The position numbers were made by a program, and so were the translations under genes. Under the pieces are notes generated by a model, which had not been told where the DNA came from, did not search any database, and worked only from the letters and a program-made list of their open reading frames with translations. DNA of 64,000 bases from the NCBI GenBank assembly GCA_944386635.1, contig CALXBV010000029.1, positions 8,896 through 72,895 on the forward strand. Reading direction: 5' to 3'. The stretch comes from an uncultured Clostridia bacterium. Lineage in GTDB: Bacteria > Bacillota > Clostridia > TANB77 > CAG-465. Of the stretch, positions 1 through 64,000 are shown one piece after another (the first letter of the stretch is position 1; the number at the start of each line of letters is the position of its first letter).

Positions 1-1632
1 GAGGGATTTATGTCTAGCTCACATTGTAACTATTGTGATGGCGCAAGATTAAAGAAGGAGTCCCTTGCTGTAACAATAGGAAGACTTAATATATACGAGT
101 TATGTTGCAAAAATATCGTATATATAAAAGATTATATAAATAAAGAATATGAAAAGATGGGTAAAAAAGATAAAACAATTGCAGAGCAAATTGTAAAAGA
201 ACTAAATTCTAGACTACAATTTTTGATTGATGTAGGACTTAGTTATCTTACACTATCTAGAAGTGCTGGTACCTTATCTGGGGGAGAATCACAAAGAATA
301 AGACTTGCAACTCAAATTGGATCAGGACTTACAGGAGTATTATATATATTAGATGAGCCAAGTATTGGATTGCATCAAAAAGATAACGAAAAACTATTAA
401 GTTCTTTAAAGAAAATGAGAGATTTAGGGAATACATTAATAGTTGTAGAGCATGATGAAGATACTATGAGACAATCGGATTTTATTGTAGATATAGGACC
501 TGGTGCTGGTGTTCATGGTGGAAATGTTGTATTTGCTGGAAAACCTGAAGATATATTGAATTGTGAAGAATCTATTACTGGAAAATATTTAAGCGGTAAA
601 TTAAAAATTCCTGTTCCTAAGACAAGAAGAAAAACAAAAATAGGATACTTGGAGATAAAAGGTGCAAGGGAACATAATTTAAAAAATATAAATGTTAAAA
701 TTCCTGTAGGAGTATTTAACTGTGTAACTGGTGTATCTGGCTCTGGTAAATCTACACTTGTTAACGAGATATTATATAAAACAATGGCACGTGATTTGAA
801 CAGAGCATATGAGAGACCTGGTAAATATGATAAAATAAAGGGGTTAAATTATTTTGACAAAGTAATAAATATAGATCAATCTCCAATTGGAAGAACGCCT
901 CGCTCTAATCCTGCAACTTACACTGGAATGTTTGATGCAATAAGAGAAATATTTGCAAATACTAATGAAGCAAAGCTTAGAGGATATTCTAAAGGTAGAT
1001 TCAGTTTTAATATTCCAGGAGGTAGGTGTGAAGCCTGTTCTGGTGATGGTATAATTAAAATTGAAATGAATTTTTTACCAGATGTATATGTTCCATGTGA
1101 AGTATGTAAAGGAAAAAGGTATTCAAGAGAAACATTGGAAGTAAAATATAAAGGAAAAAGTATAAGTGATGTATTAGATATGACAGTAGAAGAAGGATTG
1201 GAATTTTTTAAAAATATTCCTACTATTAAAAATAAGCTACAAACATTAATGGATGTAGGACTTGGATATATAAAAATAGGACAATCTTCTACAACACTTT
1301 CTGGTGGTGAAGCTCAAAGAATTAAACTTGCAACAGAGCTATCTAAAAGATCAACTGGTAAAACAATGTACATATTAGATGAGCCAACAACTGGACTTCA
1401 TATGGCTGATGTGCATAAATTAATAAATATATTGCAAAGACTTGTTGATGGTGGCAATACTTTAGTAGTGATTGAGCATAATTTAGATGTAATAAAAAGT
1501 GCAGATAATATAATAGACTTAGGGCCAGAAGGCGGAGATGAAGGTGGACAGATAGTAGCAACAGGTACACCAGAGCAAGTAGCTAAGGTAAATGAAAGTT
1601 ATACTGGAGAGTTCTTAAGAAAAATATTATAA
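1..1632 (+). CDS. uvrA: Excinuclease ABC subunit A, C-terminal ~540 aa (5' end lies outside the window)
   Basis: Frame open from nt 1. Shows UvrA ATPase module signatures [12 protein letters not shown] and [12 protein letters not shown], Walker [10 protein letters not shown], Cys pairs CEACSGDG and CEVCKG, and the typical UvrA C-terminus [19 protein letters not shown]. Confidence 0.93.
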
Positions 1633-1642
1633 AAAAGAAGAA

Positions 1643-1667
1643 AGTGGAAGATAATCTTCCACTTTTA
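1643..1667. terminator. Bidirectional intrinsic terminator between uvrA (+) and the Cys-rich peptide gene (-)
   Basis: Perfect 9-bp stem AGTGGAAGA / TCTTCCACT with a 3-nt loop, followed by TTTT; reads as a terminator on both strands. Confidence 0.7.
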
Positions 1668-1682
1668 TGTATTTATGTGCAA

Positions 1683-1841
1683 TTAGCAACAACAGCAACA
1701 AAGAACTATGATTATTAATACGATCCAAATACAGCAGCAGTTTCCTCCTCCGAAGAATCCGTTACCGCCGAATCCACCGCATCCACAGTTATTGCATCCG
1801 CAACCACCACAGTTGCCACATCCGCATCTTTCATCCATCAT
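1683..1841 (-). CDS. 52-aa Cys/Gly-rich peptide with C-terminal TM helix and poly-Cys tail (MMDERCGCGNCGGCGCNNCGCGGFGGNGFFGGGNCCCIWIVLIIIVLCCCCC); absent from the ORF track because it is short
   Basis: Hand translation of the minus strand. ATG preceded by GAGAGGTG (RBS) at 6-nt spacing; stop TAA; terminator immediately downstream. 18 Cys in 52 residues; Cys codons alternate TGC/TGT/TGC. Confidence 0.55.
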   Translation of the reverse strand: MMDERCGCGNCGGCGCNNCGCGGFGGNGFFGGGNCCCIWIVLIIIVLCCCCC

Positions 1842-2142
1842 TCTGTTCACCTCTCTTTATATATAAACTTCTAACTACTTTCAAAGAAAGTATCGAAGTT
1901 TAATGGTGTAGATGAAGTTCTTTCATTACATATAAAGTATAAAATAATGAGTATTAAGACTAGGATTATTAGCCATACAATATTATCACTATCTATGCAC
2001 ATACATTTCAACTCCTTTGTTTTAGTTGACTATCAACTACTATAATATATTCAAAAAAAAATAAATGGTTACAACATATATATTGAATAATTCAATTATG
2101 TTATGATATAATCTTAAAAGTAAAGAAAAAGGTGGAATAATT

Positions 2143-3501
2143 TTGAACAAAAATGATGAGATTGAATTAGAAATTATAGACAATGGTATTAATTTTGAAG
2201 GAATTTCAAGAGTAGATAATAAGGTTGTTTTTGTACCTGATGCAATAAAGGGTGAGAAGATTCTTGCCAGAATTATAAAAGTAAATAAGAATTTTTGCAT
2301 TGGAAAAATAGAGAATATACTTAAAGAAAGTCCACAAAGGCAAAAGCCTTTTTGTAGCGTATATAAAAGGTGTGGCGGATGCTCCGCTCAGCATATAAAT
2401 TATAAAGCACAACTTGAAATAAAATATGAAAATGTAAAAAATACACTTGAAAAACAAGATATAAAATATGATTGCTTAGAAAAAGTTATAGGAATGGGTA
2501 TACCATATAATTATAGAAACAAGGCACAATATCCGGTAAGAATAGGTAAGGACGGAAAAAGTAAAATTGGTTTTTATGCTAAGAGAAGTCATGAAGTAAT
2601 TGAAAATGAAGAATGCTTAATTCAAAATCAAGATATTGATAGATTATCCAAAGAGGTATTTAAGTTATTACTTTTAAAAGGATTTGTTGGATATAATGAA
2701 CAAAATAGTCATGGTGATATAAGACATATTCTAATTAGAAGAGGATATCATACAAATGAGGTTATGGTAGTTATTGTAGTAAATAAAAAAGAGATTTTCG
2801 ATGATGTTAGAATAGAGGAAATTGTAAAAATTTTAAAAGAAAGTAATGATAATATAAAAAGTATAATATTAAATTTTAATTCTTCAAAAACAAATGAGAT
2901 ACTAGGTAAAGAAGAAAAAATTGCATATGGTACAGAATATATTACGGATTATATTGGAAAGTATAGATATTATATAAGTTCTAAATCTTTTTTTCAAGTG
3001 AATACAATACAGGCAGAGGTGTTATATAACAAATTAAAAGAACTTTTAAATTTGAAAGGAGACGAGATACTTTTTGATTTATATAGTGGTGTAGGCTCAA
3101 TAGGAATATTTTTAAGTGATAGTGTGAAAAAAGTATATGGAATTGAAATAGAAGAGCAGGCAGTAAAAATGGCAAATTTAAATCTAAAAGCAAATCATGT
3201 TAATAATGCAGAATATATAGCAGGAAGTGTAGATAAAAAGATAGTAGAATTTGAAAAAAGAGATATTCATCCAGATGTTATAGTGATTGATCCGCCAAGA
3301 AAGGGATTAGATTTAGAAAGTATAGAATATATAATAAAATTTAGGCCCGAAAAAATCGGATATGTAAGTTGTTCACCAGCAACATTTGCACGTGATTTAA
3401 AACTATTGAGTACATATTATAATATAGGAAAAATAATACCAGTAGACTTATTTCCAAATAGTGTACATATAGAATGTGTTACATCTTTAACTAGGAAATA
3501 A
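2143..3501 (+). CDS. rlmD: 23S rRNA (uracil-C5)-methyltransferase, RumA/RlmD family (TRAM + 4Cys cluster + SAM MTase)
   Basis: TTG start after AAAGGTGG. N-terminal TRAM region, Cys cluster CSVYKRCGGCSAQH, C-terminal MTase motifs DLYSGVGSIG and VIDPPRKG, and the nucleophile region VSCSPATF. Confidence 0.85.
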   Translation: MNKNDEIELEIIDNGINFEGISRVDNKVVFVPDAIKGEKILARIIKVNKNFCIGKIENILKESPQRQKPFCSVYKRCGGCSAQHINYKAQLEIKYENVKNTLEKQDIKYDCLEKVIGMGIPYNYRNKAQYPVRIGKDGKSKIGFYAKRSHEVIENEECLIQNQDIDRLSKEVFKLLLLKGFVGYNEQNSHGDIRHILIRRGYHTNEVMVVIVVNKKEIFDDVRIEEIVKILKESNDNIKSIILNFNSSKTNEILGKEEKIAYGTEYITDYIGKYRYYISSKSFFQVNTIQAEVLYNKLKELLNLKGDEILFDLYSGVGSIGIFLSDSVKKVYGIEIEEQAVKMANLNLKANHVNNAEYIAGSVDKKIVEFEKRDIHPDVIVIDPPRKGLDLESIEYIIKFRPEKIGYVSCSPATFARDLKLLSTYYNIGKIIPVDLFPNSVHIECVTSLTRK

Positions 3502-3548
3502 ATGTAGAATTATATGATTTAAAAATTTAGTAAGTGAAAGGAAATATT

Positions 3549-5471
3549 ATGAACATTTTGGTTTCTGTAAATAAAAAATATGTAAAACAATTAAATATAT
3601 TGCTGAATTCAATAGCGTATTCTAATAAAGAAGAATTTATTATATATGTTTTAAATAAGAATTTAGAAGATGAAGACTTTAAAAATATAACTGGAAATTT
3701 AAACTTAGAAAAATTTAGTATTAAAGATATAAAAATTCCAAAATGCGAAATCGATACGTTTCCAGTTTTAGAAAAGAGATATCCAATAGAAATTTATTTT
3801 AGATTGTTTGCAAGTGAATATTTACCAAAAGAATTAGATAGAATATTATATTTAGATTCAGATACTATTGTAATTAATAGTTTAAATGAATTATACAATA
3901 TGGATTTTGAAAATAATTATTTTATTGCCGCTACACATATAAGAAAAGTATTACATAAATTCAATGAAATAAGATTAAATATTAAAGAAGACGAACCATA
4001 TATAAATACTGGCGTTCTTTTAATTAATTTAAAAGAATTAAGAAAAATAAATGTAAAAGAAAGAATAATAAAATATATAGAAAATAATAAAAAAAGATTA
4101 TTGTTACCAGATCAAGATATAATAGCTTCTCTTTTTGGAGATAAAATAAAACTAGTAGACGAGTTAAAGTACAACTTGGGAGAAGTGGCTTGGCATATGT
4201 ATAATGTTAATAATCCTAATAAGAAAATAACAATAAAATGGATTATAAAAAATACTGTTATTATACATTATTATGGAAGAAATAAACCTTGGAATAAGGA
4301 ATATATTGGAACTTTAGATTGCTTTTATAAAAAGGTGCTAAAGAGGATAAAAAAAGATAAGCCAAAAAAGGTATTAATACTATCATGTGGCACAGGTGGG
4401 GGTCATAATTCAGCGGCAATGGCTGTAAAACAAGCTTTAAATCAAAAAGGTATAGATGCAGATTTTAAAGAATACTTAGAAATAACAAGACCTAGTCTAA
4501 AAGATAAAGTGAATAATTTATATATAAATTCTACAAACAATGAAGGAAAAGTATTTAAGCATGTATATAATTTAGGAAAACTATATCAAAAAACAAGATT
4601 AAAATCACCAGTATATAGTTTAAATAAATTAAATGGAAATAAATTGTATTATTATATAGAAAATAATTTTTATGATTATGTTGTTACAACACATTTGTTT
4701 GCTGCACAGGCTTTAACAGCAATAAAAAAAGAGCACGATATACATTTTATTGCTATTGCAACAGATTATGTAAGTATACCTTTTTGGGAAGAAACGGATC
4801 CTGATTATTTTATAATACCAAGTGACAAATTAAAGTCTGATTTTATAGAAAAAGGAATAAAAGAGGAAAAAATAGTACCTTTAGGAATACCAGTTCAGTT
4901 AGAATGTAGTAAAGAATATAATAAAGATGAAATTAGAAAAGAATTAGGATTGAGTTTAGATGAAAAGTATATATTAGTTTTGACAGGAAGTATGGGATTT
5001 GGAAATATATCAAATTTAATTAAGGCTTTAGTAAAGGAGATAAAAGATAGTAATTTTATAATATCATGCGGGCATAACAACAAGCTGTTACAAGAAATAA
5101 AAAATGACTATAAATATAGTAAAAATATAATGGCCATTCCATTTACACAAAATTTAAATCTTTATATAAAAGCATCTGACATAGTCCTTACAAAGCCAGG
5201 AGGGCTTACAACAACAGAAATTGCAACTATAGGAAAACCTTTTATACATACAATTCCAATTCCTGGTTGTGAAAATTATAATGCTGCATTTTTTGAAAAT
5301 TTAAAAATGTCTATTAAATGTGATACTATAGAAGAAGTTGTATTAAATACAAAAAAATTATTAAATGATGTTAATTTGCAAAAAGAAATGGTAACAAATC
5401 AAAGAAAATATATAAATAGAAATGCTAGTGTTGATATTGCAAATTTTGTCGAAAAACAATTGAAAGTATAA
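3549..5471 (+). CDS. Bifunctional glycosyltransferase: N-terminal GT8 (DxD, LPS glycosyltransferase-like) fused to C-terminal UgtP/MGDG-synthase-like GT28 diacylglycerol glycosyltransferase
   Basis: Residues 1-270 carry YLDSDTIVI (DxD) and HYYGxxKPW, typical of GT8. Residues 275-640 align to B. subtilis UgtP (VLILSCGTGGGHNSAA..., TKPGGLTTTE, NAAFFE). ATG 3549 chosen over the GTG at 3534 because of RBS spacing. Confidence 0.75.
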   Translation: MNILVSVNKKYVKQLNILLNSIAYSNKEEFIIYVLNKNLEDEDFKNITGNLNLEKFSIKDIKIPKCEIDTFPVLEKRYPIEIYFRLFASEYLPKELDRILYLDSDTIVINSLNELYNMDFENNYFIAATHIRKVLHKFNEIRLNIKEDEPYINTGVLLINLKELRKINVKERIIKYIENNKKRLLLPDQDIIASLFGDKIKLVDELKYNLGEVAWHMYNVNNPNKKITIKWIIKNTVIIHYYGRNKPWNKEYIGTLDCFYKKVLKRIKKDKPKKVLILSCGTGGGHNSAAMAVKQALNQKGIDADFKEYLEITRPSLKDKVNNLYINSTNNEGKVFKHVYNLGKLYQKTRLKSPVYSLNKLNGNKLYYYIENNFYDYVVTTHLFAAQALTAIKKEHDIHFIAIATDYVSIPFWEETDPDYFIIPSDKLKSDFIEKGIKEEKIVPLGIPVQLECSKEYNKDEIRKELGLSLDEKYILVLTGSMGFGNISNLIKALVKEIKDSNFIISCGHNNKLLQEIKNDYKYSKNIMAIPFTQNLNLYIKASDIVLTKPGGLTTTEIATIGKPFIHTIPIPGCENYNAAFFENLKMSIKCDTIEEVVLNTKKLLNDVNLQKEMVTNQRKYINRNASVDIANFVEKQLKV

Positions 5472-5509
5472 ATTAGATTTTAAGTATTTTAGAGATTGAA
5501 ATAGTAAAA

Positions 5510-5540
5510 AGCTGTTAAATAGAATTAACAGTTTTTTATT
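5510..5540 (+). terminator. Intrinsic terminator after the glycosyltransferase gene
   Basis: Stem CTGTTAA / TTAACAG followed by TTTTTTATT. Confidence 0.6.
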
Positions 5541-5866
5541 TATTTAAATTTAACTTTAATAGAAATATATAAATAATTAGTAAAATGACAAATAATTATT
5601 TCTAAATCTAGAAATGTAAATTTTTATATCTATTACTATTTATTGTTAGAAGACTAGTTATAAATTATGGTATCTTTGAATGCTAAGTAACAGTTATATT
5701 ATAGCTTTATATTATAGATTTGTATTAATTTAGGTTGTTTTTTGTATTATTTTAAAGATAAAATAAAATATATGTAAAATTATATCATATGTTAATTAAG
5801 TTAAAGAACTTAGTATAACTATTAGAGCACTTAAAAATAAAGGAATTATAATAATATACCCTCACA

Positions 5867-5895
5867 TTTACAAAATATACTTTTAGGGGTATAAT
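5867..5895 (+). promoter_or_regulatory. Sigma-A type promoter for the thioesterase gene
   Basis: -35 TTTACA (5867-5872), 17-nt spacer, -10 TATAAT (5890-5895); RBS GTGAGGA before the ATG at 5917. Confidence 0.6.
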
Positions 5896-5916
5896 AAATA
5901 TTGTGAGGAATAAAAA

Positions 5917-6654
5917 ATGAAAGCAGAATATAAAAGAAATTATCAAATAAACTATACAGAAGTAGATCAAAACTTAAGACTTGGACTTGTATCAGCAATA
6001 ACTTTGCATCAAAATATGGGAACAGAATATTTTGAAAGTTTTAAAAGTGATAATGTTGTATTAAGAAATCAAAATAATGCAGCTTGGGTTGTATCTAAGA
6101 CAAAAGTACATTTTAATCACTATCCTATGTGGAAGGATGTAATTTATGGAGAAAGTTATACAACTAAAGTAAAACCTATTAGAGTAGAAATGGAAACAAC
6201 TTTTAAAAATGATCAACAAGATATTTTATTTGTTACTAAACAGGAGTCATGTGTAATAGATTTAGAAACAAGAAAAGTTAGAAAAATAGATACTGTAAAT
6301 TATCCATTTGATATGGAAATAGAAGAAAATATGATTAAAGACTCATTTTTAAAATTAAATGAAGAATTTTCAGAAGAAGATTTGGTATACACACAAAAAG
6401 TATTTTCGACAGATATAGATTATAGTAGACATACTAATAATGTGGCATATGTTAGATATATTGTAAATGTATTATCTTGCAATTTCTTAGATAGTAATGA
6501 AATAATAGATTTTGAAATCCATTATATAAATGAAAGTAAGGAAGGACAAGTATTAAGAATTTATAAAAAAGAAAAAGAAAATTCAATAGACTTTCTTATA
6601 AAGGAAGAGAATAGAGAAATTGTTAGGGCAAATTTAAAATATAAAAGAATGTGA
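5917..6654 (+). CDS. Acyl-ACP thioesterase (FatA/B-like, hotdog fold)
   Basis: Length and the N-terminal pattern YEVDQNLRLGL...NAAWVVSKTKVHF are typical of the PF01643 acyl-ACP thioesterase family. Confidence 0.7.
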   Translation: MKAEYKRNYQINYTEVDQNLRLGLVSAITLHQNMGTEYFESFKSDNVVLRNQNNAAWVVSKTKVHFNHYPMWKDVIYGESYTTKVKPIRVEMETTFKNDQQDILFVTKQESCVIDLETRKVRKIDTVNYPFDMEIEENMIKDSFLKLNEEFSEEDLVYTQKVFSTDIDYSRHTNNVAYVRYIVNVLSCNFLDSNEIIDFEIHYINESKEGQVLRIYKKEKENSIDFLIKEENREIVRANLKYKRM

Positions 6655-6661
6655 AAAAGTG

Positions 6662-7297
6662 ATGTTGGTGAATAAAATGAAAAAGTTATATAATTTATTT
6701 TATATTTTTATAATAACAAGTATTTGTGGATATATTATTGAATTTATTTGGACTTTGCTTACAAAGGGTGTATTCATTAATCATTCAGCAGTAGTAATTG
6801 GACCATTTAATTTTGCTTATGGTATTTGTGGAGTTGCTCTTACATTGTTATTGTATAAATTTAAAGATGAATCTTATTTAAAGATATTTTTATTTAGTTT
6901 TATTGGCGGTTCTATTTTAGAATATATTATGAGTTGGGGAATGGAGTTAGTTTTAGGCTTTACAGCATGGGATTATTCTAATAGATTTTTAAATATTAAC
7001 GGACGTATTTGTTTGTTATATTCTATATTTTGGGGAATTTTAGGAATTTTATGGATTAAAATTATATATCCACAATTTGAGAAAAATATTAATAAGATTA
7101 ATCAAAAAACATCTAAAATTGTTGCAATTTGTTTAAGTATATTTTTAGTCTTTGACATTCTTTTAACTATTAGTGCTGTAAATAGAGCTCGTGCTGCAGA
7201 TAGAGGTGTTCCGCCAAATAACCGATATGAAGTATTTTTAGATGCTAAATTTAATAGTAAATATTTAAAAAATATGTTTAACAATAATTGGAAGTGA
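6662..7297 (+). CDS. Polytopic integral membrane protein (true start could be ATG 6677)
   Basis: Five to six hydrophobic segments; no catalytic motif recognised. Confidence 0.5.
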   Translation: MLVNKMKKLYNLFYIFIITSICGYIIEFIWTLLTKGVFINHSAVVIGPFNFAYGICGVALTLLLYKFKDESYLKIFLFSFIGGSILEYIMSWGMELVLGFTAWDYSNRFLNINGRICLLYSIFWGILGILWIKIIYPQFEKNINKINQKTSKIVAICLSIFLVFDILLTISAVNRARAADRGVPPNNRYEVFLDAKFNSKYLKNMFNNNWK

Positions 7298-7487
7298 TAT
7301 ATAGATATACTAGTAGTATTTTTCATTAAAATAAAAAATGAAAAATTATATTTAGAATCGTATTAAATTCTGCTAAAGTGTTAATAATGAATACTAATAG
7401 TAAATTTTGTGATAAAAATTTTAATATATGAGGATTAAAAAAATTCATATTAAAATTTTTTTATAAATATAAAAAGGAGGTAAGAAT

Positions 7488-8036
7488 ATGTTTAGAGATA
7501 TTGTAAAAAAATACGAAAAAGGTTCAATTGTTATTTCAATATTAATGTTAATTCTTTCTATTTTCTTAATTTTTATGCCATTTAGTTCTGCTGTATCTGT
7601 GATTTGGATGTTTGGAATATTTACTATAGTAGATGGTATAATTCATATTGTATCTTATTTTAAGACAGAGATAGATAATAGACTTGCAAATTTTGAATTT
7701 GCAGAAGGTATTATGGAAATATTAGCAGGCTTTTTAATATTCATTAGTGCTGAATATTTAGTATTATTTATGCCTATAATGATAGGAGCTTGGATTATTA
7801 TAAAAAGTATTACTAAAATGCAAATAGCATTAAATATGAGAAGTATTGAAAAAAGTAATTGGATTTTGGTATTAGTTTTATCTATTATTACATTATTAAT
7901 TGGTGTATTTATTGTCTTAAATCCATTGCCAGGATTTTTAGCAATAACAATTACAACAGTTGGAATATTACTTGCAACATATGAAATTATAAATCTTATA
8001 GAAGCAATTTATGTTTTGTATAAATTGAAAGATTAA
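7488..8036 (+). CDS. HdeD/DUF308-like membrane protein
   Basis: Strong RBS AAGGAGGT. About 180 aa with repeated DUF308-like TM hairpins. Confidence 0.5.
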   Translation: MFRDIVKKYEKGSIVISILMLILSIFLIFMPFSSAVSVIWMFGIFTIVDGIIHIVSYFKTEIDNRLANFEFAEGIMEILAGFLIFISAEYLVLFMPIMIGAWIIIKSITKMQIALNMRSIEKSNWILVLVLSIITLLIGVFIVLNPLPGFLAITITTVGILLATYEIINLIEAIYVLYKLKD

Positions 8037-8091
8037 TATTATTGAATAAGATTTTAAAAAATAGATGTGTTTTAGAAATTGAAATATTTAT

Positions 8092-8128
8092 GAGAGTAGT
8101 TATATTGATAATTACTCTCAATTTTTTA
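8092..8128 (+). terminator. Intrinsic terminator after the DUF308 gene
   Basis: Stem GAGAGTAGTTAT / ATAATTACTCTC followed by AATTTTTT. Confidence 0.6.
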
Positions 8129-8421
8129 TATATAAAAAATAATAATTTATATGCAAGAACATTATTGGACTAGTGTTTTTTTATAAAATAGTAGTATATT
8201 TCTTAATACTATGTATACAATTTTTGCGTACTTGATTTATTTTATATATGAAGTATAATAATTATATGCAAATAGAAGAAAATATGTTTTATGTTTATAA
8301 CATTATGGCTAGTTTTTTCTTGAAAATATATAGCATAAAATTTTGATTTAATAAATTAAAGTATTTTGCGTTATAGAATTAGAAAAACTTATAAAAAAAT
8401 TAGAAATAGGCAGGGATAATA

Positions 8422-9744
8422 ATGAAAAATTTTAATTTATTTGAAGATAGCAATGATATGAAACAGGCTCCTCTTGCAAGTAGAATGAGACCATTAACAT
8501 TAGATGAAATTATTGGACAACAACATATTATTGGAAAAGACAAACTACTTTATAGAGCGATAAAAGCGGATAGATTAGGGTCTATTATATTATATGGACC
8601 ACCTGGAACAGGAAAGACTACTATTGCAAAGGTGATCTCAAATACAACAGATTCTTATTTTTGTAAATTAAATGCTACCAATGCTGGAATTAAAGATGTA
8701 GAAAAAGTTATAGAAGATGCTAAATTTAATTATGGAGCTTATAAAAAGAAAACCATATTATTTATAGATGAGATACATAGATTTAATAAAAATCAACAAG
8801 ATTATTTACTACCATTTGTTGAAGATGGAATTGTTACTTTGATTGGCGCAACTACCGAAAATCCATATTTTGAAGTAAATAATGCTTTACTTTCAAGATG
8901 TAGAATATTCGAATTAAAGCCTTTGGATAAAGATGATTTGATAAAGGTGATAGATAGGGCATTATCAGATAAGAAAAAAGGATTAGGAGCGGTAAACATA
9001 GCAATTGATAAAGAGGCAAAAGAGTTTTTAGCAGATACAGCAAATGGAGATGCTAGAAGCGTTTTAAATGCTTTAGAATTAGCATACCTTACAACAGCCC
9101 CTGAAAAAGATGGAAGTTTGCATATTACACTTCCTGTTGCAGAGGAGTGTATCCAAAAAAAAGTTATAAGATATGATGTTAATGGAGATAATCACTATGA
9201 TGCTATTTCGGCATTTATAGAATCAATGAAACATACTGAACCGGATGCGACTTTATATTATCTTGCTAGGATGCTAGTTGCTGGAGAAGATATAAAATAT
9301 ATTGCTAGGAGAATATGTGTATGTGCCTCAGAAGATGTAGGACTTGCAAATTCAAAAGCATTAGAGGTCGCAACTACTGCTATGCTTGCAGCTGAAAGAG
9401 TAGGAATGCCAGAAGCTGCGAAAATATTGGCACATGCAGCTTTATATGTATGTTGCTCTCCAAAATCTGATACTGTATATGGAATTTTAGATGCGATGAA
9501 AGAAAAAAAAAAAACAGGAAATATTCCGATTCCTTTATTTTTACAAGATTCTAGTTACAAAAATGCTTATAAGTTAGGTAGAGGAATAGGGCTAGATAAT
9601 ATACATGCATTTCCAAATCACTACTCTGGAAAGAACTGTATGCCTAAGGAATTAGAAAATAAGAGATATTTTAAATTATCAGGAACAGGAAATGAAAAGA
9701 AAATACAAGAATTCTTAGACTATTTAAGAAAAAATTTAAAATAA
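8422..9744 (+). CDS. rarA: Replication-associated recombination protein A (RarA/MgsA), AAA+ ATPase, paralogue 1
   Basis: ASRMRPLTLDEIIGQQHI, Walker A GPPGTGKTT, Walker B LFIDEIHRFNK, sensor GATTENP, and the C-terminal MgsA helical/tetramerisation region. Confidence 0.9.
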   Translation: MKNFNLFEDSNDMKQAPLASRMRPLTLDEIIGQQHIIGKDKLLYRAIKADRLGSIILYGPPGTGKTTIAKVISNTTDSYFCKLNATNAGIKDVEKVIEDAKFNYGAYKKKTILFIDEIHRFNKNQQDYLLPFVEDGIVTLIGATTENPYFEVNNALLSRCRIFELKPLDKDDLIKVIDRALSDKKKGLGAVNIAIDKEAKEFLADTANGDARSVLNALELAYLTTAPEKDGSLHITLPVAEECIQKKVIRYDVNGDNHYDAISAFIESMKHTEPDATLYYLARMLVAGEDIKYIARRICVCASEDVGLANSKALEVATTAMLAAERVGMPEAAKILAHAALYVCCSPKSDTVYGILDAMKEKKKTGNIPIPLFLQDSSYKNAYKLGRGIGLDNIHAFPNHYSGKNCMPKELENKRYFKLSGTGNEKKIQEFLDYLRKNLK

Positions 9745-9802
9745 ATAGAAACCAAAAGATATTATATAAAAGAATAATAGCAAAGTAGAAGGGAAGTTAA
9801 AA

Positions 9803-10692
9803 ATGGAAATAAAAAATAATAATAACTATAAAATAATAGTTAGAGGAGCTAAAGTACATAATTTAAAAAATATTGATATAGATATTCCTCTTGGAAAATT
9901 AGTAGCAATTGCAGGAGTATCTGGATCTGGTAAGTCTTCTTTAGCTTTAGGTACGTTATATGCAGAGGGTTTAAGAAGATATTTAGAAGCTTTATCTACA
10001 TATACAAGAAGAAGAATTACTCAGTCTGCAAGAGCAGATGTTGATATAATTAAGCATGTTCCGGCGGCTTTAGCACTTCATCAAAGGCCAGGAATTCCTA
10101 ATATAAGAAGTACTTTTAGTATTGTATATGAATTTTTAAATAGTTTAAGATTTCCAATTACTTGCCCAGATTGCGGAGGAACACGATATAATGTGTCAAC
10201 AGAAAAAATTATGTACCAAGTAGTTAATAATCAAAACTATTCAATAAAGTATATTAAGAGATTAACTATTAATGAGGCAGTTGATTTTTTTTAAAATGTG
10301 CCTAAAATAAGTTAGAAGTTTTAATTAATTTAGGATTAGGATATTTAACTTTAGGCGAAGATACACCAGCTTTGTCTGGAGGTGAAGCTCAAAGATTAAA
10401 ATTAGCATCAGAAATGGAAAAAATTCAAAATGATGCTGTATTTGTATTTGATGAGCCATCTATTGGTTTACATCCATTAGATGTTCAAGTTTTATTAAAA
10501 GTGTTTGATAATTTAGTATCTAAAGGAGCTACAGTAATTGTTATTGAACATGATTTGGATGTTATAAAAAATTCCGACTATTTAATTGATATGGGACCAG
10601 GTGGTGGAATTTTAGGAGGAAAGATAGTTGCAACTGGAACAAGAGAAGATATTAAAAACAATAAAAATAGTATTACTGGAAAATATTTATAA
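9803..10692 (+). pseudogene. Degraded UvrA-like mini-gene: N-terminal Walker A + zinc finger fragment (9803-10294) and signature/Walker B/H-loop fragment (10306-10692) in different frames
   Basis: Fragment a: [30 protein letters not shown] ... CPDCGG. Fragment b: [29 protein letters not shown] ... [12 protein letters not shown] ... IEHDLDVIK ... SITGKYL. Frame a ends at TAA just after a T8 run (10285-10292). Frame b opens only after a TAA at 10303, so a simple slip cannot join them. The full UvrB-binding/insertion domains and all of ATPase module II are absent. Confidence 0.65.
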
Positions 10693-10706
10693 AAGGAGGA
10701 AAATTA

Positions 10707-12035
10707 ATGCATCAAGTATCTATATTTGAAAGCTCTACAAATGAGCCTTTAGCATCAAGAATGAGACCAACAAAATTAAGTGAGTTTGTTGGTCAAACTC
10801 ATTTGATAGGTAAAAACAAAATATTAAGAAAAATAATTGAAAGTGATAATATCCCTTCAATGATATTTTGGGGACCTCCAGGAGTTGGAAAAACAACATT
10901 AGCTCGTATTATTGCTAATGAGACGAAATCTGAATTTATTACTTTCTCAGCGGTGACTTCTGGAATTAAAGAAATAAAAAAGGTGATGGAAGAAGCAGAA
11001 AACAATAAAAGAATGGGAGTAAGGACTATTGTATTTGTAGATGAGATTCATCGCTTTAATAAAGCCCAACAAGATGCTTTTTTACCATTTGTTGAAAAGG
11101 GATCTATTGTTTTAATAGGAGCTACAACCGAAAATCCATCTTTTGAAATTAATAATGCGTTACTTTCTAGATGCAGAGTATTTGTTTTAAAGGAATTATC
11201 TAGTGAAGATATTTTAGTATTATTAAAAAGAGCTATTCATGATGAAAGAGGCTTTGGTAAAGAGAAGGTGGATATATCTGAAGAAGATTTGAATATAATA
11301 GCTAATTTTGCAAATGGTGATGCTAGATCAGCCCTTACAACTTTAGATATGATAATTACTAATTCAGATATAAGTGAAGATGGTATCATAAAAGTAACTA
11401 AAGATGCGATTGAGGAATGTTTAACTAAAAAGACATTACTATATGATAAAAATGGAGAAGAGCATTATAATATAATTTCTGCTCTTCATAAATCAATGAG
11501 AAATAGTGATCCAGATGCAGCGGTTTATTGGCTAGCTAGAATGCTAGAAGCTGGAGAAGATCCAATTTATATTGCAAGAAGAATTACAAGATTTGCTTCT
11601 GAAGATATAGGGCTTGCCGATACAAATGCTTTAAATGTCGCAATTAATGTATATCATGCTTGTCATTTTATTGGAATGCCAGAGTGTAATGTTCATCTGG
11701 CAGAGGCAGTAATTTATATGTCTTTAGCACCAAAATCTAATGCCTGTGATGTTGCGTATAGACTTGCTAGTTCTGATGCTAAAAAAATGCTTGCCGAACC
11801 TGTACCATTGGTTATTAGAAATGCTCCTACTAAATTAATGAAAGAGCTTAATTATGGAAAGGGATACCAATTTGCTCATGATAGTAAAGACAAACTAACA
11901 ACTATGGAATGTCTACCACCATCTTTAATTGGAAAAACTTATTATAATCCAGGAACGCAAGGTAACGAAGTTCGTTTTAAACAACGACTAGAGCAAATAA
12001 AAGAATGGAAAAAATCACATAAACAAAGCAATTAG
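10707..12035 (+). CDS. rarA: RarA/MgsA AAA+ ATPase, paralogue 2
   Basis: Strong RBS AAAGGAGGAAAA. ASRMRPTKLSEFVGQTHL, GPPGVGKTT, VFVDEIHRFNK; clear paralogue of the 8422 gene. Confidence 0.88.
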   Translation: MHQVSIFESSTNEPLASRMRPTKLSEFVGQTHLIGKNKILRKIIESDNIPSMIFWGPPGVGKTTLARIIANETKSEFITFSAVTSGIKEIKKVMEEAENNKRMGVRTIVFVDEIHRFNKAQQDAFLPFVEKGSIVLIGATTENPSFEINNALLSRCRVFVLKELSSEDILVLLKRAIHDERGFGKEKVDISEEDLNIIANFANGDARSALTTLDMIITNSDISEDGIIKVTKDAIEECLTKKTLLYDKNGEEHYNIISALHKSMRNSDPDAAVYWLARMLEAGEDPIYIARRITRFASEDIGLADTNALNVAINVYHACHFIGMPECNVHLAEAVIYMSLAPKSNACDVAYRLASSDAKKMLAEPVPLVIRNAPTKLMKELNYGKGYQFAHDSKDKLTTMECLPPSLIGKTYYNPGTQGNEVRFKQRLEQIKEWKKSHKQSN

Positions 12036-12121
12036 AGATAAAAATATTAAGTAATTATAAAGATTAATATTAAATTGTTAATTAAAATATAAAAATTATC
12101 ATATAAAGCATTTAAAGAAAA

Positions 12122-12394
12122 ATGAAAATGAAATATAGAATCAAAGTTACAGTAATTGATAAAAAAATTATATCAAGAATTGCAAAAAATGTTGTGTTGT
12201 TCCAGAAGCAGGAGCTTGTCATTGTTATAAATGTAGGAGATTAATTTATTATTTAAAGATATGGTGACAAGGATGATGATTTTTGGCATATGGGACTAAA
12301 TGCATTAGTAAAAACAAATATAAATCCAGATACTGTTGCAGGAGAACTAAAAATGACATATTACTCAGAGGCTTGGAATGTAATAGCAAGATAA
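12122..12394 (+). pseudogene. Small conserved-family ORF (~90 codons, KVTVI...GDEFIIxR...DDFWHMG...EAWNVI) interrupted by two in-frame TAA codons
   Basis: A single frame reads MKMKYRIKVTVIDKK...INVGD*FII*RYGDKDDDFWHMGLNALVKTNINPDTVAGELKMTYYSEAWNVIAR*. Stops at 12242-12244 and 12254-12256 sit where Glu (GAA) is expected. Resembles a small clostridial protein family recalled from memory but not verified. Confidence 0.4.
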
Positions 12395-12695
12395 TATTGT
12401 ATGAAAATAAATCAAGTTTATATTCATATTTGCATATGTAATACTTTATTTATAGTTTATAAATTTGATTGATAATTAAACATTCTTATGGTACTATTAA
12501 AGAGTAATGGTATGTATTGGATAAAAAGTTAGTAAAAATTTTATTAAGCGTATTTATAATTATTGTTGTAAGAGAGGTCAATATTGAAATTAATTGGGAT
12601 AATGATTATGTAGAAATAATTCTAAGCAGAATATAGCAAAAGACTATATTTATAATTTAAGATTATATATAGTAGATTTTTAGGGGGAATAAAAG

Positions 12696-13013
12696 ATGAG
12701 TAATGCTAAGAACAAATATAATGTAATAACTTTATGTGGATCAATTAAATTCAAAAATGAATTCATGATAGTTCAAGAAAAACTTACATTAGAAGGAAAT
12801 ATAGTGCTTACACCAAATTTTTTTAATAATATAAAGCATGAAATGAGTTTAGAAACTAAAAAAATGTTAGGTGAAATGCATAGACAAAAAATAGATATGT
12901 CAGATGAAATTTATGTAATTAATTTTGGAGGATACATTGGAGAAAGTACAAAATCTGAAATCGAATACGCAAAGGAGAATGGTAAAAAAATTTCTTATTT
13001 AGAAAATATTTAA
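12696..13013 (+). CDS. Hypothetical 105-aa protein, possibly nucleoside 2-deoxyribosyltransferase-like fold (DUF4406-like)
   Basis: Strong RBS GGGGGAATAAAAG. The VITLCGS...IYVIN...GESTKSEIEYAKENGKKI pattern resembles the Rcl/DUF4406 family; this is a weak call. Confidence 0.35.
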   Translation: MSNAKNKYNVITLCGSIKFKNEFMIVQEKLTLEGNIVLTPNFFNNIKHEMSLETKKMLGEMHRQKIDMSDEIYVINFGGYIGESTKSEIEYAKENGKKISYLENI

Positions 13014-13226
13014 TAAAAAGTAATTTGTTAAGTAGTAAGTTAAGGTAGAAAAAATGATTTTGTATATAAAATGGCTCAAAGATATGGTAGAGATAGGTGT
13101 TGAGACTTTATTAGAAGAAAAGATCGTATATTTGTTGTTACAACAATGAGATCAAAAAAATAGAAAATAATGTTTTTTTATAATTTTAAAAATATTGGAA
13201 AATATTAATTTGAAAGTGAGTTTGTT

Positions 13227-13880
13227 ATGAAAAAGAAAATAGTAGTAATTATAGTTATTAGTTTATTAATTTTAGTTATCTTAATTATCTATTTACTATA
13301 TTTGTTAAATTATATACCACATAAAATGTATAGTAATGAATATTTTAATATTAAAACTTATACAAGTAATACAGATAAAGATAATGATGGTATTGATGAT
13401 CAAACGGATATTTTAACTAGTGTTCGAGAGTATATAGCAACAAATCCAAAATATAAAAGTAAGTATTATGCAGGCGGTTATCCAAATGATGAGTATGGCG
13501 TTTGTACTGACGTAGTTGCTTTTGGCTTGAAAGGTGCTGGATATGACTTAATGGAACTAGTAAATGATGATATTAAAAATAATAAAAATAATTATAATAT
13601 AGATATTATAGATAAAAATATTGATTTTAGAAGAGTACAAAATTTAAAAATATATTTTGAAAATAATGCTATTTCTCTTACAACTGACATTTATGATATT
13701 GAAAATTGGCAGGGAGGAGATATAGTAATTTTTCAAAATCATATTGGAATAATATCTGATAATAGAAATAAAAATGGTGTTGCTTTTGTTATTCATCATG
13801 CTAATCCATATCAAAAATATTATGAAGAAGATATTTTAGAGCTAAGAAATGATATTGTTGGACATTATAGAATAAGTTAG
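13227..13880 (+). CDS. DUF1287 domain protein with N-terminal signal anchor
   Basis: N-terminal TM (KKKIVVIIVISLLILVILIIYLL) followed by conserved DUF1287 motifs (GVCTDVVAFGLKGAGYDL ... GGDIVIF...HIGIISD...VIHH). Confidence 0.6.
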   Translation: MKKKIVVIIVISLLILVILIIYLLYLLNYIPHKMYSNEYFNIKTYTSNTDKDNDGIDDQTDILTSVREYIATNPKYKSKYYAGGYPNDEYGVCTDVVAFGLKGAGYDLMELVNDDIKNNKNNYNIDIIDKNIDFRRVQNLKIYFENNAISLTTDIYDIENWQGGDIVIFQNHIGIISDNRNKNGVAFVIHHANPYQKYYEEDILELRNDIVGHYRIS

Positions 13881-13910
13881 ATAAATATTGAATTTTTAAG
13901 GAGTGATGGT

Positions 13911-14534
13911 ATGAAAATTTTAATTTTAAATGGTAGTCCTAATATTAAAGGGTGTACAGCAAGAGCTTTAAAAGAGGTAGCAGATACTTTAAAAAATGAG
14001 GGGATAGAAACTGAAACTATTGATGTTGGTAATAAAGATATAAGAGGCTGTATATCTTGCAATTCTTGTACTAAAAAAGGTAAATGTGTATTTGATGATT
14101 TAGTAAATGAAATAGCACCTAAATTTGAAAAGGCAGATGGAATTATAGTTGGAACACCTGTATATTATGCGGGATCTAATGGAACAATAATTTCATTACT
14201 AGATAGATTATTTTATAGTACACATTTTGATAAAACAATGAAAGTTGGTGCAGCAGTTATATCTTCAAGAAGAGCTGGAAGTACATCAGCATTTGATGAA
14301 ATAAATAAATATTTTACAATAAGTAATATGCCAATAGTATCAAGTTCATATTGGAATGAAGTACATGGATTTGTAGCAGATGATGTTGAAAAAGATTTGG
14401 AAGGTTTGCAAACAATGAGAAATTTAGGAAGAAATATGGCTTTTATGATAAAGGCAATAAATCTTGGAAAAGAAAAATATGGACTTCCAAAAAATGAAAG
14501 AGGAATGTTTACTAGTTTTAATGATGGATTATAA
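13911..14534 (+). CDS. Iron-sulfur flavoprotein (Isf-like), NADPH-dependent FMN reductase fold with compact CX2CX2CX5C motif
   Basis: MKILILNGSPN... flavodoxin-like start and CISCNSCTKKGKC near residue 47. Confidence 0.7.
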   Translation: MKILILNGSPNIKGCTARALKEVADTLKNEGIETETIDVGNKDIRGCISCNSCTKKGKCVFDDLVNEIAPKFEKADGIIVGTPVYYAGSNGTIISLLDRLFYSTHFDKTMKVGAAVISSRRAGSTSAFDEINKYFTISNMPIVSSSYWNEVHGFVADDVEKDLEGLQTMRNLGRNMAFMIKAINLGKEKYGLPKNERGMFTSFNDGL

Positions 14535-14551
14535 TATATGGAGAGATATAT

Positions 14552-14758
14552 ATGAAAAAAAGTGATAAAAATGAAAAAAATAATAATGAAACAGAAAATT
14601 ATATGAATGATGGAATGCTATATGGAATGAGTGCTGGACTTATAATTGGATCAGTAATTGGTGTTATAATAGATAATATTGGCATTTGTATAAGTATAGG
14701 ATTATGTTTAGGATTATGTGTAGGTATGTTAATAAGCTCATTAATTAAAAAGCAATAA
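14552..14758 (+). CDS. Small Gly-rich membrane protein (68 aa)
   Basis: Single long hydrophobic Gly-rich segment; RBS present. Confidence 0.4.
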   Translation: MKKSDKNEKNNNETENYMNDGMLYGMSAGLIIGSVIGVIIDNIGICISIGLCLGLCVGMLISSLIKKQ

Positions 14759-14785
14759 AAACCATAACTTATTAGGAGGATAGCA

Positions 14786-15202
14786 ATGTTAAATATAGAA
14801 TATAAAAAAAATTTAAATGAAGATATTTATGATATGATAGATGATGAATTTAATAAATTTGCTACAAAAAATGATGTGATCTGTGATTATAAATCTTTTA
14901 ATTTTATAGCTAAAGAAAATAACAATATTATTGGAATAATAACAGGACATTCATATTATAATGAAGTTCATATAAGTGATCTTATTATACTTGAAGAGTA
15001 TCGTAACAAACATATTGGTACTAAACTCATAGAAGCAGTTGAAAATTATTTTAAAGATAAAGGATTTGAAAATATAAATTTAAGTACTTATGAATTTCAA
15101 GCACCTGAGTTTTATAAAAAGTGTGGATTTAAAGTTGAATTTGTAAGAGAAAATAAAAAAAATCCTAAACTTACTAAATATTTCTTGGTCAAATATTTTT
15201 AA
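14786..15202 (+). CDS. GNAT family N-acetyltransferase
   Basis: Acetyl-CoA-binding motif region RNKHIGTKLIEAVE...KGF; typical length. Confidence 0.65.
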   Translation: MLNIEYKKNLNEDIYDMIDDEFNKFATKNDVICDYKSFNFIAKENNNIIGIITGHSYYNEVHISDLIILEEYRNKHIGTKLIEAVENYFKDKGFENINLSTYEFQAPEFYKKCGFKVEFVRENKKNPKLTKYFLVKYF

Positions 15203-15236
15203 GTATTATATATAACTTAATGTTTACAGTTTTATT

Positions 15237-15272
15237 AAAGAGTAATTATGTAATTACTCTTTTTTTATTTTT
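15237..15272 (+). terminator. Intrinsic terminator after the GNAT gene
   Basis: Stem AAAGAGTAATTA / TAATTACTCTTT followed by TTTTTATTTTT. Confidence 0.7.
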
Positions 15273-15283
15273 ATAAAAAAATA

Positions 15284-15336
15284 TTGACACGATGTCAAAA
15301 ATGTGATATATAATAATTAGAACTGACACGATGTCA
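15284..15336 (+). promoter_or_regulatory. Promoter with two copies of a 13-bp palindromic operator, TGACACGATGTCA; likely TetR autoregulation site
   Basis: TTGACA at 15284-15289 overlaps palindrome copy 1 (15285-15297). TATAAT-like sequence at 15309-15314. Copy 2 is at 15324-15336, 40 bp before the tetR-family start. Confidence 0.6.
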
Positions 15337-15379
15337 AAAAATATAAATATTAAAAATAATAATTGAAAAGGAGGGAAAA

Positions 15380-15991
15380 ATGACAAAAAATATACTTGAT
15401 AAAAGAAAAGAAGAAATAATTAATGTATGTGAAAAACTTTATGAAAATAATAGTTTTAAAGATATAACAATAAAAAGTATAGGCGAAGAAACAACATTTT
15501 CTCGTACTTCAATATATAATTATTTTCAAACTAAAGAAGAAATTTTTCTTGCACTTTTAAAGAGAGAATATGAAAGATGGATAGATGATTTAAATGAAAT
15601 ATACGAGAAAAATTTCAATATTACAAAAGAAGAATTTGCAGATAAACTAGCAAATACAGTTTCTAAAAGAAAAAATTTATTAAAATTGCTTTCGATGAAT
15701 ATGTATGATATGGAAGAAAATAGCAGGATGGAAGAGTTAATTGAATTTAAAAAGTCGTATGGAAATGCAATAAAAATGGTAAGAAAATGTGTAGACAAGT
15801 TCTTTGGTGATATGAATGATGATAAAAAAGATGAATTTGTATTTTTATTTTTTCCATTAATGTATGGAATATATCCTTATGCAGAAGTAACACAAAAACA
15901 AAAAGAAGCTATGGAGGTTGCAGATGTACCATTTAAGTATTTATCTATATACGAAATTACATATAAAGGAATTTTAAAATTGTTAAATTAG
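15380..15991 (+). CDS. TetR/AcrR family transcriptional regulator
   Basis: N-terminal HTH region FKDITIKSIGEETTFSRTSIYNYFQTKEEIF. Confidence 0.8.
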   Translation: MTKNILDKRKEEIINVCEKLYENNSFKDITIKSIGEETTFSRTSIYNYFQTKEEIFLALLKREYERWIDDLNEIYEKNFNITKEEFADKLANTVSKRKNLLKLLSMNMYDMEENSRMEELIEFKKSYGNAIKMVRKCVDKFFGDMNDDKKDEFVFLFFPLMYGIYPYAEVTQKQKEAMEVADVPFKYLSIYEITYKGILKLLN

Positions 15992-16008
15992 AAATAAGAG
16001 GTGATTTT

Positions 16009-16542
16009 ATGAAAATAGTAATATTAACAGGAAGTTATAATTTACATGGAACATCAAATACATTAGTTGATGAGTTTATAAGAGGAGCGAAGGAAAATGA
16101 TAATGAGATTGTAAGATTTGATACAGCTCATTTAGATATACATCCTTGTATAGGTTGTAACCATTGTGGAATGGATGGAGATTGTGTATTTAAAGATGAT
16201 ATGGAAAAAATATTAGATGAGATAGAAGATGCAGATATGTTAGCATTTGCAACTCCTGTTTATTATTTTGCAATGACAGCTCCACTTAAAGCTGCAATAG
16301 ATAGATTTTATTCAAGAACTGTAAGAATAAGCAGCAAAAGACTAAAAACAGCATTTATTTTAACTTGTTGGAATACAGATAATTCCACAGTAGAGCCTTT
16401 GATAGTACATTATAAAAAGTTGGTAAGTTATATGCATTACAAAGATGAAGGGATGATCGTAGGAAAAGGTTGTGGAACAGTAGGTATGATGCCATCTCAT
16501 TTTTATAAAGAAGCCTATGAACTAGGAAAAAAGATTAAATAA
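16009..16542 (+). CDS. Iron-sulfur flavoprotein (Isf-like) paralogue
   Basis: MKIVILTGS... start and CIGCNHCGMDGDC (CX2CX2CX5C). Confidence 0.7.
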   Translation: MKIVILTGSYNLHGTSNTLVDEFIRGAKENDNEIVRFDTAHLDIHPCIGCNHCGMDGDCVFKDDMEKILDEIEDADMLAFATPVYYFAMTAPLKAAIDRFYSRTVRISSKRLKTAFILTCWNTDNSTVEPLIVHYKKLVSYMHYKDEGMIVGKGCGTVGMMPSHFYKEAYELGKKIK

Positions 16543-16624
16543 TTATAAGTGGGAATAAAATTAAAATAATTTATCTAATTATTAAGTAATGATTGATTAT
16601 AAAAAGTAGTAAAGGAGTATTTTT

Positions 16625-17293
16625 ATGAGCAAAGGATTTAGAATAGTACTAGATGTTAGCATGACCTGTTTTTTTATAATACTAATGGGATATTATGCAA
16701 CAGAAAATGAGGTACATGAAATATTAGGAACAATCACATTTATATTATTTATTATTCATAATATTTTAAATATAAAGTGGTATAAATCAATATTTAAAGG
16801 AAAGCATAATTTTCAAAGAACATTTCACATTTGTATTAATTTACTTTTGTTTGTTGCAATGCTGGGAATGATGGTAAGTGGAATTATGATCTCATCTGAT
16901 GTATTTGCGTTTTTAGATATTCCTACAACTATGTTTGGAAGAAGATTGCATATGTTATCAACATCATGGGGATTTGTTTTAATGGCAATTCATGTTGGAC
17001 TTCATATAACTGCATTAATGAATAAATTAAATGCAAAGATGAAAAATAGCACATTTGAATATATATATTACTTCATATTAATTCTTTTAGCGGGAATAGG
17101 AATATATTCGTTTGTAAATTTAAAAGTATGGGAAGATATGTTTTTAGTAAATGATTTTAAGTTTTTTGATTATGAACAGAGTCCAGTATTATTTTACTTG
17201 AAATATCTATCTGTATTAATTGTAATAGCGCTTGTTATTTATATTATTTTTTCTTTGGTAAGAAAAGTAAAAAATAAAAATATTAAAAATTAA
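16625..17293 (+). CDS. His-rich polytopic membrane protein (DUF4405-like; possible cytochrome-b-like redox partner)
   Basis: About five TM helices with conserved-looking intramembrane His residues (IIHNIL, FHICIN, LHMLSTSWG, AIHVGLH). Confidence 0.4.
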   Translation: MSKGFRIVLDVSMTCFFIILMGYYATENEVHEILGTITFILFIIHNILNIKWYKSIFKGKHNFQRTFHICINLLLFVAMLGMMVSGIMISSDVFAFLDIPTTMFGRRLHMLSTSWGFVLMAIHVGLHITALMNKLNAKMKNSTFEYIYYFILILLAGIGIYSFVNLKVWEDMFLVNDFKFFDYEQSPVLFYLKYLSVLIVIALVIYIIFSLVRKVKNKNIKN

Positions 17294-17306
17294 GGAGGTA
17301 AAGGTT

Positions 17307-18056
17307 ATGAATATTAGTAAAAAAGCAATGGAAAACTATCAAAAGTTATTTCCAGAAAAAAATCTAAATTATAATAATGATAAAGAATTAATTGAGATTG
17401 TATTAAATTTTAGCTTAGATGAGGCACAAGAATACGACCATTTAGATGACAAAACAAGACAAATTGTAATATTAGCTGCATCAATTGCAGTACAAACACC
17501 TAAAAGATATGAGACCTTTGTAGAAGCAGCATTAAATGTCGGAGTTACTCCAGTAGAGATTAAAGAAATACTATATCAAGCAATTCCTTATGTAGGAGTT
17601 TTAAAAGTATTAGATTTACTTGAGCCAACAAATAAAATATTTGAGAAAAGAGGAATTACTTTACCATTAGAAAAGCAAGGAACTACAACTAGAGAAAATC
17701 GTATGGAAAAAGGATTAGAAGTCCAAAAATCAATATTTGGGGATGTAATAGATAAAAATTATGAAAATTCGCCAAAAAATCAAGTACATATCCAAAGATT
17801 TTTATCAGATAACTGTTTTGGAGATTATTATACAAGAAACGGATTAGATGTTAAAACAAGAGAATTAGTTACATTTTCAATATTAATTTCACAAGGAGGC
17901 TGTGAACCACAAGTAAAAGGACATATAGCAGGAAATGTGAATGTCGGAAATGATAAGCAAACATTATTAAATACAGTAACAGCACTTCTTCCTTATATAG
18001 GATATCCAAGAAGTTTAAATGCTATTAGTTGTATTAATGAAGTAATACCAGATTAG
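17307..18056 (+). CDS. Carboxymuconolactone decarboxylase (CMD/AhpD-like) family protein, two CMD repeats
   Basis: Two AhpD-like helical repeats; the C-terminal repeat has a Cys in its CxxH-like region (GGCEPQVKGHI). Confidence 0.65.
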   Translation: MNISKKAMENYQKLFPEKNLNYNNDKELIEIVLNFSLDEAQEYDHLDDKTRQIVILAASIAVQTPKRYETFVEAALNVGVTPVEIKEILYQAIPYVGVLKVLDLLEPTNKIFEKRGITLPLEKQGTTTRENRMEKGLEVQKSIFGDVIDKNYENSPKNQVHIQRFLSDNCFGDYYTRNGLDVKTRELVTFSILISQGGCEPQVKGHIAGNVNVGNDKQTLLNTVTALLPYIGYPRSLNAISCINEVIPD

Positions 18057-18102
18057 ATAGTAATAAAATTAAAAATGTTAATAGAAAAGAGGAGGAATAT
18101 TT

Positions 18103-18528
18103 ATGAACGAGAAAGAATTTGAAAAAGTAAATGTATTTGGAAAGGGAAATTCAAATGATGCTTATGCGCAATATTTTATAGGAAAAAGTTATTTAAATCC
18201 ATTAGTGGACAATAACAGCTCATTATTTTTAGCAAATGTAACATTTGAACCAGGGTGTAGAAATAATTGGCATATTCATCATTCAATTAAAAATGGAGGA
18301 CAAATATTGATTTGTACTGCAGGATACGGTTGGTATCAAGAGGAAGGAAAAGAAGCAATAAGTTTAGAGCCAGGAAAAGTTATTGTAATTCCTGCAAATG
18401 TAAAACATTGGCATGGCGCAAAAAAAGATTCTTGGTTTTCTCATATTGCTATTGAGGTACCAGGAGAAGATACTTCAAATGAATGGTGTGAGCCAGTTTC
18501 AGACGAACAATATAATAAGTTAGGATAG
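18103..18528 (+). CDS. Cupin domain protein
   Basis: Cupin motifs G(x)5HxH (NWHIHHS) and PANVKHWHG; about 80% identical to the C-terminal half of the 37165 gene. Confidence 0.75.
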   Translation: MNEKEFEKVNVFGKGNSNDAYAQYFIGKSYLNPLVDNNSSLFLANVTFEPGCRNNWHIHHSIKNGGQILICTAGYGWYQEEGKEAISLEPGKVIVIPANVKHWHGAKKDSWFSHIAIEVPGEDTSNEWCEPVSDEQYNKLG

Positions 18529-18534
18529 GAGGAA

Positions 18535-19083
18535 ATGAAAATGCAAAAAAATATAGGCTCAAAATTAGCATTATACCCTATGCCATTATTAGTAATAGGA
18601 GCAATGGTAGATGGAAAAGTAAATTGGCTTTTAGCAGGGCATAGTGGAATTATAGGACATGATAGAGTAATGGTAAGCTTAGTAAAAGCACATTATACAA
18701 ATAAAGGAATTAGAGATACAAAAACATTATCTATTAATATAGTAAGTGAAGAAATGTTAAAAAAAGCAGATTATGTAGGTAGTGTAAGTGGAAGGAAGCA
18801 AGATAAATCAGATGTTTTTGAATATCATATAGGTGAAGCAGGAGCACCAATAATAAATAACGCACCAGTAGTTATGGAATGTAAAGTAGAAGATAATTAT
18901 GAAACAGATAATTTTGATAACTTTATAATGACAATTGCAAACACTTATGTTCAAGAAGAAAATTTGGATACAAATGGAAAAATAGATTATACGAAATTTA
19001 GTCCTGTATTGTTCGAATTTCCTAATTATACATATTTAAGAACAGGTGATACTATTGGAAAATGTTTAAAATTAGATAAATAG
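18535..19083 (+). CDS. Flavin reductase-like domain protein (FMN-binding split barrel)
   Basis: LALYPMPLLVIGAMVDGKVNWL... typical flavin reductase family N-terminus; same frame as the cupin, separated by TAG plus 2 codons. Confidence 0.65.
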   Translation: MKMQKNIGSKLALYPMPLLVIGAMVDGKVNWLLAGHSGIIGHDRVMVSLVKAHYTNKGIRDTKTLSINIVSEEMLKKADYVGSVSGRKQDKSDVFEYHIGEAGAPIINNAPVVMECKVEDNYETDNFDNFIMTIANTYVQEENLDTNGKIDYTKFSPVLFEFPNYTYLRTGDTIGKCLKLDK

Positions 19084-19104
19084 TAAAAGAAAGGGAGGTA
19101 GAAC

Positions 19105-19764
19105 ATGAATAAAAAAGTAATAATATTAATATTTTTAGTAATTATAGTTGCAATTTTAGGAATAATAGTAGGTGTTGGTTTGTTTGGAGATAATGAAAAT
19201 GTAGTAGAGGAGCCACCGCAAGAAGAATATGTTGAGCAAGTAGAAGATGATCAAACTGAAACACAAGAACAACAAAATAGTACAGAAAATGAAAATATAT
19301 TAATAGTATATTTCTCACATACAGGAAATACAGAAATGGTTGCAAATTTTATACATGAAGCAGTAGGAGGAGATATAGTTAAGTTAGAGACTCAAGAGCC
19401 ATATACGAATAATTATAATGATTTATTAGATATAGCACAAGAAGAAAGGAATGAGAATGCAAGACCAGCTTTAAGTACACAAATAGATAATATAGATGAA
19501 TATGATACTATATTCTTAGGATATCCTATTTGGTGGTCAGATATGCCAATGGCAATATACACATTTTTAGATGAATATGATTTATCTGGAAAAACAATAG
19601 CTCCATTTACTACAAGTGGAGGATCAGGATTATCAGGTACACCAAATAATATAGCTCAAGAAGAGCCAAATGCAACTGTAACAGAAGGATTGTCAATAAG
19701 AGATAATAATGTAGAAAATTCACAAAGTCAAGTAAATGAGTGGCTATCTCAAATAAGATTTTAG
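19105..19764 (+). CDS. Membrane-anchored flavodoxin (N-terminal TM + acidic low-complexity linker + flavodoxin domain)
   Basis: TM ILIFLVIIVAILGIIVGVGLF, acidic linker EEPPQEEYVEQVEDDQTETQEQQ, then flavodoxin motifs ILIVYFSHTGNTE and GYPIWWSDMP. Confidence 0.7.
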   Translation: MNKKVIILIFLVIIVAILGIIVGVGLFGDNENVVEEPPQEEYVEQVEDDQTETQEQQNSTENENILIVYFSHTGNTEMVANFIHEAVGGDIVKLETQEPYTNNYNDLLDIAQEERNENARPALSTQIDNIDEYDTIFLGYPIWWSDMPMAIYTFLDEYDLSGKTIAPFTTSGGSGLSGTPNNIAQEEPNATVTEGLSIRDNNVENSQSQVNEWLSQIRF

Positions 19765-19775
19765 GGAGAAAATAA

Positions 19776-20366
19776 ATGAAAAAGGTTACTTTAAGTATAA
19801 TTTTATTAATTATAATAGTTGGTATTATAGCAGGTAGTATATACTATTTTAATTTTAAAAATACTGCAGAAGATAATAATAGTCTAAATCAAGAAACTTT
19901 GGAAAATGATACTAATAATACTGCAGAAAGTATTACAAATGATAATAATGATACTAATATAAATGAAATTCAAAATTCACAAAGTGAAGGAGAAAAAGTA
20001 GATATGGAAAATGCAAGAATAAAATTAACTGTAAATGGAAATGAAGTATTTGTAAAATTAGATGATAATGTGGCAAGTAGAGAATTTTTAAATATGCTAC
20101 CACTAACATTAACATTTGAAGATTTTAATAATACAGAAAAAATTGCAACATTACCAAGTGAATTATCAACAGAAGGATTACCTTCTGGTTATACACCAGA
20201 AGTAGGAGATTTTTCATATTATGCGCCATGGGGAAACATTTCAGTATTTTATAAAGATTTTAGATATTCTAGTTCTTTATACAAATTGGGAACAATAGAA
20301 TCTGGTACTGAAATACTTGGAAACATAGATTGTGATTTTGAAGTTACTATTGAAAGAGTTGATTAG
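19776..20366 (+). CDS. Membrane-anchored cyclophilin-like fold protein
   Basis: Signal anchor, N/D/T-rich linker, then a cyclophilin-like domain (KLTVNGNEVFVKLDDNVASREF ... YYAPWGNISVFY). Confidence 0.5.
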   Translation: MKKVTLSIILLIIIVGIIAGSIYYFNFKNTAEDNNSLNQETLENDTNNTAESITNDNNDTNINEIQNSQSEGEKVDMENARIKLTVNGNEVFVKLDDNVASREFLNMLPLTLTFEDFNNTEKIATLPSELSTEGLPSGYTPEVGDFSYYAPWGNISVFYKDFRYSSSLYKLGTIESGTEILGNIDCDFEVTIERVD

Positions 20367-20414
20367 AAATAAGAGATCTATATTAAATAGTAAAAAATTA
20401 AGGAGGTATTCAAT

Positions 20415-20708
20415 ATGAGTTTAACAATAAATATATATTATACAGGAGAAAATGGAAGTGCAAGAAAATTTGCAGAGGAAATGGTGGAAAAAGGAGTTGT
20501 AGCAAGAGTAAGAGATGAAGAAGGAAATAAAAAATATGAATATTTCTTTCCAATGGATGATCCAGAAACAGTTTTATTAATAGATAGATGGGAAAATCAA
20601 GAAGCATTAGATAAACATCATAAATCACCAATGATGAAAGAGATTGCTGATTTAAGAGAAAAATATCATCTTCATATGAGAGTTGAGCAATTTGTAGAAA
20701 GAACATAA
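20415..20708 (+). CDS. Antibiotic biosynthesis monooxygenase (ABM) family protein
   Basis: 97 aa ferredoxin-like fold; LIDRWENQEALDKHHKSP motif. Confidence 0.65.
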   Translation: MSLTINIYYTGENGSARKFAEEMVEKGVVARVRDEEGNKKYEYFFPMDDPETVLLIDRWENQEALDKHHKSPMMKEIADLREKYHLHMRVEQFVERT

Positions 20709-20902
20709 TAAAATCATATTTTATTATAATTGACATATAATTTATTTTAAAGCACTATCTTTTAAAAAAGAAGTGCTTTATTTTTTTACAAATAATAAAT
20801 ATAACACTTTAATGTAAATATTTAGACATTATAAATAAAATATAGTATAATTTTTGTGTATTAATATGATTATAGGAAGTGATAATGAGGAGGTAAATTT
20901 TA

Positions 20903-21321
20903 TGGAGTATAGAAGATTTAATAACACTATAGTTGCGAGAATAGATAGAGGAGAAGAAATACTTGATAAAATAAAAGAAATTTCGTTAAAAGAAAATATA
21001 AAACTTGCAAATATTAATGCACTTGGTGCAACAAATGATTTTACAGTTGGAGTATTTAAAATTAATGATAAAAAATATTATTCTAATGAATTTAAAGGGG
21101 ATTTTGAGATAGTTTCTTTAACAGGAACTATAAATACAATGAATGATGAATTTTATACACATATTCATATGAGTGCTGGAAATGACAAGGGAGAAGTATT
21201 TGGTGGACATTTAAATAGAGCAATTGTTAGTGCTACATGTGAGATGATAATAAATATTATTAATGGAAGAGTAGATAGATATTTTGATGAAGATATAGGG
21301 TTAAATTTATTTAAGTTTTAA
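20903..21321 (+). CDS. PPC/DUF296 domain protein
   Basis: RBS GAGGAGGT. ARIDRGEEILDKIKE...LGATNDFTVGVF... matches the PPC (AT-hook-associated) domain pattern. Confidence 0.55.
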
Positions 21322-21354
21322 TATAATATAAAGTTTTTATATATGGAGGAAAAA

Positions 21355-22113
21355 ATGATAAAAGTAGAACATGTTACTAAAAAATTTGTAAGATATAAAA
21401 ATAAAAGAGAAAAAGAAGAATTTTGTGCAGACAAAGATATAAGTTTTACTGCAAATGATGGAGAAATCATAGGAATATTAGGACCTAATGGAGCAGGTAA
21501 AACGACATTACTTAGAATGATTGCAGGAATTTTAGAACCAACGGAGGGGAAAATTACATTTGATAAATTTAATTATAAAGAAAATGAAATAGAAATAAAA
21601 ACAAAAATTGCATATTTGTCTGGAAATACTAAACTTTATGATACACTATTAACTTATGAATTATTAAAGATGTGCTGTGACATATATGGAGTTAGTGAAG
21701 AAGAAAGTAAAAAAAGAATAGAAGAGATAACAAAAGTATTAAAGATGGAGCAATTTTTATATAACAAAATAGAAAATTTATCTACAGGACAAACTCAAAA
21801 GGTAAATATAGCAAGATGTTTAGTTCATAATCCTAAATATTATATTTTGGATGAAGCAACAACAGGACTTGATATTATTTCTAGTCAAATAATATTGAAT
21901 TTTATAAAAGAAGAACGAACAAAAGGTAAGACAATATTATATTCCACACATTATATGGAAGAGGCAGAAAATATTTGTGATAGAGTAATTATGATTAATA
22001 AAGGAGAAGTTATTAAGTCCGGTACACCGGATAAGATAAAAAATGATACACATACAACAAATTTAAGAGATGCTTTTTTTGCAATGATTGGAGGTGTATC
22101 AAATGAAGAGTAA
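21355..22113 (+). CDS. ABC transporter ATP-binding protein
   Basis: Walker A GPNGAGKTT, signature LSTGQTQKV, Walker B ILDEATTGLD, H-loop STHYMEE. Confidence 0.85.
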   Translation: MIKVEHVTKKFVRYKNKREKEEFCADKDISFTANDGEIIGILGPNGAGKTTLLRMIAGILEPTEGKITFDKFNYKENEIEIKTKIAYLSGNTKLYDTLLTYELLKMCCDIYGVSEEESKKRIEEITKVLKMEQFLYNKIENLSTGQTQKVNIARCLVHNPKYYILDEATTGLDIISSQIILNFIKEERTKGKTILYSTHYMEEAENICDRVIMINKGEVIKSGTPDKIKNDTHTTNLRDAFFAMIGGVSNEE

Positions 22114-23251
22114 TTTATGGAATATATTAAAAAAAGAATTAAGAGAATTATTTAGAGATAAGAAATCTCTTGCTATGATGCTTGTAATACCAATATTTAT
22201 ACCACTTTTAGTTGTTGGTATGTCTGCTTTATTTGAATCTCAAGTAAATAAAGATGTACAAGAATATAATAAAATTGGATTTGCATATGAAATGAGTGAT
22301 GTAGAACAAAATATAGCTCAACAAATGAATATTGAAGTGGTAAATGGGACAGAAGAAGAATTAAGTCAAATGTATAGTAAGGGTGAAATTGATTTATATA
22401 TAACTAAAAATGAAAATAACTATATTATAAATAGTGATGGCTCAGATAATAGTACATATTCAACAGGACTTGTAGAAGCGTATTTTAATACGTATAAGCA
22501 ATATTTACAGCAAAATTATTTACAAGAAAATAATATAGATCCAAATCAGGTATTAAATATTATAACTGTTGAAGAAAATGTAATAGAGCAAGATAATTTC
22601 TTTGCAAATTATATAAAAAATTATGCGTTTTTATTTATAATTATGGCAATAACAGTATCTGCAACATACCCTGCAACTGATACAACTGCAGGAGAAAGAG
22701 AAAGAGGAACACTTGAGACTTTACTTACTTTTCCAATAAAAAGCAGGGATATAATTGTAGGAAAGTTTTTAGGAGTTACAGTGTCTTCAATTGTTACAGG
22801 TATAATAAGTTTAGTTTTAGCAATTATTTCATTATATGTTACACAAAACATGTTTTCAATATATGAAGGAATAGATATAATGTATTCACCAGTTAGTATA
22901 GTATTTGCTGTTTTAGTAATTATTGCATATTCTTTCTTTATAAGTGGACTATGTATTGCAATTGCAAGTACTTCAAAGACATTTAAAGAGGCACAAAGTG
23001 CTCTAACACCATTAACATTTATATCATTATTTCCTGGAATGATTGCATTTATGATCGGAATAACAACTACACCATTGCTTTCAATAATACCATTTTTAAA
23101 CTTTACATTAATATTTACAGATATTAATAATGGTAATATAGACATATTAAATATTGCACTTATGACTATTTCTACAATTATTTATATAACTGTTGTATTA
23201 GTATATATAATAAAGCAATATAAGTCTGAAAATGTATTATTTGCAAAATAG
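22103..23251 (+). CDS. ABC-2 family transporter permease
   Basis: Overlaps/couples to the ATPase gene. N-terminal TM, large extracytoplasmic loop, C-terminal five-TM ABC-2 fold. Confidence 0.75.
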   Translation: MKSNLWNILKKELRELFRDKKSLAMMLVIPIFIPLLVVGMSALFESQVNKDVQEYNKIGFAYEMSDVEQNIAQQMNIEVVNGTEEELSQMYSKGEIDLYITKNENNYIINSDGSDNSTYSTGLVEAYFNTYKQYLQQNYLQENNIDPNQVLNIITVEENVIEQDNFFANYIKNYAFLFIIMAITVSATYPATDTTAGERERGTLETLLTFPIKSRDIIVGKFLGVTVSSIVTGIISLVLAIISLYVTQNMFSIYEGIDIMYSPVSIVFAVLVIIAYSFFISGLCIAIASTSKTFKEAQSALTPLTFISLFPGMIAFMIGITTTPLLSIIPFLNFTLIFTDINNGNIDILNIALMTISTIIYITVVLVYIIKQYKSENVLFAK

Positions 23252-23270
23252 ATAAAATAATAGATACAAG

Positions 23271-24152
23271 TTAGTCACTTGTATCTATTTCTTTTTGCAA
23301 TATTTTTAAGAAGATTTCAGCCGGCTTAGAAAATATTTGATACTTTTTCCAAATAATATTTATTTCTAAATCTAATTTTGGATATAATGGTTTAAAACGA
23401 AAATCAGAGTATTCTGATGTATTTACTAATTTATCTAGTGTTAAAGCATATCCAAGTCCATTTTTTACTAAAATAGAGGCATTATATACTAAGTTATATG
23501 TAGCAATAATATTTAACTTATTAAGCTCTTTTTTTATCCATTTTGTAAATTCAAGTGTATTTGGTACCTCTCTTGAAATTATTAGCGGTTTATCTATTAA
23601 ATCTTTTGGGGATATATAATCTAATTTTGCAAGTGTACTATCTTTTCTCATTAAAATTCCCCAAACATCTTTTATAGGTAGTGTTAAATAATTATATTTA
23701 CTTTTATCAAAAGGACAAAGAACAATTCCAAAATCTATAAGTCCTTTATCAAGATTATCTAATACGTCTTGACCATCATCACTTGAGATATTGAAAAAGA
23801 CGTCAGGATATTTTTCTTTCATTTTCTTTATACATTTTGCTACAATATCAACTGCTTCTGTTTCACCTGTGCCTATACATACATTTCCCTCAATATTTTC
23901 AGTAGTCATTTCATTTTCAGTTCTTTGAACTAATTCAATAATCTCTTCAGCTCTTTTTCTAAGTAAAATACCGTATTCAGTTAGAGTTATTTTTTTATTT
24001 CCTCTAATAAAAAGTTGTTTTCCAAATTCATCTTCTAAATCTTTTAGCTGTCTTGAAAGTGTTGGCTGTGAAAGATGAAGAAAATTAGCTGCACCCGAAA
24101 TAGTTTGTTCTCTTGCAACTGCTAAAAAATACTTTAAAACTCTTATTTCCAT
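23271..24152 (-). CDS. LysR family transcriptional regulator
   Basis: N-terminal HTH MEIRVLKYFLAVAREQTISGAANFLHLSQPTLSRQLKDLE. Confidence 0.85.
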   Translation of the reverse strand: MEIRVLKYFLAVAREQTISGAANFLHLSQPTLSRQLKDLEDEFGKQLFIRGNKKITLTEYGILLRKRAEEIIELVQRTENEMTTENIEGNVCIGTGETEAVDIVAKCIKKMKEKYPDVFFNISSDDGQDVLDNLDKGLIDFGIVLCPFDKSKYNYLTLPIKDVWGILMRKDSTLAKLDYISPKDLIDKPLIISREVPNTLEFTKWIKKELNKLNIIATYNLVYNASILVKNGLGYALTLDKLVNTSEYSDFRFKPLYPKLDLEINIIWKKYQIFSKPAEIFLKILQKEIDTSD

Positions 24153-24299
24153 AATATACTCCTTTTTTGTACATTTTATTATATTTTAATATAGCTGTCA
24201 AGCATAGATATATATGCATAATAAGTATTTGCTATAATGTTTTTTACTTGATATAATTTAAATGAAAAATAAAGTAAAGAAAGAGAGTGAGGAATAAAT

Positions 24300-24542
24300 T
24301 TGTTAAAACAAGAAATTATCAAAAATTTGAAAGATGAGGGGTGTAATAATAAAAAAATTGAAGAAATATTAGATTTATATAACAGGCGAAAAAAAGAAAG
24401 TATATATAAAAAATTAACTTGTTATAGAAAAAAAGTATTAGATAGTGAACATAAATTACAAAAACAAATAGACCGCCTTGACTTTTTCTTATATAAAGTT
24501 AAAAAGGAAGAAAAAGAGAATATTGATGATAATATAAATTAA
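24300..24542 (+). CDS. Hypothetical small basic protein (80 aa)
   Basis: ORF with RBS GAGTGAGG; divergent from the LysR gene. Confidence 0.35.
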   Translation: MLKQEIIKNLKDEGCNNKKIEEILDLYNRRKKESIYKKLTCYRKKVLDSEHKLQKQIDRLDFFLYKVKKEEKENIDDNIN

Positions 24543-24627
24543 AATATCAGATATAAATGATAATTGTGAATGATATTAAACTCTTATTTAGAGAATAATA
24601 TAAATAAAAAGGAAAGAAGGTATTTTT

Positions 24628-25617
24628 ATGGAAGAAAAACTAAATTTATGTGAAGAATGGGATAAAACATTCCCTAAAAGTGAAAAGGTAAATCATAGAA
24701 AAGTTACATTTCACAATCGTTATGGAATAACTTTAGCAGCAGATTTATATGAACCTAAAAATTCATCTGGAAAATTACCAGCAATTGCAGTATGTGGACC
24801 TTTTGGCGCAGTAAAAGAGCAAGCATCAGGATTATATGCTCAAACTATGGCAGAAAGAGGATTTTTGAGTATTGCTTTTGATCCTTCATTTACAGGTGAA
24901 AGTGGTGGAAATCCTCGTTATGTTGCTTCCCCAGATATAAATACAGAAGATTTTCAAGCAGCAGTTGATTTCCTATCAGTACAAGAAAATGTTGATTCAG
25001 AAAAAATCGGAATTATCGGAATATGTGGATGGGGAGGATTAGCACTAAATACAGCAGCAATTGATACAAGAATAAAAGCAACTGTTGCATCTACAATGTA
25101 TGATATGTCAAGAATTGGAGCAAAAGGATATTTTGATGCAAATGATAGTGAAGAAGAAAGACATAACCTTCGTGTAACATATAACACACAAAGAACAGAA
25201 GATTATAAAACAGGAACATATAAAAGAGCAGGGGGAGTAGTAGATCCACTTCCTGAAGATGCACCATTTTTTGTAAAAGATTATTATGATTACTATAAGA
25301 CAAAACGTGGATACCATAAAAGATCACTAAATTCTAATGACGGATGGAATGTAACAGGAACAATGTCATTTATGAATATGCCAATTTTAACATATACTAA
25401 TGAAATTAGAAGTGCCGTTTTAGTGATACATGGAGAAAAAGCGCATTCATGTTATATGAGTAAAGATGCTTATAGTAATATGGTAAAAGATAGCAAATAT
25501 ACAGATAATAAAGAACTTATGATTATTCCAAATGCAGTTCATACTGATTTATATGATAGATTAGATATTATTCCTTTTGATAAAATTGAGGAATTCTTTA
25601 ATACATATCTAAAATAA
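24628..25617 (+). CDS. Alpha/beta hydrolase (dienelactone hydrolase-like)
   Basis: Nucleophile elbow GICGWGG; alpha/beta fold length. Confidence 0.65.
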   Translation: MEEKLNLCEEWDKTFPKSEKVNHRKVTFHNRYGITLAADLYEPKNSSGKLPAIAVCGPFGAVKEQASGLYAQTMAERGFLSIAFDPSFTGESGGNPRYVASPDINTEDFQAAVDFLSVQENVDSEKIGIIGICGWGGLALNTAAIDTRIKATVASTMYDMSRIGAKGYFDANDSEEERHNLRVTYNTQRTEDYKTGTYKRAGGVVDPLPEDAPFFVKDYYDYYKTKRGYHKRSLNSNDGWNVTGTMSFMNMPILTYTNEIRSAVLVIHGEKAHSCYMSKDAYSNMVKDSKYTDNKELMIIPNAVHTDLYDRLDIIPFDKIEEFFNTYLK

Positions 25618-25645
25618 AATATCATTTTAAAAATTAAAAAGAATA

Positions 25646-26185
25646 TCACTTAAGATAGGTGATATTCTTATTTTTATATTCGTCTTTTAATATTTTATCT
25701 ATTTCTTCTGGACTCTCTTTACAGTCATTATATAGCCATTTTTTTACAATGGCATTTAAACCAGCCATAAAAAATTCCATATGATAGTCTATATATTTGT
25801 TATCATACATCATTTTAGATAGATTTGTATCATATTCTTTTATAATAAAATGTTTATCTCTGTTTAATTTGAAATAAGTTTTATAAAATATTTGATTATC
25901 TTTTATGTGTCTGAAAAGTTTTAAAAAGTCATTTGTATTATTTTTAGTTTCTCTTTCTATTTTATATAAAGAAAAAACATCGTCTTCAATTTTTTGTACC
26001 ACTTTATCTGCTAAATCATATATGTCAAGATAATTAGCATAAAATGTTGATCTATTTAATTTAGCAATTTTACAAATATCAGTTACAGATATTTCATTAA
26101 TCTCTTTTGTCTGTATTAGATTTATAAATATTTTTTCTATTTTCTCTTGAGATTGTCGTTTTCTTTTATTATTTGGTGTATTCAT
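25646..26185 (-). CDS. TetR family transcriptional regulator
   Basis: N-terminal HTH ISVTDICKIAKLNRSTFYANY. Confidence 0.75.
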   Translation of the reverse strand: MNTPNNKRKRQSQEKIEKIFINLIQTKEINEISVTDICKIAKLNRSTFYANYLDIYDLADKVVQKIEDDVFSLYKIERETKNNTNDFLKLFRHIKDNQIFYKTYFKLNRDKHFIIKEYDTNLSKMMYDNKYIDYHMEFFMAGLNAIVKKWLYNDCKESPEEIDKILKDEYKNKNITYLK

Positions 26186-26304
26186 ATATGACTCCTTTAT
26201 TCCAACACATGTTGATAAATTGATGATTGTTTTTTGTCACTATTAATATTATACTAAAAATGTATTAAACAAACAAGTGCTGTTTAAAAAGAAAGGAGAA
26301 ATAT

Positions 26305-26544
26305 ATGGCAAAATCAAAATTAGTAAAAGTTAATAAGAAAATTGAAGATGCAGTAGTTGGTGGCTATAAAAAGGTTGAGAAAAATGTAGTTGAGGGATAT
26401 AAAAAGATTGAATATAAATTTGTTGATCAATTCTTAACAAAAGATGGAGAAACTGTTGAAGAAGCTAAAGCTAGATTAAAAGCTGAAGAAGAAAAAAGAA
26501 AATTAGATGAAAAAGAAAAACTAAATAAAAATAAGGGGGAATAA
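26305..26544 (+). CDS. Hypothetical small protein with duplicated GGYKKVE/EGYKKIE motif
   Basis: RBS AAAGGAGAAA; Lys/Glu-rich C-terminus. Confidence 0.4.
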   Translation: MAKSKLVKVNKKIEDAVVGGYKKVEKNVVEGYKKIEYKFVDQFLTKDGETVEEAKARLKAEEEKRKLDEKEKLNKNKGE

Positions 26545-26548
26545 GAAA

Positions 26549-26944
26549 ATGAAAAAGGATACATTAGTAGAGATCATTTTAGGAACTGTTGGAGGTTTAA
26601 TATTTGCCATGGGCATGTGTATGTGTCTAATACCTGAATGGAATTTATTTAATGCTGGTATTGTTGTTAGTATAATAGGCTTTATAGTATTACTTTGTAT
26701 AGTTCCTGTATATAGATCTAATCATCCTAAAAAGCAACATGAACCGATAAATTGGGGAATAGTATTTACTTGGATTATTGGAGTTGTTGGAGCTTTAATA
26801 ATGGGATTTGGAATGAGTAGAGTTATGGTAGAAAATCCAAGTCAAACAAATATGATAATTGGTATAATAGCAGGTGTTATAGGACTTCTTATATGTGTAC
26901 TTAATTATCCAATATATACATATTTAAAAGGAAATAAACAATAA
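26549..26944 (+). CDS. Small integral membrane protein (4 TM)
   Basis: Hydrophobic profile; coupled to the upstream ORF. Confidence 0.45.
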   Translation: MKKDTLVEIILGTVGGLIFAMGMCMCLIPEWNLFNAGIVVSIIGFIVLLCIVPVYRSNHPKKQHEPINWGIVFTWIIGVVGALIMGFGMSRVMVENPSQTNMIIGIIAGVIGLLICVLNYPIYTYLKGNKQ

Positions 26945-27000
26945 TATATAAAAAAGGGAGATTAATTCTCCTTTTTATTGTATAATGAAAATGCAATAGG

Positions 27001-27888
27001 TTGGGTGTTGTAATGATAAAAAGACTCATTAATAGTTTATTATATCCGAATAAAATAATTGGCTGTATTTTATTTATTTTAGGCTTTGGATTACTTATAT
27101 ATGTATTTAGCTTTCATTTAGAAGATACTATTATTGCTTATGTCAGCTATGCTTTATCCACTTATGCTTTAATTATATTTATTTTATGTTTTTGTAAAAT
27201 ATGTAGATTTGGGAACGGATTAATTAAGAAAAATAGATTATATAAGTTATATCAAGAAAATTTTTTTACTGTAACAAGATTGAATTTATATTTAACTATA
27301 ATTTTTAATATTTTATATTGTATATTTAATTTAAGCGTTGGTATTTATTATAGATCGTTTTGGTTTATTACTTTTGCTGTTTATTATTTTTTATTGGGCT
27401 TAATGAAGATTCTATTGCTATATAATATAAAAGATTTTGGAGAGAGTAAATTAAAAGAATATAAAAGATTAAAATGGTGTGGCATTATGTTGTTATTATT
27501 AGATATTGTTTTAACAGGAATGATTGTTTTAATACTTAAAAATAATCAGAATATAATTTATGCGGGATATATCATTTATATTGTTGCATTATATGATTTC
27601 TATTTGATAATTAGTGCTTTTATAAATGCATTTAAATATAGAAAAAGTGATAGTCCTGTGCTACTGGCAAGTAAATTTATAAATTTGACAGTGGCAATGA
27701 TTTCAATGTTATCTTTAGAAGTAGCAATGATATATCAATTTGGTAATAATGATTTAGATTTTAGAAGATTAATGATCGGAATTTTTGGTGGAGCTATTTG
27801 TGCTATCAATACTTTTATGGCAATTTATATGATTTTTAGAGCAAATAGAAATTTAAAGGAATATAATAATTTATATAAAAGCAAGTAA
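27001..27888 (+). CDS. Polytopic integral membrane protein
   Basis: Seven or more hydrophobic segments; start may be ATG 27013. Confidence 0.5.
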   Translation: MGVVMIKRLINSLLYPNKIIGCILFILGFGLLIYVFSFHLEDTIIAYVSYALSTYALIIFILCFCKICRFGNGLIKKNRLYKLYQENFFTVTRLNLYLTIIFNILYCIFNLSVGIYYRSFWFITFAVYYFLLGLMKILLLYNIKDFGESKLKEYKRLKWCGIMLLLLDIVLTGMIVLILKNNQNIIYAGYIIYIVALYDFYLIISAFINAFKYRKSDSPVLLASKFINLTVAMISMLSLEVAMIYQFGNNDLDFRRLMIGIFGGAICAINTFMAIYMIFRANRNLKEYNNLYKSK

Positions 27889-27956
27889 TTTGTTGATAAT
27901 TACTTGCTTTTATGCTAGTATTATATCAGTTAAGTTTTTTTTGAGGAAAATATAAG

Positions 27957-28865
27957 ATGAAAAAAGTAGAAGAAAATATTTTTGAAATTGAAAAAAGTGA
28001 TATATGTGACTTTTTTAAATTTAGAGATAATGATTGTAATAAAGGAGATTTTGGAACAGTAGGAATAATGGGAGGATGTGTAGAATATTCTGGAGCAGTA
28101 AAGCTTGCTAATATGAGTAGTGTCGCACTTAGAGCAGGATGTGGTATAGCACGTGTAATTATACCTAATTCTATTAAGGATTCAGTTTCTCCTTTTTTAC
28201 TTGAACAAACTTTATTTTTAATGGATTCAGATGAAAGTGGTCATATGATTATGAATAAAGAAAAAATTAAAGAGGCGTTAAATAAATTAAATGCATTACT
28301 TATTGGAATGGGTTGGGGAAATGGAAGAGATAATATTGAAATACTTCAAGGCATACTTAACTCTTTTGATAAAACAATAATAATAGATGCGGATGGATTA
28401 AATACTTTATCTAAAATGGATATGAATATATTATCTAAAGCAAAAGGTAAGGTTGTATTAACACCTCATTTAAAAGAGTTCGAAAGATTAAGTAAGATAA
28501 GTATAGATGAAATTAAAAAGAATAATATAAATTTAGCTATAGAATTTGCTAAAAAGTATAATGTAATATTACTTTTAAAGGGGGCTACAACTGTTGTAAC
28601 TGATGGAAATTTAACATACTTGGTAAATAGAGGGTGTCCCGGTATGGCCACTGCTGGAAGTGGCGATGTTTTGTCTGGTATACTTGTTGGAATGCTTGGA
28701 TATAATGATGCAAGTGCTTTATCTGTTGCGGCAGGAGCTTATCTTGCAGGGATAGCAGGAGAATTTGCACAAGAAGAATATACAGATATAGCCATGAAAT
28801 CTTCTGATACAATAGCATATATTCCTAAAGCTATAAAATATATAAGAGGTGAAATAAAAAAATGA
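27957..28865 (+). CDS. nnrD: ADP-dependent NAD(P)H-hydrate dehydratase (YjeF C-terminal / Nnr2 family)
   Basis: YjeF-C motifs including GSGDVLSG and PH(L/P)KEF. Confidence 0.8.
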   Translation: MKKVEENIFEIEKSDICDFFKFRDNDCNKGDFGTVGIMGGCVEYSGAVKLANMSSVALRAGCGIARVIIPNSIKDSVSPFLLEQTLFLMDSDESGHMIMNKEKIKEALNKLNALLIGMGWGNGRDNIEILQGILNSFDKTIIIDADGLNTLSKMDMNILSKAKGKVVLTPHLKEFERLSKISIDEIKKNNINLAIEFAKKYNVILLLKGATTVVTDGNLTYLVNRGCPGMATAGSGDVLSGILVGMLGYNDASALSVAAGAYLAGIAGEFAQEEYTDIAMKSSDTIAYIPKAIKYIRGEIKK

Positions 28866-29191
28866 TAGAAATAGAAGATTTTCAGAAAGTAGATATGAGA
28901 GTTGGAACTGTGATAGAAGCTAGTATAAATAAAGGTGCTAGAAAAAGCGCTTACAAATTAAAAATAGACTTTGGAGAAGAAATTGGAGTAAAAATGTCAT
29001 CGGCTCAGATAACGGATTTATATACATCAGATGAATTAATTGGAAAACAGATTATAGCTGTTATGAATTTTAAACCAATAAGAATATCTGAAGTAAAAAG
29101 TGAAGTATTAGTTTTAGGTGTAGATTCTGATGATGGTGTTATACTATTGGAGCCAAATAAAAAAGCTAAAAATGGAAATAGAATATATTAA
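28862..29191 (+). CDS. csaA: tRNA-binding domain protein (CsaA / EMAP-like)
   Basis: FQKVDMRVGTVIEA...KLKIDFGEE... is the Myf/tRNA-binding OB-fold signature; overlaps the nnr stop. Confidence 0.7.
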   Translation: MIEIEDFQKVDMRVGTVIEASINKGARKSAYKLKIDFGEEIGVKMSSAQITDLYTSDELIGKQIIAVMNFKPIRISEVKSEVLVLGVDSDDGVILLEPNKKAKNGNRIY

Positions 29192-29388
29192 TTATATTAT
29201 ATAAAAAATTAAATAGTAAATTAATAGACGCAAATATTAATTTAAATTAATATATATTTCAAGGTCATTAATAGCTGAATAAACTAATAATATTTGCATT
29301 TTTTCTATTTTAATGATATTATAAGAGCGAAAAAATAAAAAGAATATTGAAAAATAAATAGATTTGGTGAATAAATATTGAGAAAGGA

Positions 29389-30264
29389 ATGATTAAAAGT
29401 ATGAAGATATTAATAACAGGAGCAAATGGCATGCTCGCAAAGTCTGTAATAGGAAAATTAAAAAAATATAATGAATTAATATGTACAGATGTGTCAGAGC
29501 TAGATATTACAGACAGAGAAGAAGTTTTGAAAACAGTAGAAGAAGTGAAACCTGAGTATATAGTAAATTGTGCTGCATATACTGCTGTGGATAAAGCAGA
29601 AGATAACTTTGAAATAGCTGAAAAAATAAATGCAGATGGACCAGGAAATTTAGCATATGCTGCAAATAAAATAGGTGCAACCCTAGTGCATATTAGTACA
29701 GATTATGTGTTTGATGGAGAGCTAGATGTCTCAAAATCTTATGTAGAAACAGATAATGTTGGTCCTGTAACAGTATATGGAAAAACAAAATTGCATGGCG
29801 AAGAGCAAGTAATGCAAAACACAGATAAATATTATATATTTAGAACAGCTTGGCTTTACGGTGATGGAAATAATTTTGTAAGAACAATGCTTAAGTTAGG
29901 AAAAGAAAAGGAGGAACTAAATGTTGTATCAGATCAGCATGGAAGTCCTACATATGCAGAAGATTTAGCAAATATAATAAAAGAAGCAATTGAAAAGAAA
30001 ATACCATTTGGTATTTATCATACAACAAATCAGAAATTTACAACATGGTATGATTTTACAAAAAAAATATTTGAACTTGCAAATATAGATTGTAAAGTAA
30101 ATCCAGTTTCAACAGAAAGATATATTGAAATAATGAAAATAAAGCAAGCTAAAAGACCTAAGAATTCACAATTATGTAAAAATAAAATATTGGCACAGGG
30201 AATTAATATCCCTGATTGGGAAGATGCCTTAAAAAGATATTTAGAAATTGAATTAAATAAATAG
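29389..30264 (+). CDS. rfbD: dTDP-4-dehydrorhamnose reductase
   Basis: MKILITGANGMLAK Rossmann motif, YGKTK, length about 290 aa; first gene of the rml operon. Confidence 0.85.
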   Translation: MIKSMKILITGANGMLAKSVIGKLKKYNELICTDVSELDITDREEVLKTVEEVKPEYIVNCAAYTAVDKAEDNFEIAEKINADGPGNLAYAANKIGATLVHISTDYVFDGELDVSKSYVETDNVGPVTVYGKTKLHGEEQVMQNTDKYYIFRTAWLYGDGNNFVRTMLKLGKEKEELNVVSDQHGSPTYAEDLANIIKEAIEKKIPFGIYHTTNQKFTTWYDFTKKIFELANIDCKVNPVSTERYIEIMKIKQAKRPKNSQLCKNKILAQGINIPDWEDALKRYLEIELNK

Positions 30265-30320
30265 TTTCAAAAATTATTATATTGATAAAATTATAATATG
30301 AAAAGAAAGGAGATTTAATA

Positions 30321-31211
30321 ATGACAAAAAGAAAAGGTATAATATTGGCAGGCGGAAGTGCAACAAGGCTATACCCTCTGACACTTGCAATATCTAAACA
30401 AATAATGCCAGTATATGATAAGCCGATGATATATTATCCATTATCCGTATTGATGGAGGCAGAAATAAGGGAAGTATTAATTATATCAACTCCTAGAGAT
30501 GTGATTACTTTTAAGTCTTTACTTGGCGACGGATCTCAATGGGGAATGCATTTTGAATATAAAATACAACAAAAGCCTAATGGTTTAGCAGAGGCTTTTA
30601 TAATAGGTGAGGATTTTATAGGAAATGATAACGTTGTTATGATTTTAGGAGATAATATGTTTTATGGATCACATTTATCAGAAATTTTAAAAAAGGCAAG
30701 TGAAAGAGATAATGAATCAACTATTTTTGGATATTATGTAAAAGATCCTAGAGCCTATGGAGTTGTAGAAATAGATAAAGATGGAAATGCAATATCAATT
30801 GAAGAAAAACCAGAAAATCCAAAGTCAAATTATGCTGTTCCAGGATTATATTTTTATACAAATGATGTGGTTGAAATTGCAAAAAATGTAAAACCATCAG
30901 CCAGAGGAGAATTAGAAATAACAAGTATAAATGATGAATATATGAAAATGGGAAAGCTTAAAGTAGAAAAATTAGGCAGGGGAATGACGTGGTTTGATAC
31001 AGGTACACATGATGCTTTACTAGAAACAGCAAGTTTTGTTCAGACAATTGAGAAAAGACAGGGTATGCAAGTATGTTGTCCAGAGGAGATAGCATATAAA
31101 AAGGGTTGGATAACAAAAGGTGAATTGTTAGAGTTATCTGAAAAATATATGAAAACAGAGTATGGTAGATACTTAAGAGACTTGGCTGAAAATAAATTTG
31201 GCGATGAATAA
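30321..31211 (+). CDS. rfbA: Glucose-1-phosphate thymidylyltransferase
   Basis: [17 protein letters not shown] signature. Confidence 0.92.
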
Positions 31212-31265
31212 TAAGTAAAGTTATAGTATGAATAAATATAATATTATTTTTTAAAGGAGATTATA

Positions 31266-31847
31266 ATGGGAAATTTTAAGAAAATTGAAACAAAAATAGA
31301 AGGAGTATATATTATTGAACCAACAGTATATGGGGATAATAGAGGATACTTTATGGAAACATATAGTGATAAAGAATTTGCAGAAATAGGACTAAATTAC
31401 CATTTTGTACAAGATAATCAATCAAAGTCAAGAAAGGGAGTCCTAAGAGGATTGCATTTTCAAAAAGAAAATACACAAGCTAAACTAGTTAGATGCATTA
31501 AAGGTGAAGTATTTGATGTAGCTGTAGACTTAAGACCAAATAGCCAAACATATGGTAAATGGGAAGGCGTTATACTTTCAGAAGATAATAAAAAAATGTT
31601 TATGATTCCAAGAGGATTTGCACATGGATTTTTAGTATTGTCAGATGAGGCAGAGTTCACTTATAAATGTGATGATATATATAATCCTCAGGCAGAAGGT
31701 GGCTTAGCTTGGAATGATAAAGATGTAAATATAAAATGGCCATTAGGAGATATGACAGTTGACGATTTATTGACATCAGAAAAAGACTCAAAATGGCCTA
31801 CCTTAGATGAGTTAAAGAAAACAGATTTATTCAAGAATTTAACTTAA
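31266..31847 (+). CDS. rfbC: dTDP-4-dehydrorhamnose 3,5-epimerase
   Basis: RmlC cupin motifs DNRGYFMETY, LRGLHFQ. Confidence 0.9.
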   Translation: MGNFKKIETKIEGVYIIEPTVYGDNRGYFMETYSDKEFAEIGLNYHFVQDNQSKSRKGVLRGLHFQKENTQAKLVRCIKGEVFDVAVDLRPNSQTYGKWEGVILSEDNKKMFMIPRGFAHGFLVLSDEAEFTYKCDDIYNPQAEGGLAWNDKDVNIKWPLGDMTVDDLLTSEKDSKWPTLDELKKTDLFKNLT

Positions 31848-31875
31848 CTTAAATTAAATTAAAGGAGAAACAAAA

Positions 31876-32844
31876 ATGAAAAATAATATATTAGTAACAG
31901 GTGCGGCGGGATTTATAGGATCAAATTTTGTTGAATATTTTGTAAATAAATATCCTAATTATAATATTATAGTATTAGATAAACTAACATATGCTGGCAA
32001 TTTAAATAATTTAAAAAAAGTTATGGACAAAATAACCTTTGTTAAAGGAGATATATGTGATTTTGATTTCGTATTGGATTTATTTAAAAAATATGAAATA
32101 AATGGCGTTATTCATTTTGCAGCTGAATCACATGTAGATAATAGTATAAAAAATCCATTTATATTTACATATACAAATGTAATGGGAACACACACATTAT
32201 TAGAAGCTGCCAAGAGAGTGTGGGGAGAAGGTAGTACTAATAAATTTGTTCATATTTCAACTGATGAGGTATATGGATCATTAAAAGAAGATGGTTACTT
32301 TTCAGAGACTTCGCCAATAAAGCCAAGTAGCCCTTATTCGGCATCGAAAGCAAGTTCTGATTTAATAGCTTTTGCATATAAGGAAACTTTTAAAATGAAT
32401 GTGAACGTAACAAATTGTTCTAATAATTATGGCCCATACCAACATAATGAAAAATTAATACCACATATGATTAAATTAGCATTAAATGATCAAAAGTTAC
32501 CTATTTATGGTACTGGCGAAAATATTAGAGATTGGCTATATGTAGAAGATCATTGTGAAGCAATAGATTTAGTATTTCATAAAGGTATATCAGGAGAGAG
32601 ATATAATATTGGAGGACATAATGAAAGAAGAAATATAGATATAGTAAAATTGATATTAAAAAGATTAAATAAACCTGAATCTTTGATAGAATTTGTCGAG
32701 GATAGAAAAGGTCATGATTATAGATATGCAATAGATCCAACAAAAATAAAAAATGAATTAGGATGGTATCCAAAGACAAAGTTTGAAGATGGAATTATAA
32801 AAACTATTGATTGGTATTTAGCAAATCCAGAATGGCTAAAATAA
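31876..32844 (+). CDS. rfbB: dTDP-glucose 4,6-dehydratase
   Basis: VTGAAGFIGSNF, YSASKASSD catalytic YxxxK. Confidence 0.9.
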   Translation: MKNNILVTGAAGFIGSNFVEYFVNKYPNYNIIVLDKLTYAGNLNNLKKVMDKITFVKGDICDFDFVLDLFKKYEINGVIHFAAESHVDNSIKNPFIFTYTNVMGTHTLLEAAKRVWGEGSTNKFVHISTDEVYGSLKEDGYFSETSPIKPSSPYSASKASSDLIAFAYKETFKMNVNVTNCSNNYGPYQHNEKLIPHMIKLALNDQKLPIYGTGENIRDWLYVEDHCEAIDLVFHKGISGERYNIGGHNERRNIDIVKLILKRLNKPESLIEFVEDRKGHDYRYAIDPTKIKNELGWYPKTKFEDGIIKTIDWYLANPEWLK

Positions 32845-32858
32845 GGATGTATAAATTA

Positions 32859-32890
32859 GAAACTGGTAAGATATTAATCTTACCAGTTTT
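32859..32890. terminator. Bidirectional terminator between rfbB (+) and the merR-family gene (-)
   Basis: Stem GAAACTGGTAAGA / TCTTACCAGTTT with a 6-nt loop, flanked by T-runs. Confidence 0.7.
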
Positions 32891-33272
32891 TCGGATTTGT
32901 AGGATCTTTAATTTCTTTGAATATAACTTTATCATAAATTTTACTTTTTTGATCTAAATAATTAGAACATTCTTGAAGTTTTGCTATTTTTTTATCTATG
33001 ATATTTTTTTGCTCTAATATTATATTTTTTCTTTGTTTTACAGTAGAGTCTCCAATTAGACATAAATCTACATATTCTTTTATGGACTTTATAGACATAC
33101 CACAGTTTCTAAGATATATAACACCTTGCAGCCAGTTTAAGGAATTTTCATCGAATATACGATTATTATTTTTATCTCTTTTAAGTTCTGGTATTAAATT
33201 TTGATCTGAATAGTATCTAATAGTATGTTCAGATATATTAAATTTATTAGCAACTTCTTTTACTGTTAACAT
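32880..33272 (-). CDS. MerR family transcriptional regulator
   Basis: MLTVKEVANKFNISEHTIRYYSDQNLI HTH; divergent from an MerR-type promoter. Confidence 0.85.
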   Translation of the reverse strand: MLTVKEVANKFNISEHTIRYYSDQNLIPELKRDKNNNRIFDENSLNWLQGVIYLRNCGMSIKSIKEYVDLCLIGDSTVKQRKNIILEQKNIIDKKIAKLQECSNYLDQKSKIYDKVIFKEIKDPTNPKNW

Positions 33273-33310
33273 ATAAAAATCTCTTTTTTTGAAAAATAAG
33301 ATATAAAGTA

Positions 33311-33341
33311 TTGACTTAGAGTAACTCTAACATGATATAAA
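33311..33341 (+). promoter_or_regulatory. MerR-type promoter with 19-bp spacer and operator dyad driving the aldo/keto reductase
   Basis: -35 TTGACT (33311-33316); 19-nt spacer containing the palindrome TAGAGTAACTCTA (33317-33329); -10 TATAAA (33336-33341). Confidence 0.65.
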
Positions 33342-33385
33342 TATATCATATTGAGTTATTAAAATCAATAGAGGAGGAACAAAAT

Positions 33386-34237
33386 ATGAAAGAAGTAGTT
33401 TTAAATAATGGTGTAAAGATGCCAATTTTAGGATTTGGAGTGTATCAAGTTCCAGATCTAGATGAATGTGAAAGGGTAGTATCCGAAGCAATTGATGTTG
33501 GATATCGTTTAATTGATACTGCTCAAGCATATGGAAATGAAGAGGCAGTAGGAAATGCAATAAAAAAATCTGGTATTCCAAGAGAAGAATTCTTTGTAAC
33601 ATCAAAAGTATGGATTTCAAATGCCGGAGAGGAAAAGGCATATCAGTCAATTCTTGATTCTTTAAAAAAATTGCAAATGGACTATATTGATTTAATGTTA
33701 ATTCATCAGCCATTTGGAGATTATTATGGAACATATAGAGCAATGGAAAGAGCATATAAAGAAGGAAAATTAAAAGCAATAGGTGTATCTAATTTTTATC
33801 CGGATAGATTCATAGATATTGCAAATTTTGTAGAAATACCACCAATGGTAAATCAAGTAGAAACTCATGTTTTTCAACAGCAAAGAAAAGCACATGAAGT
33901 AATGAAACAATATAATTGTATTCATGAGTCATGGGGACCTTTTGCTGAGGGAAGAAAAGATTTCTTTAATAATAAAACATTAGTAGAAATAGGTAAAAAA
34001 TATAATAAAACAGCTGCACAAGTTGCGTTAAGATTTTTAATACAATCTGATGTAGTAGTTATTCCAAAAACAGTACATAAAGAGAGAATGGTACAAAATT
34101 TTGATGTTTTTGATTTTGAACTATCTAATGAAGATATGGATAAGATTTTAAAATTAGATGAACAAAGTAGTTTATTCTTCTCACACTATGATCCAGAAAC
34201 AGTAGAACAATTTATGGTATGGGGTGGAAGAAAATAG
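33386..34237 (+). CDS. Aldo/keto reductase
   Basis: AKR motifs GYRLIDTAQAYGNE, IHQP, and the catalytic tetrad context. Confidence 0.88.
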   Translation: MKEVVLNNGVKMPILGFGVYQVPDLDECERVVSEAIDVGYRLIDTAQAYGNEEAVGNAIKKSGIPREEFFVTSKVWISNAGEEKAYQSILDSLKKLQMDYIDLMLIHQPFGDYYGTYRAMERAYKEGKLKAIGVSNFYPDRFIDIANFVEIPPMVNQVETHVFQQQRKAHEVMKQYNCIHESWGPFAEGRKDFFNNKTLVEIGKKYNKTAAQVALRFLIQSDVVVIPKTVHKERMVQNFDVFDFELSNEDMDKILKLDEQSSLFFSHYDPETVEQFMVWGGRK

Positions 34238-34262
34238 AAGTAATAAGTTTAAGGAGAAATAA

Positions 34263-35147
34263 ATGCTATTTAAACAGATGCAATATTTTATATCGATTAT
34301 AAAAAATAATAGCTTTACAGAAGCTGCAGAAGAAAATTACATATCACAGTCTGCAATTTCTCAGGCTATAAAATCATTAGAGGATGAGCTTGGAGTAAAA
34401 CTGTTTCAAAGGAAAAATAGAGGTTTTACATTAACTAGTGCCGGAGAATATTTTTATAAACAAAGTTTAATAATAGTAGATGAAATAGATAGAATAAAAC
34501 AGTCTATTGTAAGAATATCTACACAAAAAAATGATGTATTAAGAATCGGATATATTATTAGTTATTGTGGTTTTGAGATTCGTAATGCAATCGTGAAATT
34601 TTCAGAAATATATCCTGATATAGATATTGAAATACATACAGGCAATCATGAAGAATTATATGAGTTAATTAGAAATGATAAAATTGATATAATTATAAAT
34701 GATCAAAGAAGAGCATTATCAGAAGAATATGTAAACTATTACTTATGTAGAAGTTCATGCTATATAGAAGTCTCAAATAAATCTCTAATTTCTAAGTTAA
34801 AAGAAGTAACATTTGAGGATTTAAAACAAATTCCTTGTATTGTTATTGCTTCTAAAAGTCAGCAAGAAATTGAGATAGAATATTATAAAAATACACTTGG
34901 CTTTAATGGAAATATTATATTTGCAGAAACTCTAGATGAGGCAAGAATGCTAGTTGCTGCAAATAAAGGATTTTTAATTTTAACAAGTCATCAAGTTTCA
35001 AAAGAAGTTATAGAAGGAATATCAAGAATATTACTAGTAAGGAATGGTGAGAGAGTAGAGATAAACTATTATGCTTTTTGGAATAAAATGACAACATGTA
35101 TATTAAAAGAAAAATTTGCATACATATTAGAAAAGGAATATAAATAA
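34263..35147 (+). CDS. LysR family transcriptional regulator
   Basis: HTH MQYFISIIKNNSFTEAAEENYISQSAISQAIKSLE. Confidence 0.8.
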   Translation: MLFKQMQYFISIIKNNSFTEAAEENYISQSAISQAIKSLEDELGVKLFQRKNRGFTLTSAGEYFYKQSLIIVDEIDRIKQSIVRISTQKNDVLRIGYIISYCGFEIRNAIVKFSEIYPDIDIEIHTGNHEELYELIRNDKIDIIINDQRRALSEEYVNYYLCRSSCYIEVSNKSLISKLKEVTFEDLKQIPCIVIASKSQQEIEIEYYKNTLGFNGNIIFAETLDEARMLVAANKGFLILTSHQVSKEVIEGISRILLVRNGERVEINYYAFWNKMTTCILKEKFAYILEKEYK

Positions 35148-35357
35148 TATTTAAGGAGTTACTAGTTATTAGTGACTCCTTTTCACATAAGTGTAACTTA
35201 TTTGACAAATAAGAAATTGGAATTGCTCTTTTAAAATAAAACATATATAATTTTAATAGGTAAAAAATAAAATTTTAAATATATTATGATAAAATACAAA
35301 AGCTAAAATTATAGTTATTTTTTGTATTTTTATATTTTATATTAGGAGGTAATTTAA

Positions 35358-36191
35358 TTGAAAAAGGATGTTGTTTTATGGACAGGAGCAGGTCAAATAG
35401 GAATGGCAATTGCAAGAAGAGTTGGATATGGAAAGAAAATAGTAGTAGGAGACAAAAATATAGAAAATGCAAATGCAATTGCAAAAATTATGAATGAGGC
35501 AGGATTTGATGGAGAAGCTATGGAATGTGATATTTCATCAAGAGAATCAATATTAAAATTAATTAAAAAAGGTCAAGAATATGGAGAGATTGCTATGCTT
35601 ATTAATAGTGCTGGAGTATCTCCTTCACAAGCTCCAATTGAGAGAATATTAAATGTTGATTTATATGGAACTGCAGTATTACTTGAAGAAGTTGGAAAAG
35701 TAATAAAAGAAGGAGGAACAGGTGTTACCATTTCATCTCAATCTGGACACAGAATGGAACAATTAGGTGCAAAAATTGATGAACAATTAGCTACTACCCC
35801 TACAGAAGAATTATTAAAATTAGATGTATTACAGCCAGAAAATATAAAAGATACATTACATGCATATCAACTTGCTAAAAGATGTAATGAAAAAAGAGTT
35901 ATGACAGAGTCTGTAAAGTGGGGAGAAAGAGGAGCAAGAATAAATTCAATATCACCAGGAATTATAGTAACTCCACTTGCTATTGATGAGTTTAATGGAA
36001 TAAGAGGAGATTTCTATAAGAATATGTTTGCTAAATGTCCAGCAGGAAGACCAGGTACAGCTGATGAAGTGGCAAATGTAGCTGAGCTTTTAATGACAGA
36101 TAAGGGAGCATTTATAACAGGTTCAGATTTTCTAATTGATGGTGGAGCAACAGCATCGTACTTTTATGGACCATTAAATCCAAATAATTAA
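35358..36191 (+). CDS. SDR family oxidoreductase
   Basis: TTG start; GAGQIGMAIA Rossmann motif, YxxxK (YQLAK). Confidence 0.75.
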   Translation: MKKDVVLWTGAGQIGMAIARRVGYGKKIVVGDKNIENANAIAKIMNEAGFDGEAMECDISSRESILKLIKKGQEYGEIAMLINSAGVSPSQAPIERILNVDLYGTAVLLEEVGKVIKEGGTGVTISSQSGHRMEQLGAKIDEQLATTPTEELLKLDVLQPENIKDTLHAYQLAKRCNEKRVMTESVKWGERGARINSISPGIIVTPLAIDEFNGIRGDFYKNMFAKCPAGRPGTADEVANVAELLMTDKGAFITGSDFLIDGGATASYFYGPLNPNN

Positions 36192-36221
36192 TAGTTTGAG
36201 TAAAAAAGGAGTAAGATTATT

Positions 36222-36557
36222 TTGGCAAGAAGATTTAAATTTACTATAGACGGCAAAGTTTATCATGCTAATATGGTAGATTGTCCGTTAGTTGAAAAAA
36301 TTGCAAAAATGTGTCCCTTTGAAGCAAATTACAAAAGATATACAGAACATGAATATTATACAAATTTACCTAAAAAAGTATCACAAGAAGGTTGTAAATT
36401 AACAACAATGGCATATAAAAATAAAATATATTATTTTGAGGGCTGGAATGCGTTTACAATTCTTTTTGGTGATTGCAATACTTAACCATTTGAAGTAGTT
36501 CATTAATTAAAAGATGCTGGAAAAACAGTTCATGTATTATGTGAGATAGAAGAATAA
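36222..36557 (+). pseudogene. Cyclophilin-like fold gene interrupted by two in-frame TAA codons (paralogue of the 19776 gene's domain)
   Basis: Single frame reads ...YYFEGWNAFTILFGDCNT*PFEVVH*LKDAGKTVHVLCEIEE*; aligns with the 19776 C-terminus (GNIDCDFEVTIERVD). Stops at 36483 and 36504. Confidence 0.55.
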
Positions 36558-36580
36558 ATTTAATGTAAGGAGGAAGAAAT

Positions 36581-37111
36581 ATGTCATTATTTGGAAATAA
36601 AGAAAGTGTAAAAGGAAAGAAAAGTCTAGTTATATATTTTTCAAGAGCGGATGAAAATTATGCTGTTGGAAATATAGATAAAGGAAATACGGAAGTTATC
36701 GCTGAATATATACAAGAATTAACAGGCGCTGATTTGTTTAAAGTAGAGCCATTAAAACCATATTCACCAAGTTATAAAGTTTGTTGTGATGAAGCTTTGG
36801 AAGAAAAAAGACAGAATGCAAGACCAGAGTTAAAGAGATATTTGGAGGATATATCAGATTATGAAGTTATATATATAGGTTCTCCTATATATTGGGGAAC
36901 AATGCCAATGTGTATGTTTACTCAACTTGAAAAATTAGATTTTACAGGAAAAATGGTAAAAGTATTTACTACACATGAAGGCTCAGGTCTTGGAAGTGTG
37001 GTAACAGATGTTAGAAAAATATGCAAAGGGGCTAATGTTTTAGATAGTCTAGCTATTCAAGGAAGTTTAGTTTACCGATCAAAAGGAAAGGTAGAGGATT
37101 GGATTAATTAA
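36581..37111 (+). CDS. Flavodoxin
   Basis: LVIYFSRADENYAVGN..., GSPIYWGTMP flavodoxin motifs; strong RBS. Confidence 0.75.
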   Translation: MSLFGNKESVKGKKSLVIYFSRADENYAVGNIDKGNTEVIAEYIQELTGADLFKVEPLKPYSPSYKVCCDEALEEKRQNARPELKRYLEDISDYEVIYIGSPIYWGTMPMCMFTQLEKLDFTGKMVKVFTTHEGSGLGSVVTDVRKICKGANVLDSLAIQGSLVYRSKGKVEDWIN

Positions 37112-37164
37112 TATAAAATAATGTGATATAATGCTAATTAAAACAGAAAAAGGAGGAATCTAAT

Positions 37165-37905
37165 ATGAAAAAGCAAACAGCAGGTAGAGATAGTTTAGGA
37201 GAATTTGCACCTAAATTTGCTGAACTAAATGATGATGTGTTATTTGGAGAGGTATGGAGTAGAGAAGATAAATTATCTTTAAGAGATAGATCTCTTGTGA
37301 CTATATGTGTTTTTATGGGAAAAGGTTTATTTGATAATTCATTAAAACATCATTTAATTAATGCTAAAAATAATGGTATTACAAAAGAAGAGATGGCGGA
37401 AATTATTACTCATGCAGCTTTTTATGCGGGATGGCCAAATGCATGGGCTGTATTTAATATGGCAAAAGAAGTATATGCAGATGATGATACAAAACAAGAA
37501 CATGGAGGAATGTTTGGACTTGGTGAACCAAATACAGCATATGCAAAATATTTTATAGGAAATTCTTATCTAAAACCTTTAACAAAGCCAGGAGAATCAG
37601 TTGTATCTCTTGCAAATGTAACATTTGAGCCAGGATGTAGAAATAATTGGCATATTCATCATTCAACAAAAGGTGGCGGACAAATCCTTATTTGTGTTGA
37701 TGGAGAAGGTTGGTATCAAGAAGAGGGTAAAGAGGCTCAAAGTCTAAAGCCAGGAGATGTAGTTGTAATACCAGCTAATGTAAAACATTGGCATGGAGCG
37801 AAAAAAGATTCTTGGTTTTCTCATATAGCAGTAGAAGTTCCTGGTGAAGAAACATCAAATGAATGGTGTGAACAAGTAACAGATGAAGAGTATGAAAAAT
37901 TATAA
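37165..37905 (+). CDS. CMD (carboxymuconolactone decarboxylase)-cupin fusion protein
   Basis: N-terminal half is CMD-like (LSLRDRSLVTICVFMGKG...). C-terminal half is about 80% identical to the stand-alone cupin at 18103 (NWHIHHS, PANVKHWHGAKKDSWFSHIA). Confidence 0.75.
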   Translation: MKKQTAGRDSLGEFAPKFAELNDDVLFGEVWSREDKLSLRDRSLVTICVFMGKGLFDNSLKHHLINAKNNGITKEEMAEIITHAAFYAGWPNAWAVFNMAKEVYADDDTKQEHGGMFGLGEPNTAYAKYFIGNSYLKPLTKPGESVVSLANVTFEPGCRNNWHIHHSTKGGGQILICVDGEGWYQEEGKEAQSLKPGDVVVIPANVKHWHGAKKDSWFSHIAVEVPGEETSNEWCEQVTDEEYEKL

Positions 37906-37930
37906 TTGAATAAAAAAGGAAGTGAAAATA

Positions 37931-38422
37931 TTGGAAAATAACAATAAATTAATTGTATATTACACGTATACTGGTCATACAAAAATTATAGCTGAATATA
38001 TACAAAAAAAATTAAATTGTGACATTTTAGAATTAAAGCCAGTTATTCCTTATTCAACAGATTATCAGAAAGTTGTTGATGAAGAGCAAAATAATTCAAG
38101 TAGTAATGAAACACTAGAACTTAAAAAAATAAATGTGGATTTATCAAAATATGAGGAGATTATTATTGGAAGTCCTGTATGGTGGTATACAATAACTCCA
38201 GTAATTAGAACATTCTTAAAAGAAAACGATTTGTCTAATAAAAAAATAATACCTTTTGCAACAAATGCTGGATGGCTTGGACATACATTTGAAGAAATTA
38301 AAAAGTTATGTCCAAATTCTAATGTAGAAAATGAAATGAATATTGTATTTACTACAAATTATGAAGAAAACAAACTTGTTACATCCAAAAAAGAAATAGA
38401 TAATTGGATTGAAAATATATAG
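37931..38422 (+). CDS. Flavodoxin (TTG start preferred over the GTG at 37922)
   Basis: LIVYYTYTGHTK, GSPVWWYTITP motifs. Confidence 0.7.
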   Translation: MENNNKLIVYYTYTGHTKIIAEYIQKKLNCDILELKPVIPYSTDYQKVVDEEQNNSSSNETLELKKINVDLSKYEEIIIGSPVWWYTITPVIRTFLKENDLSNKKIIPFATNAGWLGHTFEEIKKLCPNSNVENEMNIVFTTNYEENKLVTSKKEIDNWIENI

Positions 38423-38428
38423 ATACAA

Positions 38429-38495
38429 AGTAAGCAACTAAGGGTGAAGTGAACTAATTTATTTAACTTCAAAGTTGCTTGCTTTTTTATTTTTA
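38429..38495 (+). terminator. Intrinsic terminator after the flavodoxin gene
   Basis: Stem AAGCAACT ... AGTTGCTT followed by GCTTTTTTATTTTT. Confidence 0.6.
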
Positions 38496-38646
38496 TAATT
38501 TGAAATGTTTTTAATGTACTATATGTTATATAGTACATTTTGATATAAAAAGTAAAATGATAAAATTAATATATAAATATATTTAGAAATCTATTATTTT
38601 GTGATATACTATAGTATGTAATATTAAAGTTTAGGAGGAATATATT

Positions 38647-39213
38647 ATGAAAAAGAAAATTAAAACTACAGAGGCAATATTTCCAATGCCTGTACTTATG
38701 ATTGCAACATATAATGAGGATGGAACTATTGACGTAATGAATGCAGCATGGGGAACAATGCTTGAAAGAGATGAAATAATATTAAATTTAACAGAGACAC
38801 ATAAAACAGTAAAAAACATAAAAGAAAGAAAAGCTTTCACTGTTAGTATTGCTGATGCTAAACATGTAGTAGAAGCAGATTATTTAGGAATAGTATCTGG
38901 TAACAATACACCAAATAAATTTGAAAATACTAAACTCACTGCTACAAAATCTGAAATTGTTGATGCACCAATTATAAATGAATTTCCAATATGTATGGAG
39001 TGTGAATTTATAGAATATCAAGATGGTAAATATGGATGTGGCGTTATAGGAAAAATATTAAATGTATCAGCAAATGAAGAAGTAATTAAGGGAGATAATG
39101 TAGATATTTCTTTAGTAAATGCGATTGCTTTTGATCCATATACTCATGGATATTATAAAATTGGAGAAAGAGTTGGTAATGCATTTAGTGATGGAATTAA
39201 GTTAAAGAAATAA
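38647..39213 (+). CDS. Flavin reductase-like domain protein
   Basis: Paralogue-type of the 18535 gene (EAIFPMPVLMIATYNEDGTIDVMNAAW). Confidence 0.65.
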   Translation: MKKKIKTTEAIFPMPVLMIATYNEDGTIDVMNAAWGTMLERDEIILNLTETHKTVKNIKERKAFTVSIADAKHVVEADYLGIVSGNNTPNKFENTKLTATKSEIVDAPIINEFPICMECEFIEYQDGKYGCGVIGKILNVSANEEVIKGDNVDISLVNAIAFDPYTHGYYKIGERVGNAFSDGIKLKK

Positions 39214-39252
39214 TTATAACAAAAGATAAAATTAAATAAGAGGTGGATATAA

Positions 39253-40170
39253 ATGAAAGATTATTTTGGATATACAGATAAAGTGTGTGTGGTAACAGGA
39301 GCTTCTAGTGGTATGGGAGAAGCCACTGCTAAAACACTTGTAGATATGGGTGCAAAGGTATATGCACTGGATTTAAATCCTTGTCCAGTAGAAGGGATCA
39401 CAAGATTTATTAAGTGTAATCTTGCTAAAAAAGAAGAAATAGATGAAGCTTTTAAAAATATTCCTGAGCATATTGATTCTTTTTTTGGTATAGCTGGACT
39501 TTCTGGCTCTAAAACAGATTATAGAACAACATTTGATTGTAACTATACAGCAAATATGTATATTACTTTAAACTATTTAAAACAAAGAATGACAAAAGGA
39601 TGTTCAATTGTATATTGTACATCAACAGCTGGACTTGAATGGAAAAAATTTAAGAAAGAACAAAATAAAGTTGTTCATGCCAAAACATGGGATGATGTAG
39701 AAAAATTAACTAAAAAGTTGGCTATGTCAGCACCTGCAACTTTTGCATATATGTACTCAAAAAGATGTCTTTCTCAATTTGCATGTGAGCAAGCTGTAGA
39801 ATTTGCTAAACTTGGAATTAGAATAAATAATGTATTACCAGCATCTACTGATACAGGCATGAAACAAGAATTTCAAGACATGATTGGAAGTGAGGAAGCT
39901 TTAATTGCTCAAACTGGACTTGCTGGAAGGTTAGCTACTCCTGAAGAAATGGCATATCCTATGATATTTTTAAACTCAGATATGGCATCATTTGTTTCAG
40001 GTCTTGATATGGTAGTTGACTATACTGACACTTGTTTAAAAACATTAGGATTAAAGAAAAATCTTGAAGCGGTATCAGCAACTAATCCGATTATTTGTGC
40101 TTTAGCAAAGAAAATGATGAGTAAATATTCTACTAAGGCTTTAAATCCTGCATCTGATAGTAAAAAATAA
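39253..40170 (+). CDS. SDR family oxidoreductase
   Basis: VVTGASSGMGEA Rossmann motif, YxxxK (YMYSKRC). Confidence 0.7.
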   Translation: MKDYFGYTDKVCVVTGASSGMGEATAKTLVDMGAKVYALDLNPCPVEGITRFIKCNLAKKEEIDEAFKNIPEHIDSFFGIAGLSGSKTDYRTTFDCNYTANMYITLNYLKQRMTKGCSIVYCTSTAGLEWKKFKKEQNKVVHAKTWDDVEKLTKKLAMSAPATFAYMYSKRCLSQFACEQAVEFAKLGIRINNVLPASTDTGMKQEFQDMIGSEEALIAQTGLAGRLATPEEMAYPMIFLNSDMASFVSGLDMVVDYTDTCLKTLGLKKNLEAVSATNPIICALAKKMMSKYSTKALNPASDSKK

Positions 40171-40266
40171 TTGTTTTAACAGTTAAAAATTTAAATTAAA
40201 TTTCATATTAATAAGTAGCATATAGTTAATTTAAAGTAATTATATGCTATTATAGTATTTAAAAGG

Positions 40267-41940
40267 ATGGTTTATTATATGATAAGAATAAAAGAAATAG
40301 TTAGAAATGTAGAAGATGTATTTAAAAATTTATTTAGTAAATTTACTATTACTACTATTGTTATATTTTTGGCAACAATAGTATATGCAATTTTAGTGGA
40401 TAGTGTAGTATTTGATGACATAGTTCCTAAATATATACAATTTTCAGTAATATTTGGAGTTGGTTCATTTTTTCTAGAATCTATTACAAAAAGTCTTAAT
40501 AAAAAAAGAATTATAGGTGAATTTGTTTTATTTATTTTCTCTATTATTCTTACATATCTATTAAACATTACTAATGATTTATTTAGTATAGATAAGGATA
40601 TGTTTGTAAATTACGTATTAAGATTTACAGTAGCATATTGTATTTGTTTGGCAACTTTTGCTATATATGCTAACTTTAAGAAAAGCAATATATCGTTTGA
40701 AGAATATGTTACAAAAGTATGCTTAAATGTGATAAAGTCTAGTATTATTTTTATTGTATTAAGTATAGGTCTTGCAATTATAGTATTAGTTTTTTCATAT
40801 CTTATATTAAATACAGATGAGTATTTATTAAATTTAAGAATAGAAGTATTGCTATTGGGGTTATATTATATTCCTAAATTAGTATATTCTTTCTATAATG
40901 TAAAAGGTGAAATAAATAATTTCTTTAAATTTGTAGTGAAAACAATTTTACCTAGTCTTTTAATTATTGCATTTATTGTGATATATTTATATATTGCAAA
41001 AATTATACTTACTTTAGATGTCCCATCAAATCAGATATTTAGAATTATTGCAGGCCTATTTATATTTGGACTTCCTATTTGGACTATGGCTACTTATTTT
41101 AAAGAAGATAATAAATTATATAAAATATGTAAGAATTTACCATATTTATTTATACCATTTATATTTTTGCAGGTTTATTCAATAGCTGTAAGAATAGTAA
41201 ATAATGGATTTACTGAAGCAAGATACTTATGTGTAATGCTAATAATATTTGAGATAATATACATAGCTTTATATTTTAAAAATAAAGAAAAAATAGCAAA
41301 TATTTTAATAGTATTTGTAGGTATTAGTACAATCTCTTTAATTGTTCCATTTATTAATATGTATAAGATTTCTTTTTATAGTCAGTTTAATAATTTAAAA
41401 ATATATAAAGAAAAAGAAGATCTAACAGAGAGTGATAAGCAAAAAATTCAAGGTGCATATTATTATTTAATATATGATGCTAATAGTGAAGAGATAGTAA
41501 ATAATTATTTAAATTCAGATGAAATTTACAATATAATTAATTTTGAATATGATAAATATAATGAGTATGATAAAGAAGATAATATTAAGCATATGTCTGT
41601 AAAGGTAAATGATGAGATGTTAAATATTCAAGGATATAATAAAATATATAATAATATTAATAGTGATGATTTCTTCTCTGGTGCTAAAGATATAGATGCT
41701 GTTTTTAAAAATTTAAAGTTTACAACAAAATCAGGAGAATATGAATTTAGCATTGATCTTAGAAATATGGTAAAGACATATATAGAGCATGAAGATGATA
41801 TAAATGAATATTTTAAAAATAATAATAGGGTTATAATAGATGAAAATAGATGTCTTGTTATTACATATTTTAGTATTAATTATACAAACAAAAATTTAAT
41901 TACATATTTTTCTATAGACGGCTATTTATTAGAAAAATAA
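40267..41940 (+). CDS. Large polytopic membrane protein with C-terminal soluble domain
   Basis: At least 10 hydrophobic segments, then a hydrophilic about 180-aa tail; no catalytic motif recognised. Confidence 0.45.
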   Translation: MVYYMIRIKEIVRNVEDVFKNLFSKFTITTIVIFLATIVYAILVDSVVFDDIVPKYIQFSVIFGVGSFFLESITKSLNKKRIIGEFVLFIFSIILTYLLNITNDLFSIDKDMFVNYVLRFTVAYCICLATFAIYANFKKSNISFEEYVTKVCLNVIKSSIIFIVLSIGLAIIVLVFSYLILNTDEYLLNLRIEVLLLGLYYIPKLVYSFYNVKGEINNFFKFVVKTILPSLLIIAFIVIYLYIAKIILTLDVPSNQIFRIIAGLFIFGLPIWTMATYFKEDNKLYKICKNLPYLFIPFIFLQVYSIAVRIVNNGFTEARYLCVMLIIFEIIYIALYFKNKEKIANILIVFVGISTISLIVPFINMYKISFYSQFNNLKIYKEKEDLTESDKQKIQGAYYYLIYDANSEEIVNNYLNSDEIYNIINFEYDKYNEYDKEDNIKHMSVKVNDEMLNIQGYNKIYNNINSDDFFSGAKDIDAVFKNLKFTTKSGEYEFSIDLRNMVKTYIEHEDDINEYFKNNNRVIIDENRCLVITYFSINYTNKNLITYFSIDGYLLEK

Positions 41941-41950
41941 AAATGATTAA

Positions 41951-41996
41951 TAGATTAAGATATATAGATTTTTATATATCTTAATCTATTTTTTAT
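41951..41996 (+). terminator. Intrinsic terminator
   Basis: Stem AGATTAAGATATATA / TATATATCTTAATCT followed by ATTTTTTATT. Confidence 0.7.
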
Positions 41997-42418
41997 TATT
42001 GATTCAATATTTATATTATACTATTCTAAAAAAAGATGTTTTAAAAAGATAGCATAGAAGAAATACTAGAAAGATTAGTAAAAGTTAATACTATAAAATA
42101 TAAAGAAAATAAAAAATTAAAATATTGTATAAAGAGTAGTTATTACTTATGATGAAGAAAATGGTTTTTAAGGGTTTAAAAGATTTAACTGTGCATGAAA
42201 TTAATGAATATATAATTGTAAATATAAAAAATGTAAAGAAAAATGTACATCTTTAGTCGAAAAAATATGCATATAGTCAAGAATATTTCAAAAAAATATC
42301 TTTTTTGTTACAATTTTTATTGAATACTGAAAAATACGTAATAAAATTGATGAATTTGTCTGTTTTTGGTATAATAAATTTGATATTATTATTTGGAATA
42401 AGGGGTAGTGGATGATAT

Positions 42419-45049
42419 ATGAACAAAAACAGAATGAAGAAGATTTGTATAGTATCTGTCTTTATGGCTATATTGATGTATATAGCTGTTTTTAGAACTA
42501 ATGTTTTTGAAAATTTTTATAATATAGATGAACAAATAGGAAATTCTACTATTTATGATGAAAATCAAGTTGCATATGTAATTACTTTAAAATATATGTA
42601 TCAAAATGGCTCTTCAGCAGATAGTAAAGATGTTTATGTTTTTGATGAAGGTGAAAGCTTTAATATTGATATACCTCAAATAGATGGATACACTTCTAAT
42701 ATAAATTCTATAAGTGATGTAATAGATGATAACTTTTTAGATAGAATACAGCAATTAGATTATGTTGAAGTAAGTAAACAAGAGGGAACAAACGTATATA
42801 GGATATATTACACTATAACATATATTCCTGCACCATCTGAATATAAGGTGGTACATTATTTACAAAACTTAGATGGAACATATGATATTTCTTATCAAGA
42901 GACATTTAGTGATAATGTATTTATAGGAGACAATGTAACAACAGAAATTTTAGATTATGAAGGTTATACTTTTAATAGAGATAAGTCTATAATAGAATCA
43001 TCTGTTAATAGCGATGGAACAACTGAATTGTCATTATATTATGATAGAAATAATAATCATATTTATTTGGATTCGAACGGTGGAACATATTTTGAACCTA
43101 TATATGTAATGTATGGTCAAAATATTAGTTTGGATTCATATACACCTCAAAGAAGTGGATATGTCTTTTTAGGATGGGAATGCATTGATAGAGAAAGTGG
43201 AACAGTTATTTCTACTCCAACAAACATGCCAAATAATGATTTATATTTTAGAGCAAAATGGAATATAGCAAGTACAAGTTTTACTATTACGTATATGGTA
43301 GAAAATGCAGATAATGAAGCATATTCTAATGCTGGAATGTATACAGTAAGAAATATAGAAACAGAAACTCGAGTATCAGATATTAGAAATTTAGATACTT
43401 TAATTGAGCAAGGGTTTGAAAATATAAAGGGTAATGATAAAGATTATTTTGAATATAATGATACTTTAAGTTCACCAAATTTTGATGTTGAGGTATCAGG
43501 AGATTCTACAACTAATATAAATGTATATTATGATAGAAAAGAATATACTCTAAGATTTATGGCTGGTAGAGAACAGGTATCAACATCATTGTGGGGAGGT
43601 ACTACTTATACATATCAAGTAGCAACAGCGACTGGTGGAAGTGAGAGTGCATGTAGTTGGACAACTGTTAGTTCTGCTGCAACAATCACTAAAAATGGCG
43701 TAACGTATGAAAATGATGAATATACTATTACTGCAAAATATGAGCAGGATATATCAGATTTATGGCCTACAGTTTCTGATGTAGCAAATAAATCAAATGG
43801 AAATACAACATATTATTTTGTGAGTTGGGGAACAAGTGATGATTCAATTTATTGGGATACTCATACAAATCGTAATGTTTTAGGTCTTTACCCAATAATG
43901 TCACAGGAATTAATTATAGATGCAAATGATACAAGTGAAGAACATGTTCTTTATGGATATTGGAGTACAGGGCCAAGATATTTTAGATATCATTATATGT
44001 ATGAAGCCTTGGATCAACAAACTGATACAGGAATATCTTATACAGGTACTAGTGGAGTAAATAAGTATTATGAGGAAGATTCAACTACAATAATTAGATC
44101 AACAAATAATTCTGATGGACAAAATGGTCCAAACTTTTATGGATACGAATTAGTTGGAAAAACTTATACTTCAAATAATGGTGGTACAGAAAGTAATCCT
44201 ACAGATATATATTTTTATTATGATAGAAATGAATATGATATAACACTATTTAATGTTAATGGAGAATATGTTCTATCAGATATAAGTGAAGACTTAAATA
44301 GAGAAGGTATATATTTAGAAAATGGAAGACTATATGCAAAACATGGTGCAAATATTGCTTCTTTAGAAAATTTATATCAAGAATGGGAAAATGATTTATT
44401 TAACCCATTCGAATATCCTTTAGTTACATCTGAAACTAAAGACAGAGTGTTTGATGGATGGTATCTAGATATTTCTAATACAATACCAATGGATTGGAGT
44501 GATCAATCAAATACTGTATTAACATCAAATTTAACATTATATGCTAATTGGGAAATACCTTCATTTAATGTATCTTTTGATGTTAATGATGGTGTATGGA
44601 ACGAAACAGATAATTCTTATGTATATGAAGATGGAACATATAATTTAACTGTTTTATCTGGTGCAACGCTTACAGTTCCAAAAGCACCTACAAAAGAAGG
44701 ATATGATTTTATTGGATGGTATTATACAGACGATAACGGAGACTATATAGAGTATTTATTTAGCTCTTCTCAAATGGTATATGATGATATAGTGTTAGAG
44801 GCTAATTGGGATGCAAGAGAAGAAGGAAGTTATACTGTAAAATATGTACTTGCTGAATTTGATAGTAATGGAGATTTAATAACAGATTTGAATAGGTATC
44901 AAAACATTGAATATTTATTGCCAGATAAAGTTGTAAATAATATAAAATATGGAACTACTATTACAGAAACTGCAGAATATATTGAAAGAGACGGCGTAAA
45001 TATGCTTATAGTAGATGGATATGCTAAGCAAATTACTTTAACTATCTAG
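42419..45049 (+). CDS. Giant cell-wall adhesin, N-terminal 876-aa segment (signal peptide + Listeria-Bacteroides repeat domains); apparently the same gene as 45028-50508, split by a 1-nt frameshift
   Basis: Signal peptide MNKNRMKKICIVSVFMAILMYIAVF; at least three Flg_new-type repeats (GYVFLGWE...LYFRAKW, VFDGWY...LTLYANW, GYDFIGWYY...LEANW). Confidence 0.7.
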   Translation: MNKNRMKKICIVSVFMAILMYIAVFRTNVFENFYNIDEQIGNSTIYDENQVAYVITLKYMYQNGSSADSKDVYVFDEGESFNIDIPQIDGYTSNINSISDVIDDNFLDRIQQLDYVEVSKQEGTNVYRIYYTITYIPAPSEYKVVHYLQNLDGTYDISYQETFSDNVFIGDNVTTEILDYEGYTFNRDKSIIESSVNSDGTTELSLYYDRNNNHIYLDSNGGTYFEPIYVMYGQNISLDSYTPQRSGYVFLGWECIDRESGTVISTPTNMPNNDLYFRAKWNIASTSFTITYMVENADNEAYSNAGMYTVRNIETETRVSDIRNLDTLIEQGFENIKGNDKDYFEYNDTLSSPNFDVEVSGDSTTNINVYYDRKEYTLRFMAGREQVSTSLWGGTTYTYQVATATGGSESACSWTTVSSAATITKNGVTYENDEYTITAKYEQDISDLWPTVSDVANKSNGNTTYYFVSWGTSDDSIYWDTHTNRNVLGLYPIMSQELIIDANDTSEEHVLYGYWSTGPRYFRYHYMYEALDQQTDTGISYTGTSGVNKYYEEDSTTIIRSTNNSDGQNGPNFYGYELVGKTYTSNNGGTESNPTDIYFYYDRNEYDITLFNVNGEYVLSDISEDLNREGIYLENGRLYAKHGANIASLENLYQEWENDLFNPFEYPLVTSETKDRVFDGWYLDISNTIPMDWSDQSNTVLTSNLTLYANWEIPSFNVSFDVNDGVWNETDNSYVYEDGTYNLTVLSGATLTVPKAPTKEGYDFIGWYYTDDNGDYIEYLFSSSQMVYDDIVLEANWDAREEGSYTVKYVLAEFDSNGDLITDLNRYQNIEYLLPDKVVNNIKYGTTITETAEYIERDGVNMLIVDGYAKQITLTI

Positions 45050-48000
45050 AAGATCCAGAAGACAATGTTATTTGTTTCTTTTACTCACCACAAAGCAGAG
45101 TTTCTTATACAGTATATTATTTATTGGATACAGGAGTAAGATATAATAATGGAGATATACCTCCATCAAGTGAGTTTTTAGCTCCTTCAATAGTTAAAAA
45201 TGTTGCTTCATTGGATGATCTTGCGGTATTAGAAAACAGTATAGAAATAGATGGATATGAAGTAGATGCATTTGTTAAATCCACTGTTTTAGAGGCAAAC
45301 TCAGCAGTAGTATTACCTACTGATAATAGTGTATTCTTCTATTATTCACCAGTTCAAAGACAGGGAGAATATGAGATTAATTTCTACTTTATGAAAGATG
45401 ATGGAACTTATTCTGATACACCAGATTATACAAATTCTGGAACAGATTCTGTAGGTAAATATATTTATGCAACTGATTATTACAATTACTTACCTTCAAC
45501 TGATCCTTTATATATGGGACATGAATTTGATGCTGAAAAGACTGCAGCATTGATGGCTATAATAACATCTAATAATAAAGCGGTTTTAAATTTATATTTT
45601 AAAAATAGTATATATACTGTAAGTTATGATACACAAGGTGGAGATTGGACAGATACAAATACTACTTTTACACAAATCACACAGGAGATATATAGTACAG
45701 ATGTTACATACAATAGTCTTGCTCCAGAACCAACAGTACCTGTAAAAAATGAAAATAGATTTTTAGGTTGGTATGATAAAAAGACCAATACTCTTTATGA
45801 TTTTAATGCTAAGGTTACAGGAGATGTAGAATTATATGCAAAATGGATGGAGCAAAAAGATATAGTTGTAGAAAAAGTCTGGGAAGATAATGAAAATCAA
45901 GATGGAATAAGACCTGATAGTGTTGAAGTAAATTTAAAAAATAATGAAGATATAGTAAGGACATTTACTTTAAATAGTGATGACGGATGGATAGAATCAA
46001 TAGAAGATCTTGATGTATACGATAGTGATGGAAAAGAAATAAATTACACATTAGAAGAAGTAACAATAGAAGGATACACAGCAGAGTACGAATATAACAA
46101 CAATATGTATACAATCATAAATACACACGCGCCTGAAACTAAAGTTATTAATATATCTAAAGTATGGAATGATAATGAAAATCAAGATGGAATAAGACCT
46201 GATAGTATAGAGCTATCATTAAGGGTAAATGATGAGATATATGAAAATGTTACTTTAGATATAAATAATAATTGGAATCAAGATGTTGAAGTACCAGTAT
46301 ATAAAAATGGAAGTCTTGCAAACTATACTATAGATGAAACTTATATTCAAGGGTATACAATGAATTATCAATATAATGATAATAGCGTTGTAGTAACAAA
46401 TACACATATACCAGAAACTAAAACGATAGATATAGAAAAAATTTGGAAAGATAATAATAACCAAGATGGAAAAAGACCTGATAGTGTTAATATTAATATA
46501 AAAAACGGAGAAGAGATTGTAAGAAGTATTACATTAACAAATGAAAATTGGAAACAGCAAGTAACTAATTTACCAGTATATTCTCATGGTAATAAGATAG
46601 AATATACTGTTGAGGAAGTAAATGTAAATGGATATAGTGCAAGTTATACAAATGATGGAGATAATTTTGTAATAACAAATACACATATACCTGATACAAG
46701 AGATATTGTTATAAATAAAATATGGCAAGATAATGAAGATCAAGATGGCGTAAGACCAGATAGTATAAATGCAGTATTAAAAGCAGATGGAGTACTAGTT
46801 GAAAATATAGTATTAGATGAAAATAATGGATGGCAAGATGTTGTAGAAGACTTACCAGTATATAGAAATGGTGTTTTAATAGATTATACGATAGATGAAG
46901 AAAAAACACCTGAATATACTACAACTGTTGAAGAAACACAAGAAGGATTTAATATAATAAATACTCATAAAGTTAAAAAGACATCACTTAGTGTAGAAAA
47001 AGTCTGGGATGATAATAATAACCAAGATGGAAAAAGACCAAATAGTCTACAAGTATATCTACTTGCTGATGGTGAGATTGCTGATGAGGTAACTTTAAGT
47101 GATGAAAATGGATGGAGATATGATTGGACAAGTATAGATATGTATAATAGTGGTGAAGTTATAAATTATACTGTTCAAGAAGAGAATGTTTCAGATTATG
47201 AATCTTCTATGGAATATAATGATGAATTAAAGTTATGGACTTTGAAAAATATACATGAACCAGAAAAAAAGAATATAAGTGTTACTAAAGTATGGAACGA
47301 TAATGAGGATCAAGATGGAAAAAGACCAGATGAATTAACAATTACACTTACTCTTGATGGCCAAACAGTATCTCAGTTAGTTTTAAATGAGTCAAATGAA
47401 TGGACAGATACTTTTAAAAACTTAGATGTATATAAAGATGGTAATATTTTAAATTATCAAGTAACAGAAACTGAAGTCCCAGAATATACAACTGAAGTTC
47501 AAGTTACAGGAGATAATTATACATTTATAAATACTCATGAGCCAGAAAGAGCAGATAGAACTGTAAAGAAGGTATGGCGTGATGGAAGTAATAAAGAAAA
47601 TACAAGACCTGATAGTGTAAGTTTTAGATTACTTAAAAATGGTGAGTATTTTAGTGATGTTATTACTTTAACAGCAGATAATATGATAGATAATTTTGAT
47701 GAGTGGGAATATACATTTGGTGACCTATTTGTATATGAAAATGGTGAAAAGATAAATTATACCGTAGAAGAAATAAATGTTCCTGATGGATATGGTGTTA
47801 TATATAATCAAGAAAATCTAACTATGTATAATGCATATCCTCCAGAGTTAGAAGTTTCAGTAGAAAAAGTATGGAATGACGAAAATGATGCTGATGGTAT
47901 AAGACCTGAAAGTATACATGTTCAACTTTATGCAGATGGAGAGCCTTATGAGATTGACGGACAAAATATTGGACTTGTTGAATTAAATGAGTCAAATGGA

Positions 48001-64000: not shown

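What the first reader, a model, noticed from the sequence alone, without database searches (positions are those of the whole stretch)
8422..12035. Tandem rarA paralogues flanking a UvrA-derived mini-gene remnant
Two full-length RarA/MgsA AAA+ genes (440 and 442 aa, clearly paralogous but diverged) bracket an about 890-bp UvrA-like element, all co-directional with 15-60 bp spacers. A true uvrA lies at the start of the window. Duplication of rarA is unusual, and pairing it with a UvrA-family ATPase fragment is not a known operon or defence arrangement. It may be a decaying or specialised DNA-damage-tolerance or anti-foreign-DNA module, or the product of a segmental duplication that originally contained rarA plus a uvrA-like gene.
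Basis: partly seen in the sequence, partly recalled or inferred. Interest (0 to 1): 0.62.

Follow-up and report, generated by a model that had tools for sequence, protein, structure and literature searches.

The report
Two RarA genes flanking dead uvrA paralogue
An uncultured low-GC gut bacterium carries two old, intact copies of the replication-rescue gene rarA on either side of the wreck of an accessory uvrA-like repair gene; this is ordinary gene decay, but intact rarA + uvrA-like (+ HxlR regulator) cassettes occur in other gut Firmicutes and are exchanged between them.

Summary
RarA1 (8422-9744) and RarA2 (10707-12035) are both complete RarA/MgsA AAA+ genes. An 890-bp UvrA-like element (9803-10692) lies between them.

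- The two RarA genes are 44% identical. Each has its own 85-93% orthologues in related species, and both are under strong purifying selection (dN/dS about 0.06). They are ancient subfamily paralogues, not a recent or segmental duplication.
- The middle element is a pseudogene of a class-II-like UvrA paralogue, a type that lacks the UvrB-binding domain. In Ca. Alloscybalousia this gene is intact (819 aa) and sits directly after the RarA1 orthologue.
- In the window, about 530 codons were deleted in frame, then a TAA stop and a frameshift were added. The same lesions occur in two independent metagenome assemblies.
- It is not a copy of the host uvrA (44% identity). I found no LexA box, no specific defence signature, no flanking mobile-element repeats and no Rfam RNA family.

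One result goes beyond the window. A RarA1-type gene lies next to this UvrA paralogue in 8 of 80 species genomes. A three-gene HxlR-UvrA2-RarA block is shared at 80-90% nucleotide identity between Dialister and Lachnospiraceae. However, none of 80 UvrA2 loci from metagenomes has a RarA neighbour, so the link is sporadic.

The parts
8232..8259 (+). Promoter-like site (TTGATT-16-TATAAT) upstream of RarA1, following a terminator-like hairpin at 8091-8120 after the DUF308 gene
   Evidence: This is a consensus match only, and the number of such sites in the region is not above shuffles. Its use as the promoter of the unit is inferred.
8422..9744 (+). RarA1: intact RarA/MgsA AAA+ ATPase of 440 aa, of the subfamily shared with Erysipelotrichales and Lachnospiraceae
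   Evidence: Pfam AAA, AAA_assoc_2 and MgsA_C. PDB 8G28 349 bits and 3PVS 333 bits. Orthologues of 85-91% in at least 12 species-level genomes. dN/dS 0.055-0.081. Walker A GPPGTGKTT, Walker B FIDEIHR, sensor-1 TTENP and SRC arginine read directly from the sequence.
9803..10294 (+). UvrA2 pseudogene, 5' part (frame 2). Codons 1-116 are the N-terminal Walker-A lobe of NBD-I. From codon ~119 the reading continues in the C-terminal Zn knuckle of NBD-II. It ends at a premature TAA.
   Evidence: Residues 10-116 are 77% identical to L033 UvrA2 residues 4-110.
10151..10159 (+). Junction of the in-frame internal deletion (codons F117-P118-I119). About 530 codons, equivalent to residues ~111-640 of the 819-aa orthologue, are missing. 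The lost parts are signature domain I, the insertion domain, the C-lobe of NBD-I, the Walker A of NBD-II and the first knuckle of the C-terminal zinc module.
   Evidence: Alignment of the remnant to L033 UvrA2 and to PDB UvrA chains. The position is good to within a few codons.
10292..10294 (+). Premature stop TAA, at a position where the L033 orthologue has K (FF-K/x-N/D...)
   Evidence: Identical in L015 and L016.
10304..10312 (+). Frameshift site. A loss of 3n+1 bases shifts the reading from frame 2 to frame 1.
   Evidence: Read from the sequence against the family pattern ...PKI-x-KLEVLINLGLGYLTLGE. Identical in L015 and L016.
10306..10692 (+). UvrA2 pseudogene, 3' part (frame 1): signature motif LSGGEAQR, Walker B FVFDEP, H-loop IEHD and the C-terminus ...SITGKYL
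   Evidence: 63% identical to L033 UvrA2 residues 644-818 and 44% to host UvrA. No start codon with a ribosome-binding site precedes the signature motif; the listed TTG at 10372 is the L of LSGGE.
10693..10706 (+). 14-bp spacer with a strong ribosome-binding site (AAAGGAGG) for RarA2. Similarity to the RarA2 upstream regions of relatives ends just 5' of it.
10707..12035 (+). RarA2: intact RarA/MgsA AAA+ ATPase of 442 aa, of the subfamily that groups with E. coli RarA and with copies on Firmicute megaplasmids
   Evidence: Pfam. 3PVS 421 bits against 8G28 299 bits. Orthologues of 86-93% in more than 100 clusters. 69.5% to a C. estertheticum plasmid copy and ~66% to E. raffinosus megaplasmid copies. 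dN/dS 0.058-0.059. NJ tree.
12125..12395 (+). Neighbouring second pseudogene: a multiply frameshifted small gene of the TIGR04076 family
   Evidence: Three-frame translations. The patched sequence hits TIGR04076 at E 2e-6 and 28 bits, below the cutoff of 33. The identification is weak.

Best explanation
The locus is a chromosomal stretch of an uncultured low-GC gut Bacillota species. Its relatives are labelled 'uncultured Clostridium/Clostridia', Ca. Alloscybalousia, Massilimicrobiota and Erysipelotrichaceae.

It holds two functional, anciently diverged RarA/MgsA paralogues and, between them, a dead gene. RarA1 belongs to the subfamily shared with Erysipelotrichales and Lachnospiraceae. RarA2 belongs to a second subfamily that groups with E. 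coli RarA and with copies on Firmicute megaplasmids. Both are expected to act as RarA does: AAA+ ATPases that work at stalled or damaged replication forks. That function is taken from established knowledge of the family and was not tested here.

The middle element is a pseudogene of a class-II-like UvrA paralogue (two ABC domains, no UvrB-binding domain). In a related species this paralogue is intact and lies immediately downstream of the RarA1 orthologue. The window copy was destroyed in steps:
1. An in-frame deletion of about 530 codons fused the Walker-A lobe of the first ABC domain to the signature/Walker-B lobe of the second. It also removed half of the C-terminal zinc module.
2. A nonsense codon and a frameshift followed.

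The remnant has no function. The adjacency of the two RarA genes results from loss and rearrangement in a variable interval that separates them by 8.3 kb in a relative.

Shown here: gene identities, the lesions, orthology and selection on the RarA genes.
Inferred: co-transcription of RarA1, the remnant and RarA2 from one promoter; the order of the destructive events; and the biochemical roles.
For: Gene identities:
- Both RarA genes are complete.
- They are 44% identical to each other and fall in two clades.
- Each has its own 85-93% orthologues.
- dN/dS is 0.055-0.081 for RarA1 and 0.058-0.059 for RarA2.

Linkage of the two paralogues:
- Both lie on one contig of a relative, co-directional and 8.3 kb apart, with eight unrelated genes between them (L102).
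- RarA1 is truncated to ~120 aa in L006 and L007.

The remnant:
- It equals the UvrA N-terminus plus the C-terminus.
- It is 77% (N part) and 63% (C part) identical to the intact 819-aa gene that follows RarA1 in L033.
- It is only 44% identical to the host UvrA.
- The L033 protein skips residues 144-265 of Geobacillus UvrA, which approximately span the UvrB-binding domain.
- The stop and frameshift are visible in the sequence and are identical in L015 and L016. L015 is a different strain.
- The remnant differs at 10 of 143 family-invariant positions, against 0-5 in 13 intact members.
- dN/dS of its N part against L033 is 0.24, against 0.044 for an intact pair.

Signals:
- No terminator-like site lies between the RarA1 stop and the RarA2 start, and RarA2 has a strong ribosome-binding site.
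Against: - The remnant still has every ATPase motif and is only mildly eroded. Inactivation is therefore recent, and I cannot exclude that fragments are made.
- Intact single-domain derivatives of the same paralogue exist elsewhere (302-503 aa). The in-frame-deleted form may have been functional for a time.
- The ancestral gene order is not settled. L033 has RarA1 then UvrA2. L031 has UvrA2 then RarA1 with a 13-bp spacer, which resembles the 14-bp spacer between the remnant and RarA2 here.
- The intergenic DNA is too diverged to align.
- Co-transcription rests only on the absence of a predicted terminator.
- Which RarA is the 'housekeeping' one is not resolved. E. coli RarA is 45% identical to RarA2 and 40% to RarA1.
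Confidence: 0.82

Rival explanations
1. The mini-UvrA is alive. Either it is read as one ~298-aa single-ABC-domain protein by recoding (stop read-through plus a frameshift), or it works as two subunits (a 163-aa Walker-A piece and a ~128-aa signature/Walker-B piece) that assemble into an ATPase acting with the two RarA proteins.
For: - All ATPase motifs are kept.
- The sequence is identical in three assemblies of at least two strains.
- Intact single-domain derivatives of the same paralogue family exist and look constrained: 0-7 changes at 143 invariant positions.
- PADLOC's mad3 shows that a UvrA-like single ABC domain can be a working protein.
Against: - Two separate lesions within 20 nt would both need recoding.
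- No start codon with a ribosome-binding site precedes the second piece.
- The deletion is out of register and removes the first knuckle of the C-terminal zinc module.
- There is an excess of changes at invariant positions, and dN/dS is raised in the N part.
- The three assemblies are ~99.9% identical over the locus, so their agreement says nothing about selection.
Confidence: 0.07
2. The locus is debris of a recent segmental duplication of a rarA + uvrA-like unit, as the first reader proposed as an alternative.
For: Two co-directional genes of one family bracket the element. A 168-nt stretch shared by the two genes is 79% identical at DNA level.
Against: - The two genes are 44% identical in protein.
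- They sit in two clades, each with its own orthologues in many species.
- The 168-nt stretch is the Walker-B to sensor-1 core, where protein conservation and AT-rich codon usage explain the similarity.
- The remnant is 44% identical to host UvrA.
- No flanking repeats were found.
Confidence: 0.02
3. The locus is, or was, an anti-phage or anti-foreign-DNA defence island built on a UvrA-like ATPase (MADS-like) with AAA+ partners.
For: The remnant and the L033 UvrA2 hit PADLOC mad3 (137 and 243 bits) and mad8. In a C. estertheticum plasmid the UvrA2-type gene lies beside genes for a DEAD/DEAH helicase, an ATP-binding protein and a TerB-N protein.
Against: - The canonical host UvrA hits mad3 better (311 bits), so the match is generic to UvrA.
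- The RarA genes give only weak P-loop hits.
- None of the six flanking ORFs tested hit PADLOC.
- Elsewhere the UvrA2 neighbours are HxlR regulators and detoxification-type genes.
Confidence: 0.03
4. The tight RarA1-(remnant)-RarA2 arrangement is itself selected. The two paralogues would be co-expressed as one operon because they cooperate, for example as mixed oligomers or in successive steps at forks. Loss of UvrA2 would have been part of streamlining that operon.
For: - Both genes are strongly constrained.
- They are co-directional with no predicted terminator between them.
- The paralogues are also linked within 8.3 kb in L102 and about 6 kb in L006 and L007.
- The remnant ends 14 bp before RarA2's start, and that spacer holds the ribosome-binding site.
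Against: - In most relatives the two genes are at separate loci, or separated by unrelated genes.
- The tandem state is seen only in this one species.
- There is no evidence on oligomer composition.
Confidence: 0.15

Closest known systems
RarA/MgsA (E. coli RarA, PDB 3PVS; yeast Mgs1 and human WRNIP1 family)
   Same: Both window genes have the full architecture: AAA+ module, lid and MgsA_C. They align over the whole length and keep the Walker A/B, sensor-1 and arginine-finger residues.
   Different: Two subfamily copies sit side by side in one genome. They are 40% and 45% identical to E. coli RarA. No biochemical data exist for either subfamily in this clade.
Class II UvrA proteins (D. radiodurans UvrA2, PDB 2VF7; Ecm16, PDB 7SH1; DrrC), which are UvrB-independent UvrA paralogues linked to resistance against DNA intercalators (PMC9328131, PMC10192343)
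   Same: The intact orthologue of the remnant (L033, 819 aa) has two ABC domains, zinc modules and the insertion domain, but lacks the UvrB-binding domain.
   Different: By sequence it is closer to class I Geobacillus UvrA (646 bits) than to DrUvrA2 (517) or Ecm16 (386), so it may be an independent loss of the domain. It is not in an antibiotic biosynthesis cluster. The window copy is a pseudogene with one composite ABC domain.
Canonical (class I) UvrA of nucleotide excision repair; the host copy lies at window 10-1632
   Same: The same fold and motifs, and the remnant's best family hits are the UvrA models.
   Different: The remnant scores 325-328 bits against cut-offs of 1147 and 730. It is 44% identical to the host copy and lacks about 640 residues.
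HxlR-UvrA2-RarA three-gene block of Dialister and Lachnospiraceae (L054, L073, L094, L089, L098). It was found here and does not appear in the literature I could search.
   Same: It has a RarA1-type gene next to the same UvrA paralogue family (RarA 59-61% identical to window RarA1; UvrA2 N part 75-80% and C part 54-57% identical to the remnant). L031 of the window's clade has all three genes.
   Different: In those genomes UvrA2 is intact and an HxlR regulator is present. The window has no HxlR gene, a dead UvrA2, and an extra RarA2.
MADS defence system component mad3 (PADLOC PDLC04135), a single-ABC-domain UvrA-like protein
   Same: A single UvrA-type ABC domain of ~370 aa, the format the in-frame deletion produced.
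   Different: The similarity is generic to UvrA NBD-II. None of the flanking ORFs tested hit PADLOC, and the window element is disrupted.

Membership tests
RarA/MgsA family (RarA1 and RarA2) | Three-part architecture: AAA+ ATPase module, AAA lid (PF16193) and MgsA C-terminal domain (PF12002) | tested here: met
   All three are above Pfam cut-offs in both proteins (MgsA_C 174 and 216 bits against a cut-off of 27).
RarA/MgsA family (RarA1 and RarA2) | Catalytic motifs intact: Walker A GPPGxGKT, Walker B DEIHR, sensor-1 TTENP, arginine finger in LLSR | tested here: met
   Read from the translations and the pairwise alignment. Both copies keep every motif.
RarA/MgsA family (RarA1 and RarA2) | Full-length similarity to a solved RarA | tested here: met
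   Against 3PVS: residues 5-436 (333 bits) for RarA1 and 7-433 (421 bits) for RarA2.
RarA/MgsA family (RarA1 and RarA2) | Homotetramer, DNA-end- or SSB-stimulated ATPase, role at stalled forks | not testable with these tools
   Biochemical and genetic properties. They are assumed from family membership.
Class II UvrA (UvrB-binding-domain-less UvrA paralogue): intact orthologue L033 | Two UvrA-type ABC domains present and UvrB-binding domain absent | tested here: met
   Query 2-124 aligns to Geobacillus UvrA 21-143 and query 137-818 to 266-952, so about 120 residues approximately spanning the UvrB-binding domain are missing. The length is 819 aa against ~950.
Class II UvrA: window remnant 9803-10692 | Intact reading frame encoding two ABC domains and complete zinc modules | tested here: not met
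   There is one composite ABC domain, a TAA at 10292, a frameshift near 10310, and only one CxxC knuckle left.
Canonical UvrA (NF001503 / TIGR00630 equivalogs) | Score above the curated equivalog cut-off | tested here: not met
   The remnant scores 325 and 328 bits against cut-offs of 1147 and 730. The partial host ORF 10-1632 scores 960 and 914.
SOS (LexA/Cheo-box) regulon | GAAC-N4-GTTC operator upstream of the genes | tested here: not met
   There are 8 one-mismatch matches in 64 kb (8.35 expected), and none lies between 4897 and 13413.
Known anti-phage defence systems (PADLOC, including MADS) | Specific match of the components, better than housekeeping homologues, with partner genes nearby | tested here: not met
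   mad3 scores 137 bits for the remnant and 311 bits for host UvrA. The RarA genes give only weak P-loop hits, and none of the six flanking ORFs tested hits PADLOC.
Recent tandem or segmental duplication | Copies closer to each other than to homologues in other species | tested here: not met
   The copies are 44% identical to each other and 85-93% identical to their respective orthologues.

The most novel reading that the evidence does not exclude
RarA (RarA1 type), a UvrB-independent UvrA paralogue and an HxlR-type regulator form a small accessory cassette that is exchanged between gut Firmicutes. HxlR-family regulators sense electrophiles or aldehydes. The cassette would deal with replication-blocking DNA adducts: UvrA2 finds or dislodges the adduct, and RarA rescues the fork. 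The window would hold a decayed copy in which RarA1 was kept, UvrA2 was lost, and a second RarA subfamily gene now follows directly. If true, this gives the still poorly defined RarA and the orphan class II UvrA proteins a shared, testable context.
Probability: 0.3. Interest if true: 0.6.

Novelty: new member of a known kind. Interest (0 to 1): 0.36.

Why it matters
For this genome, the result turns a puzzling 'mini-uvrA between two rarA genes' into a clear annotation. There are two real RarA paralogues of different subfamilies and one pseudogene that should not be called as two small ABC proteins.

More widely, the comparison suggests two leads:
- RarA and a UvrB-independent UvrA paralogue, often with an HxlR regulator, are repeatedly neighbours. 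They move together between distant gut Firmicutes. This is a lead on what RarA and class II UvrA proteins do outside model organisms and antibiotic producers.
- This UvrA paralogue repeatedly collapses into single-ABC-domain forms by deletion between its two homologous halves. Some of these forms look conserved.

Neither lead is established. The adjacency is absent from 80 UvrA2 loci sampled from metagenomes.

Tried and rejected
- LexA/Cheo-box search: nothing near the locus and no excess in the window.
- Promoter and terminator scan: site counts are about as in shuffled sequence, useful only for showing no terminator between the RarA1 stop and the RarA2 start.
- PADLOC: the mad3/mad8 hits turned out to be generic to UvrA.
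- Rfam at E <= 0.1 on 7000-14000: no match.
- tRNA scan: none in the window.
- Repeat search for IS or att-like flanks around the RarA2/remnant block: only AT-rich chance repeats and the conserved RarA core.
- Exact look-up of the two window RarA proteins in public assemblies: not on record.
- Aligning the RarA1-remnant spacer with the RarA1-UvrA2 spacer of L033 to prove shared ancestry of the arrangement: too diverged.
- Aligning DNA upstream of RarA2 with relatives: similarity stops at the ribosome-binding site, so the direction of the rearrangement stays open.
- Cluster-member look-up to get organism names for the RarA2-type and RarA1-type clusters looked up: no names held.
- Literature searches for a RarA-UvrA2 link, RarA paralogues and PDB 8G28: nothing relevant.
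- Test of a general UvrA2-RarA association from the UvrA2 side in metagenomes: 0 of 80 loci. I therefore dropped the idea of an obligatory operon.
- Plasmid contexts of UvrA2 (Selenomonas, C. estertheticum): no adjacent RarA. In C. estertheticum a RarA2-type gene lies 7 kb away.

Full report
**1. What is in the sequence**

- RarA1 lies at 8422-9744 (+, 440 aa) and RarA2 at 10707-12035 (+, 442 aa).
- Two co-directional ORFs in different frames lie between them: 9803-10294 (163 aa) and 10372-10692 (106 aa). The second frame is open from 10306.
- The spacers are 58 bp and 14 bp.
- Both large proteins carry the full RarA/MgsA domain set above Pfam cut-offs. Both align over their whole length with E. 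coli RarA, PDB 3PVS. Both keep the Walker A, Walker B, sensor-1 and arginine-finger residues.
- They are 44% identical to each other.
- The ORF at 10-1632 is the C-terminal 540 residues of a canonical UvrA (NF001503, 960 bits).

**2. The middle element is a pseudogene with three lesions**

Joined across the frame change, the two small ORFs give 298 residues. These match UvrA residues 1-~110 and then the last ~180 residues.

Reading the DNA against relatives shows two small lesions:
- A TAA at 10292-10294, where the L033 orthologue has a lysine.
- A loss of 3n+1 bases at about 10304-10312, eleven to twenty bases further on. This moves the reading from frame 2 to frame 1.

The TTG listed as the start of the second ORF is the leucine of the LSGGEAQR signature motif. 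No ribosome-binding site precedes it.

The 962 bases between the two RarA genes are identical in two metagenome contigs from different samples, L015 and L016. L015 is a different strain: upstream of 7232 it is only about 85% identical to the window. The lesions are therefore real and shared within the species.

**3. Where the remnant comes from**

It is not a copy of the host uvrA. Its C-terminal 180 residues are 44% identical to the host protein.

A scan of one genome per species with RarA1, followed by tblastn of the flanks, found the counterpart. In Ca. Alloscybalousia intestinigallinarum (L033; Bacillota, Bacilli incertae sedis) the RarA1 orthologue (85% identity) is followed after 143 bp by an intact 819-aa UvrA paralogue.
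- The remnant's residues 10-116 are 77% identical to residues 4-110 of that protein.
- Its residues 118-298 are 63% identical to residues 644-818.
- The window copy has therefore lost about 530 codons in frame, with the junction at about 10151-10159.
- The deletion joins the Walker-A lobe of the first ABC domain to the signature/Walker-B lobe of the second. It removes the first knuckle of the C-terminal zinc module, so it is out of register with a normal ABC domain.

The L033 protein aligns to Geobacillus UvrA 21-143 and 266-952, with only 12 residues in between. It lacks the stretch that approximately spans the UvrB-binding domain, which is the defining trait of class II UvrA proteins (PMC9328131, PMC10192343). 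By score it is nearer to class I UvrA (646 bits) than to D. radiodurans UvrA2 (517) or Ecm16 (386).

**4. How decayed is it**

I compared the remnant with the 143 columns that it covers and that are invariant in 13 intact family members.
- The remnant differs at 10 columns. Intact members differ at 0-5 in leave-one-out tests.
- Against L033, dN/dS of the N part is 0.24. For an intact pair (L104 against L033) it is 0.044. The C part shows no difference (0.13 against 0.12).
- Synonymous sites are near saturation, so these ratios are rough.

The picture is of recent relaxation, not long decay. All ATPase motifs are still readable.

**5. The two RarA genes are old paralogues, both maintained**

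- RarA2 has more than 100 clusters of orthologues at 86-93% identity.
- RarA1 has orthologues at 85-91% in at least 12 species-level genomes, and at 76-81% in Massilimicrobiota, Erysipelatoclostridium and other Erysipelotrichaceae/Bacilli genomes.
- dN/dS against these orthologues is 0.055-0.081 for RarA1 and 0.058-0.059 for RarA2.
- A neighbour-joining tree puts RarA1 with the Erysipelotrichales and Lachnospiraceae copies. It puts RarA2 with a C. estertheticum plasmid copy (70%) and E. coli RarA (45%, against 40% for RarA1).
- phmmer gives the same asymmetry: 3PVS scores 421 against 333 bits, and 8G28 scores 299 against 349 bits.
- RarA2-type genes at 66-70% identity occur on megaplasmids of C. 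estertheticum and Enterococcus raffinosus and in a Subdoligranulum record. The best plasmid matches of RarA1 are only about 50%.

I read RarA1 as the lineage's vertically inherited copy and RarA2 as a long-resident second subfamily copy. This is an inference, and a labelled phylogeny is needed.

A recent or segmental duplication is excluded.

**6. History of the arrangement**

In most relatives the two genes are not adjacent.
- In L102 they lie on one contig, co-directional and 8.3 kb apart, with eight unrelated genes between them.
- In L006 and L007 the same block follows a RarA1 stump of about 120 residues.
- In L024, L026 and L028, RarA1 is followed after 1.7-3 kb by orthologues of window genes 15380-20366. 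There is no UvrA trace and no RarA2.

The interval downstream of RarA1 is thus a variable region. The tight tandem seen in the window is specific to this species (window, L015, L016).

Similarity to relatives upstream of RarA2 ends at its ribosome-binding site. The RarA1-remnant spacer cannot be aligned with that of L033. L031, also of this clade, has the order HxlR (divergent), UvrA2 (frameshifted in the MAG), then 13 bp, then RarA1. Whether the remnant was originally partnered with the gene before it or the gene after it stays open.

**7. Signals**

- A terminator-like hairpin follows the upstream DUF308 gene (8091-8120).
- A promoter-like site lies at 8232-8259.
- No terminator-like site lies between the RarA1 stop and the RarA2 start, so one transcription unit is plausible but unproven.
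- There is no LexA/Cheo box near the locus, no Rfam family, and no IS or att-like repeat.
- The PADLOC hit to MADS mad3 is generic, because the host UvrA scores higher.
- Directly after RarA2, 12125-12395 is a multiply frameshifted small gene that weakly matches TIGR04076. It is a second sign of gene loss here.

**8. The recurring RarA-UvrA2 neighbourhood**

Among the 80 RarA1-like loci, eight have this UvrA paralogue (819-881 aa as called, co-directional) next to RarA or one small gene away. The loci are L033, L031, L048, L054, L073, L094, L089 and L098.

In Porcincola, Oribacterium and Bilifractor (Lachnospiraceae) the order is UvrA2, HxlR-type regulator, RarA. In two Dialister genomes (Negativicutes) it is HxlR (divergent), RarA, UvrA2. 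Across these two groups:
- the RarA proteins are 93-97% identical;
- the UvrA2 proteins are 90-96% identical;
- the DNA is 80-90% identical;
- among the Lachnospiraceae the shared block is about 4.5 kb, with mostly unrelated flanks (L054 and L094 also share upstream DNA) and no integrase or transposase among the flanking ORFs scanned.

That level of identity between classes of Bacillota indicates horizontal transfer of the three genes as a unit.

The HxlR of L031 is 67-73% identical to those regulators. A more distant HxlR gene directly follows UvrA2 in at least 15 metagenome loci.

Against a general rule, none of the 80 closest UvrA2 loci from metagenomes has a RarA within the available flanks (up to 5 kb). 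Those loci form about 9 lineages at 80% identity, one of them with 59 members. The plasmid copies in Selenomonas and C. estertheticum also have no adjacent RarA.

My own rough estimate is that chance adjacency would occur at about 0.1-0.2% per genome, so the association is real. But it is sporadic, and the independent events are few (about five arrangements). I found no paper linking RarA with class II UvrA.

**9. Verdict**

The locus consists of two genuine RarA paralogues of different subfamilies and a recently inactivated, internally deleted class-II-like uvrA paralogue.

Its 'decaying damage-tolerance module' reading is partly supported. Its duplication and defence readings are not.

The window feature itself is ordinary. 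The wider RarA-UvrA2-HxlR cassette and the single-domain UvrA2 derivatives are leads worth a systematic survey.

Noticed in passing
window 12125-12395 (+): A small gene directly after RarA2 is broken by several frameshifts. The patched translation (MKYRIKVTVIDKK...CVVPEAGACHCYKVGDEF...SEAWNVIAR) weakly matches the TIGR04076 family (E 2e-6, 28 bits, cutoff 33). It is a second pseudogene at the locus.
   Followed up: partly
L054 6898-11374; L073 6903-11383; L094 6763-11452; L089 699-5400; L098 9407-14111: A three-gene block (UvrA paralogue without a UvrB-binding domain, HxlR-type regulator, RarA) is shared at 80-90% nucleotide and 90-97% protein identity between Lachnospiraceae genera and Dialister. 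The gene order differs between the two groups and the flanks are mostly unrelated. This looks like horizontal transfer of a cassette.
   Followed up: partly
P0003-P0050 (467-503 aa; contexts L002, L003-L005) and P0015, P0016, P0104, P0002, P0052 (302-365 aa; L001): The same UvrA paralogue family has many shorter, intact single-ABC-domain derivatives. In the 467-503-aa group (sequence read for P0003) the join is in register at the CxxCxGSR|Y zinc knuckle, and the insertion domain (PF17755) is kept. The 302-365-aa forms each have a different junction. They show 0-7 changes at 143 family-invariant positions. Some of the singletons could be metagenome assembly collapses.
   Followed up: partly
L112-L142 and L179 (for example L114 7482-7802): In at least 15 metagenome loci an HxlR-like gene (38-44% identical to the cassette regulator) starts at or just after the stop of UvrA2. 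HxlR may therefore be the more regular partner of this UvrA paralogue, more so than RarA.
   Followed up: no
L015 1-505, equal to window 6728-7231: Strain L015 is nearly identical to the window from 7232 onward (9 mismatches over 7232-11909). In the 500 bp before that it has 77 differences, inside gene 6659-7297. This is a sharp recombination boundary between strains.
   Followed up: no
L006 1383-1736; L007 1322-1579; L102 10001-20971: In relatives, the interval between RarA1 and RarA2 holds eight unrelated genes, including flavin reductase, a pyridine-nucleotide disulfide oxidoreductase with a rhodanese domain, and DUF4236. In two contigs RarA1 is cut down to a stump of about 120 aa next to the same block. 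The interval is a variable region.
   Followed up: partly
L031 7482-9987: The UvrA paralogue upstream of RarA1 in this MAG is split into 621-aa and 230-aa ORFs. It has 21 changes at 143 family-invariant positions. It is either a second independent decay of the gene in this clade or a MAG sequencing error in a divergent copy.
   Followed up: no
L050/L075, L056/L077, L058/L082, L060/L072, L049/L062, L090/L095: Six Butyrivibrio/Lachnospiraceae genomes each carry two RarA1-like genes on different contigs. In Butyrivibrio sp. MC2021, one copy groups with the cassette RarA. RarA duplication is thus not rare in gut Firmicutes.
   Followed up: no
L183 (C. estertheticum plasmid pCF002-344, 262020-276664): A RarA2-type gene (69.5%) and a UvrA2-type gene (58%) lie 7 kb apart on a 344-kb plasmid, separated by IS110 transposase fragments. 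The UvrA2-type gene is followed by genes for a DEAD/DEAH helicase, an ATP-binding protein and a TerB-N protein. RarA lies next to a 'radical SAM mobile pair protein B' gene and a winged-helix regulator gene.
   Followed up: no
window 8752-8919 and 11025-11192: The two RarA genes share a 168-nt stretch at 79% DNA identity (Walker B to sensor 1). This is explained by protein conservation plus AT-rich codon usage, and I saw no sign of gene conversion.
   Followed up: partly

What the first reader, a model, noticed from the sequence alone, without database searches (positions are those of the whole stretch)
9803..10692. UvrA-derived mini ABC-ATPase: all DNA-recognition inserts deleted but ATPase motifs intact
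The two fragments together would form an about 280-aa protein. It would comprise the Walker A (GVSGSGKSS), the Cys pair CPDCGG, the ABC signature LSGGEAQR, Walker [13 protein letters not shown], the H-loop IEHDLD, and the module-I end SITGKYL. That is UvrA ATPase module I with the UvrB-binding and insertion domains and the whole of module II removed. The surviving segments have no internal stops. The frames are separated by a T8 homopolymer (10285-10292) and stops at 10292 and 10303, so the locus is disrupted as sequenced. Either a recently inactivated minimal UvrA-like ATPase, or intact in sister strains, is worth testing; such minimal UvrA derivatives are not characterised.
Basis: partly seen in the sequence, partly recalled or inferred. 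Interest (0 to 1): 0.55.

Follow-up and report, generated by a model that had tools for sequence, protein, structure and literature searches.

The report
Dead remnant of a second UvrA gene
This is the broken leftover of a second, UvrB-independent UvrA-type DNA-repair gene that lost about 525 internal codons and then gained a stop codon and a frameshift. It is an ordinary pseudogene, not a working miniature ATPase.

Summary
The domain assignment is wrong. Residues 1-117 are the N-terminal Walker A part of ABC module I. Everything from CPDCGG onward (signature, Walker B, H-loop, SITGKYL) is the C-terminal part of module II.

The closest full-length relative is an 818-aa UvrA paralogue that lacks the UvrB-binding domain, from an uncultured Clostridia genome. 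It is 77% identical to the N part and 79% to the C part. Against it, the window copy lacks about 525 residues.

Two further lesions break the frame:
- an in-frame TAA at 10292-10294, where the relative has Lys;
- a net -1 frameshift at about 10309-10311.

No slip in the T8 run repairs the gene. The 890-bp locus is 100% identical, lesions included, in two independent metagenome assemblies of the same species, so it is not a sequencing error. Sister species carry no intact copy next to rarA1 or rarA2. A canonical uvrA lies 8 kb upstream.

The retained segments show no excess divergence, so inactivation is recent. Intact single-module derivatives of the same family exist elsewhere, but they have different junctions. 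Verdict: a pseudogene of low interest.

The parts
9787..9796 (+). Shine-Dalgarno-like AGAAGGGAAG, ending 6 nt upstream of the ATG (AGGGA core 8 nt upstream)
   Evidence: Read from the sequence. Its function is inferred only.
9803..10153 (+). N-terminal part of ABC module I (aa 1-117), including Walker [10 protein letters not shown] at 9914-9940 and the ALALHQRP / RSTF region
   Evidence: Matches NCBIfam UvrA profile positions 3-111. It is 77% identical to residues 4-110 of the 818-aa relative in L003 and only 28% identical to that relative's module II N part.
10151..10156 (+). In-frame deletion junction (…LNSLRF | PITC…), where about 525 codons (about 1.6 kb) are missing
   Evidence: Alignment with three full-length relatives. 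The missing stretch corresponds to L003 residues about 112-636. The exact breakpoint cannot be resolved.
10154..10291 (+). Module II signature-domain segment: the second CxxC of zinc module 3 (CPDC, 10163-10174) through …INEAVDFF
   Evidence: Aligns to L003 residues 638-683 and to UvrA profile positions from 762 onward.
10285..10294 (+). T8 run (10285-10292) ending in the in-frame nonsense codon TAA (10292-10294)
   Evidence: The TAA lies where L003 has AAA (Lys), so a single A/G-to-T change explains it. The same sequence is present in L028 and L029.
10295..10311 (+). NVPKI codons followed by the frameshift site (net -1 nt at about 10309-10311; by alignment a 1-nt or a 7-nt deletion)
   Evidence: Three-frame translation and codon alignment with L003.
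10312..10692 (+). C-terminal part of ABC module II: LGLGYL, signature LSGGEAQR (10372-10395), Walker B FVFDE (10441-10455), H-loop His (10549-10551), C-terminal SITGKYL and stop TAA (10690-10692)
   Evidence: Matches UvrA profile positions 809-937 of 943 with E = 4e-49. It is 79% identical to L003 691-818 and 47% identical to L003 357-480.

Best explanation
The locus is a pseudogene: the relic of a second uvrA-type gene. Its parent belonged to the UvrA paralogues that lack the UvrB-binding domain (class II-type, 818-870 aa in relatives).

Three lesions are shown:
1. An in-frame internal deletion of about 525 codons. It joined the N-terminal Walker A part of module I to the C-terminal part of module II (half of zinc module 3, signature, Walker B, H-loop). 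The insertion (DNA-binding) domain, zinc modules 1 and 2 and half of zinc module 3 were lost.
2. A nonsense codon, TAA at 10292-10294.
3. A net -1 frameshift about 17 nt further on.

As sequenced, it cannot make one polypeptide. The genome's nucleotide excision repair rests on the canonical uvrA 8 kb upstream.

Inferred, not shown:
- Inactivation is evolutionarily recent, because the retained segments are as well conserved as those of intact relatives.
- The DNA is probably still transcribed passively between rarA1 and rarA2.
- It has no function of its own.
For: - Homology and domain mapping.
- The parent family lacks the UvrB-binding domain. The L003 818-aa protein matches canonical UvrA over positions 1-115 and then 136-818 against 250-937. 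PF17755 is present, and solved UvrA structures align the same way.
- Two separate frame-breaking lesions, and no single T8 slip restores the frame.
- The 890-bp locus is 100% identical in two independent metagenome contigs, L028 and L029. These are 98.3% and 99.9% identical to the window overall. The lesions are therefore real and fixed in the species.
- All 19 complete relatives from the metagenome scan are full length, with two Walker A motifs. So two modules are the functional norm.
- Sister species with 85% nucleotide identity in rarA1 or rarA2 have no uvrA-like DNA next to either gene.
- A canonical UvrA C-terminal part lies at 10-1632 and scores 960 bits.
- TAA is used as a normal stop by the neighbouring genes.
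Against: - The retained segments show no relaxed evolution. The window has 23 lineage-specific residue changes against 21-23 in the intact L003 protein (p = 0.8-1.0).
- At family sites that are at least 90% conserved, the window departs at 8 of 148, while intact proteins depart at 0-14.
- All ATPase motifs are intact, the deletion is in frame, and a ribosome-binding-like site and operon position are kept.
- These points fit a very recent death. They also fit a period of selection on the shortened protein.
- No expression data are available.
Confidence: 0.88

Rival explanations
1. A functional single-module mini-UvrA that died only recently. On this view the internal deletion happened long ago. 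Its product was one chimeric ABC domain that would have to pair with itself to form ATP sites. It was kept by selection, and the stop and frameshift are recent.
For: - Retained segments show no excess divergence and all motifs are intact.
- Window-specific changes cluster in the 12 residues before the junction: 4 of 8 departures at conserved sites (p about 0.002) and 5 of 16 by the other count (p about 0.0004). This would fit time having passed after the deletion while the rest stayed constrained.
- Intact single-module derivatives of the same family exist elsewhere. P0014 and P0016 (323-325 aa) are complete genes inside their contigs. P0033 (496 aa) occurs in an NCBI metagenome-assembled genome and two Logan assemblies.
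Against: - No intact copy with this junction was found anywhere.
- The window is closest to a full-length protein (73% identity over 285 shared alignment columns) and more distant from the short forms (58-59% BLASTP local identity), and the junctions differ. So the deletion here is an independent event.
- The junction-adjacent changes (GT.T to SI.Y) need several nucleotide changes per codon. They may be part of a complex deletion event rather than drift.
- The strongly conserved GT.T motif is lost.
- The AlphaFold2 model of the analogue P0016 was uninformative (mean pLDDT 53).
Confidence: 0.2
2. The gene is intact and the disruption is a homopolymer sequencing or assembly error at the T8/A4 tract.
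For: Both lesions lie in A/T runs. Elsewhere the window has an odd A12 run that the other assemblies lack.
Against: - Two independent corrections would be needed, and one of them is a substitution, not an indel.
- The identical sequence is present in two other assemblies from different samples. One (L028) carries a SPAdes-style contig name with about 2.9x coverage, and the assembler of the other is not known.
Confidence: 0.02
3. Programmed recoding (slippage on T8 plus read-through), or two separately translated fragments that assemble into a split ATPase.
For: A T8A4 tract is slippery in principle. Gene callers listed a 106-aa ORF starting at TTG 10372.
Against: - A +1 or a -1 slip at T8 both hit stops, at 10303-10305 and 10308-10310.
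- Restoring the protein needs read-through of a TAA plus a second shift.
- The TTG at 10372 is the Leu of the LSGGE signature itself and has no ribosome-binding site. A split there would cut the signature helix.
- Neither device is seen in any relative.
Confidence: 0.03

Closest known systems
Class II UvrA paralogues (UvrA lacking the UvrB-binding domain, such as Deinococcus radiodurans UvrA2, PDB 2VF7, and Ecm16, PDB 7SH1; classes as summarised in PMC9328131)
   Same: - This is the parent family by descent. The nearest full-length relative (L003, 818 aa) is 77-79% identical to the retained parts.
- Like class II proteins, that relative goes from module I residue about 115 straight to the second half of zinc module 1, with no UvrB-binding domain.
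- Both 2VF7 and 7SH1 are significant sequence matches.
   Different: - The window copy has one Walker A and one signature instead of two of each.
- It has no insertion (DNA-binding) domain and only half a zinc module, and its frame is broken.
- The relatives keep a zinc module 1-like CPNGH…CPEC, whereas PMC9328131 describes class IIa as lacking the first zinc finger. The subclass was therefore not assigned.
Canonical (class I) UvrA, NCBIfam TIGR00630 / NF001503, e.g. PDB 2R6F
   Same: Same superfamily and the same motifs. The best profile match of both fragments is to UvrA.
   Different: - The fusion scores 325-329 bits against curated cut-offs of 730 and 1147 bits.
- About 650 profile positions are missing.
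- The genome has its own canonical uvrA at 10-1632.
Intact single-module derivatives of the same family in metagenomes (P0014/P0016 at 323-325 aa, P0002/P0050 at 365 aa, P0003-type at 467-477 aa, P0022/P0033-type at 478-496 aa)
   Same: Same architecture principle: the N part of module I is joined in register to the C part of module II. The C termini are 65-74% identical to module II and 39-46% identical to module I.
   Different: - The junctions differ (CPxC|GSRY, CxxCxGTG, LGLGYL) and lie at short intragenic direct repeats. One example is a 16-of-17-nt repeat spaced 1075 nt apart in L026.
- These forms have open frames.
- By BLASTP local alignment of the conceptual fusion they are only 58-59% (P0014/P0016) or 49-56% (P0002, P0050, P0111) identical over nearly its full length, and 52-61% over about 60% of it (the 467-503-aa forms).
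- Their function is unknown, and some may be assembly chimeras.
Homodimerising single ABC ATPase domains (the general ABC nucleotide-binding domain, PF00005)
   Same: The conceptual product carries Walker A, signature, Walker B, D-loop and H-loop in the canonical order. If it were made, it would need to pair head to tail to form ATP sites. This is established ABC mechanism; its application here is inference.
   Different: No product can be made. The Pfam ABC_tran scores of the fragments are below the gathering threshold.

Membership tests
Canonical UvrA (TIGR00630 / NF001503) | Whole-protein score at or above the curated cut-off | tested here: not met
   The conceptual fusion scores 328.9 and 325.4 bits against cut-offs of 729.8 and 1147.
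Canonical UvrA (TIGR00630 / NF001503) | Two tandem ABC modules (two Walker A motifs, two signatures) | tested here: not met
   There is one Walker A (9914-9940) and one signature (10372-10395).
Canonical UvrA (TIGR00630 / NF001503) | UvrB-binding domain and insertion (DNA-binding) domain (PF17755) | tested here: not met
   Pfam found neither domain in the fragments. The alignment shows both regions deleted.
Class II (UvrB-binding-domain-less) UvrA paralogues | Descent from proteins that lack the UvrB-binding domain but keep two modules and the insertion domain | tested here: met
   The retained parts are 77-79% identical to the L003 818-aa protein. That protein skips UvrA profile positions about 112-249 and has PF17755.
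Class II (UvrB-binding-domain-less) UvrA paralogues | Intact two-module open reading frame | tested here: not met
   About 525 codons are deleted, and a stop and a frameshift follow.
Class II (UvrB-binding-domain-less) UvrA paralogues | ATP-dependent binding of damaged or drug-bound DNA | not testable with these tools
   This is a biochemical property (PMC9328131 for Ecm16).
Pseudogene | Clear homology to a functional family, plus disabling lesions that are reproducible in independent sequence data | tested here: met
   E = 1e-37 and 4e-49 to UvrA. There are three lesions. The locus is identical in L028 and L029.
Pseudogene | Relaxed constraint (excess substitutions) in the retained sequence | tested here: not met
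   The relative-rate test gives 23 versus 21-23 changes. The window departs at 8 of 148 conserved sites, against 0-14 in intact proteins. This implies recent inactivation.
Functional single-module mini-UvrA (hypothetical family) | Intact orthologues sharing this junction in related genomes | tested here: not met
   None was found in the protein collection, the genome collection or the metagenome collection. The loci of sister species lack the gene.

The most novel reading that the evidence does not exclude
The UvrB-domain-less UvrA family repeatedly collapses from two ABC modules to one. The collapse would occur by in-register deletion between the short direct repeats left by its internal duplication. 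Some of these single-module chimeras (module I N part plus module II C part) would be kept as working, self-pairing ATPases. The window copy would be one such derivative that stayed under selection until a recent stop and frameshift.
Probability: 0.15. Interest if true: 0.5.

Novelty: new member of a known kind. Interest (0 to 1): 0.15.

Why it matters
For this genome it matters little. The locus should be annotated as a uvrA-paralogue pseudogene, not as two hypothetical ORFs of 163 and 106 aa as gene callers did. Nucleotide excision repair is covered by the canonical uvrA.

The wider point is modest. The internal duplication of UvrA-type genes gives them built-in short direct repeats. In-frame collapse to one ABC module seems to recur at these repeats. 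If any of those products work, they would be natural minimal versions of a damage sensor whose two ATP sites are still being dissected.

Tried and rejected
- **Exact look-up of RarA2:** not on record.
- **Genome-collection scan with the conceptual fusion:** the species itself is not among the representative genomes. Most hits were module II of unrelated UvrA genes. Only L003 was useful.
- **Search of 1.84 billion representative proteins with P0016:** swamped by 1600-2300-aa duplicated UvrA proteins, so it gave no length census of short forms.
- **Synteny in sister species through RarA2 and RarA1:** homology stops at the ends of the rarA genes and no uvrA-like DNA is present. The ancestral state of the locus could not be reconstructed.
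- **rarA next to the uvrA paralogue:** not seen in 34 other loci, so no conserved operon.
- **Structure prediction:** The analogue P0016 with a 22-sequence alignment gave mean pLDDT 52.9, too low for a fold search.
- **Microhomology at the window's junction:** not recoverable from a relative at 73-79% residue identity.
- **Mosaic test for assembly chimeras among the short forms:** inconclusive, because the N-terminal 105 residues are nearly invariant across the family.
- **Promoter and terminator scan:** no more sites than in shuffled sequence.
- **Class IIa versus IIb assignment:** no open-access source with the definitions was found.

Full report
**Observation**

The window has 27% G+C. On the + strand an ORF runs from ATG 9803 to TAA 10292-10294 (163 aa). 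A second frame is open from 10306, just after a TAA at 10303-10305, to TAA 10690-10692. The T8 run is at 10285-10292.

Both fragments match the NCBIfam UvrA profile NF001503 far beyond chance, at E = 1e-37 and 4e-49. The sequence-level observation therefore holds.

**Domain assignment**

Fragment A residues 8-116 match UvrA profile positions 3-111. From CPDCGG onward the conceptual fusion matches positions 762-937 of 943, which is the end of module II.

The genome scan returned one useful relative, L003. It is an 818-aa protein from an uncultured low-GC Clostridia genome.
- The window's N part is 77% identical to L003 residues 4-110, and only 28% identical to the N part of its module II.
- The window's C part is 79% identical to L003 residues 691-818, and only 47% identical to the equivalent stretch of module I.
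- A four-way alignment shows the window lacking L003 residues about 112-636, between …LNSLRF and PITCPDC….

The relic is therefore the N part of module I fused in frame to the C part of module II. The CPDC pair is the second half of the third zinc module.

**Parent family**

The L003 protein and 19 other complete relatives are 818-870 aa. They match canonical UvrA in two blocks that skip the UvrB-binding domain, and they keep the insertion domain PF17755. This is the architecture of class II UvrA paralogues such as Deinococcus UvrA2 and Ecm16. Their roles are independent of UvrB and only partly understood (PMC9328131).

The window also holds the C-terminal 540 residues of a canonical UvrA at 10-1632, scoring 960 bits. 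The relic therefore comes from a second paralogue, and the main repair gene is present.

**Small lesions**

Codon alignment with L003 shows two small lesions.
- TAA 10292-10294 sits where the relative has AAA (Lys). One substitution explains it, and that substitution also lengthens T7 to T8.
- About 17 nt further on, the reading frame shifts by a net -1 nt. By alignment this is a 1-nt or a 7-nt deletion near 10309-10311.

Adding or removing one T in the T8 run leads to stops at 10303-10305 or 10308-10310. No single slip restores the protein. TAA is the ordinary stop of the neighbouring genes.

**The lesions are not sequencing errors**

An exact look-up of the 163-aa product found two metagenome contigs from other samples, L028 and L029. 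Both have the same gene order: DUF308, rarA1, a 163-aa ORF, a 106-aa ORF, rarA2. They are 98.3% and 99.9% identical to the window overall, and 100% identical over 9803-10692. The three lesions are real and fixed in this species.

**Related genomes**

- RarA2 relatives (93% and 87% residue identity, 85% and 80% nucleotide identity) and RarA1 relatives (88-90% residue identity, 85% nucleotide identity) sit at separate loci. Homology to the window stops at the gene ends, and no uvrA-like DNA is nearby.
- No rarA gene lies next to the paralogue in 34 other loci.
- A metagenome scan seeded with fragment A returned 28 loci. Every complete gene among them was full length, apart from one with a single frameshift.
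- No intact orthologue with this junction was found.

**Age of the lesions**

The retained parts are not decaying. A relative-rate test with two outgroups gives 23 window-specific changes against 21-23 L003-specific changes in 285 columns (p = 0.8-1.0). At 148 family sites that are at least 90% conserved, the window departs 8 times, while intact proteins depart 0-14 times. Loss of constraint is therefore recent relative to the split from the L003 lineage.

The departures cluster just before the junction: 4 of 8, p about 0.002. This could mean that time passed after the deletion while the rest of the gene stayed constrained, which would fit a once-functional mini-protein. It could equally be a scar of a complex deletion event. 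GT.T to SI.Y needs several changes per codon, which favours the scar. I cannot separate the two readings. I give about 0.2 to the reading that the shortened protein was once functional.

**Short forms elsewhere**

The protein search returned many intact single-module derivatives of the same family. Their junctions lie at conserved motifs:

| Junction | Length |
|---|---|
| CPxC\|GSRY | 323-325 aa and 467-477 aa |
| CxxCxGTG | 365 aa |
| LGLGYL | 478-496 aa |

- P0014 and P0016 are complete genes inside their contigs.
- P0022 lies in a 66-kb contig.
- P0033 is found in an NCBI metagenome-assembled genome and in two Logan assemblies.
- Full-length genes carry short direct repeats exactly at these motifs, for example a 16-of-17-nt repeat spaced 1075 nt apart in L026. 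Deletion through short homology is therefore a plausible cause.
- P0003 has a C terminus 100% identical to a fragment of a full-length protein. That points to a very recent deletion or an assembly chimera.

By BLASTP local alignment of the conceptual fusion, these forms are 49-59% identical over nearly its full length (the 302-365-aa forms) or 52-61% over about 60% of it (the 467-503-aa forms). By the same kind of alignment the full-length L003 protein is 77-79% identical to the retained parts. The junctions also differ, so the window's deletion is an independent event. They do not rescue the locus. They do leave open a modest broader story.

**Mechanism and verdict**

- Shown: homology, the chimeric origin, three lesions, and their fixation in the species.
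- Inferred: no product beyond a 163-aa Walker A fragment, passive co-transcription between rarA1 and rarA2 (no terminator was found), and no function.
- If the frame were open, the product would be one ABC domain. It would have to pair head to tail to form ATP sites, and it would lack the DNA-contacting insertion domain and most zinc modules. Damage sensing would not be expected. This follows from established ABC and UvrA structural knowledge applied by inference.

The verdict is a recently inactivated, internally deleted pseudogene of a class II-type uvrA paralogue, with confidence 0.88. It is of low interest.

Noticed in passing
window 10-1632 (+): The C-terminal 540 aa of a canonical UvrA (NF001503 positions 404-941, 960 bits), cut by the window start. 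The genome keeps its class I uvrA 8 kb upstream of the relic.
   Followed up: partly
window 8422-9744 and 10707-12035 (+): Two diverged RarA/MgsA paralogues (44% identical) flank the relic. In sister species each sits at a separate locus, so this tandem arrangement is specific to the species.
   Followed up: partly
window 9501-9514: Inside rarA1 the window has an A12 run (…KEKKKT…). Both other assemblies read GATGTAGAAAAAA (…KDVEKT…) at that place. The four clustered differences may be a polishing artefact in the window sequence.
   Followed up: partly
window 6728-7235 versus L028: The 212-aa membrane ORF is about 12% diverged from L028, while everything downstream of about 7235 is more than 99.5% identical. 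This looks like a recombination boundary between strains.
   Followed up: no
P0022/L027 5001-6446; P0033/L064 3001-4491; P0014/L001 2213-3190; P0016/L002 667-1638: Intact single-module derivatives of the same UvrA paralogue family. Module I is joined to module II in register at conserved motifs that are short direct DNA repeats in full-length genes (e.g. L026 4847-4863 and 5922-5938). They are either recurrent real deletions or, in part, assembly chimeras.
   Followed up: partly
L026 3980-6458: A full-length paralogue is split into 321-aa and 485-aa ORFs by one frameshift, in a contig whose name (contig_1208) may indicate a long-read assembly. Many of the 485-519-aa proteins in the collection are such fragments, or are short representatives of clusters that also hold 829-aa members (P0056 and P0270).
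   Followed up: partly
window 42419-52577 (+): A surface-adhesin and pilus cluster: an 876-aa protein with Listeria-Bacteroides repeats, a 1794-aa protein with 12 Cna_B repeats plus MucBP and DUF7601, and a 398-aa FctA/DUF7601 pilin-like protein.
   Followed up: no
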